This document shows positions 1-60,411 of a DNA stretch of 60,411 nucleotides, piece by piece (position 1 is the stretch's first letter; each line of letters starts with the position of its first letter). The notes beneath the pieces are model-generated. The model was not told where the DNA came from. It saw nothing but the letters and a program-made list of their open reading frames with translations, and did not search any database. The translations under genes were made by a program, and so were the position numbers. The stretch comes from an uncultured Gammaproteobacteria bacterium (GTDB taxonomy: Bacteria > Patescibacteriota > Patescibacteriia > UBA9570 > CAZNEH01): positions 1-60,411 of the forward strand of contig CAZNEH010000004.1 in NCBI GenBank assembly GCA_964572175.1, given 5' to 3'.

Positions 1-487
1 TTATGTAGCTGGTCAAAGCAATAGCACTTTAAACGGAGTTATTTATAAATCAGCTGATGGAGGAGAGAATTGGGACAAGTATTATACTGGCTTAATCCAA
101 GAAAGTTTTTACACCATGCTTTTCGACGGATTACTATGGGGTAATGACCGCGGACTTTTCGAAGGAAAAACTAGAGCTTCTTTAGCCGCTAGCGTTACTA
201 AATATAAAGTTAAGCAAGGAAATAAATCTACTTTTAAAGTCACCTTAAAAGATAAGGTTACCGGAGAAAAGTTAGCTAATAGAAATATTAAATTCTATAA
301 AAAAGTAGGCAAGAACGGAACTTACAAGTTGTACAAAACCAAAAAGACTAATGATAACGGGGTAACTAAAATTAAAGTAGCTATTAATAAAGTAACTAGG
401 TTTAAGGCTAAGTGGGTTCCTGGAGGAAATTCAGCTGAAGAATTTTACAAAGTCACTTCAAAAATTAGAAGAGTACGCCTAAAATAA
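1..487 (+). CDS. 5'-truncated secreted/surface protein with an Asp-box (BNR) repeat and a Lys-rich C-terminal Ig-like domain
   Basis: Frame is open from base 2: YVAGQSNSTLNGVIYKSADGGENW (SxDGGxxW Asp-box), continuing into ORF 116..487. Confidence 0.7.
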   Translation, partial: YVAGQSNSTLNGVIYKSADGGENWDKYYTGLIQESFYTMLFDGLLWGNDRGLFEGKTRASLAASVTKYKVKQGNKSTFKVTLKDKVTGEKLANRNIKFYKKVGKNGTYKLYKTKKTNDNGVTKIKVAINKVTRFKAKWVPGGNSAEEFYKVTSKIRRVRLK

Positions 488-500
488 AGCTCTAAAATAT

Positions 501-530
501 AAAAACACCTGGACTAACCGGGTGTTTTTT
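501..530 (+). terminator. Intrinsic terminator (possibly bidirectional)
   Basis: aaaaacacctgg-actaa-ccgggtgtttttt hairpin with T-run. Confidence 0.7.
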
Positions 531-565
531 GTTATGATAAATAAACAAAATTAATATTATTTATC

Positions 566-1288
566 ATGATTATTTCCCACAAACACAAGTTTATTTTCAC
601 CAAACCTAGAAAAGTAGCTGGCACCAGCGTTGAGGTTGCTTTGTCTAAATATTGCGGTGAAGACGACATTATTACTGAAAACGTTTCTTCTAAAGACATT
701 GACGAAACTAGCTATACAGATTACGCTCGCAATCACGAAGGCTATTTCAATCATATGCGGGCTGGTCGAATCAAAGAAAACATAGGGGATAAGATCTGGG
801 ATGAATACTTTGTTTTTACTATTGTTCGAAATCCTTGGGACATGCTAGTGTCTCGTTACTTTTGGAACATAAAAAATGCCACTCCTCGCAAAAGCCCTCT
901 TCAAGTATTGGGTGAAATAATTAAAAACCCATTAAACAAAGATTTATATGGAAAACTAATTAATTCTTTCCGCCGTAGAGAACTAAAACCAGGTGACGAC
1001 TTTAAAACATTTTGTTATAAAAAATTACCCCCAAATATTTCCAATACTAAATATTATTTCGACAAAAACGACAAGCCTTATAATAATTTTGTTATTCGTT
1101 ACGAAAATTTAGACCAAGACTACAAAACAGTTTGCGAAAAGATCGGCCTTCCTTACGAGCCTCTTCCATCTCTAAAAACCAAGACCAGAAAGAAAAGAGA
1201 TTACAAAGAAATGTATGATGACGAGCTTAGGGATTGGGTAGCTAAGAAATTTTCTAAAGAAATTGACCACTTTGGATATAAATTTTAA
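566..1288 (+). CDS. Sulfotransferase family 2 protein
   Basis: N-terminal 'IISHKHKFIF...KVAGTS' PAPS loop, 'FTIVRNPWD', 'IRYENL'. Confidence 0.8.
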   Translation: MIISHKHKFIFTKPRKVAGTSVEVALSKYCGEDDIITENVSSKDIDETSYTDYARNHEGYFNHMRAGRIKENIGDKIWDEYFVFTIVRNPWDMLVSRYFWNIKNATPRKSPLQVLGEIIKNPLNKDLYGKLINSFRRRELKPGDDFKTFCYKKLPPNISNTKYYFDKNDKPYNNFVIRYENLDQDYKTVCEKIGLPYEPLPSLKTKTRKKRDYKEMYDDELRDWVAKKFSKEIDHFGYKF

Positions 1289-1297
1289 AGCCAAATT

Positions 1298-1330
1298 AAA
1301 AAGACCCCAGCTTAGGCCGAGGTCTTTTTA
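1298..1330. terminator. Bidirectional terminator between convergent genes
   Basis: aaaaagacc...ggtcttttt inverted repeat. Confidence 0.65.
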
Positions 1331-1332
1331 AT

Positions 1333-2472
1333 TTATTTAGTGAATTGCATTAGAACACGGCTGCTGTTTAGTTTGCTGCCGCTGCTTTTAGTATACTTGG
1401 CTTTGTAGTAGTAATTTCCTTTTTTCTTTGGAACAAACTTGTGGTAAAAGTATCCGTTTTTGTTAGTAGTTACTTTTTTTACTAAGTTATACTTTGTTCC
1501 AGTCTTCTTTTTTCTATAAATTCTAACAGTTTGATTATTTTTACTATTCTTTAACCAGCCGTATATTTTAGCAGTTTTTCCCCTTTTTAAACTAGATTTT
1601 TTAGGAGTAAAACTAATAGGCAGTTTTTGTTTAGCTACTATGCTTTTAGTCACAGAAGTTGTCTTGCTGATTCCGCTAGTAGTAGTGTTTCCAGCTGTAA
1701 AAACAACATCAATTTCAATTAAAGCTCCGCCCTCGTCAGTTTCAGTAATAGAGGCAAAAACTTGGTCATCATCCATAAACACCGCCATGTCAGATGGGGT
1801 TAAGTCAATTCCTTCGTAATAGCTTAAAAGCTCAATTAAGGCCGGTGGAATGTAAAAATGAACAAATCCAGAAGTTCCAGATGCTCCAGTTAAAGTAAAG
1901 CCAAAAGCTGGGTTACCTGGAGCAGGGGGAACTAGCTCGTTTTCCATTACTGTAGAAGCTAAATAACTTCCAGCCATTTGTGATGGTGGGCCATCCTCGC
2001 CCTCGGCTACCGCAAATTCTATATTTATCCCAAAGGCTGGAACTTTAGTTCCGTCCTCGTCATAAAAAGGTCTTTTTATAAAAGGAATAGTTAAAGTTCC
2101 TTCTTCAGTAGTACTGTCGTAGCTATAAGACCATGAATTATCATAGTCAACATCACCGCCCATAACAAATACCATTACTGGTCCCTCCTCAGCATCGTCG
2201 CCAGTAATTGTAAATGTAACTTCATACTCAGTTCCACGAGATATTTTTTGGCAATTCTCCCAATCAGCTCCATCACACAGAATAAAGAAGTTTTCACCTT
2301 CAGCTCCTTCTGCCTCATCGCCTTTTTCTTGCTCCATAGCACTTGATGTGATATCGGTTAAGCCATTTGAATCAGTCAAGGTGACTGTGTTTGCCGCTCT
2401 AGCTGAAAACGGCACTAGAACGATTGCAAAAGCACTTAAAGCAATTGCCATCCCCATAAATTTTTTTAACAT
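1333..2472 (-). CDS. Secreted protein: acidic N-terminal domain plus Lys-rich C-terminal Ig-like domain
   Basis: Signal peptide (AxA site), D/E-rich body, basic tail resembling the C-terminus of gene 1..487. Confidence 0.65.
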   Translation of the reverse strand: MLKKFMGMAIALSAFAIVLVPFSARAANTVTLTDSNGLTDITSSAMEQEKGDEAEGAEGENFFILCDGADWENCQKISRGTEYEVTFTITGDDAEEGPVMVFVMGGDVDYDNSWSYSYDSTTEEGTLTIPFIKRPFYDEDGTKVPAFGINIEFAVAEGEDGPPSQMAGSYLASTVMENELVPPAPGNPAFGFTLTGASGTSGFVHFYIPPALIELLSYYEGIDLTPSDMAVFMDDDQVFASITETDEGGALIEIDVVFTAGNTTTSGISKTTSVTKSIVAKQKLPISFTPKKSSLKRGKTAKIYGWLKNSKNNQTVRIYRKKKTGTKYNLVKKVTTNKNGYFYHKFVPKKKGNYYYKAKYTKSSGSKLNSSRVLMQFTK

Positions 2473-2579
2473 AGCATTTTTGTTAATTTTTAAACTATAA
2501 ATATATTATAACACGCTAACTAGCTTAAAACCAAGTTTTTTGGTATTATTAAAGTAATAAATAATTAATTTATATCCGT

Positions 2580-2888
2580 ATGATTAAATTAGTTCCTCAA
2601 AAAAAATTAGGCCGCTGGACAGCTGGTTTATTTGGCGCTTCTATTTTAGCCGGGTTAATTTTTTATGCTTTTATTGCCTCTGGAGAAAGAGGGGGCATGG
2701 AATTTTTTGACAACCTTAAACTAGCCCTGGCTGGCTTAACTTGCGCTGGTTTAGCCATCGCCGGATTCTTTACTGGCCTAACCGCCATGATCAAAGAAAA
2801 AGACAGATCAGTCTTAACTATCCTGGCCACTTTAATCGGATTTTTAATGTTGCTTTGGGTGGGTGCTGAAATTATTTTTCCTCACTAA
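2580..2888 (+). CDS. Small three-TM membrane protein
   Basis: Three hydrophobic segments. Confidence 0.6.
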   Translation: MIKLVPQKKLGRWTAGLFGASILAGLIFYAFIASGERGGMEFFDNLKLALAGLTCAGLAIAGFFTGLTAMIKEKDRSVLTILATLIGFLMLLWVGAEIIFPH

Positions 2889-2893
2889 AAAAG

Positions 2894-4021
2894 ATGAACG
2901 TCCTATTTTTTATTTTAAGCCTCACTGTTTATTTTGGAATTCACGGATTTTTATATTTTTCTACTCTTTATTTCTTCCCTGTAACCGATCAATTGCAGAC
3001 TCTAATTTTAATTATTTATATCGCGCTATCTTTAAGTTTTATAATTTCTTTAATTTTATCTCGTTTTACAGATTTTTTTATAGTTAAGGCTTTGTACGTG
3101 GTTTCTGCTTTTTGGATGGGCTTAGCAGTCTTTTTATTTTTAATTTCCATTCCTGCCTGGGCCTTAGTTTTAATTATTCCTTCAGCTAAATTTATTATCG
3201 GTTTAACTGCATTTATTTTATCTTTAGTAATTTCTATTTATGGAGTTTATGGTGGATTACATTCTGTAGTTAAAAATATAGAAGTTAAAATAAAAAATTT
3301 ACCTACAGCCTGGCAAGGGAAGACAGTGGCTCATATTTCAGATTTGCATTTAGGAGATATTAATAGCGTTGTTTATGCTCGTCGGATTGTTAAACAGATT
3401 AATAAAATAAATCCTAAAGCTGTATTTATTACCGGTGATTTATTCGATGGTATTGGCAGTGATTTTTCTTTATACCTAGAAACTTTAAATAAGTTAGAGT
3501 GTCAAAATATTTATTATATTTTTGGTAATCACGAAATTTACTTAGGCAAAGAAAAATTAAAACAAGCTTTTAAAGATTCTAAAATAAAAATATTAGACAA
3601 TCAATTAGTTGAATTAGAAGATTTGCAAATTATTGGCCTCACTTATCCAAAATATAATTTTAATTTTGATAATTATCAGCCAGATAAAACAGTTATTTTA
3701 TTAAATCATGAGCCTGTTGGCTTAACCACTGAAAAAATTGATAAAAGCTCTTTAGAATGGCGTAGTTATTTTTCTCCTAATACAGATTTTTCTTTACAAA
3801 AAGAAAAGAAAATAAATTTACAGCTTTCTGGACACACTCACCAAGGCCAGTTTTTTCCTTTTGATTATTTAACCCAAAAAATATTTAAAGGCTATCATTA
3901 TGGCCTTTTCACTGAGGGTGATTTTAATTTATATGTTTCTTCTGGCGCCGGTACCTGGGGGCCACCCTTTAGAATTGCCAGTAAATCAGAGATTGTAGCT
4001 ATTACTTTAAAAATGGTATAA
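2894..4021 (+). CDS. Membrane-anchored metallophosphoesterase (YkuE-like)
   Basis: N-terminal TMs; SDLH, GD, GNHE, HEP, GHTH calcineurin-like motifs. Confidence 0.85.
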   Translation: MNVLFFILSLTVYFGIHGFLYFSTLYFFPVTDQLQTLILIIYIALSLSFIISLILSRFTDFFIVKALYVVSAFWMGLAVFLFLISIPAWALVLIIPSAKFIIGLTAFILSLVISIYGVYGGLHSVVKNIEVKIKNLPTAWQGKTVAHISDLHLGDINSVVYARRIVKQINKINPKAVFITGDLFDGIGSDFSLYLETLNKLECQNIYYIFGNHEIYLGKEKLKQAFKDSKIKILDNQLVELEDLQIIGLTYPKYNFNFDNYQPDKTVILLNHEPVGLTTEKIDKSSLEWRSYFSPNTDFSLQKEKKINLQLSGHTHQGQFFPFDYLTQKIFKGYHYGLFTEGDFNLYVSSGAGTWGPPFRIASKSEIVAITLKMV

Positions 4022-4044
4022 TACAAACAATTAATAAAAAAAAT

Positions 4045-4998
4045 ATGAAAAACAAAATTTTACTAGTTTTCCTAGCTGTTTCCTTTATTTTTACGGCCGC
4101 AGCTATTATTCCTGCTCCCGTTCAAGCTAAACCAGTTACCCAGGTAAAGTTGAAAAACCTAGACAGAAGCACTCGTTATCCCAAGAAAATTCAACTAACT
4201 TGGAAAAAGAATACCACTAATAAGAAAATCAATTTCCAACAAGTTAGAGTTTTAAAGAAAAAAGCTAATGGAAAATACAAAAAAATCAAAAGAGTTAAAA
4301 CCAAAAAAAACGTTAGAAAAAAATTAGTCACTAAATTAAGTTACGAAACCACTTATTATTTTAGAGGCAGGCATTGTCGAACAAAAACAAAGTGTGGCCC
4401 TTGGTCTAGCCGAGTTAAAGGTAAGACCAAAGTGAACCCAGACGCCGACGACGGTGATGACGATGCTGAAGATGGTGACGGCGACGGAGATGATGGAGAC
4501 GACGCTGATCCTGACCCTAGTCCAGATCCCGACCCAGATCCAACTCCAGCCCCAGAATTTACTATCTCCACCACTGCTTTTACTGACGGCGGAAACATTC
4601 CTGCAGCTTACACTTGCGATGGAGCCAACATTAGCCCAGGTCTAAGCTGGGAAAACGCTCCTGATGGAACTCAAAGTTTTGTTTTAATTGTTCGCGACAT
4701 CGACGCTCCTGGTGGAGACTTCTTTCACTGGGGAATTAAAGATATTTCTTCTAGCTCAACTGGTTTTGATGAAGATACCGCCGTTGCTGACGGTACTGAA
4801 GTAACTAATGATTTTTCAGAAGCTGATTGGGGAGGTCCTTGTCCACCAATTGCAGACGGAGCTCATACTTATCAATTTGAAATCTATGCGTTAAGCGTTC
4901 TTTCTATTTCCGGAAGCACGGTCTCTGAAATAGAAACTAATATGTCTTCTGATATTCTAGATTCAGATTATATTACCGGTGAATACGATCGTAATTAA
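4045..4998 (+). CDS. Secreted basic FN3-like domain + acidic linker + YbhB/YbcL (PEBP) domain
   Basis: Signal peptide; C-terminal 'YTCDGANISP.L.W', 'DIDAP', 'HW', 'GGPCPP', 'HTYQF' PEBP motifs. Confidence 0.8.
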   Translation: MKNKILLVFLAVSFIFTAAAIIPAPVQAKPVTQVKLKNLDRSTRYPKKIQLTWKKNTTNKKINFQQVRVLKKKANGKYKKIKRVKTKKNVRKKLVTKLSYETTYYFRGRHCRTKTKCGPWSSRVKGKTKVNPDADDGDDDAEDGDGDGDDGDDADPDPSPDPDPDPTPAPEFTISTTAFTDGGNIPAAYTCDGANISPGLSWENAPDGTQSFVLIVRDIDAPGGDFFHWGIKDISSSSTGFDEDTAVADGTEVTNDFSEADWGGPCPPIADGAHTYQFEIYALSVLSISGSTVSEIETNMSSDILDSDYITGEYDRN

Positions 4999-5009
4999 TA
5001 GCTAAATAT

Positions 5010-5915
5010 ATGAAAAAATTAATTTACATTGTAATTCTAATTGCTTTACTGGGTGTTATCGGTTGGTTTGCCTATGATAAATATTATTCCCCAGAAGAAG
5101 ACATTAATACCAACACTGTGGTAAATGAAAACTTAAATGCTATTCCTGAAGTAGACTTATTAACTTACACTAGTCAAAATGGATTTTCTTTTGACTATCC
5201 AACCGGCCACACTGTTAATGAAGTAACTGATCCAACCGTAGCCGGTGGCTATGTAGTTCATATTGTTCCTTATAATGTTCCTTTTCCAGCTATGCAGGTT
5301 ACTATTGGCCCAGTAGATACAACCTTTGCTTTATGGGAAGGAAAAGAATGGGAGTATTTTGATTATGTAAAAGATAGTTTTACCAGAGAAGAAACAAAAA
5401 AATATTCCGAGCTTACTCATGACGAAGCCATGGATTATATTTTAATGCCTTCTCAAAACGCGGTTATTGCCATGCGCGACAAAGACGCTGAAGATTTGAA
5501 CGAATTAATTCACCCAGAAAAAGGTTTGCGCTTTTCTCCTTACGCCTATGTAGACATTAATAATAATTTAGTTTTTAATGATCTAGATTTTACTTCAGAG
5601 AAAAAATATACTTGGGGTAATTACGATGGCAAAGGAGACGAGATCAGTCTTACCTTAAGCGAATACTGGGATCAGTTTGTTTACGACAAAGGATTTACTC
5701 ATGCTCAAAAAATTAGAAACAATGAAGTTGTGGGCACTGGAAATACCACTAACAATGTCTTTGAAGCTTATGACCAGGCTATTACAGTAGAGTATTACTA
5801 TCCTGGTACCAGCGAATACGACCAGATGGACTGGGCTAGCTTAATTATAAGTTTTGAAAAATATGAAGACGAGTGGTACTTAGTTGGAGTTACTCATAAT
5901 CAATGGACAATTTAA
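5010..5915 (+). CDS. Membrane-anchored extracytoplasmic hypothetical protein
   Basis: N-terminal TM anchor, 301-aa ORF in operon. Confidence 0.6.
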   Translation: MKKLIYIVILIALLGVIGWFAYDKYYSPEEDINTNTVVNENLNAIPEVDLLTYTSQNGFSFDYPTGHTVNEVTDPTVAGGYVVHIVPYNVPFPAMQVTIGPVDTTFALWEGKEWEYFDYVKDSFTREETKKYSELTHDEAMDYILMPSQNAVIAMRDKDAEDLNELIHPEKGLRFSPYAYVDINNNLVFNDLDFTSEKKYTWGNYDGKGDEISLTLSEYWDQFVYDKGFTHAQKIRNNEVVGTGNTTNNVFEAYDQAITVEYYYPGTSEYDQMDWASLIISFEKYEDEWYLVGVTHNQWTI

Positions 5916-5927
5916 TTTAAATCATAT

Positions 5928-6788
5928 ATGAACAACATTATTGAGGTAAAAGATCTCAAAAAACACTTTGGCAAGGTCAAAGCTGTAGACGGGATCTCGT
6001 TAGAAGTTCCAAAGGGGGAAATATTCGGGTTTTTAGGTCCAAACGGGGCTGGAAAAACCACCACTATTCGTTGTCTTATGAATTTTATTAATTCTACTGA
6101 AGGAGAAATTAAAATTCTAGGTAAACACAACGTTGATATCCGACATAAAATCGGCTACTTGTCTGGCCAAGTGCAGCTTTATGAAAAATGGACTGGTCAA
6201 ATGCATATCGACTTTTTAAGCCGCCTAAATGGCGATAAAAATATTGCCGCCAAGATAGCTAAACGCTTAGATTTTGATCCTCAAATGAAGACCAAAAAAC
6301 TTTCTTCTGGAAATCGGCAAAAGCTAGGTTTAATTTTAACTCTCATGCACGAACCAGAAGTTTTAATCATGGACGAACCCACTAATGCTTTAGACCCATT
6401 GCTTCAAAATGAGGTTTATAAAATGTTAGAAGAGGCTCAAGAGCGGGGAGCAACCACTTTTATGTCTTCTCATAACTTAAACGAAGTCGAACGTGTTTGC
6501 GATAGAGTTGGAGTTATTAAAAAGGGAAAAATAGTCGCCAAAGAAAGCGTTACTCATTTAAAAGAGAAAAAACTTTATTCTATTCGGGCTAACTTTAAGG
6601 AGATTATTGATCCTAAGGTTTTTGAAGCTGATGGAGTAAAAATTAAAGGTCAAACTGGCCACTCCGTAGAAATGAGCTTTAAGGGCGACATTAATAAATT
6701 CATTAATCATTTACAAGAATTTTCTTTAATTGATATTGAAATAGGTAGAGCCTCGCTAGAAGACATCTTTTTAGAATTTTACGAATAA
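5928..6788 (+). CDS. ABC-2 type transporter ATP-binding protein
   Basis: Walker A GPNGAGKTT, LSSG signature, Walker B IMDEP, SSH. Confidence 0.9.
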   Translation: MNNIIEVKDLKKHFGKVKAVDGISLEVPKGEIFGFLGPNGAGKTTTIRCLMNFINSTEGEIKILGKHNVDIRHKIGYLSGQVQLYEKWTGQMHIDFLSRLNGDKNIAAKIAKRLDFDPQMKTKKLSSGNRQKLGLILTLMHEPEVLIMDEPTNALDPLLQNEVYKMLEEAQERGATTFMSSHNLNEVERVCDRVGVIKKGKIVAKESVTHLKEKKLYSIRANFKEIIDPKVFEADGVKIKGQTGHSVEMSFKGDINKFINHLQEFSLIDIEIGRASLEDIFLEFYE

Positions 6789-6792
6789 ATAT

Positions 6793-7596
6793 ATGTTTAA
6801 TATCATTTGGCGATCATTAAAAGATCGAAAAATTTCCTTGGCTGTTTATGCCGCAGCTTCATCTTTATTTACTTGGATGTACATTGCCATGTATCCGTCC
6901 ATTTTAAAAGACGCCGCAACTTTTGAACAAGCTTTTGCTAATTACCCAACCGAGCTTTTTGAAGCTTTTGGCATTGAAGAGCTTTCTTTTGACACCATTG
7001 AAAAATTTTTAGCCTTAGAGCACTATAGTATTGTTTTTCCAATCATGCTTTTATTCCTTATGCTTTCTTTTGCCGGATCAGCTTTAGCCGGAGAAGTAGA
7101 CAAAGGAACTATTGAGCATATTTTAGCTAAACCTGTTTCTCGGTTAAAATTATTTTTCTCTCGTTACATCTCCGGACTCGTTACCCTTGCTACTTTTACT
7201 GGAATCTCTGTATTTATTGCTATTCCCTTGGCCATGCTTCATGACATTGATTATGTTGTAGAAGGATATGTTTACATCTTTTTACTAAGTATGTTATTTG
7301 GTTGGGCTGTCTTTAGTATCGGCTACATGTTTTCTGCCTTATTCTCAGACAAAGGAAGAGTATACATGTTTTCTGGTGGATTATTCTTATTAATGTATGT
7401 AGCTAATGTGGCCTCTGCTTTAATGGAAAAATTAGAAAACGTGCAATATCTTTCCTTCTTCTATTACTATGATTATAACAATGCCTTACAAGACGCAACT
7501 ATAGATTGGCTGCCCGCTGTTGTCTTTGCTGGAACTGCCATAATCTGTACCACTATTGGCGCAATCTATTATCATAAGCGAGATATCGCCGTATAA
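6793..7596 (+). CDS. ABC-2 type permease
   Basis: Multi-TM, 'GEVDKGTIE..LAKPVSR' motif, adjacent to ATPase. Confidence 0.85.
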   Translation: MFNIIWRSLKDRKISLAVYAAASSLFTWMYIAMYPSILKDAATFEQAFANYPTELFEAFGIEELSFDTIEKFLALEHYSIVFPIMLLFLMLSFAGSALAGEVDKGTIEHILAKPVSRLKLFFSRYISGLVTLATFTGISVFIAIPLAMLHDIDYVVEGYVYIFLLSMLFGWAVFSIGYMFSALFSDKGRVYMFSGGLFLLMYVANVASALMEKLENVQYLSFFYYYDYNNALQDATIDWLPAVVFAGTAIICTTIGAIYYHKRDIAV

Positions 7597-7600
7597 AAAT

Positions 7601-7912
7601 ATGAAAAAACCATACTTAATTGGGTTATTCCAATCATTGGGTGTAATTATTTATTGTGCCTTGTTAGCTTTGTTTTTTACAGCCATGGATTCTATCATGA
7701 CTAGCCAAGAGCAAGTTGTAGTCATGGCTATTATGTTAGTCATTTTTGTGTTCTCTGCCGCTGTTACTGGGCTAGCTGTCTTTGGTTATCCTGCTTATTT
7801 AGTTTTTAACAAAAAAGTAAAGCCTGCGTTACAAGTTCTAGGCTTTACTTTCTTATACTTCTTAGCCGCAATAATTATTACGGTTTTGATCTTAACTTGC
7901 TTGTCAGTCTAA
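7601..7912 (+). CDS. Small membrane protein
   Basis: ATG at 7601 (MKKPY) just after the permease stop; three TMs. Confidence 0.6.
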   Translation: MKKPYLIGLFQSLGVIIYCALLALFFTAMDSIMTSQEQVVVMAIMLVIFVFSAAVTGLAVFGYPAYLVFNKKVKPALQVLGFTFLYFLAAIIITVLILTCLSV

Positions 7913-8283
7913 GCCTTCCAAAGTCCGTGTAAGTTACAATAAGCTCTAATAACAGCCTTGTCGCTTATTTTACAAAGCATTACTTCTGGCCTGTCTCCAG
8001 GTTTTAGGTATTTTCTAATTACTTTTCCTTCAAAAATTTCTTCTACCCATTCAATGTAATGTTCTTCTGTCATTGGATGGTCTACTTCGCCAATTTTTAC
8101 TAATAACTTACCATCTTTTTCTTCTACCACAGGAACGTGTTTTTCTACAGCGGCGTCAACTGTATTTTCTTTTTGTAAATTCATTGGTTGGCCGCAGCAG
8201 ACTAATTCGCCAACTCCGGTGTGTAACACTTCTACTATATTCCCACACACTTCACACTTATATACTTCGTTTAATTTTGTCAT
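7909..8283 (-). CDS. dfx: Desulfoferrodoxin / superoxide reductase
   Basis: CEVCGN...CCG site, EKHVP, HPM..EHYIEW, CNLHGLW; start MTKLN at 8283. Confidence 0.9.
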   Translation of the reverse strand: MTKLNEVYKCEVCGNIVEVLHTGVGELVCCGQPMNLQKENTVDAAVEKHVPVVEEKDGKLLVKIGEVDHPMTEEHYIEWVEEIFEGKVIRKYLKPGDRPEVMLCKISDKAVIRAYCNLHGLWKA

Positions 8284-8284
8284 A

Positions 8285-8857
8285 TTAGTACTCTTCACAT
8301 TTTAATTGATAATATTTTTGTGGGTGTTTGCAAGAAGGGCATTCTTCAGGCGGTTGTTGACCCACGTGCGTATAACCACATTCTCGGCAAACCCATGTTT
8401 TTTCTTCATCTTTCTTAAATAAGGTCCCAGCTTCTAATTGGGCTAATAGCTTAGCGTATCTTTCTTCGTGGTGTTTTTCTGCCACTGCAATAGCTCGAAG
8501 TTGTTTAGCTACTTCTGGAAGACCTTCTTCATCGGCAGTATCTGCAAAACCAGGGTACATACTAGTGTGTTCGTAATTCTCACCAGCAATCGCTGCTTTT
8601 AAGTTTTCTTCAATAGTTCCCATTACAGTCGGTACCGGAGCTTCAGGCACGGTAATAGTTTCACCTGGTTTTAATTCTTGAATCATTTTCATTAGTTGCC
8701 AGGCATGTTCTTTTTCTTGTTCGGCAGTTTCCATGAATATAGCTGCGATTTGATCATAGTCTTCTTTACCAGCTAATTTACTATAAAAGTGATAGCGGTT
8801 TCGGGCTTGGCTCTCGCCAATAAAAGCAGCTCCTAAATTTTTTAATGTTTTTTCCAT
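8285..8857 (-). CDS. rbr: Rubrerythrin
   Basis: GESQARNRY, ExxH pairs, C-terminal CRECGY...CPSC rubredoxin site. Confidence 0.9.
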
Positions 8858-8903
8858 AAATTAGAAAATTAATTATTAACTATTCTTATTATAACATATT
8901 TTT

Positions 8904-9959
8904 TTATCTTAAAATATAAGCAGAAGAAGGACCCTTGCCTATTTGTTTGATTATTTTTATATCCTTAAGTTTTTTTAAGTATAACTGAGCGCTTCTTTTA
9001 GAACAGTTTAAAACATCCACTACATCGCTACTAGTAATTTTTCCCATTTGATCAAGCCATTCTAAAATTTTTAACTGATCAGGATCTAAATATATTTGAG
9101 ACTCTATCTTATCATCAACTTTTTTAAATTCTAAAGAAAAAACTTTATTTCTAACTTGGCTGATTTCTGCTTCAAATCCTTCTACAAAATATTCTAACCA
9201 AGGATTAAAATCAACTTTTCTTTGTTCGTATTTTTTACCTAAATTTATAGCTTCATAATAAGCCGGACGATTTTTATTGTAGTAATCTTCTAAAGCAAAT
9301 AAGTGCCTAAAGTCATAGTCTCTTTTATAGAGAATTAAAGTAGCTAAAGCTCTCGCTGTTCTGCCATTTCCATCAGCAAAAGGATGAATGGCAGCTATTT
9401 CTTGATGGGCTATTCCCGCCATTAACACAGGACTCATTTTTTCTTTATTGCTTTGTTGAATCCATTTTATTAAATTTTGGCAAAGTTTTGGAATTTTTTT
9501 TGGTTTAGGACCCGTATAAACAATCTCCTGCGGTCGGCCAATCCGTCGCCTAACCACATGGACCATACCTTTACGATAGGCTCCAGATTGTTCTTTAGGT
9601 AAAGTTTTGGCTGTTACTAGTCTATGAATTTTTAATAAAACTTTTTCATTTATAACTTGTTTTTTTTGAACCACTTCCTCAATATAGCGCAAGGCTTTTA
9701 AATAATTTTGTACTTCATAGACATCACGCAGGGGAGCATCAACTTTTTGCTTACCTAAAACAGCCTCTACTTGTCTTAGGCTTAAAACATTACCTTCTAT
9801 TTGAGTAGAATTATGAGTCATTCTAATCAAGGCTTGGCGCTTAAGTTTTAATTCATTTTGCGGTAAAAGCTTAGCTTGGTCAATTGTTGCTCTAGCTTCA
9901 GAAATTAGACTCAAAAAATAGAGAATTTTATTATTTATTTGGTATTTTGGATTAAACAT
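8904..9959 (-). CDS. Fic family protein with C-terminal HTH
   Basis: HPFADGNGRTAR Fic motif, STQIEGN motif; likely start MFNPKY at 9959. Confidence 0.9.
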   Translation of the reverse strand: MFNPKYQINNKILYFLSLISEARATIDQAKLLPQNELKLKRQALIRMTHNSTQIEGNVLSLRQVEAVLGKQKVDAPLRDVYEVQNYLKALRYIEEVVQKKQVINEKVLLKIHRLVTAKTLPKEQSGAYRKGMVHVVRRRIGRPQEIVYTGPKPKKIPKLCQNLIKWIQQSNKEKMSPVLMAGIAHQEIAAIHPFADGNGRTARALATLILYKRDYDFRHLFALEDYYNKNRPAYYEAINLGKKYEQRKVDFNPWLEYFVEGFEAEISQVRNKVFSLEFKKVDDKIESQIYLDPDQLKILEWLDQMGKITSSDVVDVLNCSKRSAQLYLKKLKDIKIIKQIGKGPSSAYILR

Positions 9960-9988
9960 ATCTACTTTAATAATAGCATAAAATAAAT

Positions 9989-10009
9989 AATCGCGCAATA
10001 ATCGCGCAA
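9989..10009 (+). repeat. 21-bp direct repeat, left copy (AATCGCGCAATAATCGCGCAA)
   Basis: Identical copy at 11590-11610; a third ATCGCGCA unit at 10013-10020. Confidence 0.8.
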
Positions 10010-10027
10010 AATATCGCGCAATTAAAT

Positions 10028-10097
10028 AAAAAAAGCCCTCTTCCGCAGTTTACCTCGCCACAGCTTTAGCGGCGGCGGGTTCCCCGACGGAAGAGGT
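10028..10097 (-). terminator. GC-rich terminator hairpin of the 10119-10457 gene
   Basis: cctcttccg...cggaagagg stem followed by a T-run on the minus strand. Confidence 0.65.
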
Positions 10098-10118
10098 TGT
10101 TGGTTCTTGTTCTCCGAC

Positions 10119-10457
10119 TCAGATGAGCCAGCGAACGAACCGGACCAGCAGGTGCCAGGCGGTCCAGGTCTCTTCGTGCGAGATCCAGTAGGTGATGGCG
10201 CCGAGAACCAGCGAGGCGACGAAGGTGTAGAGGGGGATGTTTTCCCCGATGTTGTCGAGGAAGGCGCGCTTCAGGACTTGTCGCAGGGAGGGCCTAGCCT
10301 CCTTACGCAAGAAGGAGTAGGAGCTGCTGAAGTCGAGGAGCAGTCCGAGGCCAGAGAGGCAGAAGAGGATCAGAGAGATGACCCAGATCGTAGCCCCGCC
10401 GCAGAGCAGGAGTTCCTTGAGGTAGGGCCAGCAGAACAGGAAGGCATCAGTGAGCAT
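10119..10457 (-). CDS. GC-rich small membrane protein, unknown function
   Basis: ATG at 10457 preceded by GGAGG; C-ending codons; two hydrophobic segments; promoter TTGACT-17-TAAGGT on the minus strand near 10492-10520. Confidence 0.6.
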   Translation of the reverse strand: MLTDAFLFCWPYLKELLLCGGATIWVISLILFCLSGLGLLLDFSSSYSFLRKEARPSLRQVLKRAFLDNIGENIPLYTFVASLVLGAITYWISHEETWTAWHLLVRFVRWLI

Positions 10458-10602
10458 GGGGTTTTTCCTCCCCCGGTTGAAGTTCACTTAAACCTTATAA
10501 TTATTAACCTTTCTAGTCAAGGTGATTACCCTTGACATTTTAGATATTTTATGACAAAGTAGGCTCACCCCCCCCCCACTGCCCTCAGAAAGGAGGCACC
10601 TG

Positions 10603-11508
10603 ATGACTATGTCCCGTCCCCCCTCGCAGAGCGACGAGCACTTCGAGTACCAGATCTACGGGGATCACCACGAGGCCACACACTGCATCGTGTTCCTGCA
10701 CGGTACCCTGCTCAGCAGCTTCGGCATGTTCACGGGCCGGCAGATCAGCCAGCTCATCGCCATGGCCGAGCGAGACCTGGGCCACAAGGTCTGCATCCTG
10801 GCCTTCACCAGGCCCGGGTACGGCCACCCCGAGATCGAGAACACCACCGTCGACTTCGGGTTCATGGCTCGCCGCTACGCCGACAAGATCCGCAAGCTGG
10901 GGTTTACCCCCCTGGCCGTGATCGGTCACTCCGGTGGCTCCCTGACGGCTCACTACCTGGCCCTCCGGCTTCACCAGAGCTACCCGGACATCCGTCTGGT
11001 CCAGATCGCCCCCACCTGCGCCAACGACGTCCTCAAGTACCACCAGTTCCAGGGCAAGCTCAAGTTCCAGTGGATCCGCGACCTCTTCAGCAAGTGGCCG
11101 CTCCTGCCCCGCCTGCTGTCCTGGTCCATCGGCCAGCTCAACAAGCGCTCGGCCAAGACCCAGTTCGAGACTTGGGCTCAAGGCGCTGACGAGTGGATGC
11201 TGAGCGATCCGGAGATGCGCGGTGGTCTGTCCGAGTCCATCCAGCGCTCGGCCAGTAACTCCCGCTGCGGCTGCGGCTTCCACCTGGACTACGAGGTCTT
11301 CGTCTCCCGGTGGCGCACCATGAAGCCCTTCCAGAACTCCCTGCTCCTGGGCTTCAGCGAGGACACCATTGTGCCCCCGGACATGGTTCGCTGCCTGGCC
11401 GACGAGGTCGAAGGTCGCTACCAGATCATGGACGGCGGCCACTTCGACGCCTGGCACCCCGAGAGCATGACCTGGACCACGGTCCTCGAGTTCTGCCTCG
11501 ACCAGTAG
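10603..11508 (+). CDS. GC-rich alpha/beta hydrolase
   Basis: FLHG, GHSGG nucleophile elbow, 'EDTIVP' acid, GGH His; strong SD AGAAAGGAGG. Confidence 0.8.
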   Translation: MTMSRPPSQSDEHFEYQIYGDHHEATHCIVFLHGTLLSSFGMFTGRQISQLIAMAERDLGHKVCILAFTRPGYGHPEIENTTVDFGFMARRYADKIRKLGFTPLAVIGHSGGSLTAHYLALRLHQSYPDIRLVQIAPTCANDVLKYHQFQGKLKFQWIRDLFSKWPLLPRLLSWSIGQLNKRSAKTQFETWAQGADEWMLSDPEMRGGLSESIQRSASNSRCGCGFHLDYEVFVSRWRTMKPFQNSLLLGFSEDTIVPPDMVRCLADEVEGRYQIMDGGHFDAWHPESMTWTTVLEFCLDQ

Positions 11509-11521
11509 GGTGCTGGTCCAC

Positions 11522-11579
11522 AACGACTCGCTGCGCGCGCACCACCCACGGTGCCGCGTAGCCAGTCGTTCTTTTTTTT
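11522..11579 (+). terminator. GC-rich bulged hairpin + T8, related to the cassette 3' hairpins
   Basis: aacgact-c-gctgcg...cgtagc-c-agtcgtt with internal CGCGCGCACC, followed by T-run. Confidence 0.7.
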
Positions 11580-11589
11580 GCTATAAAAA

Positions 11590-11610
11590 AATCGCGCAAT
11601 AATCGCGCAA
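11590..11610 (+). repeat. 21-bp direct repeat, right copy
   Basis: Identical to 9989-10009. Confidence 0.8.
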
Positions 11611-11626
11611 CCCATCCCGCAAAGAA

Positions 11627-12577
11627 TTATTGCATGTCAAAAGTTTTTTGATCTGAACTCACTAATAAATGCCCATGAGAACATTTATGTTTTTTACTAA
11701 AGAGATCTTTTTTTATAGAAATTTGTTCCAAAGTTTCTTTACGAGTGTTTCCCAAAACAACCTGATCCTTGCTTTCCACACATGGAGTAACATCACCATT
11801 AGAAAAAATATTTAGTTGTCCAGTAAAAGCAAAGCACTCTAAAGTTTTTGAGTGTTTTTTTAAAGTTACTTCCTCAGCTAGTTTACAAATTTTATAATTA
11901 TTTTCTTCATTCACAGTAGAAGCAGGAGTAGATAGTTTAATTTTTATTTGATTCCCATATTTTTCTATCATTTCCTTAGTCTTTATAAGAAGTTTCTTAT
12001 AAGCCTCTTCATTAAACTCATATTTTTCTCTCATCTCATCTTTTTTTCCTCGACCCAAAGCTTTAAAAGTTCCAAATCGAATAGTTTCAATTCCCAAGTC
12101 AATGGCAATCGTAATTATTTCCTCCATAAAATCAATATTATTTTTAGTCAAAGTAGTTCTAATTTTTACATTTACTCCTGCTTTTTGATAAGTCTTTAAA
12201 TTAGGAATAATATTTTTATATTGCGCATGCTTAGGGCGAGCAAAATTATCCAAAGAAAACATAACACTGTCAATATTTTTTTCTCTTAAAACTTTAAATT
12301 TTTCATTATAAGGAATAGTCCCATTAGTGATAATGGTCATATTTTCCAAAGTTTTAAACTCATTTAAAATTAGCGGTAAATCCAATCTCAAAAAAGGTTC
12401 ACCACCTTCGATGTGAATATCTTTGTAATCAATTTTATTTAGTTGTTGTACCACCTCAATCATTTCGTCTGTATTCAGCTCGTCTGGTAGAACATTACCA
12501 CTATCTGCTAAACAATGCTCACAGCCCAAGTTGCACTTTTCCGTAATAATTAGATGGATTAATTTATATTTTTTCAT
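11627..12577 (-). CDS. Radical SAM protein with SPASM/twitch-like C-terminus
   Basis: CNLGCEHC (CxxxCxxC), GGEPF, C-terminal C...GDVTPC...LGN. Confidence 0.85.
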   Translation of the reverse strand: MKKYKLIHLIITEKCNLGCEHCLADSGNVLPDELNTDEMIEVVQQLNKIDYKDIHIEGGEPFLRLDLPLILNEFKTLENMTIITNGTIPYNEKFKVLREKNIDSVMFSLDNFARPKHAQYKNIIPNLKTYQKAGVNVKIRTTLTKNNIDFMEEIITIAIDLGIETIRFGTFKALGRGKKDEMREKYEFNEEAYKKLLIKTKEMIEKYGNQIKIKLSTPASTVNEENNYKICKLAEEVTLKKHSKTLECFAFTGQLNIFSNGDVTPCVESKDQVVLGNTRKETLEQISIKKDLFSKKHKCSHGHLLVSSDQKTFDMQ

Positions 12578-12634
12578 ATTAGAGTAATCTTGGCATATTT
12601 TTTAAATAAAATCAAGGTATGCTATAATAAACCC

Positions 12635-13294
12635 ATGATTCAATTCAAAAACGCCTCAAAAAAATACCAATTAGGCGGAGAAACAATCCATGCCTTAAAC
12701 AATGTTTCTTTAGAAATAAAAAAAGGCTCTTTTACGGCTATCATGGGCCCATCTGGCTCTGGTAAATCAACCTTTTTAAACATGATCGGTGGTCTAGATC
12801 GTCCAGACAAAGGCCAGATTATTATTGAAGACATAGATTTACACAAACTAAGAGACAAAAAATTAGCCAACTATCGAAATGAAAAAGTTGGTTTTATTTT
12901 TCAAAGTTTTAATTTACAATCAATTTATTCTGCCTTAGAAAATGTAATGCTGCCAATGTATTTTTCTAAAAATAAAAAACAGCGCCAGAAAAAAGCTGAA
13001 GACATTTTAAAATTAGTTGGCTTATCTAAAAGAATTAAAAACAAGCCTGGGCAATTATCAGGCGGAGAGCAACAGCGCGTCGCCGTAGCCAGGGCCTTAG
13101 TTAATAACCCAGAAATTTTACTAGCAGACGAACCCACTGGAAATCTAGACTCCAAAAACGGCAAAGCTATCATGAAGCTACTAACTGATTTAAACAAACA
13201 AAAACAAATTACCATAGTAATGGTTACTCATGATCCAGAAATGGCTAAATACGCCGACCGGATTATAAGAATTAAAGATGGACAAATCCGATGA
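12635..13294 (+). CDS. MacB/LolD-type ABC ATP-binding protein
   Basis: GPSGSGKST, LSGGEQQRVA, LADEPTGNLD; ATG 6 nt after TATAAT. Confidence 0.9.
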   Translation: MIQFKNASKKYQLGGETIHALNNVSLEIKKGSFTAIMGPSGSGKSTFLNMIGGLDRPDKGQIIIEDIDLHKLRDKKLANYRNEKVGFIFQSFNLQSIYSALENVMLPMYFSKNKKQRQKKAEDILKLVGLSKRIKNKPGQLSGGEQQRVAVARALVNNPEILLADEPTGNLDSKNGKAIMKLLTDLNKQKQITIVMVTHDPEMAKYADRIIRIKDGQIR

Positions 13295-14673
13295 GTATAT
13301 TAGACGCTTTAAAAATAGCTTTTAAAAATCTGTGGCGCCGCAAGCTGCGGACTACTCTTACTATTTTTGCTGTTTCAGTTGGGGTAACTGCCGTAGTCTC
13401 TCTCGTGGCCATTGCTTTGGGCGCGCAAAACGCTTTTATTGGCCAGATTGAATCCATTGGCATGCTTTCTCGAGTTACCGTTGTTGGCATGGCTGATATC
13501 GAAGAAGTGAGTCTTTTTGACGGCATGAATTATGCTGAAGACGACCCAGATGCTACTACCTTAGACGACGCCATGATCGAAGAATTAAAAAACATTAATA
13601 ATGTCACAGCTGTTTTCCCAGATATTGATGTCTGGTCTTATAGTAACTTATTTTTTGAACACAACGGCGAGGCTAAAAGGGCCAGTCCTCACTTAACCAG
13701 CACTCCAGTTACGCCTAATCCAGACGATCAAGTTACCTTAGCTGCCGGCCGTCACTTTACTAGTAATTCTGAAAAAAATGTTATTATTTTAGGAAATACT
13801 TATGTTGAAGCTTTTGGTTTTACCCCAGAAGAAATAATTGGCCAAGAAGTAACTCTTCGTTCTCATGAAGGAAGCTTTGGAATTAACGATGAGCTTCCAG
13901 ATCCTTTTACTAGTGATGCCGATGATTGGAAAAATCATCGCAGCCAAGTCACGGCTACTATTATCGGAGTCACTACCATGGGTCCAGCTGAAAGCAATGC
14001 CTATATTTCCATTGATTGGGCTAAAGACTTAATGAAGCGCAAAGAATATGAATGGCCAGAAGAAGAGGATTATCAAGCCGAGCCTAAAGAAGTGATAGTT
14101 GATGAATTAGAAGACAGGGGATACAGTACTTTATCTGTTTACGTAAACAATTCAGACAATGTTGAACAAGCCTCTTTAGATATTGAAGAAAAATACGTAG
14201 TTAGTGCTATTACCATGGAAGATCTTTTAGCTGAGATTATGAATCTATTTACTATTATCGAGGTAGTCTTGGGCATTATTGGTTCTATTTCTTTAGGCGT
14301 AGCCGCTATTGGTATTGTAAACACCATGGTTATGTCTATTTACGAACGTACTCGAGAAATCGGAGTTATGAAAGCCGTGGGTGCTTCCAAGTCTGCTATT
14401 AGAAAAATGTTTACTATCGAAGCATCTCTAATAGGTCTTCTAGGCGGAGCCATTGGTTTAGGAATGGGTTATGCGCTTACTATCGGCGCTAATTACGCGG
14501 CTAATTATTTCATGTCCCAAGAAAGCATTCCTTTAACCAATATAATAGAACTTCCTCTTTATCTAACTTTAGGCGTTATTGCCTTTTCTACAATCATCGG
14601 TACCTTAGCTGGGCTGTACCCTGCTTGGCGGGCTGCCAGACTAGATCCAATTAAAGCATTACATAGCGAGTAG
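13291..14673 (+). CDS. MacB/FtsX-type ABC permease
   Basis: 'RKLRTTLT' N-terminus, periplasmic domain, 'ERTREIGVMKAVGA', 'PAWRAARLDP'. Confidence 0.9.
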   Translation: MSILDALKIAFKNLWRRKLRTTLTIFAVSVGVTAVVSLVAIALGAQNAFIGQIESIGMLSRVTVVGMADIEEVSLFDGMNYAEDDPDATTLDDAMIEELKNINNVTAVFPDIDVWSYSNLFFEHNGEAKRASPHLTSTPVTPNPDDQVTLAAGRHFTSNSEKNVIILGNTYVEAFGFTPEEIIGQEVTLRSHEGSFGINDELPDPFTSDADDWKNHRSQVTATIIGVTTMGPAESNAYISIDWAKDLMKRKEYEWPEEEDYQAEPKEVIVDELEDRGYSTLSVYVNNSDNVEQASLDIEEKYVVSAITMEDLLAEIMNLFTIIEVVLGIIGSISLGVAAIGIVNTMVMSIYERTREIGVMKAVGASKSAIRKMFTIEASLIGLLGGAIGLGMGYALTIGANYAANYFMSQESIPLTNIIELPLYLTLGVIAFSTIIGTLAGLYPAWRAARLDPIKALHSE

Positions 14674-14736
14674 GGTATTAGTTGACAAGTTTTAATATTC
14701 ATGATAATATAAACTTGTAAACAAATTAATTATATT

Positions 14737-15763
14737 ATGGATATTAAAGACCTTATTTTAAAGATTATAAACAAGAAAGGGCAAGTTAGCACTGCGGAAA
14801 TAGTTAAAAAGACTAGTTTTTCCAAAGCTTATATAAATCGCTTCTTTAAAGAACTTCAAGAAGAAGGAAAAATTGTTTTAATTGGTCAAACTAATAAAGC
14901 TCATTATGTTAAAGCTGATAAAAACAGCCTTTTAAAAGCCAAGAGAAAAATAAAGAGATTTAATAAAAGAGTAGATAATAAAAATTTATCAGAAGATTTA
15001 ATTTTAAAAGAGCTAAAACAAAAAACAGGAATCCTTTTAGATGTGCCTGATAATGTAGTTACTATATTTGGATACGCTTTTAGTGAAATTTTAAACAATG
15101 CTATTGATCATTCCCAGTCTAAAAAAATTAATATTCAAGCAGTTAATCATAAAGATGTTCTACGTTTTGACATTATTGATTATGGAATTGGAATTTTTGA
15201 TAAAATTAAAAATAAAAAAAAAGTTAAATAATAATTTAGAAGCAATTCAAGAATTATTAAAAGGAAAACAAACAACTGACCCCAAAAGACACTCTGGAGA
15301 AGGTATATTTTTCACCTCAAAAGCAGCTGATAGTCTAACCATTGTTAGCTCAGAGAATAAAATTATTTTTAATAATTTAATTGAGGATGTTTTTATTTAT
15401 GATCAAAAAAGATTTAAAGGAACCAAGGTTTCTTTTTCTATTTCTTTAAAAAGCCCAAGGCAGCTAGAAGATATTTTTAAGCAGTATACTAATAATTCTT
15501 TTGAATTTTCTAAAACTAAAGTAATTATTAAATTATATAAAATAGATACCGACTATTTATCTAGATCTCAGGCCAGAAGAGTAGTTAGCGGATTAGTAAA
15601 ATTTAAAAATATTATTCTTGATTTTAAAAACGTAAAAACAGTTGGCCAAGCCTTTGCTGATGAAATTTTTAGAGTTTGGCAGTCAAATCATCCTCAGATA
15701 AAAATTACCACTGAAAATACAAATAAAAACATAGATTTTATGATTAATAGGGCTTCGCAATAA
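14737..15763 (+). pseudogene. HTH + histidine-kinase-like ATPase + STAS-like (DUF4325) protein split by a frameshift in an A9 run
   Basis: ORF 14737..15231 (EILNNAIDH, DYGIG) continues in +1 frame in ORF 15098..15763 (GEGIFF, SRSQARR, GQAFADEIFR); removing one A at 15214-15222 fuses them. Confidence 0.75.
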
Positions 15764-15764
15764 T

Positions 15765-16523
15765 ATGAAACTAATCTCTTGGAACGTTAACGGCCTCAGG
15801 GCGGCTGAAAAAAAAGGATTCATCGATTGGGTTTTACATGAAAGTCCAGATATTTTGTGTTTACAAGAAACCAAGGCTCATGCCTCGCAGCTTTCTGAAG
15901 AACTATTAAACTTAGACGACTATCATGTTTATTTTTCCCAGCCCGAAAAAAAGGGTTACAGCGGCGTTGCCTTATATACTCGTCAAGAACCTAAGAGCGT
16001 TGGTTTTGATTTTGGTTATTCCAAGTACGATAAAGAGGGCAGAGTTATCATGGCTGACTATGGCAAATTTTTATTATTTAACATTTACTTTCCTAATGGC
16101 GGAGCTTCTGACGAGCGCCTTAAATATAAATTAAATTTTTATGATTATTTCTTAAAGTATTTGCAAAAATTTAAAAATAAAAAAATTATTATTTGCGGAG
16201 ACTATAACACTGCTCATCACGAGATAGACCTAGCCAGGCCAAAGCCAAACTTAGACAACTCTGGATTCATGCCCATTGAACGAAAGCGCTTAGACAAACT
16301 CGAAGCCATGGGCTTTTTAGACACTTTTAGAATGTTTAATACTAAAGGCGAAAATTATAGCTATTGGGACATGAAGACCAGGGCCCGAGACCGTAATGTT
16401 GGCTGGCGCATAGATTATTTTTGGGCTTCAAAAAATTTAAAGCCTCAAATTAAAAAAGCCTCAATCATGCCCGATGTTTTAGGTTCTGATCATTGCCCAG
16501 TCACCTTAGAAATTTTGCTGTAG
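15765..16523 (+). CDS. xth: Exodeoxyribonuclease III
   Basis: SWNVNGLRA, LQETK, GYSGVA, GDYN, GWRIDY, SDHCP. Confidence 0.95.
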   Translation: MKLISWNVNGLRAAEKKGFIDWVLHESPDILCLQETKAHASQLSEELLNLDDYHVYFSQPEKKGYSGVALYTRQEPKSVGFDFGYSKYDKEGRVIMADYGKFLLFNIYFPNGGASDERLKYKLNFYDYFLKYLQKFKNKKIIICGDYNTAHHEIDLARPKPNLDNSGFMPIERKRLDKLEAMGFLDTFRMFNTKGENYSYWDMKTRARDRNVGWRIDYFWASKNLKPQIKKASIMPDVLGSDHCPVTLEILL

Positions 16524-16664
16524 CCACATAATCGCTCCAATAACAACCATAGCGATTATACAGCCAATAAAAATGTAAGTCTTTATTGTCGGTTCTGTAG
16601 ATACCGGCTTTTTTTGCGCGTACTTTTTTTCTACCGCTCTTTTAACTGGGTTAATAGTTACCAT
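16506..16664 (-). CDS. 52-aa single-TM protein (below ORF-track cutoff)
   Basis: MVTINPVKRAVEKKYAQKKPVSTEPTIKTYIFIGCIIAMVVIGAIMWLQQNF; starts immediately after the DJ-1 stop. Confidence 0.5.
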   Translation of the reverse strand: MVTINPVKRAVEKKYAQKKPVSTEPTIKTYIFIGCIIAMVVIGAIMWLQQNF

Positions 16665-16665
16665 A

Positions 16666-17172
16666 TCATTTTAAAGCATTTAAAACTGTTAATCCAAATT
16701 CAGAGGCAGCACTTGGACCATTACCAGTAATTAGTAAACCATCTTTAGTTACTGCCGCTCCAGTATACTGAGCTTTGTGTTTTTTTAAGTGTGCTTCCGC
16801 TCCATCCCAAGAAGTGGCTTCTTTGTCTTCTAATAATCCCGCGTTAGCTAAAATTTTAGGAGCTACGCAAATCGCACCAGTAATTTTACCTGCCTCATAA
16901 AAATCTTTAGCTAGTTTCACAAATTTTTCGTTATCCACCAAATCTACCATTCCTTGGCCACCTACAAATATCACCCCATCAAAATCTTCCACTTTAACAT
17001 CATCAACTACTAAATCTATTTTAGCTTCACCACCTAAAAACCCTTGGGCCATTCCTGGCCCCAAAGAAGCAGTTTTTACCTCTACGCCGCCCTCTGTAAG
17101 CACCATTTTAGGGGTGTTATACTCTATGTCTTGATAGTCTTTTGGGGCTATCACCATTAGTATCATTTTCAT
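16666..17172 (-). CDS. DJ-1/PfpI family protein
   Basis: E18-type Glu, GGQG, AICVAP nucleophile, ITGNGP. Confidence 0.9.
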   Translation of the reverse strand: MKMILMVIAPKDYQDIEYNTPKMVLTEGGVEVKTASLGPGMAQGFLGGEAKIDLVVDDVKVEDFDGVIFVGGQGMVDLVDNEKFVKLAKDFYEAGKITGAICVAPKILANAGLLEDKEATSWDGAEAHLKKHKAQYTGAAVTKDGLLITGNGPSAASEFGLTVLNALK

Positions 17173-17211
17173 GTATATATTATAGCATATTATGCTTTTC
17201 CACAGCTACCC

Positions 17212-17239
17212 TTGACAAATATTAAAAAACTGGTAAGAT
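17212..17239 (+). promoter_or_regulatory. Sigma70-type promoter for the sRNA candidate
   Basis: TTGACA-16-TAAGAT with extended -10 TG. Confidence 0.6.
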
Positions 17240-17245
17240 TGGCTA

Positions 17246-17505
17246 AACTCAGAAAGGAGTTTTGGTGGCCGTCCTTTTAAATATTATAAAGATATAGAAA
17301 GTCTCTGGCGAGAACACATTACTATGACTTCCCCTCCTTGGTCATAAATGTCTGTTCCTTGCCAGCGGCTTTCTGCACCTTTAAATTTACCTGCCGTAGT
17401 AGGCAGGAAAAGCACCCACCATCTCATTTGTATGGAACAAGGATAACGACTCCTCCTTAGTTATTCTTTCCTTCATGCAAATGGGGTAGTGGGTGTTTTA
17501 TTTTT
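17246..17505 (+). ncRNA. Candidate structured sRNA with two CCUCCUU (anti-SD) apical loops
   Basis: Long hairpins 17296-17374 and 17409-17499 with many G-U pairs on the + strand, short hairpin 17390-17407, 3' U-tract, upstream promoter, no credible ORF. Confidence 0.6.
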
Positions 17506-18007
17506 CCCGAATTAATTCGTCTTTAATAGTTTCTACTGCTTCCCCGAGCATTTTTTTTACTTTAGCCCTCTCTAAGAGAGAGAACCTATTTAAAACAAAT
17601 TTAGAAGTATCTTTAATATTTTTCTTAGCAATCCCTAACTTAACTCGATTAAACTCCTCAGTTCCTAAATGCTGAATAATAGACTTAATTCCGTTATGTC
17701 CGCCGCTACCGCCCTGTGGTTTTACTTTGATCTTACCTAGCTCCATATCTTTATCATCATGAACCACCCAAACATCGCTTGGGTCTATTTTATAATATTG
17801 GCAGATTTTAGACACTGCTCGGCCACTTTCGTTCATAAAAGTAGTTGGCTTAGCAAACATAGCGCTGCCCTCTCTAGTAATTTCAGCTTCTAGCTTTTTT
17901 TCCAAAGAAAACTCACTAGTCATCTCATCTAAGACCATAAAGCCTAGATTATGCCTGGTTTTTTTGTATTCTTCACCTGGATTTCCCAGGCCTATAATTA
18001 ATTTCAT
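17498..18007 (-). CDS. pth: Peptidyl-tRNA hydrolase
   Basis: GLGNPG..Y..TRHNLG, FMNESG, VVHDD, GGHNG. Confidence 0.95.
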   Translation of the reverse strand: MKLIIGLGNPGEEYKKTRHNLGFMVLDEMTSEFSLEKKLEAEITREGSAMFAKPTTFMNESGRAVSKICQYYKIDPSDVWVVHDDKDMELGKIKVKPQGGSGGHNGIKSIIQHLGTEEFNRVKLGIAKKNIKDTSKFVLNRFSLLERAKVKKMLGEAVETIKDELIREK

Positions 18008-18032
18008 ATTTTATGGTGAGTTTATCGAACCA

Positions 18033-19406
18033 TTATTTTTCTACGATTAGCTTAATCGGCGTTCCTTTAAAGTCATATTTTTGTCTAAACATTTTTTCAA
18101 TAATTTTTACCAACGAAGGAGCTACCATCTTAGGATTTTTAGAATGAATATAAAAAGTCGGTGGTTTAGTATCTATTTGTTCAAAGCGTCCTAGTTTCAG
18201 AGGTTTTTTTTGTTGACCATGAGTAATGGTTTGTTTTTGCTTAGGTTTATATTTATTAAAGAAATGTTCTCTTAGATCAGCTATTTCTTCTTCTGGAATT
18301 TCTCGTTCTTGATTTTCTTTAACTTTTAAAGCTAGGTCTAAAACTTTTTTCACTCTTTGCTTCGTTTTAGCAGAAGTCATTATAATCGGGGCCCAAGTAG
18401 CAAAGGGTAGGGAAGTGTAAAAATATTTTTCATATTTTTTAATCGTGGCTGCATCTTTTTCTGGAATTAAGTCCCATTTATTTAAGACCAAAATTAAACT
18501 CTTGCCCTCATCTACTATGGTTTGAACTATTGCTTTATCTTGAGCATTAATCCTTTTGTGCACTTCTAAAACTAGTAAAACAATATCTGCTTCTCGAATA
18601 GCATTTATTGTAGAGCCAACTCCTTCTTTTTCAATCTTAGCTAAAAATCTTTTTCCTTCGCCTTTCCATTTTCCAACTCGAGCCTTTCTTCTTAGTCCAG
18701 CGGTATCAATTAAAACAAATAAGTCTTTGCCATATTGAAACTCAACATCATTAATGTCTCGAGTGGTATGGGCAATCTCACTAACTACTACGCGTTCTTC
18801 ACCAATAATTGCATTTAACAAAGAAGACTTACCAACATTCGGTTGACCAATGATTGCGATCTTAGTAGACTCCTTTTCCTCGTCCGCTAATTTTTGCTTT
18901 GGTAAAAGATCAGTAATCACATCCAATAAATCACCAGTTCCCAGGCCGTTTAACCCAGAACAAATTTGGGAGTGTTTAAATTTTAATTTATGAACATCAG
19001 CATCAACTTTATGCTGGTCTTTTAAGGAATCAATTTTATTAATCGCTAAAACTACCGGCTTTTTTAATTCTAATAAATTTTTAGCAATTTCTTTGTCTTG
19101 TGGAAGCAGGTCCATCTTTCCGTCCATAACAAAAATAACTACGCTAGCTTGTTGTAAAGCTATTTGAATCTGCTTTTTAATATTTTGTTCTAATTCTGGT
19201 TCATCAAAAATATCTAGCCCCCCAGTATCAATAAGTTCGAACTCTTTATTTTGCCAAGCTACCTTTGCAAAGTTACGATCTCTAGTGGTTCCGGCCAAAT
19301 CAGAAACAATCGCTTTTTTAGTTTCTGCTAAACGATTAAATAATGTTGATTTTCCGACATTTGTCCTCCCACAAATGACGACTCGAGGTAATTTTTTAGA
19401 GGACAT
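18033..19406 (-). CDS. der: Ribosome biogenesis GTPase Der (EngA)
   Basis: Two G domains: GRTNVGKST/DTGG/NKID and GQPNVGKSS/DTAG/NKWD. Confidence 0.95.
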   Translation of the reverse strand: MSSKKLPRVVICGRTNVGKSTLFNRLAETKKAIVSDLAGTTRDRNFAKVAWQNKEFELIDTGGLDIFDEPELEQNIKKQIQIALQQASVVIFVMDGKMDLLPQDKEIAKNLLELKKPVVLAINKIDSLKDQHKVDADVHKLKFKHSQICSGLNGLGTGDLLDVITDLLPKQKLADEEKESTKIAIIGQPNVGKSSLLNAIIGEERVVVSEIAHTTRDINDVEFQYGKDLFVLIDTAGLRRKARVGKWKGEGKRFLAKIEKEGVGSTINAIREADIVLLVLEVHKRINAQDKAIVQTIVDEGKSLILVLNKWDLIPEKDAATIKKYEKYFYTSLPFATWAPIIMTSAKTKQRVKKVLDLALKVKENQEREIPEEEIADLREHFFNKYKPKQKQTITHGQQKKPLKLGRFEQIDTKPPTFYIHSKNPKMVAPSLVKIIEKMFRQKYDFKGTPIKLIVEK

Positions 19407-20826
19407 AAGTATCTGGTGAGTTATCTTTTTCTATTGTTTGAACTTCGTCGCTATATTCTTCTTCGATTTCTTCTTCACTTACTTCTGTGTAATCAGCTCC
19501 AATAATAATTAAGAAATCAGCTCCTGATTCAGTTAAGCCATCAGCTTCTTCTTTAGACTTAAATTCAAAGTCGCTAAATAATTCTTGCAGCTTAGTTAAA
19601 GTTTCTGGTTTTTGGCCGTCTGATAAATCGTAAATATAAGTTTTGGCTTCTTCTTGGTTTAAGGCATTTCCAATAGACGAGACTTTCAAATCTTTTCCTC
19701 GAAGCTCTTCTGCAGTCTTGGCCGCTAAACCATTTTTATTAGTTCCATTTTGAACTTCTAAACTTGCTTCTTCTTTAGTGATCTCTACAGTTTCAAAAAC
19801 ATTTTTAGACATATTTTGAATTTCTGTAAAATTATATTCACCGGCATTAGGAATTAACACATAAGCCCCGGTGTCAGCAATTTTAGAGTAGAGAAGTCCG
19901 CTAGCTCCATTATCAATAACTTTGCTAATAATACTTTCTTTATCCATTTCCCCAGACATCTTAGCTCCTTGCACCATTTCCCAAACCTCGGCATTAGTTT
20001 TTAAATGATCACTTAAACTGCCCAAGATATTATTTAAAGTCATTGGATTCAAGAGAGTAGAACTGGAAAACATTTTATCTTTAAAAGATTCAATAACTTT
20101 TTGCTGCCTTTGGCTGCGGGCAAAGTCAGAGCCTTCGCCATTGTTGCCATGCCTAGATCGAGAGAATTGCAACGCTGTTTCACCGTCCATATGGGTCCAG
20201 CCTTTAGTAAATTGAATAGTTTGATAACCATAATTATAATCTGGGTACTCGTAGTCTGTGAATCCGTTTTCTACATAAATATCTAAACCGCCCATATCAT
20301 CAATAATTTTTCTAAATCCTTCAAAGTCTAGCCAAACATAATAATTCATGTCCAAGCCAGTCACTTCAGTAATTTTTTCTAGCACTAAATCCATTCCTCC
20401 AAGTTCATAAGCATAGTTAATCTTGCGTCCTTCCCAGTAGTCAGGATTATTATCATCATAAACCTTTACTACTAAATCACGAGGTATAGAAATAAAAGAC
20501 ATTTCATTCGTGCTGGGCTTGTAACTAGCTACCATAATAGTGTCAGTTAAAGTCCCACCAGGATGGTTTAATCCGCCCAAGCCTAAAAGCAAGACATTGA
20601 TTCGGTCTTCTTCTTGGCCCTTTAATGGCTTTTCTTGATTAACATATTTAATCTGGCTAAAAATAGAAGTGTTTTCTTCGCTATCAGAAATCTTATTAGT
20701 CGCTCCGCTAACTCTTTGATAAACAAATCCAAAGCCTAGGACTAATAAAAAAATCCCTCCCAATAATATCCATTTTTTCCACGAGAAGGTTTTCTCTGCT
20801 TGTGGCCCAATTAAGTCTTGATTCAT
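19396..20826 (-). CDS. LCP (LytR-CpsA-Psr) family protein with LytR C-terminal domain
   Basis: TDTIM, SIPRD, SDFARSQRQQ; C-terminal 'VQNGT..GLA...IIIGAD'. Confidence 0.9.
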   Translation of the reverse strand: MNQDLIGPQAEKTFSWKKWILLGGIFLLVLGFGFVYQRVSGATNKISDSEENTSIFSQIKYVNQEKPLKGQEEDRINVLLLGLGGLNHPGGTLTDTIMVASYKPSTNEMSFISIPRDLVVKVYDDNNPDYWEGRKINYAYELGGMDLVLEKITEVTGLDMNYYVWLDFEGFRKIIDDMGGLDIYVENGFTDYEYPDYNYGYQTIQFTKGWTHMDGETALQFSRSRHGNNGEGSDFARSQRQQKVIESFKDKMFSSSTLLNPMTLNNILGSLSDHLKTNAEVWEMVQGAKMSGEMDKESIISKVIDNGASGLLYSKIADTGAYVLIPNAGEYNFTEIQNMSKNVFETVEITKEEASLEVQNGTNKNGLAAKTAEELRGKDLKVSSIGNALNQEEAKTYIYDLSDGQKPETLTKLQELFSDFEFKSKEEADGLTESGADFLIIIGADYTEVSEEEIEEEYSDEVQTIEKDNSPDTYVL

Positions 20827-20880
20827 GCTTTGATTATAGGATAAATTGATTTTTTCGTCAATTTTTACTATAATACGGTT

Positions 20881-23754
20881 ATGGAAGGATCAATTGAATT
20901 AAAACAAGGCTCAGTATCAGAAGCAGAAAAAGCAAAATCAGAAATAGACTCTTATTTTGCTGAGTTATTATTATCTGAGCAATACCAAGAAGGAAGCGTT
21001 TTTGATTTATCTAGACAAGTAGAAGATCACCTTCGTCAAATAGCAGAAAAAAATAAAATTAATCTATCTCAAGTAGTTGAGATTTTTTTTGATAATTTAA
21101 TTACAGAATTTAAAAAATATCCCGAAGCTCCATCTCATCTAAGCGCTTTAAGAGAAAATTTATTTTCCGTGTCTCCTAACTTGAGTAATCTTTTGCCAGC
21201 AGATAAAATGATTAGAATAGGCGCTAAAATGACTAGGGCTCCAGAACTACAAAGATCACTAGGAAGTACAATTAACGGAGAATTGGCTTATGAGATGTCT
21301 TATTTAAGAAGAGAACATGTTGAGCAATTAACAGAGCAATTAGCCGAAGCCGCTTCTCACGATTCTTTAGGGGAAGTAGTAGATCAATTAGATTACTTGT
21401 TTAATATTGCGGCCCAGGCTGCTGCTCAAGGAAGTTGGGCCGAGGCTGGAGCTGATAATAGCCAACAATTTTTAGAAGCTGTAGCTACTGCTCGACCAGA
21501 GCCATTAGTTCAACTAATTGCTCAAGCCTATTTAGAAAGATCAGATCAAGAAATTAGAGACCCCTCTAGTTCAGTTTTAGAATACCGTGGCGATCCTGGA
21601 AGCGCTAGAATAAGAGTTTTTACTCCAGAATGGCAAGAAGAAGGCAGAGAATTAAGAGCTAGTTTAAATTTTTATCCACCTCTAAATAATAGTGATCAGG
21701 TTAGATATGTCGCCCCTGGAATAATCGGAATTTTTGATCACGCCGGAGCATTAAGAGGAATATCAGAGATTAATAAAGAAGATATTCCTGAACAAACAGA
21801 AGTTTCAGAACAAGTTATTGATCAGGCTAGAGACTTTGCTCAAAGATTAGTCGGTGATGCTAATTATTTATTTGCTGCTCTGCGTTTAACTAGGCAGTGT
21901 GACTCAGGAATTATAACTAGATTAAACCAGGAAATTCCAGGGGACTGGGAAGAAAATTATCAGATAATAGAGCAATTTAAAGAATTGCAAGCCCAAGCCA
22001 GACAAGAACAAAGCCAAATTCAATTAGCTGCTGAAGAAGCTAATCAACAAGCTAGTATTGATTTAATTAATAATTTTGGAAATGATCAAGCTAAAGAATT
22101 GTTAGCTCAAGGCTATATCGAACAAGCTTTTAACTTAACTGAAAGACTAGCTCCTCCAGAAGAAGTTATGAAATTAAGGCAATTTCACAGCGATTCATTT
22201 AGACAAGCCGAAGAAAAAATAACAACTACTAGACAAAGAATAATAAATGATAACCAGGAATTATTAGATAGAGTTAATGAAATACATCAAGACCTTTATG
22301 AACAGAGACATAAATTACAAGAAGTCATCAATGCGGCGGCTGATGAAGCAGGGGCTAGAAGGCAAGAAAAACTTCCCCAAGCAGAAGTGACTCCTTTACC
22401 AAAAGTTATTTCTAGCTCTAAACACAATCCATATACTCATGATCCATTACAAGACACTGCTTTATTATTAAATAATTTATACAGCCCTGATATCCAAAGA
22501 ATAGTCCAAGAAGATTTAGGCTTAAGCATTAGAGAAATTTCTTTTAGATCTCAGATTCAACTTTTACAATTTTTAGCCCGTGGAGACCAGGGTTCTTTTT
22601 ATCAGTTTGGTCAAGCCTATCAAAGAGAGGGGATTAATCAGGCCGATCTAATGAGTTCTTTCTTTGCCTTGTCTCAAGACCCAGAAATAGGCCGACAAAT
22701 TTTAGATTTTGCTGAAGCTGCCGAACCTGACGAAGTAAATATAGTCTTAGCTCGTTATAACGAAATAACCAAGCACGTAGATTCTTTAGAGTCAGAGGTA
22801 GGCGAGTTTTTTAGAGAAAAAGGAAGAGAAGTAGACACTCGTCGAGTAGTTCAAGAATTAGTTAAAAGAGCTAATCGAGTTTTACTTACAGCGATAGAAA
22901 CAGGTGATTATGAGGCTTTAGAACAAATCAATGCCGATGTGGTTGCCTTTGCTTCATTATGTCGAGTCACTTTAAAAGAAGGTCAAGACATAGCTTTGGG
23001 AGACATCGCTGGTTTTGACCGCCAAGTAGTTAGCACTGCCTTTTTATCTCAAGAACAAAAACAGCAAATGTTAGAAATTGCTAAAAGAAACTATGCTCGT
23101 TTTCCAGAAGTGTGGCAAGAGTTAGAAAAAATATTAGAAGAAGCTCAAGATGATTATTATATTTTAGTAAAAACTATAGATGACCAGCAAGTAGTGGCTG
23201 CTTTTGCTAGAGCCTATCATTTAGATGGTCAGCGGGTCTATTTAGGATCATTAAATGTAAATCAAGATTTGCGCGGCTCTGGAATAGGGGAAAACTTTTT
23301 ACAAGAGACCATTGCCCAACTAGCTGAAGAAAAAACAGTGGTCGCCGTAGTACGATCTGGCGTACAAGCTGGTACTAATTATATAGAAGAACAAGGCTTT
23401 ATCGGAGTAGGGTACCATGAAGACGTTAAAACCAAAAATCATAATGGTTTAATAGATATTGAAACTACTAGAGAAGAATCTCTTCTTGGTCAACGCTCCA
23501 AAGAAGATCTGATTACTGACCAGCAAGAAAATTTTCCTGGCAACCCTTTAGATCATCTAGGCCAAGATTATATTTTAGCTAGATTTAATACTGCTACTCA
23601 ACTAGAAGTCATTGCCCAAGTAAATCAAGAGTTATTAAATAATCAGGGTTATCGTTTAATCAGATATTTTAGCTTAGACCCCAAGGGGGAAGAGAGATTA
23701 TACGGTTTTGAAAAGAAAGTTCAATCTCAAACCGAGGCTGTAGCGGCTGCTTAA
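20881..23754 (+). CDS. Large helical protein with a C-terminal GNAT-like domain
   Basis: 957-aa ORF; 'LNVNQDLRGSGIG' acetyl-CoA motif A. Confidence 0.55.
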   Translation: MEGSIELKQGSVSEAEKAKSEIDSYFAELLLSEQYQEGSVFDLSRQVEDHLRQIAEKNKINLSQVVEIFFDNLITEFKKYPEAPSHLSALRENLFSVSPNLSNLLPADKMIRIGAKMTRAPELQRSLGSTINGELAYEMSYLRREHVEQLTEQLAEAASHDSLGEVVDQLDYLFNIAAQAAAQGSWAEAGADNSQQFLEAVATARPEPLVQLIAQAYLERSDQEIRDPSSSVLEYRGDPGSARIRVFTPEWQEEGRELRASLNFYPPLNNSDQVRYVAPGIIGIFDHAGALRGISEINKEDIPEQTEVSEQVIDQARDFAQRLVGDANYLFAALRLTRQCDSGIITRLNQEIPGDWEENYQIIEQFKELQAQARQEQSQIQLAAEEANQQASIDLINNFGNDQAKELLAQGYIEQAFNLTERLAPPEEVMKLRQFHSDSFRQAEEKITTTRQRIINDNQELLDRVNEIHQDLYEQRHKLQEVINAAADEAGARRQEKLPQAEVTPLPKVISSSKHNPYTHDPLQDTALLLNNLYSPDIQRIVQEDLGLSIREISFRSQIQLLQFLARGDQGSFYQFGQAYQREGINQADLMSSFFALSQDPEIGRQILDFAEAAEPDEVNIVLARYNEITKHVDSLESEVGEFFREKGREVDTRRVVQELVKRANRVLLTAIETGDYEALEQINADVVAFASLCRVTLKEGQDIALGDIAGFDRQVVSTAFLSQEQKQQMLEIAKRNYARFPEVWQELEKILEEAQDDYYILVKTIDDQQVVAAFARAYHLDGQRVYLGSLNVNQDLRGSGIGENFLQETIAQLAEEKTVVAVVRSGVQAGTNYIEEQGFIGVGYHEDVKTKNHNGLIDIETTREESLLGQRSKEDLITDQQENFPGNPLDHLGQDYILARFNTATQLEVIAQVNQELLNNQGYRLIRYFSLDPKGEERLYGFEKKVQSQTEAVAAA

Positions 23755-24497
23755 AGAGTTTGCCAAATATATTCAAATATAGATCTATGAAATCTAGCTA
23801 CTTGTGGATGTTGAATATGAAAGGCCATTAAAGAATCTTTTTCCGCCACTAAATATAAAGCTTTGTCATCATAAATTTCTACCGCATTATCAAACGGATA
23901 CTTTTTACTATCTATAAATTTAACTTCAGTAAATTCTGGATTAACATTTTTAGCATGTTCCCTAGATACAGGGTTATCGACCATGATCATTTTCTTTTTA
24001 ATTCCCTTTCTAATTCTAGCTTTTACATATTTTTCATTAATCTCCTTTACATACTGGTCTACATTAGCGCTATTTACAAAAGTGTAAATTATTTCCTCAG
24101 TATTTAGAGAGTCATGCAAGGCTTTAGCATAAGATTCCTCTCCTTCATAAAAGGTAATTCCTGGCTTATTATTAGCTAAATTATAATCAGAAGTTAATTG
24201 TTTTAAATTAGCTTGAATAGTCTTTTTGGCTTGTTCTAGGTCTTTTTGTCTTTGTTCTACATATTCAGCTAATTTAGAAGGATGTTCTACCCTAAAATGG
24301 GCGATTTTGCCTTTATCATATTGTTCTACAAGCCCCTTTTTCACTAAATCAGCTAGTTTATTATACACATTACCCCTTTTTAAAGGGGTTTCTTTAATTA
24401 TGGCTCCTGCAGAACATTCACCATGTTCTAGCAAATATTCATAGATTAAGACCTCGTCTTGGTCTAGATCCGCTTGTTTTAGGATATCGCTATACAT
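23751..24497 (-). CDS. TrmB-family HTH transcriptional regulator
   Basis: 'E..IY..LL..G...AG.I.....RGNVY..L..L..KGLV' wHTH plus PLD-like C-terminal domain. Confidence 0.85.
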   Translation of the reverse strand: MYSDILKQADLDQDEVLIYEYLLEHGECSAGAIIKETPLKRGNVYNKLADLVKKGLVEQYDKGKIAHFRVEHPSKLAEYVEQRQKDLEQAKKTIQANLKQLTSDYNLANNKPGITFYEGEESYAKALHDSLNTEEIIYTFVNSANVDQYVKEINEKYVKARIRKGIKKKMIMVDNPVSREHAKNVNPEFTEVKFIDSKKYPFDNAVEIYDDKALYLVAEKDSLMAFHIQHPQVARFHRSIFEYIWQTL

Positions 24498-24707
24498 ATT
24501 AATAGGGGATTAATGTTTATTTCTACCTTAATTGTATCTTATTAATATGTATTTGTCAAGGAAATTTGACAAATAAGCCTATATTTTATCCACAATCATC
24601 TAAAATTATAATCATTATAAAACATAATAAAGACAATATAAGCCTAAATAATAACTCCCAAAATAGCCCTTTTTTGACTTAAATTAGCCAATATTTATCA
24701 CAACCTA

Positions 24708-24736
24708 TTGACAAAATATGAAACCTATGATAAGAT
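24708..24736 (+). promoter_or_regulatory. Sigma70 promoter upstream of the long structured leader and cassette array
   Basis: TTGACA-17-TAAGAT with extended -10 TG. Confidence 0.7.
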
Positions 24737-24742
24737 GTCTCG

Positions 24743-25450
24743 TCAAGATGAAACGCAAAGAGAAACTGGAGAAAAGCACACGAACATTACAACCTAGTAA
24801 GAGAGAGCCCAGACACTGATCCTGGGTAAACAAAAGATCAGTAGAACACGCATGTCTCTCTCGTTAACCCTTCGATACGATTTTCCTAAGGAAAATCACT
24901 CAGGGTGAAACAGTTATAGAGATATGCGTGTTCTTTTATAAAAAGGAGTTGATTAATAGAGAAGTAAACCAGAAGTAAAAGTAGAGAGATTACTTCCCTA
25001 GAAATTAAATCCTAGATTACTCTGGAATACCCAAGCCTCCTTATATAAGGCGGAACGGTAAACAACGAGTTAATCAAACGATGATTAGCAAATGAGGTTG
25101 AGAACAGTAAAACGTTTTCCCTCGCAACTACCAAAAGGTGGTTTGAGCAATCAATAGTGCACAGCTAAGTCAACTTCGGTTGACCTGGCTGGCGAGGTTC
25201 TAGGAGCGCTTGCCTAGGACTTCACCAGCCGGTTCCAGTAAATAAACGAAAGGCTACTATTCTAAATACTTCTTAAAGAGCAGGTCCAAGGTGTTGGACT
25301 AAAAGAAGGAACAGAGTAGAGGACATTGACAACTTAGTTCTCCCTAAGCTCATAACTAGATTATGTGTTTAGGGAGCATCACGAGAGACTACGGCTAAAC
25401 GCGCGTTCATCTGGGTTGTCCAGGTGCGTTCGTAAAGCAGAGTCTTTCGT
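24743..25450 (+). ncRNA. Candidate ~700-nt highly structured noncoding RNA or 5' leader
   Basis: Successive hairpins, e.g. 24843-24934, cUUCGg-capped 25162-25191, 25187-25230, 25339-25376, 25381-25450; G-U pairs favour + strand; no ORF >=60 aa in the track before 25365. Confidence 0.6.
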
Positions 25451-25470
25451 TATGTATCATGGAGTCATTT

Positions 25471-25818
25471 ATGACCAAGCTCATCAACCTGACCCCCCAC
25501 GCCCTCACCCTCCGTGCCGTCGATGGCACGGACACCACCATCGCCCCCTCGGGGACGGTGGCCCGGGTCTCCATGACCCCGGGAGTCAAGACCGAGGTCG
25601 AGGGGGTCCCGGTCCCGGTGTGGACCGCGGACGAGGTGGGGGAGGTCACCGGCCTCCCCGCCCCGCAGGAAGGCACCTTCTACATCGTCTCCGGCTTCGT
25701 CGGGTCGGCCTGCAAGGGCCGCTCCGACATCCTCGTCCCGGGCACCGGCCCCAAGGACGGGGCCGTCCGCAACGACCGCGGCCACATCCAGGCCGTGACC
25801 CGCCTCAAGCGGGTCTAG
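25471..25818 (+). CDS. GC-rich cassette A: NLTPH-motif protein, putative Crn4-like ring nuclease
   Basis: MTKLINLTPH...ARV...GLPAPQEGTFYIVS...R.D...P...R...G pattern, which I recall for the Crn4 family; GGAG SD. Confidence 0.6.
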   Translation: MTKLINLTPHALTLRAVDGTDTTIAPSGTVARVSMTPGVKTEVEGVPVPVWTADEVGEVTGLPAPQEGTFYIVSGFVGSACKGRSDILVPGTGPKDGAVRNDRGHIQAVTRLKRV

Positions 25819-25831
25819 ACGGTCACCCCTC

Positions 25832-26140
25832 CCCAGTCATGAGGCAACTGGGAATTCGGAGGACACCTCGCCTCACCCCTGGGAGCACGCGCACCGCACA
25901 CCGCGTGTCGCTCCCATCCTTTTTTCCGCTCAGTATTTCTGCGAAAAATAAACATAGCGCAGCCAAATAGTGAGCGTAAATAAGGATTCTCACATCCTGA
26001 CCAGTAAAGGCCCTATCCACCCTTTGTGGATGCGCGTTCTTCCCAGAGCGCAGAGTGGAGCCACACTGACTGGTAAAAAATCTTGACCCCCCACGGGTCC
26101 CGGGTTCATGAGCCTTTACTCTCGAAAGGAGCAAATCATG
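25832..26140 (+). repeat. Divergent copy of the inter-cassette structured module
   Basis: Pseudoknot 25832-25875, GGGAGC..GCTCCC hairpin 25881-25915, hairpin 25916-25987, multibranch motif 26000-26074, SD GAAAGGAG. Confidence 0.8.
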
Positions 26141-26503
26141 TCCAAGTCCAACAGCGTCCCCACCGCCGCCGAGGAGGCCAAAAGCCTCTTCGAAGAGACG
26201 CTCCCCACCCTCCCCACCACCATCAAGAACGGGGTCGAGCGCCCCGTCTTCCAGTTCGAGGAGTTGAAGGAGGACGGGTCCGTTTGGGTCCACTCCGGAG
26301 CGGATGGCGTCCCCCCCCGAAAGATCGGTTCCATCGGGGAGCCGATCGAGGAGATCATCCCCGACAAGATGATCTCCTCCCTGATCTTGGAGGATGGCGG
26401 GGCCGGGGGGCTCCCCTCCGAACCACAAAAGTACCGGACCTCCGTGGCCCGGCAGCTCCGCCGGGAGCTGGCCGAGAAACTCCTCGCCATGTGCGAGGAG
26501 TAG
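26138..26503 (+). CDS. GC-rich cassette B: acidic hypothetical protein
   Basis: GAAAGGAGCAAATC-ATG start; C-ending codons; MSKS N-terminus. Confidence 0.7.
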   Translation: MSKSNSVPTAAEEAKSLFEETLPTLPTTIKNGVERPVFQFEELKEDGSVWVHSGADGVPPRKIGSIGEPIEEIIPDKMISSLILEDGGAGGLPSEPQKYRTSVARQLRRELAEKLLAMCEE

Positions 26504-26504
26504 T

Positions 26505-26796
26505 GCCTAGTCCAGGCCTAAGACACGTCTGGTGAAAAAAACAACTGTCTTCAGACGGGAGCCCGCGCATCGCACACCGCGCCGGTTCCCATCCTTTTTT
26601 ATTTTCATCATCCAGCATGGTGAACATAAATAAGGATTCTCACATCCTAAACCAGTAAAGGCCCTATCTCACACCTCGCGAGATGAGCGTTTCCTAGAAA
26701 CGCAGAGTGGAGCTACACTGACTGGTTAAAAATTAGACCCCCTCGTGGGTCCCGGGTCATGATCCCGGTTACTCTTTGAAAGGAGATATCATGTCC
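26505..26796 (+). repeat. ~290-bp inter-cassette direct repeat, copy 1
   Basis: Near-identical to 27027-27317, with differences only in the first ~40 nt. Confidence 0.95.
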
Positions 26797-27024
26797 CAAT
26801 CCATCGCCACGTCCCCCCGCCCCCAGTCCACCCCCGTCCGGTGCGCGCAGTGCGTGCATTGGGTTGAGAAGATGGGGGGCTTCGGCCTCTCCGTCTCCGC
26901 CAAGGAGAAGGGATTGAAGTTTTGCCTCGGCCAAAGGGCCGAGGCCTTCACTATGGGGATGGAGGACGCCTGCGTCCTCACCCCGCCAGACCACTTCTGC
27001 GCCCTGGCAAAAAAGAAGGAGTAA
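26791..27024 (+). CDS. GC-rich cassette C: small Cys-rich protein (77 aa)
   Basis: GAAAGGAGATATC-ATG; CAQCVHW...C...C...C. Confidence 0.65.
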   Translation: MSQSIATSPRPQSTPVRCAQCVHWVEKMGGFGLSVSAKEKGLKFCLGQRAEAFTMGMEDACVLTPPDHFCALAKKKE

Positions 27025-27026
27025 GC

Positions 27027-27317
27027 GCCTAGTCCAGACCTAAGACACGTCTGGCGAAACAAAAACTGTCTTCAGACGGGAGCCCGCGCATCGCACACCG
27101 CGCCGGTTCCCATCCTTTTTTATTTTCATCATCCAGCATGGTGAACATAAATAAGGATTCTCACATCCTAAACCAGTAAAGGCCCTATCTCACACCTCGC
27201 GAGATGAGCGTTTCCTAGAAACGCAGAGTGGAGCTACACTGACTGGTTAAAAATTAGACCCCCTCGTGGGTCCCGGGTCATGATCCCGGTTACTCTTTGA
27301 AAGGAGATATCATGTCC
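27027..27317 (+). repeat. ~290-bp inter-cassette direct repeat, copy 2
   Basis: Near-identical to 26505-26796. Confidence 0.95.
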
Positions 27318-27686
27318 AAGTCCATCAACACCGCCGCCCTCGCCTCCCTTCTCGCCCCCTGGTTCGCCAGCGGCGAGGACGAGGATATCCCGACCGGATG
27401 GGAGGTCGAGGGGGCTTACGAAGAGCCCCATCGCGTCCCCCGTGTCCACGGGGAGGTGGACGGAAACCGGATCTACTGCGTAGATCCGGAGGACCACTGC
27501 CCCTTCTGGCTGGTCTGGGGGGGACCGGGAGAAATCCCGGAAAACCTGTTCCACAACGACACCGCCCTCGAGGAGCGCCACGAAAAGCTCCTCGAAATCG
27601 GCAATGCCCTCGGGGGATGGCGAGAGTGCGAGGGGTGTGGAGAGTGTGTCTCAGTGGGGGAGGTATGCCCCCATTGCGGACAATAG
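27312..27686 (+). CDS. GC-rich cassette D: acidic protein with C-terminal zinc ribbon
   Basis: GAAAGGAGATATC-ATG; CEGC...CPHC at the C-terminus. Confidence 0.7.
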   Translation: MSKSINTAALASLLAPWFASGEDEDIPTGWEVEGAYEEPHRVPRVHGEVDGNRIYCVDPEDHCPFWLVWGGPGEIPENLFHNDTALEERHEKLLEIGNALGGWRECEGCGECVSVGEVCPHCGQ

Positions 27687-27697
27687 GCGCACCCAGC

Positions 27698-27830
27698 CCA
27701 GACCTGAGCATGTCTGGACACAAACAAACAACTGTTCACCTGGAAGCGTGCGCCTTGCACCGGCCGCGCTTCCATCCTTTTTTCTTTCCATTACTCTTTC
27801 TCTCTCTAGAGTAGTGGAGGGAAAAAAGAG
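27698..27830 (+). terminator. 3' module of the last cassette: pseudoknot + GC hairpin + U-tract hairpin
   Basis: ccagac/gtctgg stem, loop tgagca pairs tgttca; tggaagcg...cgcttcca then T-run; ccattactct/agagtagtgg. Confidence 0.7.
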
Positions 27831-27888
27831 GAGAACTAAGTTGATTTAAGGCAAAAAATATGCTATACTTAATAAGTAAAATAAAAAA

Positions 27889-29007
27889 ATGACACAAATA
27901 AGATATTTTGAACAAAGTGGGGGATACTACCCTATTTTTATTACTAAAGACTCTGGAGAAGAATTAAGAATTGGAGCAGCCTCAAATTATTGGGGAAGCG
28001 TAACTCTAAGAAAAGAGTTTGACCAATTAAACCCCCAAGAGCAGCAAGAGGTTATTAGACAAATAAAAGAAAAAGTTATTACCCCGGAACAATGCGCCGA
28101 GATCAATTGGCAGAAAACAGAAAAAGATTCAAACATTACAGATTTACGACAAGATTTAACCATTTTAAAAACGTCTGGAACAACCCTAGAGCATAGTTCT
28201 AACGTATATGATAGGCACGCAACATCCGGATATTCCCCGGATGAACGACGCGGCCCAGTGTCTTACACTAAGCAAGTACGTGTCCATAAGTTGTTAATTA
28301 AAGATAAGAAATTAGAGACTATTGGAAGTTTTCGCTTTTATGGATCTCCGGATAATCTGGAAGAAGTTAAGCAAGGATTATTAAGTGAAAAAGAAGCTAC
28401 ATTAAAAATGCTGCTGTCGCAAAGAGAGAAAGTTACAAACCCTTCCTTAGATCCTAGGATTCATGAAGACTTATCTCCGGAAGAATGGAGTCAAAGATAT
28501 AAAGAACGTTTTGATGCTTTATTTCAAGAGGCACTTTCTCGATGGGAGGCCGAAGATCAAGCAGCTAGAGGAGAGCAGGAATTAAAAATACAAGAATATC
28601 AGAATGCGGTTGAAGTATTAAAGGAACTGGTGCTACAAGCAGAGGAAAAAAAAGAGGAAATAAAAAAGAAAGCTCATTTTACCGATCATCCTCAATTTCC
28701 TTATACTGATTTTCGTTCTTTGGACATGATTATATTTTTTATAGATAGAATTAAAAAATATTTAGCTGATTGTGATCAGGCCATCCTTGAAGCTGAAAAA
28801 AAGGAAAAAGAGCTGGAGCCGGAACCAGAACTTCCTTCTTCTGAGCCGAATGAGCCCGTAGAGCCAGATCCCGAACCTGAGCCTAAAACTTATCAGCCTC
28901 CTAAAGAAGCGCTTAGCTTTAACGCTCTGCAAGCTGCTTTTGGCGGAGCCGCTAAGATGGACAGAAAACCCAGGAAGAAAAGAGGTAAGAAAAATCGTAG
29001 AAGATAA
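27889..29007 (+). CDS. Hypothetical charged/coiled-coil protein with Pro-Glu linker and basic tail
   Basis: 372-aa ORF with AT-rich codons; TATACT upstream. Confidence 0.6.
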   Translation: MTQIRYFEQSGGYYPIFITKDSGEELRIGAASNYWGSVTLRKEFDQLNPQEQQEVIRQIKEKVITPEQCAEINWQKTEKDSNITDLRQDLTILKTSGTTLEHSSNVYDRHATSGYSPDERRGPVSYTKQVRVHKLLIKDKKLETIGSFRFYGSPDNLEEVKQGLLSEKEATLKMLLSQREKVTNPSLDPRIHEDLSPEEWSQRYKERFDALFQEALSRWEAEDQAARGEQELKIQEYQNAVEVLKELVLQAEEKKEEIKKKAHFTDHPQFPYTDFRSLDMIIFFIDRIKKYLADCDQAILEAEKKEKELEPEPELPSSEPNEPVEPDPEPEPKTYQPPKEALSFNALQAAFGGAAKMDRKPRKKRGKKNRRR

Positions 29008-29016
29008 TTTATAATT

Positions 29017-30594
29017 ATGAACGAACCATCATTTAAACCAGGCCCTGTTTTAGAACAGCAACCTAAATTAGACATATCTCTAACCGCAGAAGAAGAGGCT
29101 ATTTTAAATAATTGGCCGGAGCGCCCGGAGTTAACTCCTCGGCAAATTATTCATAAAACTCAAGACCGTGAACAAACCTGCGGACAGGCAGTTTTTAATC
29201 TCGATCCTCGTTGGCAGGAAGTAAAAGTAAAGTATGATTTTGAAAACCCAGAAGACTTAGATTATTTTGCTGATGATCATGTTCGAGGGATCAATAATAA
29301 TTTTTGGCGAGCCGATGGACGACGTAAAGCCGGTCGTGATGATCGGAATTTATTATTAGAATTAGACGACGCTCAACAAGCAGAGCGTCAAAGATTAGAA
29401 AGATTATTTAGAAAAAGATTAACAGAAATTAGAAGAATTAGAGCCAGGGTCTTTGCTGAACATCAGCCTCCTTGTCCGACCGAAGCTGTTTTTAAATTAA
29501 TTAAAGGAGGACAATATTTTGAATATAACGATTTTGAAGAACCCTCTCCATTTAGCCATGTAAGCTCGGGATATGGTAATAAACGTGTTAGAGTTTCTAC
29601 TTCAGCATACTATGGTTATGTTGCCGGAAAAGAAGTGTTATCTGAACAAGAAATAGTTTATTTCCCAAAAGATGAAACCGATAAGCTCGGAGACTTAGAG
29701 ACTTCTCTTGAAGAAAGAGAGAAAATAGTCGCCGCCGCTAAAAAGGCAATCCAGAGCGAAGAGGTGCAAGCTCAAGTAGCTGCTTTAGCTAGGAATTCTG
29801 ATTTTAGGCAGGCTGCAGAAGCAAAAATAAAAATACAGCAAAAGCGTTATCATGATTTTTTAAACCACCCAGTTATTAGAAGAATTCACGATGCTGAGAA
29901 GCAGGCTCAGGCTAATTTAGATCAATTTGAAAAAGTAAAAATCTCTGTAAAAGTTAAACTTCATAAAGAAGGTCAAGCAATATCTCCTGAACAATCTGTG
30001 TTACAGGCTAGCCCCGTGCGGCCAGAAAAAATGGATCGTTGCTATCAAGTTCCATCTAGTGAAATAACCATCTCTCCAGCAATTAAAAAATTATTAGATT
30101 CAGTTCCAGAGACTCCTCCTTCCGCTCCTCCAAAACCAGAAAAACCTAAGCAACCAGAAATTACTCCCGAACAAAGACAAGAGATGGAAGAGTTGTATGA
30201 TTTAATTCAAGAAATCGCTCCAGTATACCAGCCAAGAGTAGACAAAGTAACAGATAAACGGACTAAAAGCCAGTTAAATACTCTTTTAAGCGGAGTAGCT
30301 AACGCTGCTTATGATTTAAGAGATCCTCAAGAATATAATCCAAATAAATTAAGAGGATTAAGGCAGAACATAGCTCAGCTAGACAAAAAATTAAGATTCC
30401 CAGAAAATTGGCTTGAATTATATCAAAATCTTAAAAAAACAATGGCTGAAAATGAAGATTTAAGAAGTTATTTTAACCAAGAAGAAGCTATTCAAAAATT
30501 TATTAACCACTGCTTACAAGAAATTTTAGCCAAAAGGCTAACTATTATTAACGAGGATAATCTATTAGAAATACTTGATTCTTACGAATTTTAA
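29017..30594 (+). CDS. Hypothetical helical protein
   Basis: 525-aa ORF in operon with the previous gene. Confidence 0.6.
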   Translation: MNEPSFKPGPVLEQQPKLDISLTAEEEAILNNWPERPELTPRQIIHKTQDREQTCGQAVFNLDPRWQEVKVKYDFENPEDLDYFADDHVRGINNNFWRADGRRKAGRDDRNLLLELDDAQQAERQRLERLFRKRLTEIRRIRARVFAEHQPPCPTEAVFKLIKGGQYFEYNDFEEPSPFSHVSSGYGNKRVRVSTSAYYGYVAGKEVLSEQEIVYFPKDETDKLGDLETSLEEREKIVAAAKKAIQSEEVQAQVAALARNSDFRQAAEAKIKIQQKRYHDFLNHPVIRRIHDAEKQAQANLDQFEKVKISVKVKLHKEGQAISPEQSVLQASPVRPEKMDRCYQVPSSEITISPAIKKLLDSVPETPPSAPPKPEKPKQPEITPEQRQEMEELYDLIQEIAPVYQPRVDKVTDKRTKSQLNTLLSGVANAAYDLRDPQEYNPNKLRGLRQNIAQLDKKLRFPENWLELYQNLKKTMAENEDLRSYFNQEEAIQKFINHCLQEILAKRLTIINEDNLLEILDSYEF

Positions 30595-30633
30595 ATTTTT
30601 TACCCAATATTAGCCAAAATACAACAAGCACCC

Positions 30634-31593
30634 CGTAAATTAGTCAAGACCTTTGCACCACTTCCAGTGGTGTTTGGTAGTTTATTCCCATGTGTAATCT
30701 TTCAGTATTGTAATAATGCAAATACTCATTTATCTTCCTGTTTAACCAGGGAGTATTATTCTTGTATTTAATAATTTCATCTCTCATCTCTTCTTGAATA
30801 GTTCTATTAAATCTTTCAACATGAGCATTGTCGTTAGGTTTTCTCACTCTAGAATGTCTATGCTTTATTCCAATGGGCTCAACCATAGAGGTGAAATATT
30901 TTGAGAACTCAGGGCCATTATCAGATTGAATACATCTAAAGTTAAAAGGAGTGTTTTTCCTAGCTTCTTTAAACGCTTGTAAAGAAGAATAAGTATTCAC
31001 TCTATTCATGGCTTTAGCCTGGGCCCACCTGGAATGACAATCTATTAAAGTAAAGATATAAACATTGTTTTTATTACTTTTTGGTATGTGAATAGTATCT
31101 AGTTGTCCTAAGTCCCCAGGTTTAGCTATTTTAGGACGCTTTATGTTTTGATGATACTTTTTCCAAGGAGAACGCTTTTTAATTAAACCATATTTGTCTA
31201 AGGTTCTTTTAACTGTAGAAAGACTTACTTTAATTCCTTCTCTTTTAAGTTGAGCGTGAACTATTTGAGCACATCTATTTCTTTTTAATCTTACTTCTAA
31301 TATTCTTTTTATTATTTTCTCATCTGTAGCTCGAGGGGATGTTTTGGGCCTAGAAGATAAAGTTGGAATTTCATAAATTGTGCAAGTAGATGGAGACTTC
31401 TGCAACCAACGTACCACACTAGAATGAGATACTCCAAAGTGTCTAGCTACTTTTCTAGTGCTCCAACCTTTATTTTTAACTAACATAACTGCTTTTGCCC
31501 TGACCTTGGGCAAATAGGGATTTGTTGTATATGGCATATGATTTATCATACCTTAAAATAGGTTAGGTGGTGCAAAGGTATTGAACCATTACG
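30634..31593 (-). mobile_element. IS481-family insertion sequence, 960 bp, 6-bp TSD GCACCC
   Basis: Imperfect terminal IRs (cgtaa..tcaagacctttgcaccac / gtggtgcaaaggtattga..ttacg); GCACCC at 30628-30633 and 31594-31599. Confidence 0.85.
30644..31537 (-). CDS. IS481-family DDE transposase
   Basis: HTH N-terminus; QLDT, QSDNGPEF, NAHVERFNRT, YNTERLH; likely start MPYTTNP. Confidence 0.9.
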   Translation of the reverse strand: MPYTTNPYLPKVRAKAVMLVKNKGWSTRKVARHFGVSHSSVVRWLQKSPSTCTIYEIPTLSSRPKTSPRATDEKIIKRILEVRLKRNRCAQIVHAQLKREGIKVSLSTVKRTLDKYGLIKKRSPWKKYHQNIKRPKIAKPGDLGQLDTIHIPKSNKNNVYIFTLIDCHSRWAQAKAMNRVNTYSSLQAFKEARKNTPFNFRCIQSDNGPEFSKYFTSMVEPIGIKHRHSRVRKPNDNAHVERFNRTIQEEMRDEIIKYKNNTPWLNRKINEYLHYYNTERLHMGINYQTPLEVVQRS

Positions 31594-31599
31594 GCACCC

Positions 31600-31628
31600 T
31601 TGACAAAAGCTTATTTTTGTGCTAGGAT
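31600..31628 (+). promoter_or_regulatory. Sigma70 promoter for cassettes E-F
   Basis: TTGACA-17-TAGGAT with extended -10 TG. Confidence 0.7.
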
Positions 31629-31673
31629 GTTTAGTCAGTTTCACCTGTTCTTTCCCCCAAAAAACCAAGGCCC

Positions 31674-31710
31674 CATGAGCCTGCAACTTAGAAAGGAGCA
31701 AATCATGTCC
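31674..31710 (+). repeat. 37-bp translation-start repeat (CATGAGCCTGCAACTTAGAAAGGAGCAAATCATGTCC)
   Basis: Identical at 32827-32863; related at 26107-26143. Confidence 0.9.
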
Positions 31711-32688
31711 CAGTCCACCTCCATCGCCACCATCATCGTCACCCACGGCGGTGAGTTCCACGCCGACGACGTGTTCTCCGGAGCAGTGCTCTCGGCCCTG
31801 GCCCCCGAGGCCGAGGTCGTCCGCACCCGCGACGAAGAGTGCTTGTCCTCGGCCACCTCCGAGAACGGCCCCATCGTCTTCGACGTCGGCGGCGACTACG
31901 ATGCCACCCTGCGCAACTTCGACCACCACCAGGAAGATGGAGCCGGCACCCGCCCCAACGGCGTGCCCTACTCCAGCTTCGGCCTCATCTGGCAGTACTA
32001 CGGCCGCCTGTACCTGGTCAAGGTACTGGGTAGCGAGCTCAACCTCGACTACAGCGACCTCCACAAGATGGTCGACGAAGACTTGGTCCAGGGCATCGAC
32101 AGCATCGACACCGGTGCGGTCGTCAACCCGTACTTCCAGCCCCAGATCAAGGACAACGAGGTTTCGGTCGACGTGTCCACGGTCTCCAAGGCCGTGTTCG
32201 CCATGAACCCCCAGCCCTTGCTCGGCGACCAGGACTACGACTCCGAGTACCTCCAGGCCGTGGCCGTGGCCCAGTCCCTCCTCCAGGGTGTGGTCAAGGC
32301 CTGCGCCGCCAAGCTGCTCGGCAAGACCCTCATTAAGTCCGGCCGCCGCTTCACCGACCGCATCGTGGTCGTCGAGGAGAACGTCCCCGAATGGTGGAAG
32401 ATCGTCTCCGACCCGGACAGCGGCTTCTCCGAGGCGCTCTACTACCTCGAGCCGGACCAGTCCACCCCCGGCGCCTGGATGATCTGGTTGGTCCGGAAGA
32501 CCCCCGACACCTTCGAGGGCCGCAAGTCCCTGCCCGCCGCCTGGGCCGGCAAGCGGGGTGGGGAACTGGACCAGATCACCGGCCTCACCGGCTGCGTCTT
32601 CGTCCACCCCGGCCGCTTCGTTGGCGGGGCCAAGGACCTGGACACGGCCATCGCCATGGCCAAGCTGGCCATCGAGATCGAGGACTAG
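31705..32688 (+). CDS. GC-rich cassette E: MYG1-family (UPF0160) exonuclease/phosphoesterase
   Basis: THGGEFHADDV, VRTRD, DVGG, FDHHQ, SSFGLIW, FVH motifs. Confidence 0.9.
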   Translation: MSQSTSIATIIVTHGGEFHADDVFSGAVLSALAPEAEVVRTRDEECLSSATSENGPIVFDVGGDYDATLRNFDHHQEDGAGTRPNGVPYSSFGLIWQYYGRLYLVKVLGSELNLDYSDLHKMVDEDLVQGIDSIDTGAVVNPYFQPQIKDNEVSVDVSTVSKAVFAMNPQPLLGDQDYDSEYLQAVAVAQSLLQGVVKACAAKLLGKTLIKSGRRFTDRIVVVEENVPEWWKIVSDPDSGFSEALYYLEPDQSTPGAWMIWLVRKTPDTFEGRKSLPAAWAGKRGGELDQITGLTGCVFVHPGRFVGGAKDLDTAIAMAKLAIEIED

Positions 32689-32715
32689 CATCTGAGCCCG
32701 ACAGGATCGGGCTCC

Positions 32716-32810
32716 GGGAGCCGCGCGCACCGTGCCTCACGTACACCGCGTGCCGCTCCCATCCTTTTTCCCCTTCATTATTCTAAAAAATAGTGAATGG
32801 AAAAGAGGAT
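32716..32810 (+). terminator. Cassette GC hairpin plus U-tract-sequestering hairpin
   Basis: GGGAGCCGCGCG...CGCGTGCCGCTCCC ATCCTTTTTCC ... GGAAAAGAGGAT. Confidence 0.7.
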
Positions 32811-32857
32811 TTCCCCTCAAGGCTTTCATGAGCCTGCAACTTAGAAAGGAGCAAATC

Positions 32858-33193
32858 ATGTCCGTCAACCGTTACTTCAATACCGCCCTCGGCCTTAGCA
32901 TGCTTCCGGACGGCGAGTTCTCCGTCCAGACCATTACCCCCGAGGCCGCCGCGGCTTGGCTGCTGGAAGGTCACCAGAACGTGGCCAACCCCAACCACAG
33001 CAACTCCCTGCAGGCCATCACCCAGAAGATCGACGTCGACATGCGCGACGCCAAGGGCGGCCGCATCACCCTCGAGCCGGGCGATCAGTGCTTGGTGGCC
33101 CAGATCGGCGGGATTCCCCGCGAGACGCGGGAGTTCACAGACGAGGAGATCGCCGCGGCCACCTTCACCTTCCGGCTGGTGACCGTCAAGTAG
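32858..33193 (+). CDS. GC-rich cassette F: divergent DUF1874 (AcrIII-1/Crn2 ring nuclease-like) protein
   Basis: By-eye colinear match to STIV B116-type proteins: NTALGLSML, NPNHSNS (His), RITLEPGDQCLV, PRETREFTDEEI, FTFRLV; 111 aa. Confidence 0.65.
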   Translation: MSVNRYFNTALGLSMLPDGEFSVQTITPEAAAAWLLEGHQNVANPNHSNSLQAITQKIDVDMRDAKGGRITLEPGDQCLVAQIGGIPRETREFTDEEIAAATFTFRLVTVK

Positions 33194-33220
33194 TCACCGC
33201 CTCCGCACCTTCTTCCCTCC

Positions 33221-33265
33221 GGGAGCCGCGCGCAACACCCCGCGCGCCGCTCCCTCTTTTTATTT
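33221..33265 (+). terminator. Cassette GC hairpin terminator
   Basis: GGGAGCCGCGCG...CGCGCGCCGCTCCC + T-rich tail. Confidence 0.75.
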
Positions 33266-33321
33266 ACCTCGAGCTTAGTCGAGAGGTTTGCAAAAACTTT
33301 TTTTTGTGTTATAATAGGTCC

Positions 33322-33915
33322 ATGCCAATCAAAAAAATAGACGCTAAACTAAGGTCTACGCCTTATATTTCCTTTATTTGGGAAGTTACTAAGGTAGTAG
33401 TCATTTCTTTAGCTATTATCATTCCGATTAGATACTATCTAATCCAACCCTTTTACGTTCGCGGCGCCTCTATGGAGCCGAATTTTTATGATTACGAATA
33501 TTTAATTATTAATGAAATTGACTATCGTTTTAACTCTCCGGAAAGAGGGGACGTAGTTGTTCTTCACGATCCTCGTGATTCATCTCAGTATTTTATTAAA
33601 CGCATTATTGGTCTTCCTGGTGAAGACGTGGAAATCAAAGATGGTGAGGTAATTATTTATAACGACGAAAATCCAAGCGGTATTACCCTGGAAGAAGGGG
33701 AGTATCTTTCAGATTACGTAGACACTCGCGGTCCGCAAAAAATCTGGCAAATGGATGAAGACGAATATTTTTTAATGGGCGACAATCGTGATGCTAGCTT
33801 AGACTCTCGTGTTTTTGGAGAAGTCCATAAAGAAGAATTTATTGGCCGTGCCTGGCTCCGCGCTTGGCCTGTTACTCGTGCGACTAGCTTCGAAGATATT
33901 AATTATAATTTATAA
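33322..33915 (+). CDS. lepB: Signal peptidase I
   Basis: GASMEP Ser, IKRIIGLPG Lys, MGDNR..SLDSR; ATG 6 nt after TATAAT. Confidence 0.92.
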   Translation: MPIKKIDAKLRSTPYISFIWEVTKVVVISLAIIIPIRYYLIQPFYVRGASMEPNFYDYEYLIINEIDYRFNSPERGDVVVLHDPRDSSQYFIKRIIGLPGEDVEIKDGEVIIYNDENPSGITLEEGEYLSDYVDTRGPQKIWQMDEDEYFLMGDNRDASLDSRVFGEVHKEEFIGRAWLRAWPVTRATSFEDINYNL

Positions 33916-33920
33916 CTTAT

Positions 33921-35297
33921 ATGCCTAGACCAAAGAAAAAAACAACCACTGCTAAGCCTAAAAAAACAGAAGAAAAAAAATCTTCTCCTAAAAAAAATAT
34001 CCAACTTCTTAAAGGAATGAAAGATATTATGCCTCAAGAGCAGGCTTACTGGAACATGATCCGTAAAAAAGTAGAAGAATTTGCTAGAATTTATGGCTTT
34101 GAACGCTTAGACACCCCTGTTTTAGAGCAAACTTCTTTATTTGTTAAAGGAACTGGTAAGCACACTGATATCGTAGAAAAAGAAATGTTTTCTTTTGAAG
34201 ACCAAGGCGGAGAAAAAGTTAGTTTACGCCCAGAGTTTACCCCTGGTTTTTCTAGGGCCTATATCGAACACGGCATGCTTAATCAACCTCAACCAGTAAA
34301 ACTATTCACCATTGGTCCAGTTTTTAGACACGATAAGCCTCAGGCCGGTCGCTACCGACAATTTTACCAAATGAACTTTGAAATTATTGGCAGTCACCAA
34401 CCAGTAGTTGATGCTGAGTTATTATCTTTACAATATTTCTTATTCAAAGAAATTGGCTTAAATGTTTCCTTGCAAATCAACAGTGTTGGTTGTCCAGATT
34501 GTCGACCTCAATACAAGCAACTTCTACAAGATTATTATCGCAACAAAAAAAGAAATCTTTGTGAAAACTGTAAAAAACGTTACACCAAAAATCCGTTAAG
34601 ACTTTTAGATTGTAAAGAAGAAGTGTGCCAAGAACTAGCTCAAGACGCTCCTCAAATCGTCGACCATCTTTGCGAAGATTGTCGCGAACACTTTGTAAAA
34701 GTCTTAGAACACCTAGATACTTCCGACATTCCTTATACTTTAAATGCTAAAATCGTTAGAGGTCTTGATTATTATTCTAAAACTGCTTGGGAAATATATC
34801 CTATTATTAAAGGAGAAGAAAAGAAAACCTCTCAAGGTGCAGTTTCCGGAGGCGGGCGCTATGATGGCTTAATCGAACAATATGGAGGCAGAGAAGAAAC
34901 CGGAGCCTGTGGATTTGCCGCTGGTATTGAACGATTAATCTTAGCCTTAAAAGACGAAGGAATTAAACCACCAGAAGCAGAACCAGTAGATGTCTTTTTA
35001 GCTCAGCTAGGTGAAACTGCTCGTAAAAAATCTTTACAGCTTTTAGAAGATTTACGCCAAAAAGGATTTCAAGTTCGCTCCAACTTAACTAAAGAAAGCT
35101 TAAGTAGTCAGTTATCTTTAGCTAATAAGCTAGGGGCTCGCATTACTTTGATCTTAGGTCAAAAAGAAATGATTGATAACACTATTTTACTTCGAGACAT
35201 GGAATCCGGAGCTCAAGAAATTATAGACTTAAATAAAATTGAAAAAGAACTTACCAAAAGATTAGCTAGTATCAAAAAAGAAGAAGAGACAAAATAA
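33921..35297 (+). CDS. hisS: Histidine--tRNA ligase
   Basis: KGMKD, LRPEFT, FRHDKPQAGRYRQF, VRGLDYY, GGGRYDGL. Confidence 0.97.
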   Translation: MPRPKKKTTTAKPKKTEEKKSSPKKNIQLLKGMKDIMPQEQAYWNMIRKKVEEFARIYGFERLDTPVLEQTSLFVKGTGKHTDIVEKEMFSFEDQGGEKVSLRPEFTPGFSRAYIEHGMLNQPQPVKLFTIGPVFRHDKPQAGRYRQFYQMNFEIIGSHQPVVDAELLSLQYFLFKEIGLNVSLQINSVGCPDCRPQYKQLLQDYYRNKKRNLCENCKKRYTKNPLRLLDCKEEVCQELAQDAPQIVDHLCEDCREHFVKVLEHLDTSDIPYTLNAKIVRGLDYYSKTAWEIYPIIKGEEKKTSQGAVSGGGRYDGLIEQYGGREETGACGFAAGIERLILALKDEGIKPPEAEPVDVFLAQLGETARKKSLQLLEDLRQKGFQVRSNLTKESLSSQLSLANKLGARITLILGQKEMIDNTILLRDMESGAQEIIDLNKIEKELTKRLASIKKEEETK

Positions 35298-35638
35298 TGG
35301 ATTGCCTGTTTTGTAAAATAATAAACAAAGAAATTCCTTCAGATATTGTTTTTGAGGACGACCAGTTAATAGTTATTAAAGACATCGAACCTAAAGCACC
35401 TCTGCACCTCTTATTAATTCCTAAAAAACACATCTCTTCTCTTAATGACATTACAGAAGAGGACAAAAATATAATTTCTGCCATAGCTTTTAAAGCCAAA
35501 GAACTGGCTAAAGAATTTGGAGTGGCCGAGTCTGGCTACAAGCTTGTAAATAATTGCGGACCAGATGGCGGGCAAACAGTTTTCCATCTTCACTTCCATC
35601 TTTTGGGTGGGGAAAAATTAAATAGATTTCCCGTTTGA
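35297..35638 (+). CDS. HIT family nucleotide-binding protein
   Basis: CLFC, GQTVFHLHFHLLGG. Confidence 0.92.
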   Translation: MDCLFCKIINKEIPSDIVFEDDQLIVIKDIEPKAPLHLLLIPKKHISSLNDITEEDKNIISAIAFKAKELAKEFGVAESGYKLVNNCGPDGGQTVFHLHFHLLGGEKLNRFPV

Positions 35639-35679
35639 CATTAAAACTGGGAAGTGTTATAGTAATAGCATCATTGAAA

Positions 35680-35785
35680 ACTCTTCGATACAATTTTTCC
35701 TTCGGAAAAATCACTCAGAGTATTTACGATGATTGTTAAACCTTGAGTGATCCTGAGTAGCCCGCAAGGGCATATCGAAGGATCG
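35680..35785. repeat. Pair of REP-like elements (CTTCGATA...ACTCAG family) in the rpsU leader
   Basis: cttcgatacaatttttccttcggaaaaatcactcag and inverted ctgagtagcccgcaagggcatatcgaag; related copy at 24870-24903. Confidence 0.6.
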
Positions 35786-35840
35786 TACCGAAAGGTTAAC
35801 CTAAATAATTAATCTTTTACCTAGAAAGGAAGGTGACTTA

Positions 35841-36128
35841 ATGGTAATTGAAGCAAAGAAAAAAGACAACGAATCTAACGAAAGTTTAATCCGTCGCTTT
35901 ACTAATAAGCTTAGAGGCAGCGGTGTTTTAATTCAGGCTAAAAAAACTCAGTTTTACGAAAAGCCAAAGAATAAATCTCTTGTTAGAAAAGACGCTATTA
36001 GACGAAAAAAGACTAAGGATCACTACGATTATCTTAGAAAAATCGGAAAAATAGACGAAAATGAAGGCCGCTATGGCCGTCGACGTCGTGGACAGAAAGG
36101 ACCAAAAATTCCTAAACCAAAATTATAA
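35841..36128 (+). CDS. rpsU: 30S ribosomal protein bS21 (CPR-type)
   Basis: 'E..E.LIRRF...G......K..FYEKP' pattern; precedes yqeY as in the rpsU-yqeY operon. Confidence 0.75.
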   Translation: MVIEAKKKDNESNESLIRRFTNKLRGSGVLIQAKKTQFYEKPKNKSLVRKDAIRRKKTKDHYDYLRKIGKIDENEGRYGRRRRGQKGPKIPKPKL

Positions 36129-36562
36129 TGTCTTTAAATGACAATTTAAGACAAGATTTAACCCAGGCTTTAAAAGCTAAAGATGCTCAAAAAGCTCAGG
36201 TTTTACGTTCCGTAATCACTTCTATTAAAAACGCTGAGATTGACAGTAAAAAAGCTTTAGAAGACAAAGACATTCTTAGTGTATTAAAGAAAGAGGCTAA
36301 GAAACGTCAAGATTCTATTGAAGCTTTTACAAAAGGTGGTCGCCCAGAATTAGCGGCTACAGAAAAAGAAGAATTAGAAATAATACAAGTTTATTTACCA
36401 GCCCAGTTATCAGAGGATCAAGTCAGAGAAAAAGTTAAGGCTATTATTAGCCAAGCTGACACTACTGACTTCGGTCCTTTAATGGGTCGGGTTATGGCCG
36501 AGCTTAAAGATGAAGCCGATGGTAAACTTGTCCAAGCTATCGTTAAAGAAGAATTAAAATAA
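36128..36562 (+). CDS. GatB/YqeY domain protein
   Basis: KEAKKRQDSIEAF..GGR.EL, YLPAQLS, GPLMGRVM. Confidence 0.9.
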   Translation: MSLNDNLRQDLTQALKAKDAQKAQVLRSVITSIKNAEIDSKKALEDKDILSVLKKEAKKRQDSIEAFTKGGRPELAATEKEELEIIQVYLPAQLSEDQVREKVKAIISQADTTDFGPLMGRVMAELKDEADGKLVQAIVKEELK

Positions 36563-36601
36563 AAAGTAAGGATAACCCTAGGGTTGTCCGTAAATAAAAA
36601 T

Positions 36602-39600
36602 ATGAAAATCTGGAGGAAGATATTTTTCGTAATAATCGCTTTTTTTAGTCTGGGCTTATTAAGTCCAGCTTATGCTCAATTTGGAGAAGAACTTGGAGAG
36701 AATATCGAGCTAGGAAATACTAGTCCTTTAGATTTAGCTATTAATATTATTAATTGGGCTTTAGGTATTTTAGCCCTAGTCGCTGTAGTTATTATTTTAT
36801 ACGGCGGATTTGTTTGGCTTACTTCTGCTGGAAATGAAGAGCGCCTTGCCCAAGCCAAGAGAATTTTAAGAAATGGGGTTATTGGTCTAGTTATTATTTT
36901 ATCTGCTTGGGGCATTACCTATTATGTCCTCAACACTTTATTAGATTTAACTGGCGGTGAAGTTACAACTACTACTGGCGGAGGTCCAGGTGACGGAGTT
37001 GGTGGAACCAGCAATTTTTATATTACAGCCGTTGATCCTAACGACGCTGAAGAAGACGTTAGTCTTTGTCATATTATTCAGGTTTTCTTTAACCTAGAAG
37101 TAGTTGAATCTACTGTTACTACCGACAATTTCTGTGTTTACCCAGAAGGGTCCACTTGCGAAGATGGAGTCACTGGTGATTTTGCCTTTCCAGAAAGTGG
37201 TCAAGGATTTGTTTTTTACCCAGACGAAGATTATTTAGCTAGTACGGTTTATCATGTTGAGTTAACTACTGATATCCAGGGTGTTGATGAAGATTTAGTT
37301 GCTTATGCTCTAGGATATACTGACCCTTACTTAGATTTTAGTTTCACCACTGGCACAGAAACAGACACCGTTCCTCCTTATGTAGATGTTACTGATTTTA
37401 CCCCAATTCCAGCTGATGGAGACGACGATGCCTGTTTAAATACAGTTATTAAGGTTACTTTTTCTGAAAGTTTAGACTCTGCCTCTTTAAACGATGAAAA
37501 CGTCTGGCTTTATAATGGTTCTACTCCTTCAGACGAGTTAGACGTTCAATATATTGCCACCATGAATAGAGGGGGGTCAACTGCGGATACTCTTTATACT
37601 TATCCCGAAACAACTTTAACTGCTTTTACAGATTATGGTTTATCTTTATATAGTGGAGACGCTGATGGTGTGGGCGCAATTAAAGATACTTGCGGTAATC
37701 CTTTAGATGGCGATTACGATGGTACTGCTGAAGGCTCTACCGAAGATGACTTTATTGATCCTGCTGACGCTGCGGCTACTATTAATGGAGATTGGGTCTA
37801 TCCTTGGAATTTTACCACTGGAGAAAATGCTAGTTGTGTACCCGTAATAGATAGCTTCACTCCTTCTTCTGGTTATTATAATGATTCAGTTACTATTTCT
37901 GGTTTATATCTAGACCAATATACAGATATTAATTTTCATAATGGAATTTCCGCGGCTACGACTAGCTGTTTTGATGCTGATTATCAAGTAACTAGCGGGT
38001 GTATTGTAGACGATTCTTCAGACGAGACTTTAATTGTTCAAACTCCAGTCGCTTCTCAAACCGGGCAGCTTTCTGTCGAGGGCCCAGATGGAACTGGAAC
38101 CTCTGCTTCTGATTATACTGTTAGCAGTCCTTATGTTTCTCGCTTATCTCCATCTACTGGTCCAGTTGCCCAGTCTGTAAGTATTAAAGGGGTTAACTTT
38201 GGAGATTATGACCCAACTGTAGAAGGGTCTACTCGAGGAACTGTTTACTTTAGAGATTTTGTTAGCGGCACCGATTTAGTAGCTGACTTTCCTTGTGATG
38301 ACGGTTGGGACGATACTCAAATCATTGTCACTGTTCCAGAGGGCGTTGATCTTTTAGGAGATTTAAATGTGCAAGTAGTTACCTCTGATAGTTATTATAG
38401 TAATTATCGAGATTTTACTTATGAAGATGGCACTCCTGGTCCCACTCTTTGTGAAATAAATCCATCTTGTTCTGAGGATGGAAATGAAAATATTTATTTA
38501 TCTGGAGTAGGACTTAGTGATGCTCAGGGCTATTCTTATTTTTATAACTATAGCTTAGATACGTCTGCCGAGGCTAATATCTCTGCTTGGGACTCTGCGA
38601 CTGGCGACATTACTTTAACTAGCGCTCCTTCCGCATACATTAGTACCTTAGGAGAATTTAATGTCGTTACTCAAAATAATGACGGCTCAGAATCTAATGG
38701 TCTGGACTTTGAAATGCCTTGTACTGATGCGCCTAATGTTGTTCAAACTAGTTCTTGCCGTCCAGACGAAGATGCTTTCCCACTTCCTAATCCTTATTTA
38801 AACGAAGATGAAGCCTGTCGAAACTCCGCCGTGATTGTTGGTTTTGACCAGGCTATGAATGAAGATACTTTTACCTCTGACAACATTGCTATTTACAAAT
38901 GTTCTTCAGACGAAAGTTACGACAGCACTACTTGTGATACTACTAATTTATTAACCACCAGTTTAATTGATGAGGATTATGTTACCTCTGGTGATTACGA
39001 TGGATTTAAAATAGAAAATTTTGGTTTTGAGGCCAGCTATTGGTATCAAGTCAATTTAAGTACCAATGTTTTAGCCGATACTGGTGTAGGCTTAACTTCT
39101 GATTATTCTTGGCAATTTAGAATTCGTGAACTAGATGAAGATTGCGAGGCTGATTATGTAAACCTATCTCAAAGTCATCGCGACTTTAATACTTTCGACC
39201 AATTAAGTTTTGATACTAGTGATTATACTTCTTGGCAAGATTTTGCCGCCTCTCCTTATACTGTCGAGTGTATTGTCTTAAATAGTGGGGCAACTTCTTG
39301 GGTAATCTCTGATGCTGAAGATACTGACACAGCCACTACTAATGAAATAGTTTCTTTTAACAACGATCTTACTTTAAGTGCTTCCGAGACCACCTCTAAC
39401 GGAGACAATAATATTTACATGATGGGAGACACCGACGATGTTAATGAAGGAAGTATTTATTTACGAGCTACAGTTGATGGCGGGGCTTATGATACTGCTC
39501 CGGTTAGTGTGGATTTTGGTTATTGCGAGACTACCGCTGCTTGTGAATCTATTTGTCCTGGCTCAACTTGTGACCTGGAAGCCCATAAATGTTTACCAGT

Positions 39601-42600
39601 TGTTAATAGAGTTTCCCCAGATGACGGAGGAGAAGGAAGCTGTGTTACTATTTCCGGTTGTTTCTTTGGAAATGAACAAGGCGATGGAGAAGTTTATTTA
39701 AACGATTCTAACGAATTTAGTTATCCAGTTAATCCAAATTGTGATTCTTGGGAAGACGAGCAGATCGTAGCTAAAGTTCCTAACCTGGCTACCGGAGAAT
39801 ATACTTTAACAGTTCATTCTGCTTATGGAGTAGATACTGCTTCTGGCACTGCTTTCGAAGTTAATGAAGAAGAAAGACCTTGTCTATGTTCTGCCGAGCC
39901 TAATCAAGGTGAAGAAGGTGGAGACGTTATATTATATGGAGAAGATTTTGGTTTATATACCGAAGGAACTTCTGCGGTAAGTTTTTACTCTCCTTCTAGC
40001 AGGGTATCAGCTACTATTGACGATGATGAAGCCGGGCTACCAGACTGGCAAGATGATGCTATTGATACTTCTATTCCCGCTGGATCAACCACTGGCTTAG
40101 CGGAAGATGGGAACGACGGAGTTTACATGGTTGATTCCAATGGAACCGCTAGTAATCCTCTTGATTTTTCTGTAACTTGTAATCAAAATTCTGATTGTGG
40201 AACTGGTTGTTGTAACGAGGGAGTTTGTTCTGATACTTCAGTTTGTAATGCTTGTTATGATCAACAAGATTGTACTGATGAATATGCTGGTTGCTATGGA
40301 GATTGTGTAGAAGGAACTTGCGAGCCTTATATCGCTTCTGTTTCTCCAGATGCTGGAGACACTGGTCAGCCAGTAACTCTTTCAGGTTGTTATTTTGGTG
40401 AACCAGGGACTGTTTCTTTTGATGAAGACGAGGCTGGTCTTCTATGCGGCAGCTCTTGGTCTAATATTGAAATAATTGCTGAAACTCCAGATAGTGCTAA
40501 TTGGGGCTCTGATTCATTGGCTAATGTTTCTTTAACTAATGATGGGGCTCTAACTAGTAATAGCATTGAATTTGATTTAGATAATTCTTGTACTGGCTAT
40601 GCCTACCCAATTTTATGTGAATTATATGATGATAATACTAACAATCCTTACGGACCATATGAAGGAGATTTATGGTTTGAAGGAGAAAATTTTGCAGACT
40701 TAGATGAGCAATATTGTTTATGTTCAAATACAGATTCAGATGAAACTTGTTCTGTAGCCGTTGGTAACGATACTTGTAGCGGAGATAATACTTGTACTTT
40801 AGACGCAGTTTGTACCGAAAACAGAGAAGACTATGATAGTACTACTGAAACTTGTGCTTGTTATAATGATGCGGAAGAATTAGTTTGTGCTGTGGTTGAA
40901 GACGAGTCTAGCTGTGATTATGAATTTGAATGTGAAATGACCTCTAATTGTGAAACCGATTCTGATACTTATCAAAGCGTGGGTGGATATATAGATTATC
41001 CTGGTTCAGGATTATTCTCTGATACTGATTATGCCGCTGCTTATTTAGGCCGAGGGCCAACACAATTAGATACTCAGGTTCCAGCTTATGACTCTGGAGC
41101 TACTTCTGGAGATGTTTATGTTGGTACCCAAGACACAGACAGTGGACAATCTTGTAATTCAAATGGTTTAAATTTTGATATTACTTGTTCTAGTTGTAGT
41201 GATGTTCCAGATGGACAGCATTGTGACCTTTCTTATGGCGAAGGAGAGTATGGCCGAGCTACATCACTAGCCAGTGGTTATTGCCAAGATTATCCAGATT
41301 CTTGTTGTGGGAGTACTGGTTGTGTAATTGATGAAACAACTAGTCTAGGAACCTGTACCGAGCGTCCATCTATTGTCTCTGTAGCTCCAGCGGATAGCGC
41401 TACAGATATTTGTTTAAATGCCGCAGTCAGTGTAACCTTTTCTGAATACATGACTTATTCTGGTAATATTGGAGCAAGCGAACATATTAATTTGAAAGTC
41501 GGTGGTATTAGTGGAGCTGAGGTTGATACCGTGGTCACTACCACAGACGACACTACTTTTACTCTAACCATGGCTGATGGTTCTGCTTTAAGTGGGAACA
41601 CTACTTATTATATAGAAGTGATTAGCAGTCCTAGCGACGAAACTGGTATGGTTAGTACTGATTCTGGTTTAGCCGTAGATCAAGAACGAACTTATTATAC
41701 TTCTTTTACCACTGCTAACACTGCTGACGCTTGTCCTATTGATGTGGTTGAAATCGAAGCTACCTCTTCCACTTTCTCAGACGCTGGATATATTTTAAAT
41801 TATGAAGGTGAAACCCAAAACTTAAAAGCAGTTGCTTATTCAGACGATGACGATACTTGTATTTGTCAATCTGGAGTGGAAAGCTGTGAAGTAGCTCTTG
41901 GGGATGAAGAATGTTACTTTGATGATGGTACTGCTTGTGAATTAACAGATGGTCATTGTAATATCTCCTCTAGTACTTATGATGATAATAAAGAAGAGTT
42001 AAGATCAATTGAAGATTATTATTCTTGGGTCTGGTCTTGGTCTCCAGATTATAACGAGACCCCAGCCTCAGACGCGGATTGTGATATTTCTGGAATTTAC
42101 ACTTCAGCCGAAGGGTACGACGCTACCGACGAAACTCAAACTGTAATCGCTGGCTCTACTGAAGGAGACATGTCTATTACCGCTACTGCCACCGCATCTT
42201 ATGGATGGGGTCCAGATTCTGTAGACGGACATGAAACTATTTATGTGGACTTTTGCCCCGACGGATATTCTTGGTCATATTATGACTCTAAATACAGACT
42301 TAGATTAAAATACTGTCGTAGCGATGAAGGGGATAGCGACACTGCTTTACCAGCCTTACAAGAAGAGCCCACCGTAATCGAAGTTGGCTCAGACGCAATG
42401 TACGAATTATTATTTACTTTCGAGTCTGATTCTGGAAACGAAGACGCTATTGGTTTAAGAGTTTACCCAAACAATATTGAAGACACCAACACTACTCATA
42501 TCGATGCTGTTTCTCCAGAGTTATGGTATCAAACTTTCTTTGAGTCAGAAGACAGTGTTTCTACAACCACGATTGATGGATGGCCAGCAGCTCAGGTTGG

Positions 42601-43237
42601 ACGCTCCACTTACATTGCTGCTGCTAATCAGTATCGTGGCAACATCTATCCAAATATTTACTTACTATCCTATAGTCAAGACGCTTCTGCTGATACTCAA
42701 AGTGTCGTTAGCGAGATTTTAAATAATATTAAAATTTCCACCAACGTAGACAGTGCTTGTGGTGGAGACGACTCTGATAAGCAAGACTTAATCCGCGACA
42801 CCGAACGCCTTACTGAAATCGGAACCATGGCTTATTACCTTGGTCAATACTACGATACTAATTCTAGTTTCCCAGCCTTAACTACTGGTTCTTATATCCA
42901 GGGAATGTCTACCTCTAAATGGCCTTCTTGGCAAGCAACCCTAGCTAATGATCTGGGATATGCCTCACCAGAAGATCCTTATAATACTTTTGATGACGAT
43001 TCTTGTACTTCTGATCTTTACGAAACCGACACTTGTTGGAATGATACGGATAAGACATTTAGCGGAGTAGGTGATTATTATCTTTATATTTCTGATGGCT
43101 CTACTTATGATTTATACGCTAACTTAGAATATACTGATGGAAATTGGGATAGCACGGTTTCAGACCCATGTACCAGTCCCTCTACTTGTGATAGTTTTAA
43201 TTATCAATTAAATTCTTCAACATATGAAGCCTTATAA
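36602..43237 (+). CDS. Giant acidic surface protein: VirB2/TrbC-like pilin N-terminus, Ig-like and IPT/TIG repeats, Cys-rich segments
   Basis: 'YGGFVWLTSAGNEE...AKRIL..GVIGLVII'; repeated 'P.I..(V)SP..G..G..VTI.G..FG' and 'W....I...VP'; ATG at 36602. Confidence 0.75.
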   Translation: MKIWRKIFFVIIAFFSLGLLSPAYAQFGEELGENIELGNTSPLDLAINIINWALGILALVAVVIILYGGFVWLTSAGNEERLAQAKRILRNGVIGLVIILSAWGITYYVLNTLLDLTGGEVTTTTGGGPGDGVGGTSNFYITAVDPNDAEEDVSLCHIIQVFFNLEVVESTVTTDNFCVYPEGSTCEDGVTGDFAFPESGQGFVFYPDEDYLASTVYHVELTTDIQGVDEDLVAYALGYTDPYLDFSFTTGTETDTVPPYVDVTDFTPIPADGDDDACLNTVIKVTFSESLDSASLNDENVWLYNGSTPSDELDVQYIATMNRGGSTADTLYTYPETTLTAFTDYGLSLYSGDADGVGAIKDTCGNPLDGDYDGTAEGSTEDDFIDPADAAATINGDWVYPWNFTTGENASCVPVIDSFTPSSGYYNDSVTISGLYLDQYTDINFHNGISAATTSCFDADYQVTSGCIVDDSSDETLIVQTPVASQTGQLSVEGPDGTGTSASDYTVSSPYVSRLSPSTGPVAQSVSIKGVNFGDYDPTVEGSTRGTVYFRDFVSGTDLVADFPCDDGWDDTQIIVTVPEGVDLLGDLNVQVVTSDSYYSNYRDFTYEDGTPGPTLCEINPSCSEDGNENIYLSGVGLSDAQGYSYFYNYSLDTSAEANISAWDSATGDITLTSAPSAYISTLGEFNVVTQNNDGSESNGLDFEMPCTDAPNVVQTSSCRPDEDAFPLPNPYLNEDEACRNSAVIVGFDQAMNEDTFTSDNIAIYKCSSDESYDSTTCDTTNLLTTSLIDEDYVTSGDYDGFKIENFGFEASYWYQVNLSTNVLADTGVGLTSDYSWQFRIRELDEDCEADYVNLSQSHRDFNTFDQLSFDTSDYTSWQDFAASPYTVECIVLNSGATSWVISDAEDTDTATTNEIVSFNNDLTLSASETTSNGDNNIYMMGDTDDVNEGSIYLRATVDGGAYDTAPVSVDFGYCETTAACESICPGSTCDLEAHKCLPVVNRVSPDDGGEGSCVTISGCFFGNEQGDGEVYLNDSNEFSYPVNPNCDSWEDEQIVAKVPNLATGEYTLTVHSAYGVDTASGTAFEVNEEERPCLCSAEPNQGEEGGDVILYGEDFGLYTEGTSAVSFYSPSSRVSATIDDDEAGLPDWQDDAIDTSIPAGSTTGLAEDGNDGVYMVDSNGTASNPLDFSVTCNQNSDCGTGCCNEGVCSDTSVCNACYDQQDCTDEYAGCYGDCVEGTCEPYIASVSPDAGDTGQPVTLSGCYFGEPGTVSFDEDEAGLLCGSSWSNIEIIAETPDSANWGSDSLANVSLTNDGALTSNSIEFDLDNSCTGYAYPILCELYDDNTNNPYGPYEGDLWFEGENFADLDEQYCLCSNTDSDETCSVAVGNDTCSGDNTCTLDAVCTENREDYDSTTETCACYNDAEELVCAVVEDESSCDYEFECEMTSNCETDSDTYQSVGGYIDYPGSGLFSDTDYAAAYLGRGPTQLDTQVPAYDSGATSGDVYVGTQDTDSGQSCNSNGLNFDITCSSCSDVPDGQHCDLSYGEGEYGRATSLASGYCQDYPDSCCGSTGCVIDETTSLGTCTERPSIVSVAPADSATDICLNAAVSVTFSEYMTYSGNIGASEHINLKVGGISGAEVDTVVTTTDDTTFTLTMADGSALSGNTTYYIEVISSPSDETGMVSTDSGLAVDQERTYYTSFTTANTADACPIDVVEIEATSSTFSDAGYILNYEGETQNLKAVAYSDDDDTCICQSGVESCEVALGDEECYFDDGTACELTDGHCNISSSTYDDNKEELRSIEDYYSWVWSWSPDYNETPASDADCDISGIYTSAEGYDATDETQTVIAGSTEGDMSITATATASYGWGPDSVDGHETIYVDFCPDGYSWSYYDSKYRLRLKYCRSDEGDSDTALPALQEEPTVIEVGSDAMYELLFTFESDSGNEDAIGLRVYPNNIEDTNTTHIDAVSPELWYQTFFESEDSVSTTTIDGWPAAQVGRSTYIAAANQYRGNIYPNIYLLSYSQDASADTQSVVSEILNNIKISTNVDSACGGDDSDKQDLIRDTERLTEIGTMAYYLGQYYDTNSSFPALTTGSYIQGMSTSKWPSWQATLANDLGYASPEDPYNTFDDDSCTSDLYETDTCWNDTDKTFSGVGDYYLYISDGSTYDLYANLEYTDGNWDSTVSDPCTSPSTCDSFNYQLNSSTYEAL

Positions 43238-43865
43238 TCCACAATTAGAACCAGAGGTAGAAGATATCTTTGATCAAGGTGGTCCTGCCCCAGTAACTCC
43301 TACTCCTCCTGCTCCACAACCTCGTCCCATGCCCCAACCACAGCCACAGCCACAGCCAGTGGAGACTCCTCCAGAGCCAGAATATGAATATCGTGAGCGT
43401 TTTTACCAAACCACCTCTGGTAAAATAGCCAGTGTTGTTATAATTATTCTAGTTTTAGCTATAGTAACCACTATTCTATATAAATACACTCCAGTATTTG
43501 ATTTCTTAAATCAAGAAGAAGTAGCCGAAGAAGTAAATACCAATACCCCAGAAGTAAATTTAAATACCACTCCTATAGAATATCCTTTAATAGATAATAC
43601 CTCTCCAGAAGAAGACTCAGACGGAGACGGATTAACAGATATTAGTGAAACTAATGAATATAAAACAGATCCTAATAAAATTGACACAGATAGCGATGGT
43701 CTTACAGATAGGGAGGAGGTAAAAGTTTATCTTACTGATCCTTTAGACGCCGACACCGATGGAGATGGCTATTCAGATGGCGTCGAAGTGTCTAGATTTT
43801 TTAATCCTTTAGGAACTGGAAAATTACTAAACCTTAACAAAGCAATAAACGAATTAAATGAATAA
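43224..43865 (+). CDS. Pro-rich TM protein with DxDxDG calcium-binding repeats
   Basis: DSDGDGLTD, DTDSDGLTD, DTDGDGYSDG. Confidence 0.75.
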   Translation: MKPYNPQLEPEVEDIFDQGGPAPVTPTPPAPQPRPMPQPQPQPQPVETPPEPEYEYRERFYQTTSGKIASVVIIILVLAIVTTILYKYTPVFDFLNQEEVAEEVNTNTPEVNLNTTPIEYPLIDNTSPEEDSDGDGLTDISETNEYKTDPNKIDTDSDGLTDREEVKVYLTDPLDADTDGDGYSDGVEVSRFFNPLGTGKLLNLNKAINELNE

Positions 43866-44895
43866 CCAAGATCCCAACATTCACACCATGCCAGAAAAAT
43901 TTATGCCTGGAGATGGTAAGCAAGCCCCTCAACAAACTTCTCCCAAACCAAGCGGCAAGCTTAAAAGATTTTTACCTTTAATTATAATTATTATTTTATT
44001 AGTAATCATTATTGGCGGTGTTTCTTTTTACTTATTTTTTACCTTACAAGATCAACAATCAGATCCAGTCACTATTCCAGTAAATGAAAATACTAATGTC
44101 GTAGTTGTTAATGAGAATGAAAATACCAATGAAAACGAAAATGTCAATACCAACGAAAATGTCAACGTTAATACAAATACTAATCTAAACACAAATACTA
44201 ATACTAACGCTAATTTAAATCTAAATTTACCAACTCAAATTAAAGAATCTGCTGACTCTGATAAAGATCTTTTAACTAATAAAGAAGAAGAGGTTTTAGA
44301 TACAGATGTTAATAGCCCAGACACAGACAGCGACGGTTATATTGATGGCCAAGAGCTTTTAGCAGGCTACAACCCCCTAGGAGCCGGTTCTTTAAGCGAG
44401 GCTGAAAGTATTTTAACTCTTTATCAAAACACCGCTTTTCCATACGAAGTTCTTTACCCTTCTGTTTGGAATGTTGACTCCCTAGATCAAGAGCAGCGAA
44501 CAGTTTTATTTACTTCTGACACTGGTGAGTTTATGGAAATTACAGTTAGTGATAACCCAGAATCACAAACTCCTAGTAAGTGGTACACAGAATTATACCC
44601 AGATGTAAAAGCTAAGAACTTGACCAAGGTAAACACTTTAGATGAGTCTCTAAGCGGTATTAAGAGTCTTCAGGGATACACTATTTACTACTCTGATGAT
44701 AATTATATTTATTCTATCACTTATAACTTTGGCACCAAAACAGAAATTAACTTTAACAATATCTTTGAAATGATGTACTTGAATTTTGCCATTAACCCAG
44801 ATTTCGAACCAGTTACTGAAGAAATTGATACCAATACAAACGAAAATACAAATACAAACACCAATCTTAACCAAAATACTAACTACGCTTTATAA
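43858..44895 (+). CDS. TM protein with Asn-rich linker and DxDxDG repeats
   Basis: NTN/NEN repeats; DSDKDLL, DTDSDGYIDG. Confidence 0.7.
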   Translation: MNNQDPNIHTMPEKFMPGDGKQAPQQTSPKPSGKLKRFLPLIIIIILLVIIIGGVSFYLFFTLQDQQSDPVTIPVNENTNVVVVNENENTNENENVNTNENVNVNTNTNLNTNTNTNANLNLNLPTQIKESADSDKDLLTNKEEEVLDTDVNSPDTDSDGYIDGQELLAGYNPLGAGSLSEAESILTLYQNTAFPYEVLYPSVWNVDSLDQEQRTVLFTSDTGEFMEITVSDNPESQTPSKWYTELYPDVKAKNLTKVNTLDESLSGIKSLQGYTIYYSDDNYIYSITYNFGTKTEINFNNIFEMMYLNFAINPDFEPVTEEIDTNTNENTNTNTNLNQNTNYAL

Positions 44896-45266
44896 TGAAA
44901 ATAGAGGTTAATAAAAAAGTAAAATCTCCTTTATCTGAGAAAAAAATAGTTGCCATTCTGAAAAAAGCAATGAAAAACAAAAAATGGGAGGTTTCTTTAG
45001 GGGTGGTTGGTCCAGCAGCTATAAAAAAATTCAATCAATCATACAGAAAGAAAAATAAATCTACCGACGTGTTGTCATTTAAGTACGAGTCTTATCAAGG
45101 AGAAATAGTTATTTGCCCTAGTTATGTGAATCATGATAAACAAAAAATGGCTCGAATGATTATCCACGGAGCTTTACATCTCCAGGGATACGATCATAAG
45201 ACTAGGACAGGGGAGGAGAAAATGCGTAAACAAGAAGATAAAATACTAAACCATGTTAAATTTTAA
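44895..45266 (+). CDS. ybeY: rRNA maturation RNase YbeY
   Basis: TDVLSF, HGALHLQGYDH. Confidence 0.92.
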   Translation: MKIEVNKKVKSPLSEKKIVAILKKAMKNKKWEVSLGVVGPAAIKKFNQSYRKKNKSTDVLSFKYESYQGEIVICPSYVNHDKQKMARMIIHGALHLQGYDHKTRTGEEKMRKQEDKILNHVKF

Positions 45267-45618
45267 AAAATTACTCAACAGTTTCAAGTTTGCCTTAAAA
45301 GGAGTGCGCTATGTTTTTAAAAATGAACAAAATTTTAGAATCCAGATCTTTATTGGGATCCTAGTCTTAATCTTTATGATTTTACTACCTGTAGAAAACT
45401 GGCAAATCATTACTCTTTTACTCATGATCACCATGGTTTTGGTTCTAGAAATCATTAATACTATCTTTGAAAAAATCGTTGATTTATTAAAACCCAGGCT
45501 TCATAGCTATGTTGAAGTTATTAAAGACATGATGTCTGCGGCCGTGTTAATGGCCTCTTTAGTCGCTTCTATTATTGGATTGTTGATATTTGTTCCTTAT
45601 ATACTGGATTTATTTTGA
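45253..45618 (+). CDS. dgkA: Diacylglycerol/undecaprenol kinase
   Basis: SFKFA..G, E.NFRI, EIINT.FE..VD, KDM. Confidence 0.88.
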   Translation: MLNFKKLLNSFKFALKGVRYVFKNEQNFRIQIFIGILVLIFMILLPVENWQIITLLLMITMVLVLEIINTIFEKIVDLLKPRLHSYVEVIKDMMSAAVLMASLVASIIGLLIFVPYILDLF

Positions 45619-45640
45619 TTTATAATATATAATATTACAT

Positions 45641-46882
45641 ATGGCAAAAGAAGAAATAATTGCTGGGTTAGACATTGGTTCTACTACTATCAGAGTAGCT
45701 GTTGGGCAAGTTAGCCCTCAAGACGGAAGTGTTCATATTATTGGCGCTGCCGAACAACCCTCAGAAGGAATATCAAAAGGAGAAATTACCAGTATTGAAG
45801 ATGCTGTTTCTTCGATTTCTGCTGCTTTAGAAAAAGCTGAACGAATGACTGGCGTACCTATTGAGCAAGCTTTAGTTAGTATTAACGGGGCCCATGTTAT
45901 TTCCCAGGAAAGCCACGGCGTAGTTGCTGTAGCTAAAGCCGATGGAGAAGTTAAAGAAGATGATGTTGAAAGAGTAATCGAAGCCGCTCAAACTGTAGCC
46001 ACTCCTCCAAATTACGAAATTTTACATGTTATTCCTCGTAGCTTTACTGTCGATAACCAAAAGGGGATTAAAGACCCTGTGGGCATGACCGGAATTAAAT
46101 TAGAAGTAGATGCCCAGATTATTTTAGGCTTATCCTCTCAAATTAAGAATTTAACTAAGTGTATTTATCGCACTGGCGTAGATATTGAAGATTTAGTAGT
46201 CAATGCTTTAGCTGCCTCTGAAAGCGTTTTAACTAAGCGTCAAAAGGATCTAGGCGTTGCTTTAATCAATATGGGCGGTTTAACCACTAGTTTAATGGTT
46301 TTTGAAGAAGGCGATGTTATGCATACTAAGATTTTTCCTATTGGCTCTGATTACTTAACTTACGATATTGGTTATGCTTTACATGTGCCTGTAGAAGTAG
46401 CTGAAAAAGTAAAAATAGAACACGGAACAGCCTTACCAGACGAGGTTTCTAAAAAAGAACAAATAGATGTTTCTCAAATAGACGAACGAGAAAATATTAC
46501 CACTTCTAAAAAAGAATTATCAGAAATTATCCATGCTCGATTAGAAGAAATTTTCGAAATGGTTAATCAAGAACTTAAAGAAATTGGCCGCAGCGCTCAA
46601 CTTCCAGCCGGCGTAGTACTTACTGGAGGTGGATCAAAACTTCCTGGGGTAGTAGATGTGGCTAAGCAAAATTTCCACCTTTCTGCTTCAGTGGGATATC
46701 CTAAAGAATTAGTAACCGCAATAGACAAAATTAATGACCCAGTTTTCTCTACTGCCATCGGATTGGTTTTATGGGGAGCTGGTCTAGCTAGTAAGCAAGG
46801 CGGCATCTCTTTGGCTAAGTTTTCTAGCGTCGGAGAAGTGACTGATAAGATGAAGGGTTGGTTCAAAGGCTTGATGCCATAG
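45641..46882 (+). CDS. ftsA: Cell division protein FtsA
   Basis: GLDIGS, AEKVK, VVLTGGGSKL; directly upstream of ftsZ. Confidence 0.95.
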   Translation: MAKEEIIAGLDIGSTTIRVAVGQVSPQDGSVHIIGAAEQPSEGISKGEITSIEDAVSSISAALEKAERMTGVPIEQALVSINGAHVISQESHGVVAVAKADGEVKEDDVERVIEAAQTVATPPNYEILHVIPRSFTVDNQKGIKDPVGMTGIKLEVDAQIILGLSSQIKNLTKCIYRTGVDIEDLVVNALAASESVLTKRQKDLGVALINMGGLTTSLMVFEEGDVMHTKIFPIGSDYLTYDIGYALHVPVEVAEKVKIEHGTALPDEVSKKEQIDVSQIDERENITTSKKELSEIIHARLEEIFEMVNQELKEIGRSAQLPAGVVLTGGGSKLPGVVDVAKQNFHLSASVGYPKELVTAIDKINDPVFSTAIGLVLWGAGLASKQGGISLAKFSSVGEVTDKMKGWFKGLMP

Positions 46883-46897
46883 CGGCAATGTTGTAGT

Positions 46898-46931
46898 AAA
46901 AAAATAATCCCGCAAAGCGGGATATTTTTTT
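46898..46931 (+). terminator. Intrinsic terminator after ftsA
   Basis: atcccgc-aaa-gcgggat + T-run. Confidence 0.7.
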
Positions 46932-47051
46932 ACCTGAACACCAATTTTATTCAACAATACTTGACTTATCTGGAGAATAGTTTAAAATAGTAAAGTAATC
47001 AAAACTTCTCAAAAACATTAATAAATCGCTTATATATTGCGAACAAAAATT

Positions 47052-48278
47052 ATGAACAAACAAAGCAAAAAAGGAAAGCACACGGAAGTAAAGCCTGATA
47101 TAGAGACTTTTGCTAAAATTAAGGTCTTAGGAGTAGGGGGATCAGGAAATTCAGCGGTTAATAGAATGATCGATGCTGGATTAAAAGGAGTGGAATTCAT
47201 CGGAGTAAACACCGACTCTCAAGCATTGCATCATTGTCCTGCTTCTCAAAGAATCCATATTGGTAAAACCACTACTCGTGGTCTTGGAGCTGGTATGGAC
47301 CCAGACGTTGGTCTTAAGGCGGCTGAAGAAAGCCAAGAAGAAATCATGGAGCACCTTAAAGGATCAGACATGGTTTTTATTACTTGTGGTCTTGGTGGTG
47401 GAACTGGTTCAGGTGCCGGTCCCTTAATCGCTCAACTTGCTCGGGAAGCTGGAGCTTTAACCGTAGCTGTGGTTACTAAGCCATTTGCTTTTGAAGGAGA
47501 GCAACGAAAACAAATTGCTGATAACGCTTTAGCTAATTTAACTGAACAAGTCGATACTATCATCACTGTTCCTAACGATCGCTTATTACAAATTATTGAC
47601 AAGAAGACAAGTTTAATCGATGCCTTTAAAACCGTAGACGAAGTTTTACACCAAGGTGTTCAAGGCATCTCTAATTTGATTACTGTCCCTGGTTTAATCA
47701 ACGTTGACTTTGCAGATGTAAAATCTGTGATGGAAAATGCTGGTTCTGCTTTAATGGGAATTGGTCAAGCTGCTGGTGAAAATAGAGCTGTTGAAGCGGC
47801 TAAAGCAGCTATCGACAGTCCTTTACTAGAAATGGCTATTGATGGAGCCAAGGGAATCCTATTTACTATTGCTGGTAGCTCAAACTTAGGAATGTACGAA
47901 GTTAACGAAGCTGCCCGAGTAATTACTGAAAATGCTGACCCTCAAGCTAAAATTATATTTGGTTCTGTAGTTGACGAAGCTTTAGACGATCAAATCAAAG
48001 TAACTGTTATTGCTACCGGATTCGGTGGAAGCGGTCGCCCAACTAAAAAAGTAAAAGCTGCCGCAACTAGTCCATTTGGCGTAGTTACTCCTGAAGCAGC
48101 TAGAGAAGAAGCAGATGATAAAGATACTTTTTCTACTGGTTCTTCCTTTACGGCTAAAGATTTAGGGCAATCCTCTAAGCCTGCTGCTCCGGCAAATAAT
48201 GCTCCAGCTAAAGAAGAGGCTAACGCTGATGAAGAAGATTTAGAAATTCCTGCTTTCATTCGTAAGAAAATGATGTAA
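47052..48278 (+). CDS. ftsZ: Cell division protein FtsZ
   Basis: GVGGSG, GGGTGSG, NVDFAD, C-terminal LEIPAFIR. Confidence 0.97.
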
Positions 48279-48292
48279 GCTTATATTTATTC

Positions 48293-48320
48293 AAGACCCT
48301 GGCTATCCAGGGTCTTTTTT
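48293..48320 (+). terminator. Intrinsic terminator after ftsZ
   Basis: aagaccctgg-ctat-ccagggtctt + T-run. Confidence 0.8.
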
Positions 48321-48356
48321 GTTATAATAAAGACGTTATAATTAAAAATAAAAAAC

Positions 48357-50414
48357 ATGAAAAAATTATCAATTTTAATGGCCATAGCAGTTTTTGGTTT
48401 TGTTTTACCATTAACAGCATTTGCCTCAGTAGTTAATTTTAATTCCTCTCTTTACGCTGAAGTTAATGGCGATGAGGAAGGCGGTGAAATGGGGTCGCGA
48501 GACTTGGTAGTCGGTGATTTTAACGGAGACGGAAGAGATGATTTCGCCATTGATTCCGGAAATACTGGGAGTAGTGTTACCTTAGGAACCACCGTTCATA
48601 TAGTTCAAGGAAAGAAAGCTGATATTTCTGATGGAAAAATTGGATCTACGGATCGTTATAGCATTACCATAACTGACGATTATGATTTTATATTTCAAAA
48701 AGCAGCCGGAGACTTAAATGGAGACGGGTATGATGATTTAGCGGTTTATGCTTATAGTTATGGAAACAGCAAAATGCATATTTTTTATGGATCATCTAGC
48801 CTTCCAACTAGCAATGTTGCCGTCACCTCTTCAGATATTACTATCGGAATTAATGATACAATGAATAATATAACCTTTGGAGACCTGGATGGAGACGGTA
48901 AAGACGAAGTATTGGTTAATGATTTTTTCTATGATACAGATGATGATTTAGATACTCCTTATTTAGGAAAGATATATGGTTTTTCTGATGATACCTTAAA
49001 TAATGCCACTTCTACAGTTCCTCTAAGTAGCGCAGATTTTACAATTACTGGAGCTAGAGCCCAGGGAAATTCTCCTGATCTTGGTAAAGTTATGCGAATA
49101 AGAGATATTGATGATGATGGAAAAAATGATATTTTGATCGGAGCTCCTGATTATAATGAAGAAGGACACGAAGAAGCTGGAAAAGAAGTGGACCCAAGAG
49201 AGGGAATTAGAATGGGAGCAGTTTATGTAATTTATGGAGATAATACCCTTTTAACTGGAGACTCAGACATAGATGACATCACTGATGCAAGGTTTACCGG
49301 TGATTCAATGGCTAAGTCTCAATACAATCATCCCGATGATGAGTATGCGGATTATTATTTAAAATGGTTATATTATGGTGATCAAATGGGCTCAGACATC
49401 TTAACCGGTGATTTAAACGGAGATAATAAAACAGATCTTATTATTGGCTCTCTTTATCGCTGGGATTTTGGTGAATACACCGGAGGGCTTTATGTAGTTT
49501 ATGGAACTGGCTCTAAATTAAGTGGAGACCAGCCGATTAAAACAACTTATGATGTATTAATCCAACCATCTTCTGGGCATGCTTCTAATATTGGAGAATA
49601 TGGCTGGACTGGTGTAGGAGACGTTAATAATGACGGAGTAGATGATATTTTATTTAATGGTTTTGAAACTTCTTCCGGAGATAGATATCCAGGGTTAATT
49701 TATGGAGGTAAAAACCATAATGCATTAACTGGTCAGGTTGGGGCTGATTCTGCAGACATGATTTATAAATTTAATGACGATACTTTTAATAGCACCTTAT
49801 TAGATTTAGACGGAGATAATAAGTTAGATTTTATTTTCTCTTCTGGAAATTATGATGATTACAAGACTAATGCCGGTAAGATGTTTATCGGGTATAATAA
49901 TTCCGAATTAGTAGGGCCTAGAGTTACCGCAGGACTGGATGGTAAGATTAGAATTAGAAATTATAATGGAAAGATTACTAAAAAGAAAGTATTTAATAAA
50001 AAATATTCAGGTCGAGCTAAAGTAGTTCCGCATAATAATAGTTATATTATTTTACATCAAAAGGGTAGGCGTTTAGCAGTGGTAGACGATGAATTTGAGG
50101 TGGTGGCCAATCAAAGCATTTCTAGCGTTAGCTGGAAATATGGGAATGTACAAGTATTTGATTTAAAAGATAACGATACCTTGGATATTATTGCTACTAA
50201 AAAAAGAGCTACAAATAATAGAGTTAGAACCCAGACTTTCAGATGGAATGGTGCTAAAGATAAATTAATTAAAAGATCAGGTTATACTATTCATAAGCCA
50301 GCAGCCAAAGTAAAGCAAACCAGAGTTAGAAAAGGAAAAGTTATTGTACGTGATAGCAGTAGAGATGAGCTAAAAGAGTATGATGTTTTGGAATCTGGTA
50401 AATTAAAACCATAG
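48357..50414 (+). CDS. Secreted FG-GAP (integrin-alpha-like beta-propeller) protein with basic C-terminal domain
   Basis: Repeated GD(F/L)NGDG.DD motifs, IGAP. Confidence 0.85.
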   Translation: MKKLSILMAIAVFGFVLPLTAFASVVNFNSSLYAEVNGDEEGGEMGSRDLVVGDFNGDGRDDFAIDSGNTGSSVTLGTTVHIVQGKKADISDGKIGSTDRYSITITDDYDFIFQKAAGDLNGDGYDDLAVYAYSYGNSKMHIFYGSSSLPTSNVAVTSSDITIGINDTMNNITFGDLDGDGKDEVLVNDFFYDTDDDLDTPYLGKIYGFSDDTLNNATSTVPLSSADFTITGARAQGNSPDLGKVMRIRDIDDDGKNDILIGAPDYNEEGHEEAGKEVDPREGIRMGAVYVIYGDNTLLTGDSDIDDITDARFTGDSMAKSQYNHPDDEYADYYLKWLYYGDQMGSDILTGDLNGDNKTDLIIGSLYRWDFGEYTGGLYVVYGTGSKLSGDQPIKTTYDVLIQPSSGHASNIGEYGWTGVGDVNNDGVDDILFNGFETSSGDRYPGLIYGGKNHNALTGQVGADSADMIYKFNDDTFNSTLLDLDGDNKLDFIFSSGNYDDYKTNAGKMFIGYNNSELVGPRVTAGLDGKIRIRNYNGKITKKKVFNKKYSGRAKVVPHNNSYIILHQKGRRLAVVDDEFEVVANQSISSVSWKYGNVQVFDLKDNDTLDIIATKKRATNNRVRTQTFRWNGAKDKLIKRSGYTIHKPAAKVKQTRVRKGKVIVRDSSRDELKEYDVLESGKLKP

Positions 50415-50430
50415 ATAAATAATTAAAAAT

Positions 50431-52536
50431 ATGTTTAAAAAAGTATTTTATTGCTTGGCTATAGGATTTTTTGTATTTCCTTTATTAAGTCAAGCTTCCA
50501 CAGAAATAGACTTAAGTGAATTTCAATTTAAAATGATTGGAGAAGAAGAGGGAGACCAGGCCGGAAGTGCAGTTTCCTCAGCCGGAGATGTAAATGGAGA
50601 TGGTTATGATGATATTTTAGTTGGAGCGCCATATCAAAATCTAGCCATTGAGACAGATGATGCTGGAGCTACTTACTTAATATACGGAGGAACTTCTTTA
50701 GATGCTTCTATAGATCTTAGTGAGGCTGATGTAAAATTTAATGGAGAAGCAATTAATGATTATACTGGAAAATCAATCTCTTCTGCCGGAGATGTAAATG
50801 GAGATGGTTATGATGATATTTTAATCGACTCAATGACTCAAAATTCTAATGGTATGGATTCAGGGGCCGCTTATTTAATATATGGCTCCACTTCATTAGA
50901 TAGTTCAATAGACTTAGGTGATGCTGATGTTAAAATTATTGGTGAAGAGGCTGAAGATTATGCTGGTCGCTCTGTTTCCTCAGCCGGAGATGTAAATGGA
51001 GATGGTTATGATGATATTTTAGTTGGAGCTAATGGACAGGATATAGGGGGTAGTGGTACAGGATCTGCCTACATAATATATGGCTCTACTTCTCTAGCTA
51101 GCTCTATAGACTTGGGAGATGCTGATGTTAAATTAATTGGTGAAACAAGCGGTGATTACGCCGGTCTACCCATTTCCTCTGCTGGAGATGTTAATAATGA
51201 CGGCTATGATGATATTTTAATTAGCGCTGCCAATCAAGACGCTGGAGGATCTAATTCAGGGGCTATTTATTTGATATATGGTTCCACTAGCTTGGCTAGT
51301 TCTATAAATCTTAGTGATGCTGATGTTAAATTAATTGGAGAAGAAGCTAGCGATGATGCTGGTAACTCTGTTTCTTCTGCTGGAGACGTTAATAATGATG
51401 GATATGACGACATTTTAATCGGTGCTCCTAGTCAAAATGCTGGAGAAAATCTTAATGGCGCTGCTTATTTAATATATGGCTCTACTTCTTTAGATAGTTC
51501 TATAGACCTAGGAGATGCTGATGTTAAATTAATTGGTGAAGCCTATTTAGATTCAGCTGGTTTTGCTGTTTCCTCTGCTGGAGACGTAGATAATGACGGC
51601 TATGATGATATTTTAATTTATGCCTTCGATGATGCCGGAGGATCTAATGCTGGGGCTACTTATCTTATCTATGGTGCCAACTCTTTTTCCCCTACTATTA
51701 ATTTAGGAGTCGATTCTTTAGCAGTTAGGCCTATTTTAAAATTTATTGGAGAAGAAGCTAGTGATCTTTCTATTAATTCTGAAAATATTTCCTCTGCTGG
51801 AGATGTTAATAATGACGGCTATGATGATATTTTAATTGGTGCCATGGGGCAAAGTGAAGGAGGGTTTACTGCTGGAGCAGCTTATTTAGGATATCTTAAT
51901 ATTGACGAAGATGGAGATGGAATTACTAGCTCAGAGGGTTTAATCCCTGGCGATGATCCAGATGACACCGTTGCTCAAAATTCTAGTTATTACAACATAG
52001 ATCCTTTTGGAAACGCTGATTTAATAAGTCGAATAAGAGGAGGATATAATGGTAATATAATAGTCACTTATGCTGACGATACTAAATATACTTTTAATAT
52101 TTTTAATATAGTTTCAGACAAAAAAACAAAGATTGAATTATATAGAAATAGCGGTTATTGTATTACTGCTCAATCTAGAGGTAAGAAAATAGCCTTAGTA
52201 AATTGTTTAAACGGACAACTTTTAAAAAAGAAGGTCATAGCTAAAAATATCCAAGAAAATGTTAATTCTCAAATATTAAAATTAAGAAATAGATATTTTC
52301 TTGTTAATACTCTTAAAACAAGGACTAATAAGGCAAAAGTGGTTATCACTAGAATATTAATTAACCAAGAAAAATTTGGCATCCAAGATTCGACCAAGGT
52401 TTTTAAGGCTAAGAATTTAAAAGTCAGCAAAACCAAGGAAGGAAAAAATAATATTTTACAAATCAGGACTAACAAAAGAATAATTAGAAAATATTTAGTT
52501 ACTAAAAAATATAATTTAAAGAAAAAAATTAATTAA
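50431..52536 (+). CDS. Secreted FG-GAP repeat protein with basic C-terminal domain
   Basis: Seven near-identical SSAGDV(N/D)(G/N)DGYDDIL repeats. Confidence 0.9.
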   Translation: MFKKVFYCLAIGFFVFPLLSQASTEIDLSEFQFKMIGEEEGDQAGSAVSSAGDVNGDGYDDILVGAPYQNLAIETDDAGATYLIYGGTSLDASIDLSEADVKFNGEAINDYTGKSISSAGDVNGDGYDDILIDSMTQNSNGMDSGAAYLIYGSTSLDSSIDLGDADVKIIGEEAEDYAGRSVSSAGDVNGDGYDDILVGANGQDIGGSGTGSAYIIYGSTSLASSIDLGDADVKLIGETSGDYAGLPISSAGDVNNDGYDDILISAANQDAGGSNSGAIYLIYGSTSLASSINLSDADVKLIGEEASDDAGNSVSSAGDVNNDGYDDILIGAPSQNAGENLNGAAYLIYGSTSLDSSIDLGDADVKLIGEAYLDSAGFAVSSAGDVDNDGYDDILIYAFDDAGGSNAGATYLIYGANSFSPTINLGVDSLAVRPILKFIGEEASDLSINSENISSAGDVNNDGYDDILIGAMGQSEGGFTAGAAYLGYLNIDEDGDGITSSEGLIPGDDPDDTVAQNSSYYNIDPFGNADLISRIRGGYNGNIIVTYADDTKYTFNIFNIVSDKKTKIELYRNSGYCITAQSRGKKIALVNCLNGQLLKKKVIAKNIQENVNSQILKLRNRYFLVNTLKTRTNKAKVVITRILINQEKFGIQDSTKVFKAKNLKVSKTKEGKNNILQIRTNKRIIRKYLVTKKYNLKKKIN

Positions 52537-52547
52537 AAATAAAAACT

Positions 52548-54065
52548 ATGCTCAAAAAACTTCTAAGCACCGGGTTCTTATTTCTAGGAATTTTCCTATT
52601 AATGGGGCCTGCCCAAGCCAAAGACATTAGCGGCACCTTATTAACTGGAGATTTTCCTGGAGTTAAGGATGATATTAAAAGCGTTCTTCATTATGATGGC
52701 TCTGCCTTAGTTGCTTATCCTGATGAAGACGATACTGGGGTAGTGGTCTATGGCAAATTAACCGCTTCTGATGGTGGAGATTGGCTTAATGCTACGACTA
52801 TGACTAATGACGAGGTTTCTGGAGCTGAGTCTTATGTAATCAGAGATTTACAAATCGAAGCTTATAAAGGAAACCCCTCTGAGCATGTAGATAATTACGT
52901 AGCTTGGATAGCTGAATATTATGACTCTGATGGTGTTTTTATCACTGAAATAGCCCATCTTTATCAAATTGACTCTGGTTTTTATCTTGATGACATGACT
53001 CTTAATCCCCATGCTCTTCATCTAGAAAGATTTGATGCCCCTGTAACCAATGATCCTATAATGATTAATGATTTACTCACTGTTGAAAATCAAGGAGATA
53101 TTGATTTTGAAATTGGTGATGCTGGAGAAAGCTCAATTTCAATAAAATTAATCAATCAAGAACAAGTAATCTTAGGAAGAGAGATTCCTCAGGATGATTG
53201 GGAAGAATATGAACCTAAGCCAATTACTAATTTAACAGAAGATATGGTCAACATTGGTGATAATTTGTTTTATTTTGTTGATCAGCAAGAAGATGAATTC
53301 GAATTATTTAATTGGGCTGATGGATATTCCTCAACTGCTGAAAGCATAGCAACTATAGAGGGGGAATATTTGGGAAGTTATAAAGTAGGAAATAACATTT
53401 ACGCTGTTTATCACAGAGACAATGATGCTTATTTAGCTACCTTAGAAAATGATCATGGTGTTTGGAGTACAAGTGAACAACGAGTATTCTCTAACATCGG
53501 AGATATTAGAAAAGGCGAAGTGCATTTTAATGATTATGGTTCCGGTCAGGTAATAGTTGTCTTTAAAGCAGTAAAAAATAGTAAAAAACATTTACATGTT
53601 GCTGTCCAAAAAAGCTCTGGTTGGGTAAAGGAGCAAAATATCTTTGCTAAACCCAGTTCTCTTTATTTACCAAAGATTCAAGCTTTTGAAAATGGTCAGG
53701 TAAATCTATTATGGAAATGGGGAAGTAAATTATATAGTAGTACCTATAATGCTGGTGACACTAGTTGGTCTACCCCAGTTAAAAAAAGCCGCACTTATGC
53801 CGGTCGAATCTGGAAATTTCTTTATTCTAAAGATCCTGAATACTACAACAATAAAACTATCGAATGGTTTACCTCTCCTAGTAAAAAATATTACGTTTTA
53901 CGTAACTGGGATATTGCCGATGCTTTATCTGGATCAGCTCTCTCTCGTTTAAAAAAGAACTTTAACATGGTTGCCCACGAGTCTTTAAACGATTATCACT
54001 TGTTTGTCTTTAGAAACGGAGACAAGCTTAGAGCCGCAGCCCAAGAACAGGCAAATATCTTCTAA
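52548..54065 (+). CDS. Secreted hypothetical protein (acidic N-half, basic C-half)
   Basis: Signal peptide AQA-K; 505 aa. Confidence 0.6.
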   Translation: MLKKLLSTGFLFLGIFLLMGPAQAKDISGTLLTGDFPGVKDDIKSVLHYDGSALVAYPDEDDTGVVVYGKLTASDGGDWLNATTMTNDEVSGAESYVIRDLQIEAYKGNPSEHVDNYVAWIAEYYDSDGVFITEIAHLYQIDSGFYLDDMTLNPHALHLERFDAPVTNDPIMINDLLTVENQGDIDFEIGDAGESSISIKLINQEQVILGREIPQDDWEEYEPKPITNLTEDMVNIGDNLFYFVDQQEDEFELFNWADGYSSTAESIATIEGEYLGSYKVGNNIYAVYHRDNDAYLATLENDHGVWSTSEQRVFSNIGDIRKGEVHFNDYGSGQVIVVFKAVKNSKKHLHVAVQKSSGWVKEQNIFAKPSSLYLPKIQAFENGQVNLLWKWGSKLYSSTYNAGDTSWSTPVKKSRTYAGRIWKFLYSKDPEYYNNKTIEWFTSPSKKYYVLRNWDIADALSGSALSRLKKNFNMVAHESLNDYHLFVFRNGDKLRAAAQEQANIF

Positions 54066-54112
54066 CTTATCCACAAGTTTTCCAGGATCCCCTAACATTA
54101 GGGGATTTTGTT

Positions 54113-54161
54113 TTACCAGATATTGTGCTATAATAAGTTTACACACCACAATATGTAGTGT
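54113..54161 (+). promoter_or_regulatory. Tandem NrdR boxes around the -10 of the nrdR-nrdD operon
   Basis: ttaCcAgATaTtGtgc (54113-54128) and ccaCaAtATgTaGtgt (54146-54161) fit acaCwAtATaTwGtgt; DnaA box TTATCCACA at 54067-54075. Confidence 0.7.
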
Positions 54162-54211
54162 TTAACAAAATAACTAATTTGCCTACAGCTTGTCGTTAGG
54201 TAAAAAAGTAT

Positions 54212-54700
54212 ATGATTTGCCCGGCTTGTCACAACCAAGACACAAAAGTCGTCGATTCTCGGGCCCTAGAGGAGGGAATTACGATTAGAAGACGAAGAGA
54301 GTGCGAAAAGTGCACCTTTCGTTTTTCTACAGTAGAGGAAGTAGAAATCCTTAATCTTAGTGTTGTTAAAAATGATGGGGAAGAAGAACCTTATGATAAA
54401 GAAAAGCTAGCCAAGGGAATTCAAAGAGCTTTAGAAAAAAGATCTGTAACCCCAGAGAGGTTTAAGCGAATCATTAATAGTATTGAAAGAGATATTCAAA
54501 TCAAGGCTAAACAAGATAAGATCACCAGTCAACAAATTGGTGAGATCATTATGAAGCATCTAAAAAAGGCTGATAAAGTTGCCTATATTAGATTTGCCTC
54601 TGTTTATCATGATTTTGAAGATTTAGATACTTTTAAAAAGGAGTTAAATAAATTATTAAATAAAAAGAAATGCCCGCCAAAAAGAAAAGCAAAAAAGTAA
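54212..54700 (+). CDS. nrdR: Transcriptional repressor NrdR
   Basis: CPAC...DSR...IRRRRECEKC..RFST; ATP cone; AYIRFASVY. Confidence 0.95.
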   Translation: MICPACHNQDTKVVDSRALEEGITIRRRRECEKCTFRFSTVEEVEILNLSVVKNDGEEEPYDKEKLAKGIQRALEKRSVTPERFKRIINSIERDIQIKAKQDKITSQQIGEIIMKHLKKADKVAYIRFASVYHDFEDLDTFKKELNKLLNKKKCPPKRKAKK

Positions 54701-56784
54701 GCAAAGCAACTAAAAAGAAGCAAAGCCTTACTCGGATCAAAAAAAGAGACGGAAGTTTAAAGAAATTCGATCCAGATAAAATAACAGTCGCTGTTTTTAA
54801 GGCCACTCAAGCTATTGGCGAAGAAGATCTTAAAGTAGCTCGTAAAGTTACTGAAAAAGTGGTCAAATATTTAGACAAAGTTTACGACGGACACACTGTT
54901 CCTACTGTAGAAGAAGTTCAAAATTCAGTGGAAAAAATATTAATTGAAGAAGACTTAGTAAAAGTTGCTAAATCTTATATCTTATATCGTGAACAACGCA
55001 CTAAATTAAGAGGAATTACCGATACTACTACTAATTTCAAAGAATTAGTTGAAAACTATATTGGTCAAGGAGACTGGAGAGTTAAAGAAAACAGTAACAT
55101 GAGCTTTTCCTTACAAGGATTAAACAACTATGTTTCCTCTGCAATTTCTTCTAAGTACTGGCTTTATACTATTTATCCAGCTGAAATTCGTGACGCTCAT
55201 TTAAATGCTGATATGCACATCCATGATCTAGGATTATTATCAGTTTATTGCTGTGGCTGGGACTTAAAAGACATTCTAATGTATGGTTTTAAAGGAGCAG
55301 CTCATAAAATTTCTAGTAAACCACCTAAACATTTTAGAAGTGCTTTAGGGCAATTAGTAAATTTCTTTTACACTTTACAAGGAGAGGCTGCTGGAGCTCA
55401 AGCCTTAGCTAACTTCGACACTTATTTAGCCCCATTTATTCATTATGATAAGCTTACTTACGAAGATGTTAAGCAAGCTTTACAAGAATTTGTTTTCAAC
55501 ATGAATGTGCCGACTAGAGTTGGCTTCCAAACTCCTTTCACTAACATTACTATGGATGTTAAGCCAACAAAAATGGTTGGAGACGAAGCTGTTATCATCG
55601 GCGGTAAACCAAAGCCAAGGAAATACAAAGAGTTCCAAAAGGAAATGGACATGATTAACCGCGCTTTTGCCGAAGTCATGCTTGAAGGAGACGCTACTGG
55701 TAGAGTATTTACTTTCCCAATTCCTACTTACAATATTACTAAGAAATTTGACTGGGACAACAAGGCTTTAGAAAAAATGTGGGAAATGACCGCTAAATAC
55801 GGAGTTCCTTATTTCTCTAACTTTGTAAATTCAGACATGGACCCAGACGATGCTCGTTCTATGTGCTGTAGATTGCGCCTAGATAATAGAGAGCTTAGGA
55901 AGAGGGGCGGAGGCTTATTTGCGGCCAACCCTTTAACTGGTTCTATCGGTGTAGTTACTATCAATTTACCTCGTTTAGGCTATTTAGCTAAGAATAAAAA
56001 AGATCTTTACAAGCGTTTAGACAACATGATGAACCTAGCTCGTCAAAGCCTAGACATTAAGCGTGATATCTTAGAAGAGTTTACCGAGCAAGGTCTTTAT
56101 CCGTACAGTAAGTATTATTTACGCGGAGTTAAAGAAAGAATGGGCACCTATTGGAAAAATCACTTTAACACCATTGGAATCCATGGAATGAACGAGTGTT
56201 TAATCAACTTCATGGGTAAAAACATTCTAAGTAAAGAAGGCCATGAAATGGCTTTAGATATCATGGAATATATGAGAGCTAGAATGATAGAGTTCCAAAA
56301 AGAATCTAACAACCTTTACAACCTAGAAGCTACCCCAGCTGAAGGAACTAGTTATCGATTTGCTAAAAAAGATAAAGAAGATCACCCAGACTTAATCTGT
56401 GCTAACGAAGATAATTATCAACATAGCGGAGCTGATCCATATTATACCAACTCTACTCATTTACCAGTTGGTTATACCGACGATCTATTCGACGCTTTAG
56501 ATTTACAAGATCCTTTACAGACTTTATATACTGGTGGAACTGTATTACATGGGTTTGTCGGAGAGCAATTAGATCCAGCCGCTTGTAAAAAACTAGTTAA
56601 AACAATTTCAGATAAATATTCTCTACCATACTATTCTATTACCCCTACATTCTCTGTTTGTCCAAAGCATGGTTACTTAGCTGGAGAACATTTCTATTGT
56701 CCTAAGTGTGACGAAGAAATTGGTTATAAAGAACCAACTAAGAAGAATATCAAAAATCCAGTCAAACATTACAACCTATCATAA
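54670..56784 (+). CDS. nrdD: Anaerobic (class III) ribonucleoside-triphosphate reductase, large part lacking the glycyl-radical tail
   Basis: N-terminal ATP cone, HIHDL, YCCGW, SMCCRL, EATPAE, CPKH...CPKC. Confidence 0.92.
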   Translation: MPAKKKSKKVSKATKKKQSLTRIKKRDGSLKKFDPDKITVAVFKATQAIGEEDLKVARKVTEKVVKYLDKVYDGHTVPTVEEVQNSVEKILIEEDLVKVAKSYILYREQRTKLRGITDTTTNFKELVENYIGQGDWRVKENSNMSFSLQGLNNYVSSAISSKYWLYTIYPAEIRDAHLNADMHIHDLGLLSVYCCGWDLKDILMYGFKGAAHKISSKPPKHFRSALGQLVNFFYTLQGEAAGAQALANFDTYLAPFIHYDKLTYEDVKQALQEFVFNMNVPTRVGFQTPFTNITMDVKPTKMVGDEAVIIGGKPKPRKYKEFQKEMDMINRAFAEVMLEGDATGRVFTFPIPTYNITKKFDWDNKALEKMWEMTAKYGVPYFSNFVNSDMDPDDARSMCCRLRLDNRELRKRGGGLFAANPLTGSIGVVTINLPRLGYLAKNKKDLYKRLDNMMNLARQSLDIKRDILEEFTEQGLYPYSKYYLRGVKERMGTYWKNHFNTIGIHGMNECLINFMGKNILSKEGHEMALDIMEYMRARMIEFQKESNNLYNLEATPAEGTSYRFAKKDKEDHPDLICANEDNYQHSGADPYYTNSTHLPVGYTDDLFDALDLQDPLQTLYTGGTVLHGFVGEQLDPAACKKLVKTISDKYSLPYYSITPTFSVCPKHGYLAGEHFYCPKCDEEIGYKEPTKKNIKNPVKHYNLS

Positions 56785-56819
56785 ATTTATATAACTTAAA
56801 AAACTAAAAGAAAAATCAT

Positions 56820-56981
56820 ATGGAGGACAAAAATCTTCAAGACCAAAGACAAAAATGCGACGTTTACTCTAGAGTAGTCGGATTCCTAACCCCGGTTCAA
56901 CAATGGAACACCGGTAAACGGGCTGAATTCTTTGATCGTGAAACCTACGACCAAACACCTGGTTGTGGTTGCGGTCAATAA
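56820..56981 (+). CDS. Stand-alone 53-aa NrdD glycyl-radical domain
   Basis: MEDKNLQDQRQKCDVYSRVVGFLTPVQQWNTGKRAEFFDR...; YSRVVG radical loop. Confidence 0.8.
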   Translation: MEDKNLQDQRQKCDVYSRVVGFLTPVQQWNTGKRAEFFDRETYDQTPGCGCGQ

Positions 56982-56984
56982 AAT

Positions 56985-57677
56985 ATGATCATCTCCGGAT
57001 TACAAAAAACTAGTTTTATTGATTATCCGGAAAAAACATCTGCCATCATCTTTACTCGGGGTTGTAACTTTCGTTGCAAGTACTGCCACAACCCCGAGCT
57101 GGTAGATCCAGATAAGTATTTTCCGGAAATCGCAGAATCAGAGATTCTGTCTTTTTTACGTAAACGTCAAGGAGTATTAGACGGAGTAGTTATTACTGGT
57201 GGCGAGCCCACTATCTATAAGGATCTTCCAGAATTTATAAACAAAATTAGAGACCTAGATCTATTAGTTAAGTTAGACACTAACGGCATGAATTTCAAAA
57301 TGCTAGAAGATTTAACTAAACAGGGAAAAATAGACTATGTCGCCATGGACATTAAACACTCTCTAGATAAATATTCTGATATTACAGGAGTTATTTCTGA
57401 TGATATTGCCAAAAGTATAAAATTTTTACTAGCCAATAATATTCCTTATGAATTCCGTACCACTATTTTACCTAAATTTTTCAAGAAACAAGACTTTCAT
57501 GAGATTGGCAGATTAATTCAAGGGGCTAAAAAATACTACTTACAACAATTTAGACCACAAAAAACTTTAGACCTTAGCTTGTCCGAAGCTAAAAGCTTTA
57601 CTACTCAAGAAATAGAGGAATTTAAAGAGATTATGGACGAATATGTTGATGATTGTGAAATACGTGGTATAATATAA
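56985..57677 (+). CDS. nrdG: Anaerobic RNR activating radical SAM enzyme
   Basis: GCNFRCKYCHN, TGGEP, KLDTNG, YEFRTT. Confidence 0.9.
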   Translation: MIISGLQKTSFIDYPEKTSAIIFTRGCNFRCKYCHNPELVDPDKYFPEIAESEILSFLRKRQGVLDGVVITGGEPTIYKDLPEFINKIRDLDLLVKLDTNGMNFKMLEDLTKQGKIDYVAMDIKHSLDKYSDITGVISDDIAKSIKFLLANNIPYEFRTTILPKFFKKQDFHEIGRLIQGAKKYYLQQFRPQKTLDLSLSEAKSFTTQEIEEFKEIMDEYVDDCEIRGII

Positions 57678-57679
57678 TT

Positions 57680-58243
57680 ATGATTATTCATCCAAAACCA
57701 GGAAAACAATATAACCCTCGAAAGAATTTAGGATTAATTCACGTATATACAGGTGAGGGCAAGGGTAAAAGTACCGCTGCTTTAGGATTGGCGGCTAGGG
57801 CTTTGGGCCATGGCCACAAGGTTTTAGTTGTTCAATTTTTAAAAGCAGACAAAGATTTAGGAGAGTATAAATTTTATCAAGACGTCCCCAATATCGAGTT
57901 AATTCAGTTTGGAAACCCAGATTTAGTAAATCCAGAAAACCCTTCAGACATGGATGTTTACTTAGCTGGGAAAGCCATGGAATATTTACGGCAGCAAATG
58001 ATAAAAGATCGTCCAGATTTATTAATTTTAGACGAAGTTAATCCAGCCGCCCACTACAAGGCCTTAGATTTACATGATCTAGTTAGCTTTTTAGAAAATA
58101 AGCACCAAGAAACCGAAGTTGTTCTCACTGGCCGTAAAGCCCCTAAAGAATTAATCGATCTAGCCCATCTAGTCACAGACATGGAGATGGCTAAACATTA
58201 TTATCATCGCCGCAATCCTGCGCGCCATGGAATAGAATTTTAA
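57680..58243 (+). CDS. Cob(I)alamin adenosyltransferase (CobA/CobO/BtuR family)
   Basis: VYTGEGKGKSTAA, QFLK, ILDE, LTGR. Confidence 0.88.
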   Translation: MIIHPKPGKQYNPRKNLGLIHVYTGEGKGKSTAALGLAARALGHGHKVLVVQFLKADKDLGEYKFYQDVPNIELIQFGNPDLVNPENPSDMDVYLAGKAMEYLRQQMIKDRPDLLILDEVNPAAHYKALDLHDLVSFLENKHQETEVVLTGRKAPKELIDLAHLVTDMEMAKHYYHRRNPARHGIEF

Positions 58244-58255
58244 TTAATAATTAAT

Positions 58256-58283
58256 GTAAAGACGAGGCATGCCTCGTCTCAAC
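58256..58283. repeat. REP-like palindrome (GTAGAGACG...CGTCTCTAC class)
   Basis: gtaaagacgaggcatgcctcgtctcaac. Confidence 0.6.
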
Positions 58284-58287
58284 AAAT

Positions 58288-58455
58288 ATGATCAAAGTAG
58301 ATCACGAATTATGTACTGGTTGCGGAACATGCGTAGCTTTATGTCCAAGTTGCTTTAAGCTTGGTGATCAAGGAAAAGCAGAAGTAATCGGTGAAGCTGA
58401 TTGCGCTACCCAAGCTGCTGAGAGCTGCCCTGAAGGCGCAATCACTATTGAGTAG
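58288..58455 (+). CDS. Ferredoxin (55 aa)
   Basis: CTGCGTCVALCP...AAESCPEGAI. Confidence 0.88.
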   Translation: MIKVDHELCTGCGTCVALCPSCFKLGDQGKAEVIGEADCATQAAESCPEGAITIE

Positions 58456-58458
58456 ATT

Positions 58459-59559
58459 ATGACCACATTAAAAGCCATTATTATAGGCTTTATTTTTGGT
58501 ATCCTGGGAGGAGCTGTTATTAGCGTATCTAGTCTAGTGGTTTATCATTTTTATTTTCAAGATTCAGATACGTTAAATACTACTCAGAATCTAACAGTTC
58601 AAGAAGACTCTGCAGCTGAACAAGCAACTACCAAAGCTAGTCCCTCAGTAGTCAGTATTGTTATTTCTAAAGATTTGGGCAGTTATTATAAAAATTATTC
58701 TTCTTATCAAGAGGTTGGCGGAGGAACTGGTTTTATTATTTCAGAAGATGGTCTTATTTTAACTAATCGCCATGTTGTTACTGATCAACAGGCAGACTAC
58801 ACCGTAGTTATGTCCGACGACACCACTTACGACGCTGAAGTGTTGTCCCGCGACCCAGTTAACGACTTAGCTATCTTAAAAATAAACGCCGAAGAGTTAG
58901 AAGTTATCGAACTAGGGGATTCTAGTGATCTTAGTGCTGGTCAAACTGTTATTGCTATTGGTAATAGCTTAGCTGAGTACCAAAATACCGTCACCAAAGG
59001 CATAATTTCCGGCTTAGCGCGTGATTTAGGTGGTAACCTGACTAATCTTATTCAAACTGATGCTTCTATTAACCAGGGTAATTCTGGCGGCCCATTAATT
59101 AACTTGTCTGGTCAAGTAATCGGTATTAACGTAGCTATCGACCGGACAGAATTAGCCGAGGGAATTGGTTTCGCTATTCCTATAGACGATGCTAAATCTG
59201 CTATTGCCAGTGTTCAAAAATATGGCCGTATTATCCGCCCCATGCTTGGTATTCGCTATATTCCTTTAACTGAAGAAATCGCTGCAGAAAATAGCCTTGA
59301 TTATAGCTACGGAGCTTTAATTATCCGAGGTTCTAATCCTAATCAATTAGCTGTTATTCCTGGATCACCAGCCGACAAGGCCGGGTTAGTAGAAAACGAT
59401 ATTATTTTAGAAGTTGATTCTACTAAAATAGACGAAGACAATAATTTATCTACAATCATAAATAAAAAAACAGTGGGTGACACTGTAACATTAAAGATTT
59501 ATCATGATGGTGAAGAGCAAGAGGTTACCGCCGAGCTTACTGAGATGAATTCAGATTAA
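58459..59559 (+). CDS. HtrA/DegP-like serine protease with PDZ domain
   Basis: LTNRHVV, DLA, INQGNSGGPL, PDZ 'GSPADKAGL'. Confidence 0.92.
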   Translation: MTTLKAIIIGFIFGILGGAVISVSSLVVYHFYFQDSDTLNTTQNLTVQEDSAAEQATTKASPSVVSIVISKDLGSYYKNYSSYQEVGGGTGFIISEDGLILTNRHVVTDQQADYTVVMSDDTTYDAEVLSRDPVNDLAILKINAEELEVIELGDSSDLSAGQTVIAIGNSLAEYQNTVTKGIISGLARDLGGNLTNLIQTDASINQGNSGGPLINLSGQVIGINVAIDRTELAEGIGFAIPIDDAKSAIASVQKYGRIIRPMLGIRYIPLTEEIAAENSLDYSYGALIIRGSNPNQLAVIPGSPADKAGLVENDIILEVDSTKIDEDNNLSTIINKKTVGDTVTLKIYHDGEEQEVTAELTEMNSD

Positions 59560-60062
59560 ATTTTATATAAATAAATACTTACTTCTTTCTTATTTGGCTT
59601 GTCTTGTGTTACTGGCTGCCAGTCTTTAAATTCAAAAGCATAAGAAATAATTTTAGTTCCTGGTTTTAATTCTTTGATTAACTTAGCTTTTAATTTTTTA
59701 GCTATTTTTTCTGGCATTCCAAAAACAAAAATCACATCTGCGGTAGACAAATCTTCTTTATATAAATTTTTTAGTTTTATTATTTTATTCCTAGATCTTA
59801 ATTTAGAATATAAATATAATAAGGGATTAATCTCTAGTCCAATAGCTGTAATATTATCAGGAATAGATCTTATTAGCCTTCCATCTCCACATCCTAGTTC
59901 ATAAAAAACTTGGCCTGGTTTTAAATTTGCTAGCCTTAAAACTCTTTTAATATCTCGCTTTCTTAAAGGTACCCAAGGTGCTAAAGAAAGCCCGCCTAAA
60001 ACAAAGGCTGCTGAAATTATCAGCAGCCCAAAGATTGTTAAAACTAATGGTGAAGGGATCAT
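59556..60062 (-). CDS. Membrane-anchored class I SAM methyltransferase
   Basis: APWVP, ELGCGDGR, LEIN. Confidence 0.85.
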   Translation of the reverse strand: MIPSPLVLTIFGLLIISAAFVLGGLSLAPWVPLRKRDIKRVLRLANLKPGQVFYELGCGDGRLIRSIPDNITAIGLEINPLLYLYSKLRSRNKIIKLKNLYKEDLSTADVIFVFGMPEKIAKKLKAKLIKELKPGTKIISYAFEFKDWQPVTQDKPNKKEVSIYLYKI

Positions 60063-60411
60063 CTATTCACAAGAAGCATCGCCAGTACTAGCAGAAGCAG
60101 CACCTAAAGTTGTGCTACATGCTTCCGGAGCATTAATAAAAGCAGAACAAATTCCTGTTTTATAATCTTCTGGAGCTCGTCCACCACTATACAGAGAATC
60201 ATTAATTACTAAAGCAGGGGATCCAGAAATATCATATTTTTCATTAAGCTCTACCTCAGTAGCTAGTAAGCTTAAAGCATCATTTTGTTCACAAGTTTTT
60301 ACACTAGTCGCATTAACTCCAGTAGTTGCGGCTACACCTTCCCAGCAAGTATCTACATCATTATAAGTACAAGTCTTATTAATCGCATCTACAAAATCCC
60401 AGTATTTATCT
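60063..60411 (-). CDS. 5'-truncated thioredoxin/DsbA-fold protein (C-terminal part)
   Basis: Open frame DKYWDFV...KYDISGSPALVIND...DASCE*. Confidence 0.55.
   Translation of the reverse strand, partial: DKYWDFVDAINKTCTYNDVDTCWEGVAATTGVNATSVKTCEQNDALSLLATEVELNEKYDISGSPALVINDSLYSGGRAPEDYKTGICSAFINAPEACSTTLGAASASTGDASCE

What the first reader, a model, noticed from the sequence alone, without database searches (positions are those of the whole stretch)
17212..17505. Candidate sRNA presenting two anti-Shine-Dalgarno loops (CCUCCUU)
Seen: a promoter, then two long G-U-rich hairpins whose loops are ttcccctccttg (17329-17340) and gactcctcctta (17448-17459). Both contain CCTCCTT, complementary to AAGGAG(G), the SD of the GC-rich cassettes. 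The locus shares ACCCTTGACA with the cassette promoters at 10528 and 31596, and CTCAGAAAGGAG with 10584-10595. Established: C-rich loops of staphylococcal RNAIII/RsaE repress mRNAs by pairing to SD sequences. Inference: it could silence cassette mRNAs in the producing cell, or act as a general SD-blocking RNA against host translation, since the resident genes barely use SD.
Basis: partly seen in the sequence, partly recalled or inferred. Interest (0 to 1): 0.8.

Follow-up and report, generated by a model that had tools for sequence, protein, structure and literature searches.

The report
Conserved small RNA with anti-SD loops
This is a real, separately transcribed small RNA gene of an ultra-small (Patescibacteria/CPR) bacterium whose hairpin loops carry the same sequence as the ribosome's own mRNA-docking site; it belongs to an RNA family absent from Rfam and found in 22 related genomes, and probably blocks translation of the few messages that still use a ribosome-binding site.

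Summary
Window 17208-17505 (+) has a near-consensus promoter, a roughly 260-nt RNA with two long hairpins, and a U-run. Both apical loops carry CCUCCUU and are predicted unpaired (P 0.98-1.0).

It is a gene, not chance. The + strand folds at z = -8.1, the - strand at -2.9. Covariance models found one copy in 16 of 32 genomes of the same order and in 6 other genomes of the class. They found none in 150 other genomes of the phylum.

On 16 sequences, 35 of 42 pairs show compensatory changes, while CCUCCU is invariant in all 22 loops. No Rfam 15 family matches. SRP and 6S identities are excluded.

The gene nearly always sits opposite pth, in the order der-pth / RNA / mfd.

The RNA occurs in genomes without such cassettes, and cassettes occur without the RNA. 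The whole order is SD-poor yet keeps a canonical 16S anti-SD.

Best reading (about 0.5): a trans-acting anti-SD-seed sRNA that works like alpha-r14/NfeR1, RsaE or 6C. Expression and targets are untested.

This scan had already noted what appears to be the same kind of RNA in another CPR genome (e1-4613196).

The parts
17208..17239 (+). Promoter: ACCC + -35 TTGACA (17212-17217), 16-nt spacer, TG-extended -10 TAAGAT (17234-17239)
   Evidence: 10 of 12, TG present. A CTTGACA-type -35 lies just upstream of the RNA in all 16 order members. The 10-mer ACCCTTGACA occurs 7 times in the genome.
17246..17286 (+). 5' leader. The start near 17246 is inferred from the -10, not mapped. It holds a small hairpin AAACUC/GAGUUU around AAGGAG (17254-17259) and a non-conserved 10-codon GTG frame.
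   Evidence: AAGGAG is mostly paired (mean P unpaired 0.11). The leader is lineage-specific: absent in G010, and three GGAG(G) motifs in G004. The 12-mer is shared with the cassette at 10584.
17287..17385 (+). Hairpin 1, with apical loop 17329-17340 carrying CCCCUCCUU (17331-17339)
   Evidence: Loop P(unpaired) 0.998. Conserved in the 4 two-hairpin members (G000, G010, G004, G016), with CCCTCCTT invariant and 10 of 26 pairs compensatory.
17390..17408 (+). Small linker hairpin CCUGCC-GUAGUA-GGCAGG, seen only in this genome
   Evidence: Deleted in the G010 and G004 homologues in the model alignment.
17402..17505 (+). Family core: A-run, long closing stem, apical hairpin with loop 17448-17459 carrying CUCCUCCUU (17450-17458), then the U-run. 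This genome lacks the side hairpin B seen in most relatives.
   Evidence: Models R2 and R3 score 88.1 and 73.6 bits here. Loop P(unpaired) 0.98.
17498..18007 (-). pth (peptidyl-tRNA hydrolase), convergent neighbour. Its stop codon (17498-17500) lies inside the RNA's U-run.
   Evidence: Pfam PF01195, E = 1.5e-58. The same convergent arrangement abuts the RNA in 9 of 16 order loci and 4 of 6 distant loci.

Best explanation
Window 17208-17505 (+) is an independent small-RNA gene of about 260 nt. It has its own sigma-70-type promoter and a hairpin-plus-U-run end. It belongs to an RNA family absent from Rfam 15 and, in the genomes sampled, restricted to one class of Patescibacteria.

The family core is a long closing stem that holds up an apical hairpin. 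The 12-nt loop of that hairpin displays an invariant CCUCCU, the core of the 16S rRNA anti-Shine-Dalgarno sequence. This genome and three relatives carry a second such hairpin.

Most likely mechanism (inferred): the exposed loops act as seeds that pair with GGAGG-type Shine-Dalgarno sequences in the minority of mRNAs that have one. They would occlude the ribosome-binding site and so lower translation. In this genome the SD-bearing mRNAs are mainly those of the GC-rich cassette genes plus a few resident genes.

Shown: gene anatomy, strand, conserved structure, invariant loop, distribution, synteny, SD statistics.

Inferred: transcription, pairing to SD sites, and repression.
For: Strand and structure:
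- The fold z-score is -8.14 on + against -2.85 on -.
- On 16 sequences, 91.4% of cells are paired, against 33-47% when partners are slid. 35 of 42 pairs have changes on both sides, and 0 of 500 shuffles reach the observed values.
- There are 84 G-U/U-G cells against 22 A-C/C-A cells, which points to this strand.
- RNAalifold on its own recovers 41 pairs, 36 of them compensatory.

Loop:
- A-C/U-UCCUCCU-A/U-A, with UCCUCCU in 16 of 16 and CCUCCU in the 6 distant members.
- CCCTCCTT is invariant in the 4 copies of hairpin 1.
- The loops are unpaired with P 0.98-1.0.

Gene signals: a TTGACA-type -35 upstream of all 16, and a U-run after 15 of 16; the G028 copy ends ...GTTCGACCCCT.

Distribution:
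- One copy in 16 of 32 genomes of the order: f1 1/1, f5 3/5 (plus one weak, unverified hit), f4 12/13, f3 0/12, f2 0/1.
- 6 of 147 other class genomes sampled.
- 0 of 150 other genomes in the phylum sample, six of them in the same class.

Pairing partner:
- The 16S 3' end of 3 of 3 relatives examined is GAUCACCUCCUUUCU, so the loops share CCUCCU(U) with the real anti-SD.
- In G000, SD motifs precede 64 of 110 GC-rich ORFs (control 17 of 110) but only 77 of 825 AT-type ORFs (control 99 of 825).

Precedent: alpha-r14/NfeR1 sRNAs carry CCUCCUCCC 'aSD' motifs in hairpin loops and silence mRNAs by occluding the RBS (PMC10746234, passages read).
Against: - There are no expression data of any kind.
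- No extended complementary target exists. In G000 nothing of 12 nt or more is complementary to either loop apart from the gene's own antisense.
- In 5 genomes of genus g10, a 14-nt loop complement with up to 2 mismatches matched no more often than its control.
- The whole order is SD-poor whether or not it has the RNA: the SD fraction is about equal to control in 4 RNA+ and 4 RNA- genomes. Few natural targets exist, and RNA presence does not track SD use.
- RNA presence does not track SD-led GC-rich genes either.
- An invariant loop and a strongly conserved junction (UGUAUGGG...CCUAUACA, UCAAGU) would fit a protein-binding site equally well.
- Families f3 and f2 have lost the RNA, so it is dispensable.
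Confidence: 0.5

Rival explanations
1. Protein decoy that mimics the 16S rRNA 3' tail. The loop (U/C)CCUCCU(U/A)A copies the anti-SD tail and binds a factor that normally recognises that tail. Candidates I recall: bS21/bS18-type proteins that sequester the anti-SD in SD-less Bacteroidetes, the KH domain of Era, or a 3'-end maturation nuclease. The RNA would titrate or store that factor.
For: - The loop is invariant while the stems covary.
- Junction motifs are conserved beyond what pairing needs.
- The order is SD-poor yet keeps a canonical anti-SD, the situation in which Flavobacterium ribosomes sequester the anti-SD with bS21, bS18 and bS6 (PMC7797042, abstract and passages read).
- bS21 is encoded in the window with an SD-like AAGGAAGGUGA before its ATG.
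- The neighbours der and pth act on ribosomes.
Against: - No protein partner is identified and no binding was tested.
- Only 6-7 nt are shared with the 16S tail, and the flanks differ: ACUCCUCCU or CCCCUCCU against UCACCUCCU.
- Era recognition of the 16S tail is recalled, not checked here.
- Known RNAs with this loop design act by base pairing.
Confidence: 0.15
2. Local (cis) element of the pth locus. In this reading the convergent transcript and its long hairpin mainly serve as a bidirectional terminator or antisense partner for the pth 3' end. The RNA would control pth (or der-pth) mRNA stability or read-through into mfd, and would not act in trans.
For: - The RNA abuts the pth 3' end, convergently, in 9 of 16 order loci (a tenth, G030, has pth about 670 nt away) and in 4 of 6 distant loci.
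- mfd lies on the other side in 10 of 15 relatives of the order.
- In the window the pth stop codon lies inside the RNA's U-run.
- An A-run precedes the closing stem, so the reverse strand also reads stem + U-run in several members.
Against: - A terminator needs neither a 130-nt branched structure, nor its own consensus promoter, nor an invariant loop. Complementarity to pth's 3' UTR is automatic and would not freeze the loop sequence.
- G-U against A-C counts favour the strand opposite to pth.
- In G003, G009, G022 and G012 the RNA persists without an adjacent pth.
- f3 and f2 genomes run pth without the RNA.
Confidence: 0.12
3. One reading: a regulator dedicated to the GC-rich, SD-bearing cassettes (co-regulated with them through the shared ACCCTTGACA promoter), or an SD-blocking weapon against a host's translation.
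For: - In G000 all 7 ACCCTTGACA sites are this RNA (1) or precede GC-rich sequence (6).
- The 12-mer CTCAGAAAGGAG is shared with a cassette leader.
- Cassette ORFs are where the SDs are.
- Earlier scan notes describe these cassettes.
Against: - RNA+ genomes G010, G003, G030, G024 and G020 gave 0 matches (forward plus reverse) to the SD+ATG+GC3 pattern.
- RNA- genomes gave, against their controls: G001 14 vs 12, G002 19 vs 11, G014 30 vs 18, G008 7 vs 1, G025 5 vs 0 (a crude proxy).
- The RNA family and its pth/mfd slot are much older than any one genome's cassettes.
- CCCTTGACA also heads the RNA in G010 and G004.
- There is no export signal and no evidence for delivery to a host.
Confidence: 0.08
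4. A very divergent housekeeping RNA (SRP RNA or 6S RNA) that the Rfam models miss.
For: - It is single-copy, conserved, has a strong promoter and is rod-like.
- Neither small nor large SRP RNA nor 6S was detected in G000.
- Small SRP RNA was not detected in 10 relatives, nor large SRP RNA in 4 of them.
Against: - G000 (98% complete) has no Ffh M domain (PF02978) and no SRP54-type GTPase above cut-off, so there is no SRP protein for it to bind.
- I saw no GNRA tetraloop or SRP domain-IV loops (read from the sequence; the motif is recalled).
- There is no large central bubble and the core is only about 130 nt, unlike 6S.
- It is missing from f3 and f2, which is odd for an essential RNA.
Confidence: 0.03

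Closest known systems
alpha-r14 family sRNAs (NfeR1 of Sinorhizobium meliloti) and the related AbcR1/2
   Same: Stand-alone sRNA made of hairpins. The unpaired loops carry an ultraconserved anti-SD motif (CCUCCUCCC there) while the stems vary, and the seeds are redundant. It silences mRNAs by occluding the RBS and is Hfq-independent (PMC10746234, passages read).
   Different: - Different phylum: alpha-proteobacteria against Patescibacteria.
- Three hairpins against one or two here.
- Motif CCUCCUCCC against (A)CUCCUCCU or CCCCUCCU.
- No Rfam family matched our RNA.
- Our hosts barely use SD.
- Ours sits in a fixed pth/mfd slot.
RsaE/RoxS (Bacillota) and RNAIII-type C-rich loop sRNAs
   Same: C-rich unpaired loops that pair with G-rich SD regions. 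This is recalled. PMC2790875 was seen only as a search listing and the start of its abstract.
   Different: Those seeds are CCCC/UCCC runs, not the full CCUCCU. There is no sequence or structure match in Rfam scans, and the architecture and taxon differ.
6C RNA of Actinobacteria
   Same: Two hairpins, each presenting a C-rich loop, thought to pair with G-rich mRNA sites (recalled, not checked in a paper here).
   Different: No Rfam match at E <= 10 on the region. The loops here are the anti-SD word and not C-runs. The closing stem is long, with a three-way junction in most members.
   Same: Orphan sRNA with a consensus promoter, a long closing stem, an anti-SD-like loop and a terminator, antisense next to pth, with no Rfam 15 match. 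The same analogue (alpha-r14) was named.
   Different: There it lies between pth and topA and is about 160 nt. I could not compare sequences, so family identity is likely but not verified. The G000 copy has a second anti-SD hairpin and a leader with AAGGAG.

Membership tests
alpha-r14 / NfeR1 sRNA family | Sequence and structure homology to the family (a curated RNA model) | tested here: not met
   No Rfam 15 family reaches gathering score in the window. At E <= 10 on 17000-17700 only miRNA-type noise appears. At E <= 5 on 15 homologous loci there is no consistent hit at the RNA. That alpha-r14 is among the 4227 models is my assumption, not checked.
alpha-r14 / NfeR1 sRNA family | Three hairpins, each with an identical CCUCCUCCC in an unpaired region | tested here: not met
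   There are one or two anti-SD hairpins. The motifs are CUCCUCCU(U/A) and CCCCUCCU(U).
alpha-r14 / NfeR1 sRNA family | Anti-SD seed exposed in hairpin loops, with stems free to vary | tested here: met
   Loops are unpaired with P 0.98-1.0. The loop is invariant, and 35 of 42 stem pairs covary.
alpha-r14 / NfeR1 sRNA family | Represses mRNAs by pairing at the translation-initiation region | not testable with these tools
   This needs reporter or toeprint assays. Only short (6-10 nt) SD-type complementarity is found.
6S RNA | Match to RF00013, or a rod of about 180 nt with a large central bubble | tested here: not met
   RF00013 has no match in G000 and none at E <= 10 on the region. The consensus structure is a closing stem plus a junction with no central bubble, and the core is about 130 nt.
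Bacterial SRP RNA (4.5S / large) | Match to RF00169 or RF01854, with an Ffh M domain present to bind it | tested here: not met
   No match in G000 or in the relatives tested. PF02978 is absent, and PF00448 has only an 18.8-bit hit below cut-off in G000.
Independent sRNA gene (generic) | Own promoter, own terminator, conserved structure on one strand, not part of an ORF | tested here: met
   Promoter. Stem plus U-run. Covariation and G-U asymmetry. The only frames are a 10-codon leader frame and 40-47-aa ORFs that are not conserved.
Independent sRNA gene (generic) | Detected transcript | not testable with these tools

The most novel reading that the evidence does not exclude
In a class of ultra-small bacteria whose own genes have dropped the Shine-Dalgarno signal but whose ribosomes keep the anti-SD, a conserved abundant RNA copies the anti-SD tail. 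It could act as a selective filter: it would soak up or silence any SD-led message (imported GC-rich cassettes, phage or plasmid mRNAs) while leaving SD-less resident mRNAs untouched. That would amount to a translational form of xenogeneic silencing. Alternatively it could be a decoy that sets how much free anti-SD-binding factor (bS21-like) is available.
Probability: 0.15. Interest if true: 0.8.

Novelty: new variant of a known kind. Interest (0 to 1): 0.6.

Why it matters
I found no described sRNA of Patescibacteria/CPR in the library searches I ran (all four were term searches whose listings showed none). This family is conserved in structure in 22 genomes, has an invariant functional-looking loop, and comes with a ready covariance model.

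It sits at an odd junction. These organisms keep the ribosomal anti-SD but hardly use SD. An RNA that displays the anti-SD word could help explain what SD/anti-SD pairing is still used for in such lineages, and how SD-bearing imported genes are handled.

If the mechanism is only ordinary SD occlusion, it is a convergent re-invention of the alpha-r14/RsaE/6C design in a distant phylum. That would be useful for annotation but not surprising.

Tried and rejected
- Rfam at gathering score on the window found nothing. At E-value level on the region and on 15 homologous loci it gave only noise.
- tRNA/tmRNA scan of the window: none.
- BLAST-type DNA search in 40 relatives found nothing but the window itself. 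Homologues appeared only with covariance models.
- Paralogues in G000: none.
- A metagenome scan with Pth found 32 loci at 53% identity or less. None holds the RNA by model R1 at E <= 10.
Of the 80 loci fetched, 4 were family members, and all 4 match members already found in the order by score or contig length.
- Public runs: no RNA holder listed. There were 3 holders on record or guessed as DNA or unknown, one of which may be the source sample. Read laying was not used because contigs cannot show transcripts.
- Extended target search found nothing above control.
- The leader ORF (MAVLLNIIKI*) was rejected as coding because the G010 and G004 homologues have no start codon or frame in that place.
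- SRP and 6S identity rejected.
- Cassette co-occurrence rejected on a crude proxy.
- rpsU as a special target: its SD-like AAGGAAGGUGA pairs only partly with either loop (read by eye).
- Two regions of G005 asked for did not exist (the contig is shorter) and were not replaced.
- The G038 and G013 weak hits are short terminator-like matches and are not counted as members.

Full report
**1. What is in the sequence**

Between two minus-strand genes lie 325 non-coding bases. The genes are a DJ-1/PfpI gene (16666-17172) and pth (17498-18007).

On the + strand they read as follows:
- ACCC, then TTGACA (17212-17217), a 16-nt spacer, and a TG-extended TAAGAT (17234-17239). This matches 10 of 12 consensus positions.
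- A leader with a small hairpin around AAGGAG (17254-17259).
- A 45-bp-class hairpin with loop uuccccuccuug (17329-17340).
- A short GC hairpin (17390-17408).
- A second long hairpin with loop gacuccuccuua (17448-17459).
- UUUUAUUUUU.

The pth stop codon (17498-17500) lies inside that U-run.

The + strand folds at -107.2 kcal/mol, z = -8.14, with 0 of 200 shuffles as good. The - strand folds at -82.2 kcal/mol, z = -2.85. Eleven of 89 MFE pairs are G-U or U-G. Both CCUCCUU words are predicted unpaired (mean P 0.998 and 0.984), whereas the leader AAGGAG is mostly paired.

CCTCCTT alone is not enriched, with 11 matches against 9.8 expected.

**2. It is a conserved RNA gene**

The window lies in a 1.08-Mb, 51-contig, 98%-complete genome. 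Titles of related records call the group Patescibacteria.

BLAST-level search found no homologue in 40 relatives, and there is no paralogue in the genome.

A single-sequence covariance model (R1) found full-length matches in two genomes of the same order: G010 at 56 bits and G004 at 47.8 bits. It also found matches limited to the second hairpin in G030 and G003. The loops are kept and the stems changed.

A model of the second hairpin (R2) then found exactly one + strand copy in 16 of 32 genomes of the order:
- f1: 1 of 1
- f5: 3 of 5, plus one weak hit that I do not count
- f4: 12 of 13
- f3: 0 of 12
- f2: 0 of 1

On these 16 sequences:
- 91.4% of pair cells are standard pairs, against 33-47% when partners are slid by 1-3 columns.
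- 35 of 42 pairs have changes on both sides.
- 0 of 500 column shuffles reach any observed measure. That alignment was fitted to the model, which favours the structure.
- RNAalifold on its own gives 41 pairs, 36 with compensatory changes, and adds a small side hairpin B.
- G-U/U-G cells outnumber A-C/C-A cells 84 to 22, so the RNA strand is the one opposite to pth.

The apical loop reads N-A-C/U-UCCUCCU-A/U-A, with UCCUCCU in 16 of 16. All 16 have a CTTGACA-type -35 just upstream, and 15 of 16 a U-run downstream; the G028 copy ends ...GTTCGACCCCT.

The first hairpin is present in four genomes (G000, G010, G004, G016). There CCCTCCTT is invariant and 10 of 26 pairs are compensatory.

A 16-sequence model (R3), together with the earlier R2 search, added six members from other orders and families of the class: G129, G114, G051, G143, G090 and G061. 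That is 6 of the 147 class genomes sampled outside the order. Speed filters were on, so this is a floor. All six show CCUCCU in the apical loop.

In the phylum-level sample of 150 other genomes (six of them in the same class) there was no match.

In five f3 and f2 genomes, coding DNA follows pth directly and no such RNA is there.

**3. Context**

In the order, pth abuts the RNA's 3' end convergently in 9 of 16 loci. In a tenth, G030, pth lies about 670 nt away behind a MazE-like ORF. mfd (CarD_TRCF plus UvrB-interaction domains) is divergent from the RNA promoter in 10 of 15 relatives, and der precedes pth.

Among the six distant members, pth abuts in 4 and mfd in 3.

The ancestral order is der-pth, then the RNA on the other strand, then mfd. 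In the window DJ-1 stands in place of mfd.

**4. What it is not**

- No Rfam 15 family matches.
- 6S (RF00013) is not found, and the shape is wrong for it.
- Small and large SRP RNA are not found in G000, small SRP RNA not in 10 relatives, and large SRP RNA not in the 4 relatives tested. G000 also lacks the Ffh M domain and any SRP54-type GTPase above cut-off. The RNA therefore cannot be an SRP RNA. The apparent absence of SRP is noted separately below.
- The 10-codon frame in the leader is not conserved.

**5. The SD background and the cassette idea**

The 16S 3' end of three relatives is the canonical GAUCACCUCCUUUCU. The window genome's own 16S is cut by a contig end.

The following counts rest on my own crude ORF calls. 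In G000 an SD-type tetramer lies at -20..-4 before 77 of 825 AT-type ORFs, against 99 of 825 in a control window. It lies there before 64 of 110 GC-rich ORFs, against 17 of 110 in the control.

GC-rich islands cover 11.3% of the genome. Earlier notes of this scan describe them as self-contained cassettes.

All 7 ACCCTTGACA sites in the genome are either this RNA or precede GC-rich sequence. So in this genome the RNA does share a promoter type with the cassettes, and the cassettes are where the SDs are.

The link fails across genomes:
- The RNA-bearing genomes G010, G003, G030, G024 and G020 gave no match to an SD + ATG + ten GC3 codons pattern.
- RNA-less genomes gave many, against their controls: G014 30 vs 18, G002 19 vs 11, G001 14 vs 12, G008 7 vs 1.
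- Samples of four RNA+ and four RNA- genomes are alike SD-poor.
- CCCTTGACA also heads the RNA in G010 and G004.

The promoter type therefore belongs to the RNA gene itself.

**6. Mechanism**

The anatomy is an invariant, exposed anti-SD word held up by covarying stems, duplicated in some lineages. Among RNAs I could document, this design is that of the alpha-r14/NfeR1 family. Their loop motifs (CCUCCUCCC) are redundant seeds that occlude ribosome-binding sites (PMC10746234, passages read).

I therefore favour trans pairing to GGAGG-type sites, at about 0.5.

Evidence against this reading:
- There is no extended target. In G000 no complement of 12 nt or more exists.
- In five genomes the loop complement does not exceed its control.
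- SD sites are scarce in these genomes.
- The junction is conserved, which fits a protein site.

The rivals are:
- A decoy for a factor that binds the 16S tail. SD-less Bacteroidetes sequester the anti-SD with bS21, bS18 and bS6 and keep an SD on rpsU (PMC7797042, abstract and passages). In the window, rpsU carries AAGGAAGGUGA before its ATG.
- A local antisense or terminator role at pth.
- A hidden housekeeping RNA.

**7. Novelty**

Term searches of the paper library listed no sRNA of this kind in Patescibacteria.

After I had formed this reading, a word look-up showed that this scan had already reported a very similar RNA next to pth in another CPR genome, with the same analogue named (e1-4613196). 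I could not compare the sequences.

The thing is a new RNA family with a familiar design in an unusual translational setting.

Noticed in passing
whole genome G000; relatives G001-G005, G008, G009, G011, G012, G030: No SRP RNA was found: RF00169 and RF01854 in G000, RF00169 in 10 relatives of the order, and RF01854 in 4 of them. G000 (98% complete) also has no Ffh M domain (PF02978) and only an 18.8-bit, below-cut-off hit to the SRP54 GTPase family. The SRP pathway may be missing or very divergent in this lineage.
   Followed up: partly
window 35678-35757 and 24866-24906; also G000 C8:5805-5873, C8:19088-19130, C13:5456-5530, C17:17830-17863: A repeated 40-80-nt motif (CTTCGATAC.ATTTT.CCT..GGAAAA.TCACTCAG.G), 76-89% identical between copies. 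One copy lies in the roughly 190-nt leader of rpsU and one ahead of the GC-rich block at 25.3 kb. There is no Rfam match at gathering score. It is possibly a shared structured leader.
   Followed up: partly
window 35636-36128: rpsU (bS21; PF01165, 32.1 bits) has its own TTGACA promoter, a long leader, and an SD-like AAGGAAGGTGA 4 nt before the ATG, in a genome whose resident genes lack SD. This echoes the SD kept on rpsU in SD-less Bacteroidetes (PMC7797042).
   Followed up: partly
window 25300-27850: A GC-rich block (0.56-0.59 GC) with many overlapping ORFs and no Pfam hit for the 7 frames tried. Three SD+ATG starts with GC3-rich codons lie at 25461, 26128 and 27303; two of them begin ATGTCCAAGTCC.
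   Followed up: no
whole genome G000: 129 windows or islands of at least 0.5 GC sum to 121.9 kb (11.3%) in a 37.8% GC genome. The scan has followed these up elsewhere.
   Followed up: partly
window 30644-31546 (-) and 31596-32685 (+): An rve-type integrase/transposase gene lies back to back with the promoter of the GC-rich MYG1-family (PF03690) cassette gene.
   Followed up: no
L047 (G030:C1) 912-1431: A MazE-type antitoxin ORF (PF04014) and a second small ORF are inserted between pth and the RNA gene in this relative.
   Followed up: no
L036 1720-1775 (G004), minus strand as read: The leader of the G004 copy carries three SD-like words (UAGGAGG, UAGGAG, CGGAGG) ahead of its two anti-SD hairpins. 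The window's copy has one (AAGGAG) and G010 none. This could mean internal SD:anti-SD pairing that masks the loops, but it was not analysed.
   Followed up: no

Follow-up and report, generated by a model that had tools for sequence, protein, structure and literature searches.

A conserved, strongly folding candidate leader region ahead of a Crn4-type ring-nuclease homologue in a Patescibacteria genome

Introduction

Why does a genome of 1.08 Mb keep some 700 nt of non-coding DNA between a strong promoter and the small gene that follows it on the same strand? Patescibacteria live on other microbes, and their tiny genomes contain hardly any spare DNA; to our knowledge, gene regulation in this group and its handling of host defences are very little understood. 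The question is sharpened by the gene itself, a predicted homologue of Crn4, a recently described enzyme class that destroys the cyclic oligoadenylates with which type III CRISPR and related systems raise the alarm. The locus lies in a 60,411-nt stretch of an uncultured bacterium's assembly (GCA_964572175.1, contig CAZNEH010000004.1), which we refer to as the window and to which all coordinates apply. A preliminary description of this DNA, made from its letters alone, had proposed a novel large noncoding RNA or leader that controls or carries the array of gene cassettes behind it; here we examine the coding content, predicted fold, conservation and surroundings of the region and weigh the explanations that they allow.

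Results

The region occupies an ORF-free stretch of ~725 nt on the + strand (24744-25470) between a promoter at 24708-24736 and the first cassette gene at 25471-25818, with no gene in between and both flanking elements on the same strand, as expected of a leader. Stop-free frames within it did not exceed 50 aa with translation table 11 or 59 aa with table 25. A tblastx comparison with the syntenic loci of relatives revealed no decayed gene, and the composition of the region was native and AT-rich. The gap that holds it (867 nt with the divergent promoter region included) ranks third in length among the ORF-free gaps of the assembly; the two longer ones are the 16S and 23S genes, so that the leader gap is the longest non-rRNA one, in agreement with the earlier claim that noncoding DNA of this length is rare in so compact a genome. 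Among 33 GC-rich ORFs bearing a Shine-Dalgarno (SD) sequence and having a strong promoter within 1.2 kb, the promoter-to-start distance was 21-109 nt in 18, the four examined distances of >700 nt all contained ORFs of 162-335 aa, and the leader was the sole ORF-free distance of >436 nt.

The promoter is of the sigma-70 type with an extended -10 element (TTGACA-17-TAAGAT with TG, 10/12), which bears out the strong promoter described previously, and it shares the aTTGACAaaa type with the promoters of other GC-rich units; transcription would start near 24744. Scans of 24737-25470 found no further + strand promoter of 9/12 or better and, under strict settings, no + strand terminator within or at the end of the leader. 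Divergently transcribed from it is the gene for a 248-aa winged-HTH regulator (23751-24497, - strand) that consists of a TrmB/MarR-like N-terminus (Pfam TrmB, 4.4e-9) and a C-terminal part of ~180 aa. This gene has a promoter of its own in the promoter scan (TTGACA-17-TACAAT, 24559-24531, - strand) and comes from a large paralogue family in the order, and the HTH of its product resembles that of Csa3/CasR profiles, below their cut-offs.

The predicted folding of the leader was exceptional. Its minimum free energy was -245.3 kcal/mol, with z-scores of -11.4 on the + strand vs -6.07 on the - strand (20 shuffles per strand) and of -9.6 and -6.0, respectively, in a repeat with 12 shuffles. Of 14 windows of 724 nt drawn at random from this genome at similar GC, every one folded more weakly (z between -3.1 and +1.7), and the + strand had the more negative z in seven of eight sliding windows within 24825-25499. 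Other intergenic gaps of this genome also gave z of -5 to -18, and strong folding alone is therefore not unique to the leader; perfect hairpins fold on either strand, and G-U pairs (17/227 on the + strand, 15/225 on the - strand) did not tell the strands apart. The preliminary description had seen nearly continuous helices after the promoter, which holds for the region overall but not for its first ~100 nt, which are unstructured (z +2). In the partition function, the listed helices reached pairing probabilities of 0.93-1.0. In the thermodynamic model, the SD and start codon of the downstream gene pair with the early coding region whether the leader is present or absent, and neither is sequestered by it.

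Every element named in the preliminary description was found at its place; one pairing proposed there gave way to others, and one proposed overlap was not borne out in the model. On the + strand, the structured part opens with a hairpin ACUGAUC/GAUCAGU at 24815-24842 (arms 24815-21/24836-42, p 0.93), part of the best-conserved island of the leader (24799-24866), followed directly by a 17-bp hairpin with one G-U pair and a UUUUAU tail at 24843-24939 (arms 24843-59/24918-34, p 0.99). The latter is terminator-like yet fails the strict terminator scan because its loop is too long and its T run short; lying ~190 nt after the start, it is a possible attenuator. Its apical loop contains a 45-nt palindromic REP/MITE-like insert (24867-24911). 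This palindrome is demonstrably mobile; the genome holds further copies of it (C14, 97%; C4 at 35679; C17, C15, C26 and C10), as do two other genomes of the same order (G004 and G010). The rest of the leader occurs only once in its own genome. Next come an SD-like AAAAGGAG (24941-48), recognised by reading the sequence, and five successive hairpins (24944-25013, 25028-25060, 25069-25089, 25094-25123 and 25126-25143; helix p 0.8-1.0), the second of which holds the word CCTCCTT (25036-42), in RNA CCUCCUU, identical to the core of the organism's 16S 3' end.

Further downstream, a cUUCGg hairpin (25169-84) directly precedes an 8+11-bp helix that includes three G-U pairs (25185-25232), both at p 0.99-1.0; the helix had been taken for an alternative overlapping the hairpin, whereas in the model it adjoins the hairpin and the two form together. 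A long-range ttgattaa/ttaatcaa domain, also proposed earlier, is outcompeted by local pairings (p > 0.9). The pairing model then gives a domain at 25254-25376 with a three-tier hairpin (25257-25319) and the hairpin ctccctaagc/gtttagggag (25340-49/25367-76), and a last domain at 25377-25454 closed by the helix ACGAGAGACU/AGUCUUUCGU (p 0.94-0.99), with acgagagact/agtctttcgt at 25381-90/25441-50. This last domain had been likened to a multibranch motif of the cassettes: the words GCGTTC (twice) and GCAGAGT do occur in 25403-25443, but there is no covariance-model match at E <= 10. A model (R1) built from the three cassette 5'-UTR repeats, which comprise two distinct sequences, found nothing in 24700-25470 with filters off at E <= 10 and scored just its three training copies (152-209 bits) in the window and genome-wide, so that the likeness of the last domain to that repeat is not supported. 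The left copy of a perfect 14-nt inverted repeat lies at 25330-25343; its partner at 27830-27843 stands just beyond the last cassette terminator, and the pair therefore brackets the array. Just these two copies occur in the window at up to 2 mismatches, and 6 of 100 shuffles reach 2 matches.

Rfam 15 at gathering thresholds gave no match in the whole window, and Rfam covariance models at E <= 10 gave no relevant match in 24000-30000 or 24690-25480, in a test that took in tmRNA, RNase P, group I and II introns, OLE, GOLLD, ROOL, HEARO and riboswitches; ARAGORN found no tRNA or tmRNA. The comparison with known families that the preliminary description had called for thus left the leader without a family. 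RT-14 RNA (RF02921) reached 29.9 bits (E 0.053) over 24858-25000 against a gathering score of 48.1, and it was rejected as an identity because the match is sub-threshold and depends on the 45-nt mobile insert, which it spans and which is absent from one of the relatives described below (X3); moreover, the neighbouring genes scanned against Pfam included no reverse transcriptase.

The first cassette gene (25471-25818, + strand; 115 aa, SD GGAG at 25461-64, in a region of 66% GC) is, judged by its sequence, a Crn4-type ring-nuclease homologue. Its family profile matched the PDB entries of Crn4b (9r7b, 2.3e-11), Crn4a (9sma, 9.6e-9) and Crn4 H15A (9qs9, 3.2e-7), and the protein as a single sequence still matched 9r7b at 8.3e-6, with LINLTPH identical to Crn4b; PADLOC Unk_01 (2.9e-20) and PHROGs 21731 and 30542 also matched. 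In the published account of Crn4, the N-terminal Thr and His of the motif are T13 and H15 and the catalytic arginine is R112, all in Crn4a numbering, and the family is proposed, from Crn4b, to act as anti-CRISPR when borne by a phage or plasmid (PMC12830947). The present protein carries the conserved Thr and His within LINLTPH, as T8 and H10, which are invariant in 27 of 27 aligned homologues, and R32, R84 and R100, candidates for the counterpart of R112, are invariant in the alignment of the Crn4-like family. The genome itself shows no CRISPR array, no Csm1-type Cas10 and no CD-NTase.

A scan of genome contigs for Crn4-like genes with the single protein returned nothing, whereas an alignment-based scan did find such genes; proteins homologous to the Crn4-like gene number about 670. 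In at least four other Patescibacteria, consensus promoters lie 823, 460, 250 and 239 nt upstream of GC-rich Crn4-like genes, and the four intervening regions fold well on the sense strand (z -9.2, -4.1, -5.7 and -8.4, respectively). The five upstream regions shared no 7- to 10-mers at the thresholds set, and alignments of the others to this leader scored z 1.5 or lower, with no detectable common sequence. A similarity between the upstream regions of one pair of loci (L056/L066) reached z 3.9 and was rejected, the alignment being unconvincing by eye. At another locus (L048), the opposite strand of the upstream region has a stop-free frame of 124 aa, and a canonical terminator (13-bp stem and U7) lies within about 120 nt after the promoter.

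Behind the Crn4-type gene, sequence reading gave a terminator-like hairpin (T1, 25881-25926, + strand) with AUCC between its stem and a U6 run; similar copies lie near 26557-26601, 27078-27122 and 27758-27784. The cassette terminator stems have four bases between stem and U run, and T1 was not in the list of the strict terminator scan. The structured 5'-UTR repeats on which model R1 was built (25975-26137, 26625-26790 and 27146-27311, + strand; 42 predicted pairs, 2 with a compensatory change) precede the GC-rich ORFs 2-4 (26138-26503, 26791-27024 and 27312-27686, + strand), each with a GAAAGGAG SD and none with a Pfam match. ORF2 and ORF4 had no relatives in large protein collections except for one marginal match (to a 2101-aa protein, E 1.8e-4); ORF3, compared with family libraries only, had no Pfam match there. 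Cassettes 2-4 have no sigma-70-like promoter of their own, and the nearest recombinase-type gene is a DDE (rve) transposase 5 kb away (30644-31549).

The leader is present on contigs from two other public runs, from the close relatives X2 and X3, and the comparison that follows rests on the alignment difference table for these two. Leader pieces at 24799-24866 and 24996-25348 were 92-98% identical, with 93-98% for the core, vs 88-90% for the first codons of the regulator and about 79% for promoter-proximal intergenic DNA in X3; the promoter region (24670-24743) is partly kept in both, at about 90-91%. Over the island 24799-24866, X3 differed at 1 of 68 nt, and X2 at 3 positions, with 1 further gap, over 49 nt. 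In X3, exactly the 45 nt of the insert are skipped, 25157-25229 shows 3 differences in 73 nt, and the last domain (25377-25454) is about 85% identical with indels at the apical loop. In X2, identity was 93% over 24996-25176 and 96% over 25153-25348, where similarity stops; unlike sequence stands in place of 24744-24813, of 24863-24995 and of everything beyond 25348. Nine of the 12 listed leader differences from these close relatives fall at positions unpaired in the model, in which 38% of positions are unpaired. The 3' end of the leader leads straight into an SD and ORF both here and in X3. Both relatives share the leader as far as 25348 or 25459, and again the DNA from about 27752 on; the segment in between is not alignable at >=80% identity.

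Homologues were sought more widely in Patescibacteria and beyond. BLAST of the leader against 60 relatives matched 3 genomes: in two the match was to the insert, and the third matched along 78 nt (E 5.8e-4). In 400 genomes of the class, matches were of chance size only (<=43 nt). A single-sequence covariance model of the core (25165-25325) found nothing above 13.6 bits in 150 relatives and at best 17.5 bits in 12 Crn4-like loci. No match was obtained in IMG/VR with two leader patterns or in phages and plasmids with blastn. In JGI metagenomes, searches via the regulator protein gave no confirmed locus, and a 20-mer of the conserved island gave 5 loci, all on unrelated GC-rich contigs with 21-29 nt in common. 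Four genomes (G008, G030, G021 and G023) keep the regulator together with a 957-aa GNAT gene; in these, the regulator is directly followed by a gene, with the leader absent. The idea of homologues in Patescibacteria was thus borne out by the two close relatives and not by the other Patescibacteria searched, and the leader appears restricted to this genus-level lineage. The titles and abstracts found on large structured RNAs or GC-rich islands in Patescibacteria included nothing relevant.

Discussion

We think it an even chance that the region is a structured 5' leader that acts in cis, is restricted to this lineage and heads an mRNA running into the Crn4-type gene. In the pairing model and the sequence comparisons it is probably a new regulatory leader RNA, and the earlier proposal of a novel large noncoding RNA or leader is favoured as far as the lack of an Rfam family, the leader position and a core conserved in two relatives can carry it. 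According to this proposal, the mRNA would start at the promoter at 24708-24736 and run into the Crn4-type gene as the first of four GC-rich cassette genes, and the leader would serve in cis as a conserved expression platform ahead of a cassette slot with strain-variable contents. Control would most likely act after initiation, with the 17-bp hairpin and its UUUUAU tail stopping or passing RNA polymerase (attenuation) and the folded remainder setting the stability of the mRNA and the share of transcription that reaches the ring-nuclease gene; some transcription may pass the leaky cassette terminators into cassettes 2-4, and the divergent winged-HTH protein may set the activity of the promoter. 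Transcription of the region, attenuation, read-through and the role of the regulator are all steps that we infer from the arrangement of the locus.

The strongest challenge to a regulatory leader is that the region could be a non-functional spacer in which a promoter and a foreign gene were split by palindromic mobile elements and decayed DNA, folding being a by-product. This we consider rather unlikely, even though several observations lean towards it: the insert at 24867-24911 is a mobile palindrome with copies elsewhere, many other gaps of the genome have z of -5 to -18, the - strand of the leader also folds (z -6) with G-U counts like those of the + strand, two or three segments are replaced in X2, and homologues end with the close relatives. 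What speaks for function is that only the 45-nt insert has a second copy in the genome, that the core is better conserved than adjacent coding sequence and much better than adjacent intergenic DNA, that the listed changes fall mainly at unpaired positions, and that this stretch persists as the longest non-rRNA gap of a 1.08-Mb genome in which non-coding DNA is scarce. If the region does function, its product might instead be a stand-alone, trans-acting RNA, either of ~190 nt ending at 24939 or of the whole 700 nt and directed at other targets. The strong promoter, the location of the best-conserved island early in the leader (first 190 nt), where it abuts and extends into the terminator-like hairpin, and the canonical terminator within about 120 nt of the promoter in L048 fit such an RNA. 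The leader also holds the SD-like AAAAGGAG and the CCUCCUU word, the latter in principle a pairing partner for the GAAAGGAG sites of the cassettes. We judge it improbable all the same, since the strict scan finds no terminator inside the leader or at its end, the 3' end runs straight into an SD and ORF here and in X3, no second target site was found, and the anti-SD word, at 7 nt, is tied up in a hairpin of its own. The large RNAs OLE, GOLLD, ROOL and HEARO, which resemble the leader in size class (several hundred nt), in their dense multi-hairpin build and in their nearness to mobile or foreign genes, are likewise free-standing genes, unlike the leader with its SD and ORF directly behind; the leader also differs in having no match to their covariance models (E <= 10) and in its narrow distribution, limited to the lineage and two relatives.

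A role at the level of DNA, as the left flank or recombination site of a cassette-exchange hotspot comparable to the Pc-attI of an integron, would account for the retention in relatives of the leader and of the DNA from about 27752 around a segment that cannot be aligned at >=80%, and for the perfect 14-nt inverted repeat that brackets the array; the conserved terminators and 5'-UTR repeats between cassettes could aid homologous recombination. We hold this to be distinctly unlikely, because no recombinase adjoins (the divergent gene encodes a winged-HTH regulator, and the DDE transposase lies 5 kb off), 700 nt is far above the need of a recombination site, the 14-mer pair is of modest significance only, and the conservation of the hairpins above the level of coding sequence would stay unexplained. 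With integrons the locus shares a promoter-bearing platform at the head of small, strain-variable cassettes separated by structured repeats. It differs in having no integrase, the divergent gene being of the TrmB-like winged-HTH type and not a tyrosine recombinase; in that each cassette has its own SD, 5'-UTR structure and terminator; and in that the repeats are sense-strand UTRs, not attC-like recombination hairpins. We give very little credence to a large ligand- or signal-sensing riboregulator, for instance for cyclic oligoadenylates or another defence nucleotide, that switches on the ring nuclease. The identity of the downstream gene as a Crn4-type homologue, the well-folding regions between promoters 239-823 nt upstream and the Crn4-like genes of four other Patescibacteria, and the high conservation of core segments are compatible with it; against it stand the lack of an aptamer-like motif common to the five upstream regions, a length several times that of known riboswitches, a model with no expression platform involving the SD, and a genome that shows no source of such signals.

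For the cis-acting leader that we prefer, close parallels are attenuating or processively antiterminating leader RNAs such as the eps-associated EAR element and put of phage HK022, which have a functional definition and span about 70-120 nt. Like them, this is a promoter-proximal structured RNA, if transcribed, before an operon with internal terminators, here with four terminator-like hairpins and no internal sigma-70-like promoters; it differs in its length of about 725 nt and in the lack of any sequence or structure match, and read-through would here be deduced from the layout. Anti-CRISPR operons, whose HTH Aca regulators act in some cases by binding 5' UTR RNA and whose known leaders are short, similarly place a small HTH gene beside strongly promoted small, mostly orphan genes, the first of which is here of the Crn4 type. 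The locus differs in that its regulator is a divergently transcribed, 248-aa TrmB-like protein of a large chromosomal paralogue family, and in that the host DNA is a Patescibacteria chromosome and not a recognised phage.

The longest non-ribosomal non-coding stretch of this genome is thus a conserved, well-folding region in leader position before a Crn4 homologue, in a genome that shows no CRISPR array, Csm1-type Cas10 or CD-NTase. Even if it were only a palindrome-filled spacer, it would illustrate how GC-rich genes of foreign origin are connected to native promoters in such genomes. Should it work as a regulator, it would count as a new large RNA of bacteria and offer a handle on the timing of an epibiont's likely counter-defence gene. 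As a long shot, it may be one of several large, fast-evolving sensor RNAs that stand before Crn4-type genes in Patescibacteria and read a defence signal (cyclic oligoadenylate or a host-contact cue), whereupon the early hairpin would open transcription into the ring nuclease and the orphan cassettes; since the bacterium shows no cyclic-oligoadenylate system of its own, such a sensor would give it a switchable counter-defence module. The distant promoters and well-folding regions before the Crn4-like genes of other Patescibacteria make this idea testable across lineages.

Organization of the locus and absence of coding sequence

The assembly that holds the window, as its contig C4, comprises 1.08 Mb at 37.8% GC and is 98% complete. 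A sigma-70-type promoter on the forward strand (TTGACA-17-TAAGAT plus a TG extension, 24708-24736, 10 of 12 consensus matches) stands back to back with the promoter of a divergent winged-HTH regulator gene (23751-24497; Pfam TrmB, 4.4e-9). From about 24744 to 25470, a stretch here called the leader, no open frame was found, the longest stop-free run being 50 aa with translation table 11 and 59 aa with table 25. The leader ends with a forward-strand Shine-Dalgarno (SD) motif, GGAG (25461-64), ahead of the GC-rich ORF1 (start 25471, forward strand, 115 aa), the first of four small ORFs within a 2.3-kb stretch of 62-66% GC, compared with 32-44% GC for the leader. The preliminary description had called such long noncoding DNA rare in this genome, which was borne out: the ORF-free gap, 867 nt including the divergent promoters, ranks third in the assembly, behind the 16S and 23S genes only.

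Promoter-to-start distances were collected for 33 GC-rich, SD-bearing ORFs of the source genome with a strong promoter within 1.2 kb, and 18 of these ORFs lay 21-109 nt from the promoter. The four examined distances of more than 700 nt all enclosed ORFs of 162-335 aa. ORF1, added by hand, has at 728 nt the extreme ORF-free distance; the next were 436, 229, and 193 nt. SD-like words preceded 68 of 138 GC-rich ORF calls (at least 55% GC) versus 78 of 809 AT-rich ORFs (<45% GC), and the 16S 3' end of the genome carries the usual CACCUCCUU.

Predicted folding of the leader

The minimum free energy of the leader was -245.3 kcal/mol on the forward and -216.2 kcal/mol on the reverse strand, with folding z scores of -11.4 versus -6.07 (20 shuffles) and -9.6 versus -6.0 (12 shuffles). 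Fourteen 724-nt windows drawn at random from this genome at 30-44% GC all had z between -3.1 and +1.7, and their energies of -0.12 to -0.235 kcal/mol per nt compare with -0.33 for the leader. Sliding 150-nt windows placed the structure peaks at 24825-24974 (z -6.1), 25050-25274 (z about -4), and 25350-25499 (z -3.3), with the forward strand lower in 7 of 8 windows across 24825-25499; the initial 100 nt downstream of the promoter were unstructured (z +2). Strong folding (z -5 to -18) is shared by other intergenic gaps of the genome, and G-U pairs are equally common in the two strand models (17/227 forward, 15/225 reverse), so that the strand assignment comes mostly from the promoter and the ORF.

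In the model, about twelve successive hairpins are closed by three weak long-range helices, and most helix probabilities exceed 0.9. Every helix and sequence word listed in the preliminary description lies at the coordinates given there. Two of its structural readings did not hold: the long-range ttgattaa/ttaatcaa helix is outcompeted by local pairings, and the 8+11-bp helix at 25185-25232, proposed as an alternative to the UUCG hairpin, adjoins that hairpin instead.

Two other gaps of the genome were recorded separately. C13:28164-28606, between two GC-rich units, has z -16 to -18 on both strands and is a long near-perfect palindrome broken by an N run, which may be an assembly artefact. C8:23828-24334 (507 nt, ORF-free, z -4.8 and -6.0), directly before a GC-rich unit, resembled a possible housekeeping RNA gene.

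Known RNA families and a mobile palindrome

The whole window gave no match to Rfam 15 at gathering thresholds, and ARAGORN found no tRNA or tmRNA. With permissive filters the leader alone returned microRNA noise and a sub-threshold match to RT-14 (29.9 bits against the 48.1 needed, E 0.053), so the suggestion of an RNA outside known families withstood the Infernal comparison. The RT-14 alignment was rejected; it rests on a 45-nt palindrome (24867-24911), a mobile REP/MITE-like element in the apical loop of a 17-bp helix. Near-identical or similar copies of this 38-45-nt palindrome occur at six other sites of the genome, including C14:25773-25810, and also in two genomes (G004 and G010) of another family of the same order.

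Conservation in close relatives

Among 60 relatives, BLAST with the leader matched three non-self genomes, the palindrome accounting for two of them and the third scoring E 5.8e-4; among 400 genomes of the class it matched 12 non-self genomes, none beyond 43 nt. Against 150 relatives, a covariance model built on one sequence, that of the core (25165-25325), gave no match and scored 13.6 bits at best. The genome collection searched holds no other species of the organism's family. JGI metagenomes contained no relative of the regulator, and a leader 20-mer hit only five unrelated GC-rich contigs there; the IMG/VR, phage, and plasmid collections gave no leader match.

Besides the probable source run, a read index identified two runs from other studies that contain parts of the leader, and alignment of their contigs to the window at 80% identity or more yielded two relatives, X2 and X3. 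The first codons of the regulator are 90% identical in X3 (24412-24501) and 88.5% in X2 (24409-24538), and the promoter 91% (24670-24737) and 90.5% (24670-24743), respectively. The intergenic DNA is about 79% identical in X3 (24517-24697) and is replaced by unlike letters in X2 (24539-24669), as are in X2 the early leader (24744-24813) and 24863-24995. A conserved island shows one difference in X3 (24799-24866, 98.5%) and about 92% identity in X2 (24814-24862). The palindrome, an insert of exactly 45 nt (24867-24911), is cleanly skipped in X3 and falls inside the replaced stretch in X2. Identity then reaches about 87% in X3 (24912-25229) and about 93% in X2 (24996-25176) over the leader middle, and 96% on a second X3 contig (25157-25229) and about 96% in X2 (25153-25348) over the core; the last domain is about 85% identical in X3 (25388-25459), and X2 is unlike past 25348. 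As judged from these alignments, some parts of the leader are more conserved than the adjacent coding sequence and other parts have been replaced outright. Among the 12 leader differences listed, several of them linked, 9 are at sites that the model leaves unpaired, as it does 38% of all positions; this lends the predicted fold weak support.

Past 25459 an SD follows in the X3 contig, and the ORF behind it starts differently, with Met-Glu-Phe-Asp-Leu-Ile, which is compatible with a diverged homologue of ORF1 (Leu-Ile-Asn-Leu-Thr-Pro-His). The relatives align again from about 27752-27760, within the last terminator, so that the leader and the post-array DNA resemble conserved flanks around a strain-variable slot.

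The closest regulator homologues from other genera, in a family with up to 25 matches per genome, have a GC-rich neighbour (57-70% GC, 200-nt bins) in three of seven loci examined (L014 in G008, L018 in G017, L020 in G013), without a long leader.

The cassette array

Each of ORFs 2-4 is preceded by a structured 5'-UTR repeat of 163-166 nt (25975-26137, 26625-26790, 27146-27311), which folds into a hairpin, then a multibranch domain that ACCAGU/ACUGGU closes, then two hairpins ahead of the SD. The three copies share a common multibranch structure with 42 predicted pairs, of which 2 show compensatory change. The last leader domain had been likened to this motif; a covariance model of the repeat, built from only two distinct sequences and run with filters off, recovered just the three copies in the window and genome and nothing in the leader, so that GCGTTC/GCAGAGT in that domain is no evidence of kinship.

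Downstream of all four cassette ORFs stands a G+C-rich hairpin, then four bases, then a T6 run, AUCC separating the terminator stems from the U run. The promoter scan found no sigma-70-like promoter at cassettes 2-4. A perfect 14-nt inverted repeat of modest significance (25330-43 and 27830-43) encloses the four cassettes together with the final 130 nt of the leader, its right copy overlapping the -35 of a promoter-like site before a 372-aa gene. The negative promoter scan at cassettes 2-4, their AUCC-spaced terminators, and this repeat make it plausible that the array may be transcribed from the leader promoter.

Two further GC-rich islets occur in the window: 31600-32688, adjoined by an rve-type (DDE) transposase gene (30644-31549), encodes a MYG1-family exonuclease homologue (Pfam, 1.7e-61), and 10107-11508 carries an alpha/beta hydrolase gene.

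ORF1 and distant promoters at other Crn4-like loci

A large protein collection contains 674 homologues of ORF1 at E <= 0.001 (best about 70% identity), none with a Pfam domain; no relatives of ORFs 2 and 4 were detected. A 27-homologue profile matched the solved structures of Crn4b (9r7b, 2.3e-11), Crn4a (9sma, 9.6e-9), and Crn4 H15A (9qs9, 3.2e-7), and the single sequence matched Crn4b at 8.3e-6 with an identical LINLTPH motif. PADLOC returned 'unknown small protein, sometimes fused to CARF' (Unk_01, 2.9e-20), and two function-unknown PHROGs also matched. Crn4 is described as a broad-spectrum ring nuclease breaking down cyclic oligoadenylates, with key residues T13, H15, and R112, and Crn4b of phages and plasmids as likely anti-CRISPRs (PMC12830947). 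A scan of the source genome revealed no CRISPR-like repeat array, Csm1-type Cas10, or SMODS cyclase.

ORF1-like genes were not found in 150 relatives, and among 400 other genomes of the phylum 6 carried one; a species-level genome collection contained 15 such loci, 8 labelled as Patescibacteria lineages. In AT-rich hosts, among them several Patescibacteria MAGs, the gene again forms a GC-rich islet (65-68% versus 30-42% at locus L048; 67-70% versus 32-38% at L056). Consensus TTGACA/TATAAT-type promoters precede the Crn4-like gene at four loci from other Patescibacteria, by 823 nt at L048 (1678-2500; z sense -9.2, antisense -5.1), 460 nt at L053 (2035-2494; -4.1, -2.0), 250 nt at L066 (1245-1491; -5.7, -4.9), and 239 nt at L056 (2253-2491; -8.4, -3.0). 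In the L048 stretch a canonical terminator follows about 120 nt past the promoter, and the opposite strand has a 124-aa stop-free frame; at L056 the SD pairs in a helix with a stretch 80 nt upstream. The consensus promoter at L055 is 940 nt ahead of the gene, across a stretch that folds better antisense and encloses an 87-aa stop-free frame; one further locus has its promoter at 26 nt, and at 12 loci none of at least 10/12 was found. The upstream regions had no common k-mers at the thresholds used, and alignment to the leader gave z of 1.5 or less. A distant promoter with well-folding intervening DNA thus recurs ahead of this family, with no detectable shared sequence.

Interpretation

The leader is a real feature and unusual for its genome. 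Our preferred reading is that it acts in cis, where it would work through attenuation and/or stability, and that the divergent HTH protein would set its promoter. In the folding model, the strongest candidate for a control point is the 17-bp hairpin (24843-24934) followed by UUUUAU, about 190 nt into the predicted transcript and right after the most conserved island; a strict terminator scan rejects it, its loop being long and its T run short. The thermodynamic model does not support hiding of the SD and start codon by the leader: in it both pair with ORF1 codons 4-9 whether the leader is present or absent.

Beside this cis-acting reading stand four rivals. The leader may instead be a stand-alone RNA, a spacer made of palindromes, a platform for exchange at the DNA level, or a signal-sensing riboregulator.

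Kept in close relatives and outside the described RNA families, the leader is a candidate rather than a secure RNA class. The Crn4-type gene behind it provides a suggestive functional context.

Follow-up and report, generated by a model that had tools for sequence, protein, structure and literature searches.

GC-rich arrays encoding predicted ring nucleases in an AT-rich Patescibacteria-type genome: probable acquired counter-defence-type cassettes

Why should an AT-rich bacterial chromosome carry islands of small GC-rich genes? The window analysed here, a 60,411-nt stretch of contig CAZNEH010000004.1, belongs to a 1.08-Mb Patescibacteria-type genome, a metagenome-derived draft of 51 contigs that is 98% complete with a contamination estimate of 0.42%. 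GC content, taken over 300-nt windows, is 0.65–0.72 at 25400–27800 and 31700–33200 and 0.28–0.40 in the surroundings. A first-pass annotation had described six GC-rich genes (A–F) with C-ending codons and a shared structured-RNA chassis, and had suggested that they are formatted for a different translation system. Our analysis bears out the description but not the suggestion. We favor, with a probability of roughly 55%, the reading that both islands were acquired horizontally as moron-like arrays of counter-defence type, expressed by the resident cell.

Table 1. Features of the arrays, the adjoining transposase and a third GC-rich island of the window
Feature	Position	Strand	Basis
Third GC-rich island of the window, divergent gene pair	9988..11620	.	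sequence
Promoter-like site P1, TTGACA-N17-TAAGAT + TG extension	24708..24736	+	10/12 match; motif only
Array 1 leader, 734 nt, ORF-free, strongly structured	24737..25470	+	fold, ORF scan
Gene A, 115 aa, Crn4b-type ring nuclease (predicted)	25471..25818	+	PDB, PADLOC, PHROG
Spacer A-B: two-hairpin 3' module, three-way-junction element, SD	25819..26137	+	fold z -5.3
Gene B, 121 aa, orphan	26138..26503	+	no family match
Spacer B-C, 287 nt	26504..26790	+	fold z -5.6 (200 shuffles)
Gene C, 77 aa, Cys-rich orphan	26791..27024	+	no family match
Spacer C-D, near-identical to spacer B-C (98.6%)	27025..27311	+	repeat comparison
Gene D, 124 aa, orphan, CxxC...CxxC at C-terminus	27312..27686	+	no homologue
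Two-hairpin 3' module ending array 1	27687..27836	+	RNAalifold
IS transposase (HTH + rve), AT-rich	30644..31549	-	Pfam rve_3 1.9e-15, rve 2.1e-13
Promoter-like site P2, TTGACA-N17-TAGGAT + TG extension	31600..31628	+	10/12 match; motif only
5' UTR of E, shared 31-nt SD block at its end	31629..31704	+	repeat comparison
Gene E, 327 aa, MYG1/UPF0160 DHH-type phosphoesterase (predicted)	31705..32688	+	Pfam PF03690
Spacer E-F: two-hairpin module + shared SD block	32689..32857	+	repeat comparison, RNAalifold
Gene F, 111 aa, DUF1874 (AcrIII-1/Crn2/Csx16) ring-nuclease family (predicted)	32858..33193	+	profile searches
Two-hairpin 3' module ending array 2	33194..33306	+	RNAalifold

GC content and GC3 are 0.72 and 0.97 in gene A, 0.65 and 0.90 in B, 0.63 and 0.87 in C, 0.64 and 0.78 in D, 0.66 and 0.94 in E and 0.65 and 0.90 in F, compared to a GC3 of 0.21–0.28 in their resident neighbours. 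C exceeds G at third positions in 6/6 genes (C3 0.49–0.67, G3 0.28–0.36), A and B end in TAG, and all six reading frames are intact. GC3 is bimodal across the genome's ORFs, and A–F are part of a GC-rich set of about 70–100 genes (~10% of the genome), whose codons are C-ending. When 70 GC-rich ORFs were compared with 827 AT-rich ORFs, 61 of the former (87%) and 26% of the latter had a start preceded by an SD, against a reversed-sequence background of 28%. A consensus promoter lay within 250 nt of 49% versus 9%; TAG was the stop codon in 54/70 (77%), TAA in 604/827 (73%) residents. SD use in the resident genes does not exceed the background, in line with the SD-free look proposed for many neighbours, and the GC-rich class differs from them in codons, SD use and stop codons. 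The ribosomal-protein and EF-Tu genes are AT-rich (GC3 0.14–0.29), so optimisation of codons for this cell does not account for the GC-rich dialect. After long residence in a 65% GC genome, genes are expected, from the relations of GC1 and GC2 to GC3, to show a larger amino-acid shift than the mild one seen here (Ala 0.077 vs 0.065), which counts against acquisition.

Other members of the class lie elsewhere, among them two PNP-family genes and, in another island, HutU, whose best matches are non-Patescibacterial. The third island of the window encodes a 112-aa membrane protein (minus strand) and a 301-aa alpha/beta hydrolase (plus strand), with GC3 of 0.92 and 0.87 and an AT-rich promoter region between the divergent genes. 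It is flanked by a direct repeat at 9988 and 11589 (exact over 21 nt, about 32 nt long overall), the only one among 77 islands that clearly exceeds the shuffled-pair null.

Sigma70 promoters had been placed at 24708 and 31600, and at motif level both sites stand, with 10/12 matches and a TG extension. The P1 consensus is that of 151 TTGACA-N16-18-TAnnnT sites genome-wide; the promoters are AT-rich and resident-style rather than donor-style, an observation that counts against acquisition. The array 1 leader has a minimum free energy of -244.2 kcal/mol, against -175.3 ± 7.0 kcal/mol for 20 dinucleotide shuffles (z -9.9); resident coding controls give a z of about -0.7. Its longest ATG ORF is 23 aa, and it matched no Rfam family. 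As reported, genes B–F all start behind GAAAGGAG, but the distance to ATGTCC is N5 in C and D only and N6 in B, E and F. Likeness among these starts extends into codons 2–4 (MS[KQ]S), and gene A lacks the motif. A conserved 3' module of two hairpins opens each spacer, and a strong SD closes it. The GC hairpin recurs at the 3' ends of 6/6 genes, joined by a second, AU-rich hairpin that includes the T-run; RNAalifold predicts 31 pairs in this module, and for 10 of these at least one copy carries a compensatory change. Reuse of spacers was likewise recovered: 26536–26823 and 27057–27344 are 96% identical ungapped and 98.6% by blastn, 31674–31704 and 32827–32857 are identical over 31 nt (37 nt including ATGTCC), and a diverged copy at 25967–26131 is 82% identical, spacers A-B and B-C sharing this identity over 173 nt. 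Together, the leader and spacer folds and the conserved 3' module uphold the idea of a shared structured chassis. A resident-type promoter-like site at 27841 follows the closing module of array 1, and that of a signal-peptidase gene, at 33287, follows array 2.

Judged by its sequence, gene A belongs to the Crn4b family of ring nucleases and has the T/H motif. It matches Crn4b (9r7b, E 8.3e-6) and Crn4a (9sma, 0.011) in the PDB, its NLTPH aligning with Crn4b NLTPH, as well as PADLOC Unk_01 (2.9e-20) and PHROG 21731 (2.4e-21); relatives occur in 22 phage records at 32–41% identity. Gene F scored 19.5 bits against Pfam STIV_B116-like, less than the 26-bit cut-off, and matched PADLOC Csx16 (7.8e-5). 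A profile of 40 F-family sequences matched AFV3-109 (2j6b, 3.1e-6; 2x4i, 3e-5) and STIV B116 (2j85, 8.7e-5), and also AcrIII-1 (6scf, 1.3e-3) and Csx1-Crn2 (8y7f). With H47 nearly invariant in the family, these profile matches identify F as a predicted DUF1874 (AcrIII-1/Crn2) member with its catalytic His kept. Gene E is assigned to the MYG1 DHH-type phosphoesterases by Pfam PF03690 (1.2e-61, 209.5 bits) and the PDB MYG1 exonuclease 24ah (8.5e-34). Its nearest relatives, 50% and 46% identical, are named Patescibacteria and Ca. Uhrbacteria, and it groups with Patescibacteria and Uhrbacteria proteins with clade support of 100/100. No donor was found, the best matches reaching only 50% (E) and 70% (HutU) identity; this counts against acquisition. 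Gene B had no match in Pfam, PHROG, NCBIfam, PADLOC or the PDB, gene C no family or PDB match, and gene D no homologue in a 5.8-billion-protein word search, its only hit being a faint resemblance to the bL32 zinc ribbon (E 0.0099). Two or three of the six genes, if not more, look like enzymes that destroy CRISPR-type immune alarm molecules. A search of the genome for Cas10, Cas1 and CD-NTase/SMODS found none of the three, and the Cas10 cut-off was reached by 0/10 other ring-nuclease-bearing Patescibacteria. Ring nucleases in a genome where none of these three was found would accord with a role against the immunity of another cell.

The resident cell has what is needed to translate the cassettes: a canonical anti-SD at the 16S 3' end, 39 tRNAs including GNN species that read C-ending codons, and both RF1 and RF2. 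A different translation system is thus not required. The locus is chromosomal, amid the housekeeping genes Der/EngA, LytR, FtsA and NrdD; no relaxase or T4SS ATPase was found among 10 large ORFs scanned, and neither phage nor conjugation genes were seen near the arrays. No integrase or reverse transcriptase had been noted earlier; this holds for integron-type integrases and reverse transcriptases in the ORFs scanned, but an rve-family IS transposase adjoins array 2, directly upstream of E's promoter. One Logan contig joins 30672 to 31566 minus the transposase, a weak join whose shorter side is 27 nt. The gene-capture array offered as an alternative is not supported, since it shows no integron hallmarks.

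Chassis DNA was present in 0/400 other Patescibacteria and gene E in 0/40 relatives, so that the cassettes look exchanged rather than native; array DNA occurred in no phage or plasmid record. The F family is present in 8/400 and the A family in 6/400 other Patescibacteria. Three other Patescibacteria share the layout of consensus promoter, very strongly folded ORF-free leader (0.7–1.2 kb) and GC-rich, SD-led small genes, a ring nuclease among them. In G041/L034, G094/L138 and G388/L140, a TTGACA promoter is followed by leaders of 815, 1023 and 1222 nt with fold z of -12.9, -17.4 and -12.9; the first array carries Csx15 (1.6e-7), MYG1 and an NDK-like gene, the others one Crn4-like gene each. 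Related cassettes elsewhere contain in-frame stops: a TGA interrupts the MYG1 gene of L034, and a TAG the F homologue of L123. The Crn4-HD-MYG1 cluster of G244 is native in composition; the function can therefore do without GC-richness, a point against the favored reading. F-family genes are GC-richer than their surroundings at 9 of 11 metagenome loci, equal at 2 and lower at 0, and form the top 200-nt GC bin at 7/8 genome loci; random transfer does not predict this one-sided excess, which counts against acquisition.

An assembly chimera, which had been named as a possible refutation, or contamination is barely credible. The draft is in 51 contigs and word depth is uneven among Logan contigs (13.6 versus about 5–9), but contigs of run X1 span 24000–26572, 27288–28497, 30880–31703 and 32834–33939 and bridge 4/4 AT/GC junctions. 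X1 is probably the source sample, so the bridging reflects a second assembler and not independent reads. Moreover, 118 small islands lie inside AT-rich contigs genome-wide, the contamination estimate is low, and resident-type promoters sit at the junctions. Alternatively, the genes might be old residents whose GC content rose in place, either through selection on expression or because recombining cassettes underwent GC-biased gene conversion. The F-family excess and the mild amino-acid shift are in keeping with this, as is the fact that each of the changes TAA to TAG, NNT to NNC and NNA to NNG is a transition at the third position. We nevertheless hold it improbable, since the most highly expressed genes are AT-rich, gene E is missing from all 40 relatives, the best matches of HutU lie outside Patescibacteria, and biased conversion explains neither C3 > G3 nor the SD habit.

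Nucleotide salvage, in which ring nucleases and MYG1 would break down oligonucleotides scavenged from a host or from the surroundings to feed an organism without nucleotide synthesis, is unlikely but not far-fetched. MYG1 is an exonuclease family, the NDK-like cassette, the two PNP-family genes and the native-composition G244 cluster fit, and PMC12830947 reports that Crn4 cuts polyA RNA too. Against this, all Crn4 and DUF1874 enzymes tested in PMC12830947 and 10.1101/778746 are specialists for cyclic oligoadenylates, and a presence in 6–8/400 other Patescibacteria is patchier than a core salvage route would allow. Crn4b and DUF1874 are known anti-CRISPR families of phages and plasmids, and the arrays could be the decaying remains of such an integrated locus with no present role. 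The IS beside array 2, which appears polymorphic in the weak Logan contig, and the in-frame stops in related cassettes agree with decay; we consider it similarly doubtful, given 6/6 intact frames, the catalytic motifs kept in A and F, and the lack of phage or conjugation genes seen nearby, while consensus promoters, SD sites and compensatory hairpin changes argue for maintained function. Lastly, the cassettes might be cargo written for a GC-rich host's translation and delivered as mRNA or single-stranded DNA, with leader and spacer folds as export signals or single-strand promoters, as in conjugative-plasmid leading regions. Such regions, as presented in PMC13478746, carry anti-defence genes and are GC-rich and codon-adapted, with single-strand promoters. 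Several features would suit delivery: a dialect that runs counter to the one used by highly expressed resident genes, a strong SD, TAG stops, anti-cOA genes for which no cognate Cas10, Cas1 or SMODS was found in the genome, and extremely folded leaders. This reading is very improbable in view of a resident cell equipped for translation, promoters that follow the resident consensus, a chromosomal locus with no relaxase or T4SS ATPase in the ORFs scanned, and a GC-rich Patescibacterium (G039) that matches the dialect.

If the arrays are acquired counter-defence cassettes, each would be transcribed as a single RNA from P1 or P2; the GC hairpin and T-run would terminate it leakily or stabilise its 3' ends, and the folded spacers would serve in processing or stability. 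Oligoadenylate signals, cyclic or linear, would be what the proteins degrade, in type III CRISPR or CBASS-like immunity that presumably belongs to another party, either the host of an episymbiont-type bacterium or cells that the cassette pool crosses. Such a pool may be common to Patescibacteria and their mobile elements, its GC-rich members sharing the same TAG-rich, C3-rich dialect, and the cassettes may have been acquired too recently for amelioration. G039, which is of the same class, differs from the cassettes in its promoters, which have GC-rich spacers rather than the AT-rich resident style, and in lacking an SD excess (35%, control 38%), whereas the cassettes are SD-rich; a donor of this kind does not explain their SD habit. 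In stop codons and third positions (TAG 66/117, C3 0.44, G3 0.36), G039 is like the cassettes, a resemblance that points to within-phylum transfer over formatting for a host.

The genome comprises 1.075 Mb in 51 contigs with a GC content of 0.378 (completeness 98.3%, contamination 0.42%). One of these contigs (C4, 60.4 kb) makes up the window in its full length. At each of the two arrays, the GC content of the window rises from 0.28–0.40 to 0.65–0.72. Genes A–F have GC3 values of 0.78–0.97, with C3 exceeding G3 in all six, and the adjoining resident genes have GC3 values of 0.21–0.28. All four AT/GC junctions are spanned by contigs that another assembler produced from run X1, a seawater metagenome that is probably the source sample and in which contig depth differences are not interpretable. 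Since these contigs bridge every junction, the islands are very unlikely to be chimeric assembly artefacts, an outcome that the first-pass annotation had named as refuting its reading. The arrays are surrounded by the housekeeping genes for LepB, HisRS, Der, LytR, FtsA and NrdD. No PHROG structural protein was found among the proteins scanned, and neither a relaxase nor a T4SS ATPase among the 10 large window ORFs scanned. Elsewhere in the window, a 2217-aa protein combines an N-terminal T4SS_pilin domain with TIG and Big_5 domains, and two FG-GAP repeat proteins are encoded downstream of it. Together they are a possible surface or attachment apparatus.

Both arrays start at promoter-like sites, each matching the motif at 10 of 12 positions and carrying a TG extension. 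A Shine–Dalgarno (SD) block reads GAAAGGAG-N6-ATGTCC before B, E and F and GAAAGGAG-N5-ATGTCC before C and D, with similarity continuing into codons 2–4. The spacer reuse described in the first-pass annotation (a near-identical pair of 290 bp, an identical pair of 37 bp and one diverged copy) was found again as stated. At their 3' ends all six genes share a two-hairpin module, in which a GC hairpin is followed by an AU-rich hairpin holding a T-run; of the 31 pairs that RNAalifold assigns to this module, 10 show compensatory changes. Shuffle-based fold z-scores were −5.6 for the B–C spacer, −5.3 for the A–B spacer and −9.9 for the 734-nt stretch between P1 and A, which contains no ORF longer than 23 aa. 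Resident coding controls scored about −0.7.

These shared spacers and SD block were confined to the two arrays in a genome-wide comparison, and a hairpin pattern search for them elsewhere found nothing. Nothing in the window reached an Rfam gathering score, and at E up to 5 the 24000–34000 region gave chance-level matches only. The SD-block pattern matched 29 IMG/VR contigs, which we regard as chance-level because none shares further spacer sequence. Blastn of 25380–33300 found no match in phages or plasmids, and the array DNA had none in 400 other Patescibacteria. A separate conserved motif, a hairpin roughly 40 nt in length (CTTCGATAC..TTTTCC..GGAAAA..TCACTCAG), without an Rfam match, occurs in four copies in the genome, two of them directly after a consensus promoter.

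The first-pass annotation had seen no integrase here. This needs partial correction, as array 2 is immediately preceded by the gene for an rve-type IS transposase. The presence of this element may vary within the population: in one Logan contig, 30672 is connected to 31566 and the element is missing, a weakly supported junction with 27 nt on its shorter side.

Features in the window, elsewhere in this genome (G000) and in other Patescibacteria genomes (G) or loci from genomes and metagenomes (L); C, contig
Feature	Location	Content	Leader
P1, promoter-like site of array 1	window 24708
GC-rich stretch, array 1	window 25400-27800	gene A starts at 25471
P2, promoter-like site of array 2	window 31600
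GC-rich stretch, array 2	window 31700-33200
rve-type IS	window 30644-31549
Third island	window 9988-11620	divergent: 112-aa membrane protein and 301-aa alpha/beta hydrolase, internal AT-rich promoter region
Fic-type protein	window 8904-9998, minus strand
~40-nt hairpin	window 24865-24910
~40-nt hairpin	window 35679-35721
~40-nt hairpin	G000:C14:25773-25810
~40-nt hairpin	G000:C17:17825-17870
2217-aa T4SS_pilin protein	window 36584-43237
FG-GAP repeat proteins	window 48357-52536	two proteins
GC-rich genes with AT-rich 5' leaders	G000 C21:3389, C17:2569, C21:2297, C1:87727, C32:1471		100–300 nt
Array-like locus, Ca. Magasanikbacteria	G041/L034	Csx15 (1.6e-7), MYG1, NDK-like gene, small zinc-ribbon proteins	815 nt, fold z −12.9
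Array-like locus	G094/L138	Crn4-like gene	1023 nt, fold z −17.4
Array-like locus	G388/L140	Crn4-like gene	1222 nt, fold z −12.9
MYG1 gene of G041	L034:2935-3945	in-frame TGA near start
F homologue	L123 (G352:C17:6297-6632)	in-frame TAG
Hammerhead-like core	L154, about 560-625	spacer directly upstream of closest F homologue
Type III hammerhead candidate	L156:4725-4779	contig with F homologue
AT-rich promoter/gene patches	G039:C1, about 78380, 86387, 133358 (L145, L146, L148)

Two of the six genes point to a common function. A matched the PDB entry of Crn4b (9r7b, E 8.3e-6 over residues 1–96) and, with lower significance, that of Crn4a (9sma, 0.011). It also matched PADLOC Unk_01 (2.9e-20), PHROG families and 22 phage records. 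The NLTPH motif of A is paired with the same five residues in Crn4b, and the active-site Arg falls outside the aligned stretch; the available text of PMC12830947 names T13, H15 and R112 as the Crn4 active-site residues. By sequence, A is a Crn4b-type ring nuclease. The same text places Crn4b in phages and plasmids, where it is probably an anti-CRISPR. Unlike cellular Crn4 members, A lies outside any type III CRISPR locus, and since neither Cas10 nor Cas1 was found in the genome, A fits the phage and plasmid (Acr-like) members instead.

As a single sequence, F scored 19.5 bits against Pfam PF08960 (E 0.0011), below the 26-bit gathering score. A profile built from 40 family members out of 75 homologues found matched five DUF1874 proteins of known structure, among them AcrIII-1 and a Csx1–Crn2 fusion (2j6b, 3.1e-6; 2x4i, 3e-5; 2j85, 8.7e-5; 6scf, 1.3e-3; 8y7f, 3.5e-3), and F also matched PADLOC Csx16 (7.8e-5). 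Residue H47 of F hardly varies within the family and falls on the GH of 2j6b and 2x4i in the alignments; in AcrIII-1, His-47 is described as the general acid (10.1101/778746). F is thus a predicted member of the DUF1874/AcrIII-1/Crn2 family that has kept the catalytic His. A tblastn search with F against phages gave no match.

Gene E encodes a full-length MYG1/UPF0160 protein: it scored 209.5 bits against Pfam PF03690 (cut-off 22.1), covering profile positions 2–318 of 318, and matched a MYG1 exonuclease in the PDB (8.5e-34). It is absent in 40 relatives, and it forms a clade with support of 100/100 with two proteins named Patescibacteria (50% identity) and Ca. Uhrbacteria (46%). For B, C and D no relatives, families or PDB matches were detected, D having no homologue in our searches.

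We found no match to Cas10/Csm1 (TIGR02578), Cas1 (PF01867) or SMODS in this 98%-complete genome, whereas control genomes were positive. Among Patescibacteria, none of ten other carriers of ring-nuclease genes reached the Cas10 family cut-off; five of them gave weak matches to the Cas10 N-terminal HD region (26–31 bits, in ORFs of 510–541 aa). Because no such signalling system was found in the carrier, another cell's immunity is the likely target.

GC-rich genes of this kind extend across the chromosome. We counted 118 islands with GC above 0.55, totalling 109 kb; fragments of tRNA and rRNA genes are among those counted. Across 1071 non-overlapping ORFs, GC3 was bimodally distributed, and about 70–100 GC-rich genes are scattered over the 1-Mb chromosome. 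The GC-rich class was limited to ORFs of at least 70 aa (100 aa for the AT-rich class) and excluded those with GC1 ≥ 0.8 or GC2 ≥ 0.55, which are likely wrong-frame readings of GC-rich DNA. Genes A–D are outside these counts, since longer antisense ORFs overlap them and the greedy ORF picker missed them; they were assessed separately. An SD sequence precedes 87% of the 70 GC-rich ORFs and 26% of the 827 AT-rich ORFs, the background in reversed sequence being 28%. A TTGACn-N16-18-TAnnnT promoter consensus lies within 250 nt of 49% of the former and 9% of the latter. GC-rich ORFs mostly stop at TAG (54/70) and AT-rich ORFs at TAA (604/827). Third-position C/G/T/A frequencies were 0.48/0.31/0.13/0.08 and 0.14/0.13/0.38/0.35, respectively, and the amino-acid compositions of the two classes differ mildly. 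Among 20 other GC-rich proteins chosen from roughly 70, four had a Pfam match at E ≤ 0.001 and two exceeded the curated cut-off (Crp-like and PNP_UDP_1); PADLOC matched none of ten. Five GC-rich genes elsewhere in the genome carry AT-rich 5' leaders that begin with a GTTCTTTAATAT-like sequence and form a long hairpin right past the predicted start site. One of these leaders (C32:1471) also holds a GC-rich upstream ORF of 27 aa.

A third island in the window carries terminator hairpins at both ends. It lies between direct repeats roughly 32 nt long (ATCGCGCAA-type units), the sole such case among 77 islands, and has the appearance of a discrete insertion accompanied by target duplication. As a general mechanism, att- or target-site-duplicating insertion was rejected, as a flanking direct repeat exceeded the shuffled null in 1 of the 77 islands. 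Beside the third island lies a gene for a putative Fic-type protein, recognised by eye from its HPFADGNGRTAR motif.

The gene families and the layout recur in other Patescibacteria. Among 400 other genomes, MYG1 was present in 8, the F family in 8 and the A family in 6. Three of these other genomes repeat the arrangement, in which a TTGACA promoter is followed by a long leader poor in ORFs and then by GC-rich, SD-led small genes (Table). No sequence similarity was detected among the four leaders compared, and the Magasanikbacteria locus contained no Rfam family. A further genome has a Crn4-X-HD-MYG1 cluster of native composition. Compared with the median of their locus, F-family genes were GC-richer in 9 of 11 metagenome loci and equal in the other 2; in 7 of 8 genome loci the 200-nt bin with the highest GC content fell in the gene. 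A metagenome relative in the F family (L154, 75% identical) is likewise a cassette with a GC3 of 0.94 beside an AT-rich flank. A hammerhead-like core was recognised by eye on this locus, and on another contig with an F homologue Rfam gave a type III hammerhead candidate at 46.4 bits (gathering score 48.5 bits, E 5e-7). The in-frame stops in one MYG1 gene and one F homologue could reflect pseudogenes, sequencing errors or read-through.

Where the coding style of these genes (C-ending codons, SD-led starts, TAG stops) comes from was considered from several sides. Codon optimisation for the resident cell was rejected: ribosomal-protein genes and EF-Tu have GC3 values of 0.14–0.29, and the style is therefore not an adaptation to the resident's optimal codons. 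The first-pass annotation had proposed cassettes formatted for the translation system of a GC-rich host. A resident cell short of the parts to translate them was rejected, as the genome encodes a 16S 3' end with anti-SD, 39 tRNAs including GNN species, and both RF1 and RF2. Typical high-GC bacterial genomes prefer TGA stops. The dominance of TAG in the cassettes thus speaks against such a bacterium as donor. The coding style of a Patescibacterium of the same class with 65% GC (G039) is close to that of the cassettes: 66 of its 117 genes stop at TAG, with C3 of 0.44 and G3 of 0.36. In this genome, promoter spacers are GC-rich and SD sequences are not enriched before genes, so that a donor of this type agrees with the cassettes on stop and third-position usage and disagrees on SD use. 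The same genome also contains AT-rich promoter/gene patches, a mirror image of the islands described here. No near-identical donor was found in the collections searched. For HutU, which is encoded on another island, no match exceeded 70% identity, and the named ones were from Myxococcales, 'Deltaproteobacteria' and Fermentibacteria.

Altogether, the arrays are best supported as foreign, moron-like expression units from a mobile gene pool associated with Patescibacteria. They would be driven by resident-type promoters and encode enzymes predicted to degrade cyclic oligoadenylates. The case is also relevant to the question of how foreign genes become connected to the transcription system of a recipient. 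More broadly, episymbiotic Patescibacteria might keep a mobile counter-defence arsenal (Crn4b, AcrIII-1/Crn2, Csx15, MYG1 and many orphans) against cyclic-oligoadenylate immunity of their hosts, such as type III CRISPR or CBASS-like systems. Its genes would be written in the GC-rich, SD-led, TAG-terminated style and transcribed from consensus promoters through extremely structured leader RNAs of 0.7–1.2 kb; these leaders would be a new class of large RNA that serves to control, stabilise or even export the transcripts. We give this reading a probability of roughly one in five. In its boldest form, the cassettes would be expressed inside the host after a putative transfer of nucleic acid.

Ring nucleases are known from two settings: within type III CRISPR loci they serve as off-switches, and viruses and plasmids use them as anti-CRISPRs. 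In the present case they stand on chromosomes of ultra-small bacteria, with no Cas10 above the cut-off in this genome or in any of the ten other carriers. If such enzymes do neutralise a host alarm signal, this would be immune evasion by a cellular parasite, of which our literature search found no description. Episymbionts are reported to be targeted by CRISPR spacers of their hosts (Esser et al. 2023, cited by PMC12612501), which is suggestive support for the counter-immunity reading. The coding style, being SD-led in an SD-poor genome, could mark effector-like genes in candidate-phyla genomes, and the recurring giant structured leaders are a candidate new family of regulatory RNA.

Compared with the ring-nuclease anti-CRISPRs AcrIII-1/DUF1874 and Crn4b, A and F belong to the same families by sequence, have kept the catalytic His motifs and, like those of phages and plasmids, are apart from any type III CRISPR locus. 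They differ in lying on a Patescibacterium chromosome amid housekeeping genes rather than on a recognised phage or plasmid, and in being combined with MYG1 and orphans in arrays with large structured leaders. Horizontal transfer accounts for up to 13% of the length of a Patescibacterial genome, mostly from other Patescibacteria, according to the available portion of PMC12455944; here about 10% of the genome lies in GC-rich islands. The main text of that paper contains neither 'promoter' nor 'codon', and its available portion does not describe the TAG/SD/C3 style, ring-nuclease content or structured leaders. Anti-defence islands in the leading regions of conjugative plasmids (PMC11541004) are described in the available text of PMC13478746 as GC-rich and expression-tuned. 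As far as that text goes, the arrays resemble them in that anti-defence genes cluster on one strand, exceed the remaining replicon in GC content and come with strong signals for expression and with structured elements upstream, and the parallel (PMC13478746) may be regarded as suggestive. The arrays differ from these islands in that neither an oriT nor genes for a relaxase or for conjugation turned up (10 large ORFs scanned), and the cassette codons are not matched to the carrier's optimal codons.

Phage morons are independent promoter-gene-terminator units of deviant base composition. Motif and fold evidence gives the arrays the same attributes: an own or shared consensus promoter, a terminator-like hairpin and deviant composition. 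In contrast to morons, they do not lie within a prophage, about 70–100 such genes are scattered over the chromosome, and several are chained by reused structured spacers. The gene-capture array that the first-pass annotation offered as its alternative shares much with the arrays, which are integron-like in that unrelated small genes in one orientation follow one promoter with hairpin-forming spacers between them; the spacer reuse suggests recombination. In contrast to an integron, no IntI-type integrase was found in the ORFs scanned, the rve transposase being the sole recombinase-like gene, and the spacers, near-identical 287-nt units with SD sites, T-runs and terminator-like hairpins, do not resemble attC sites as judged by eye. 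Start-associated sequences of Cluster K mycobacteriophages are conserved SD-bearing blocks repeated upstream of many unrelated genes. The SD block of the arrays is likewise repeated just before unrelated genes, but here it sits inside a structured spacer of 170–290 nt and reaches codons 2–4.
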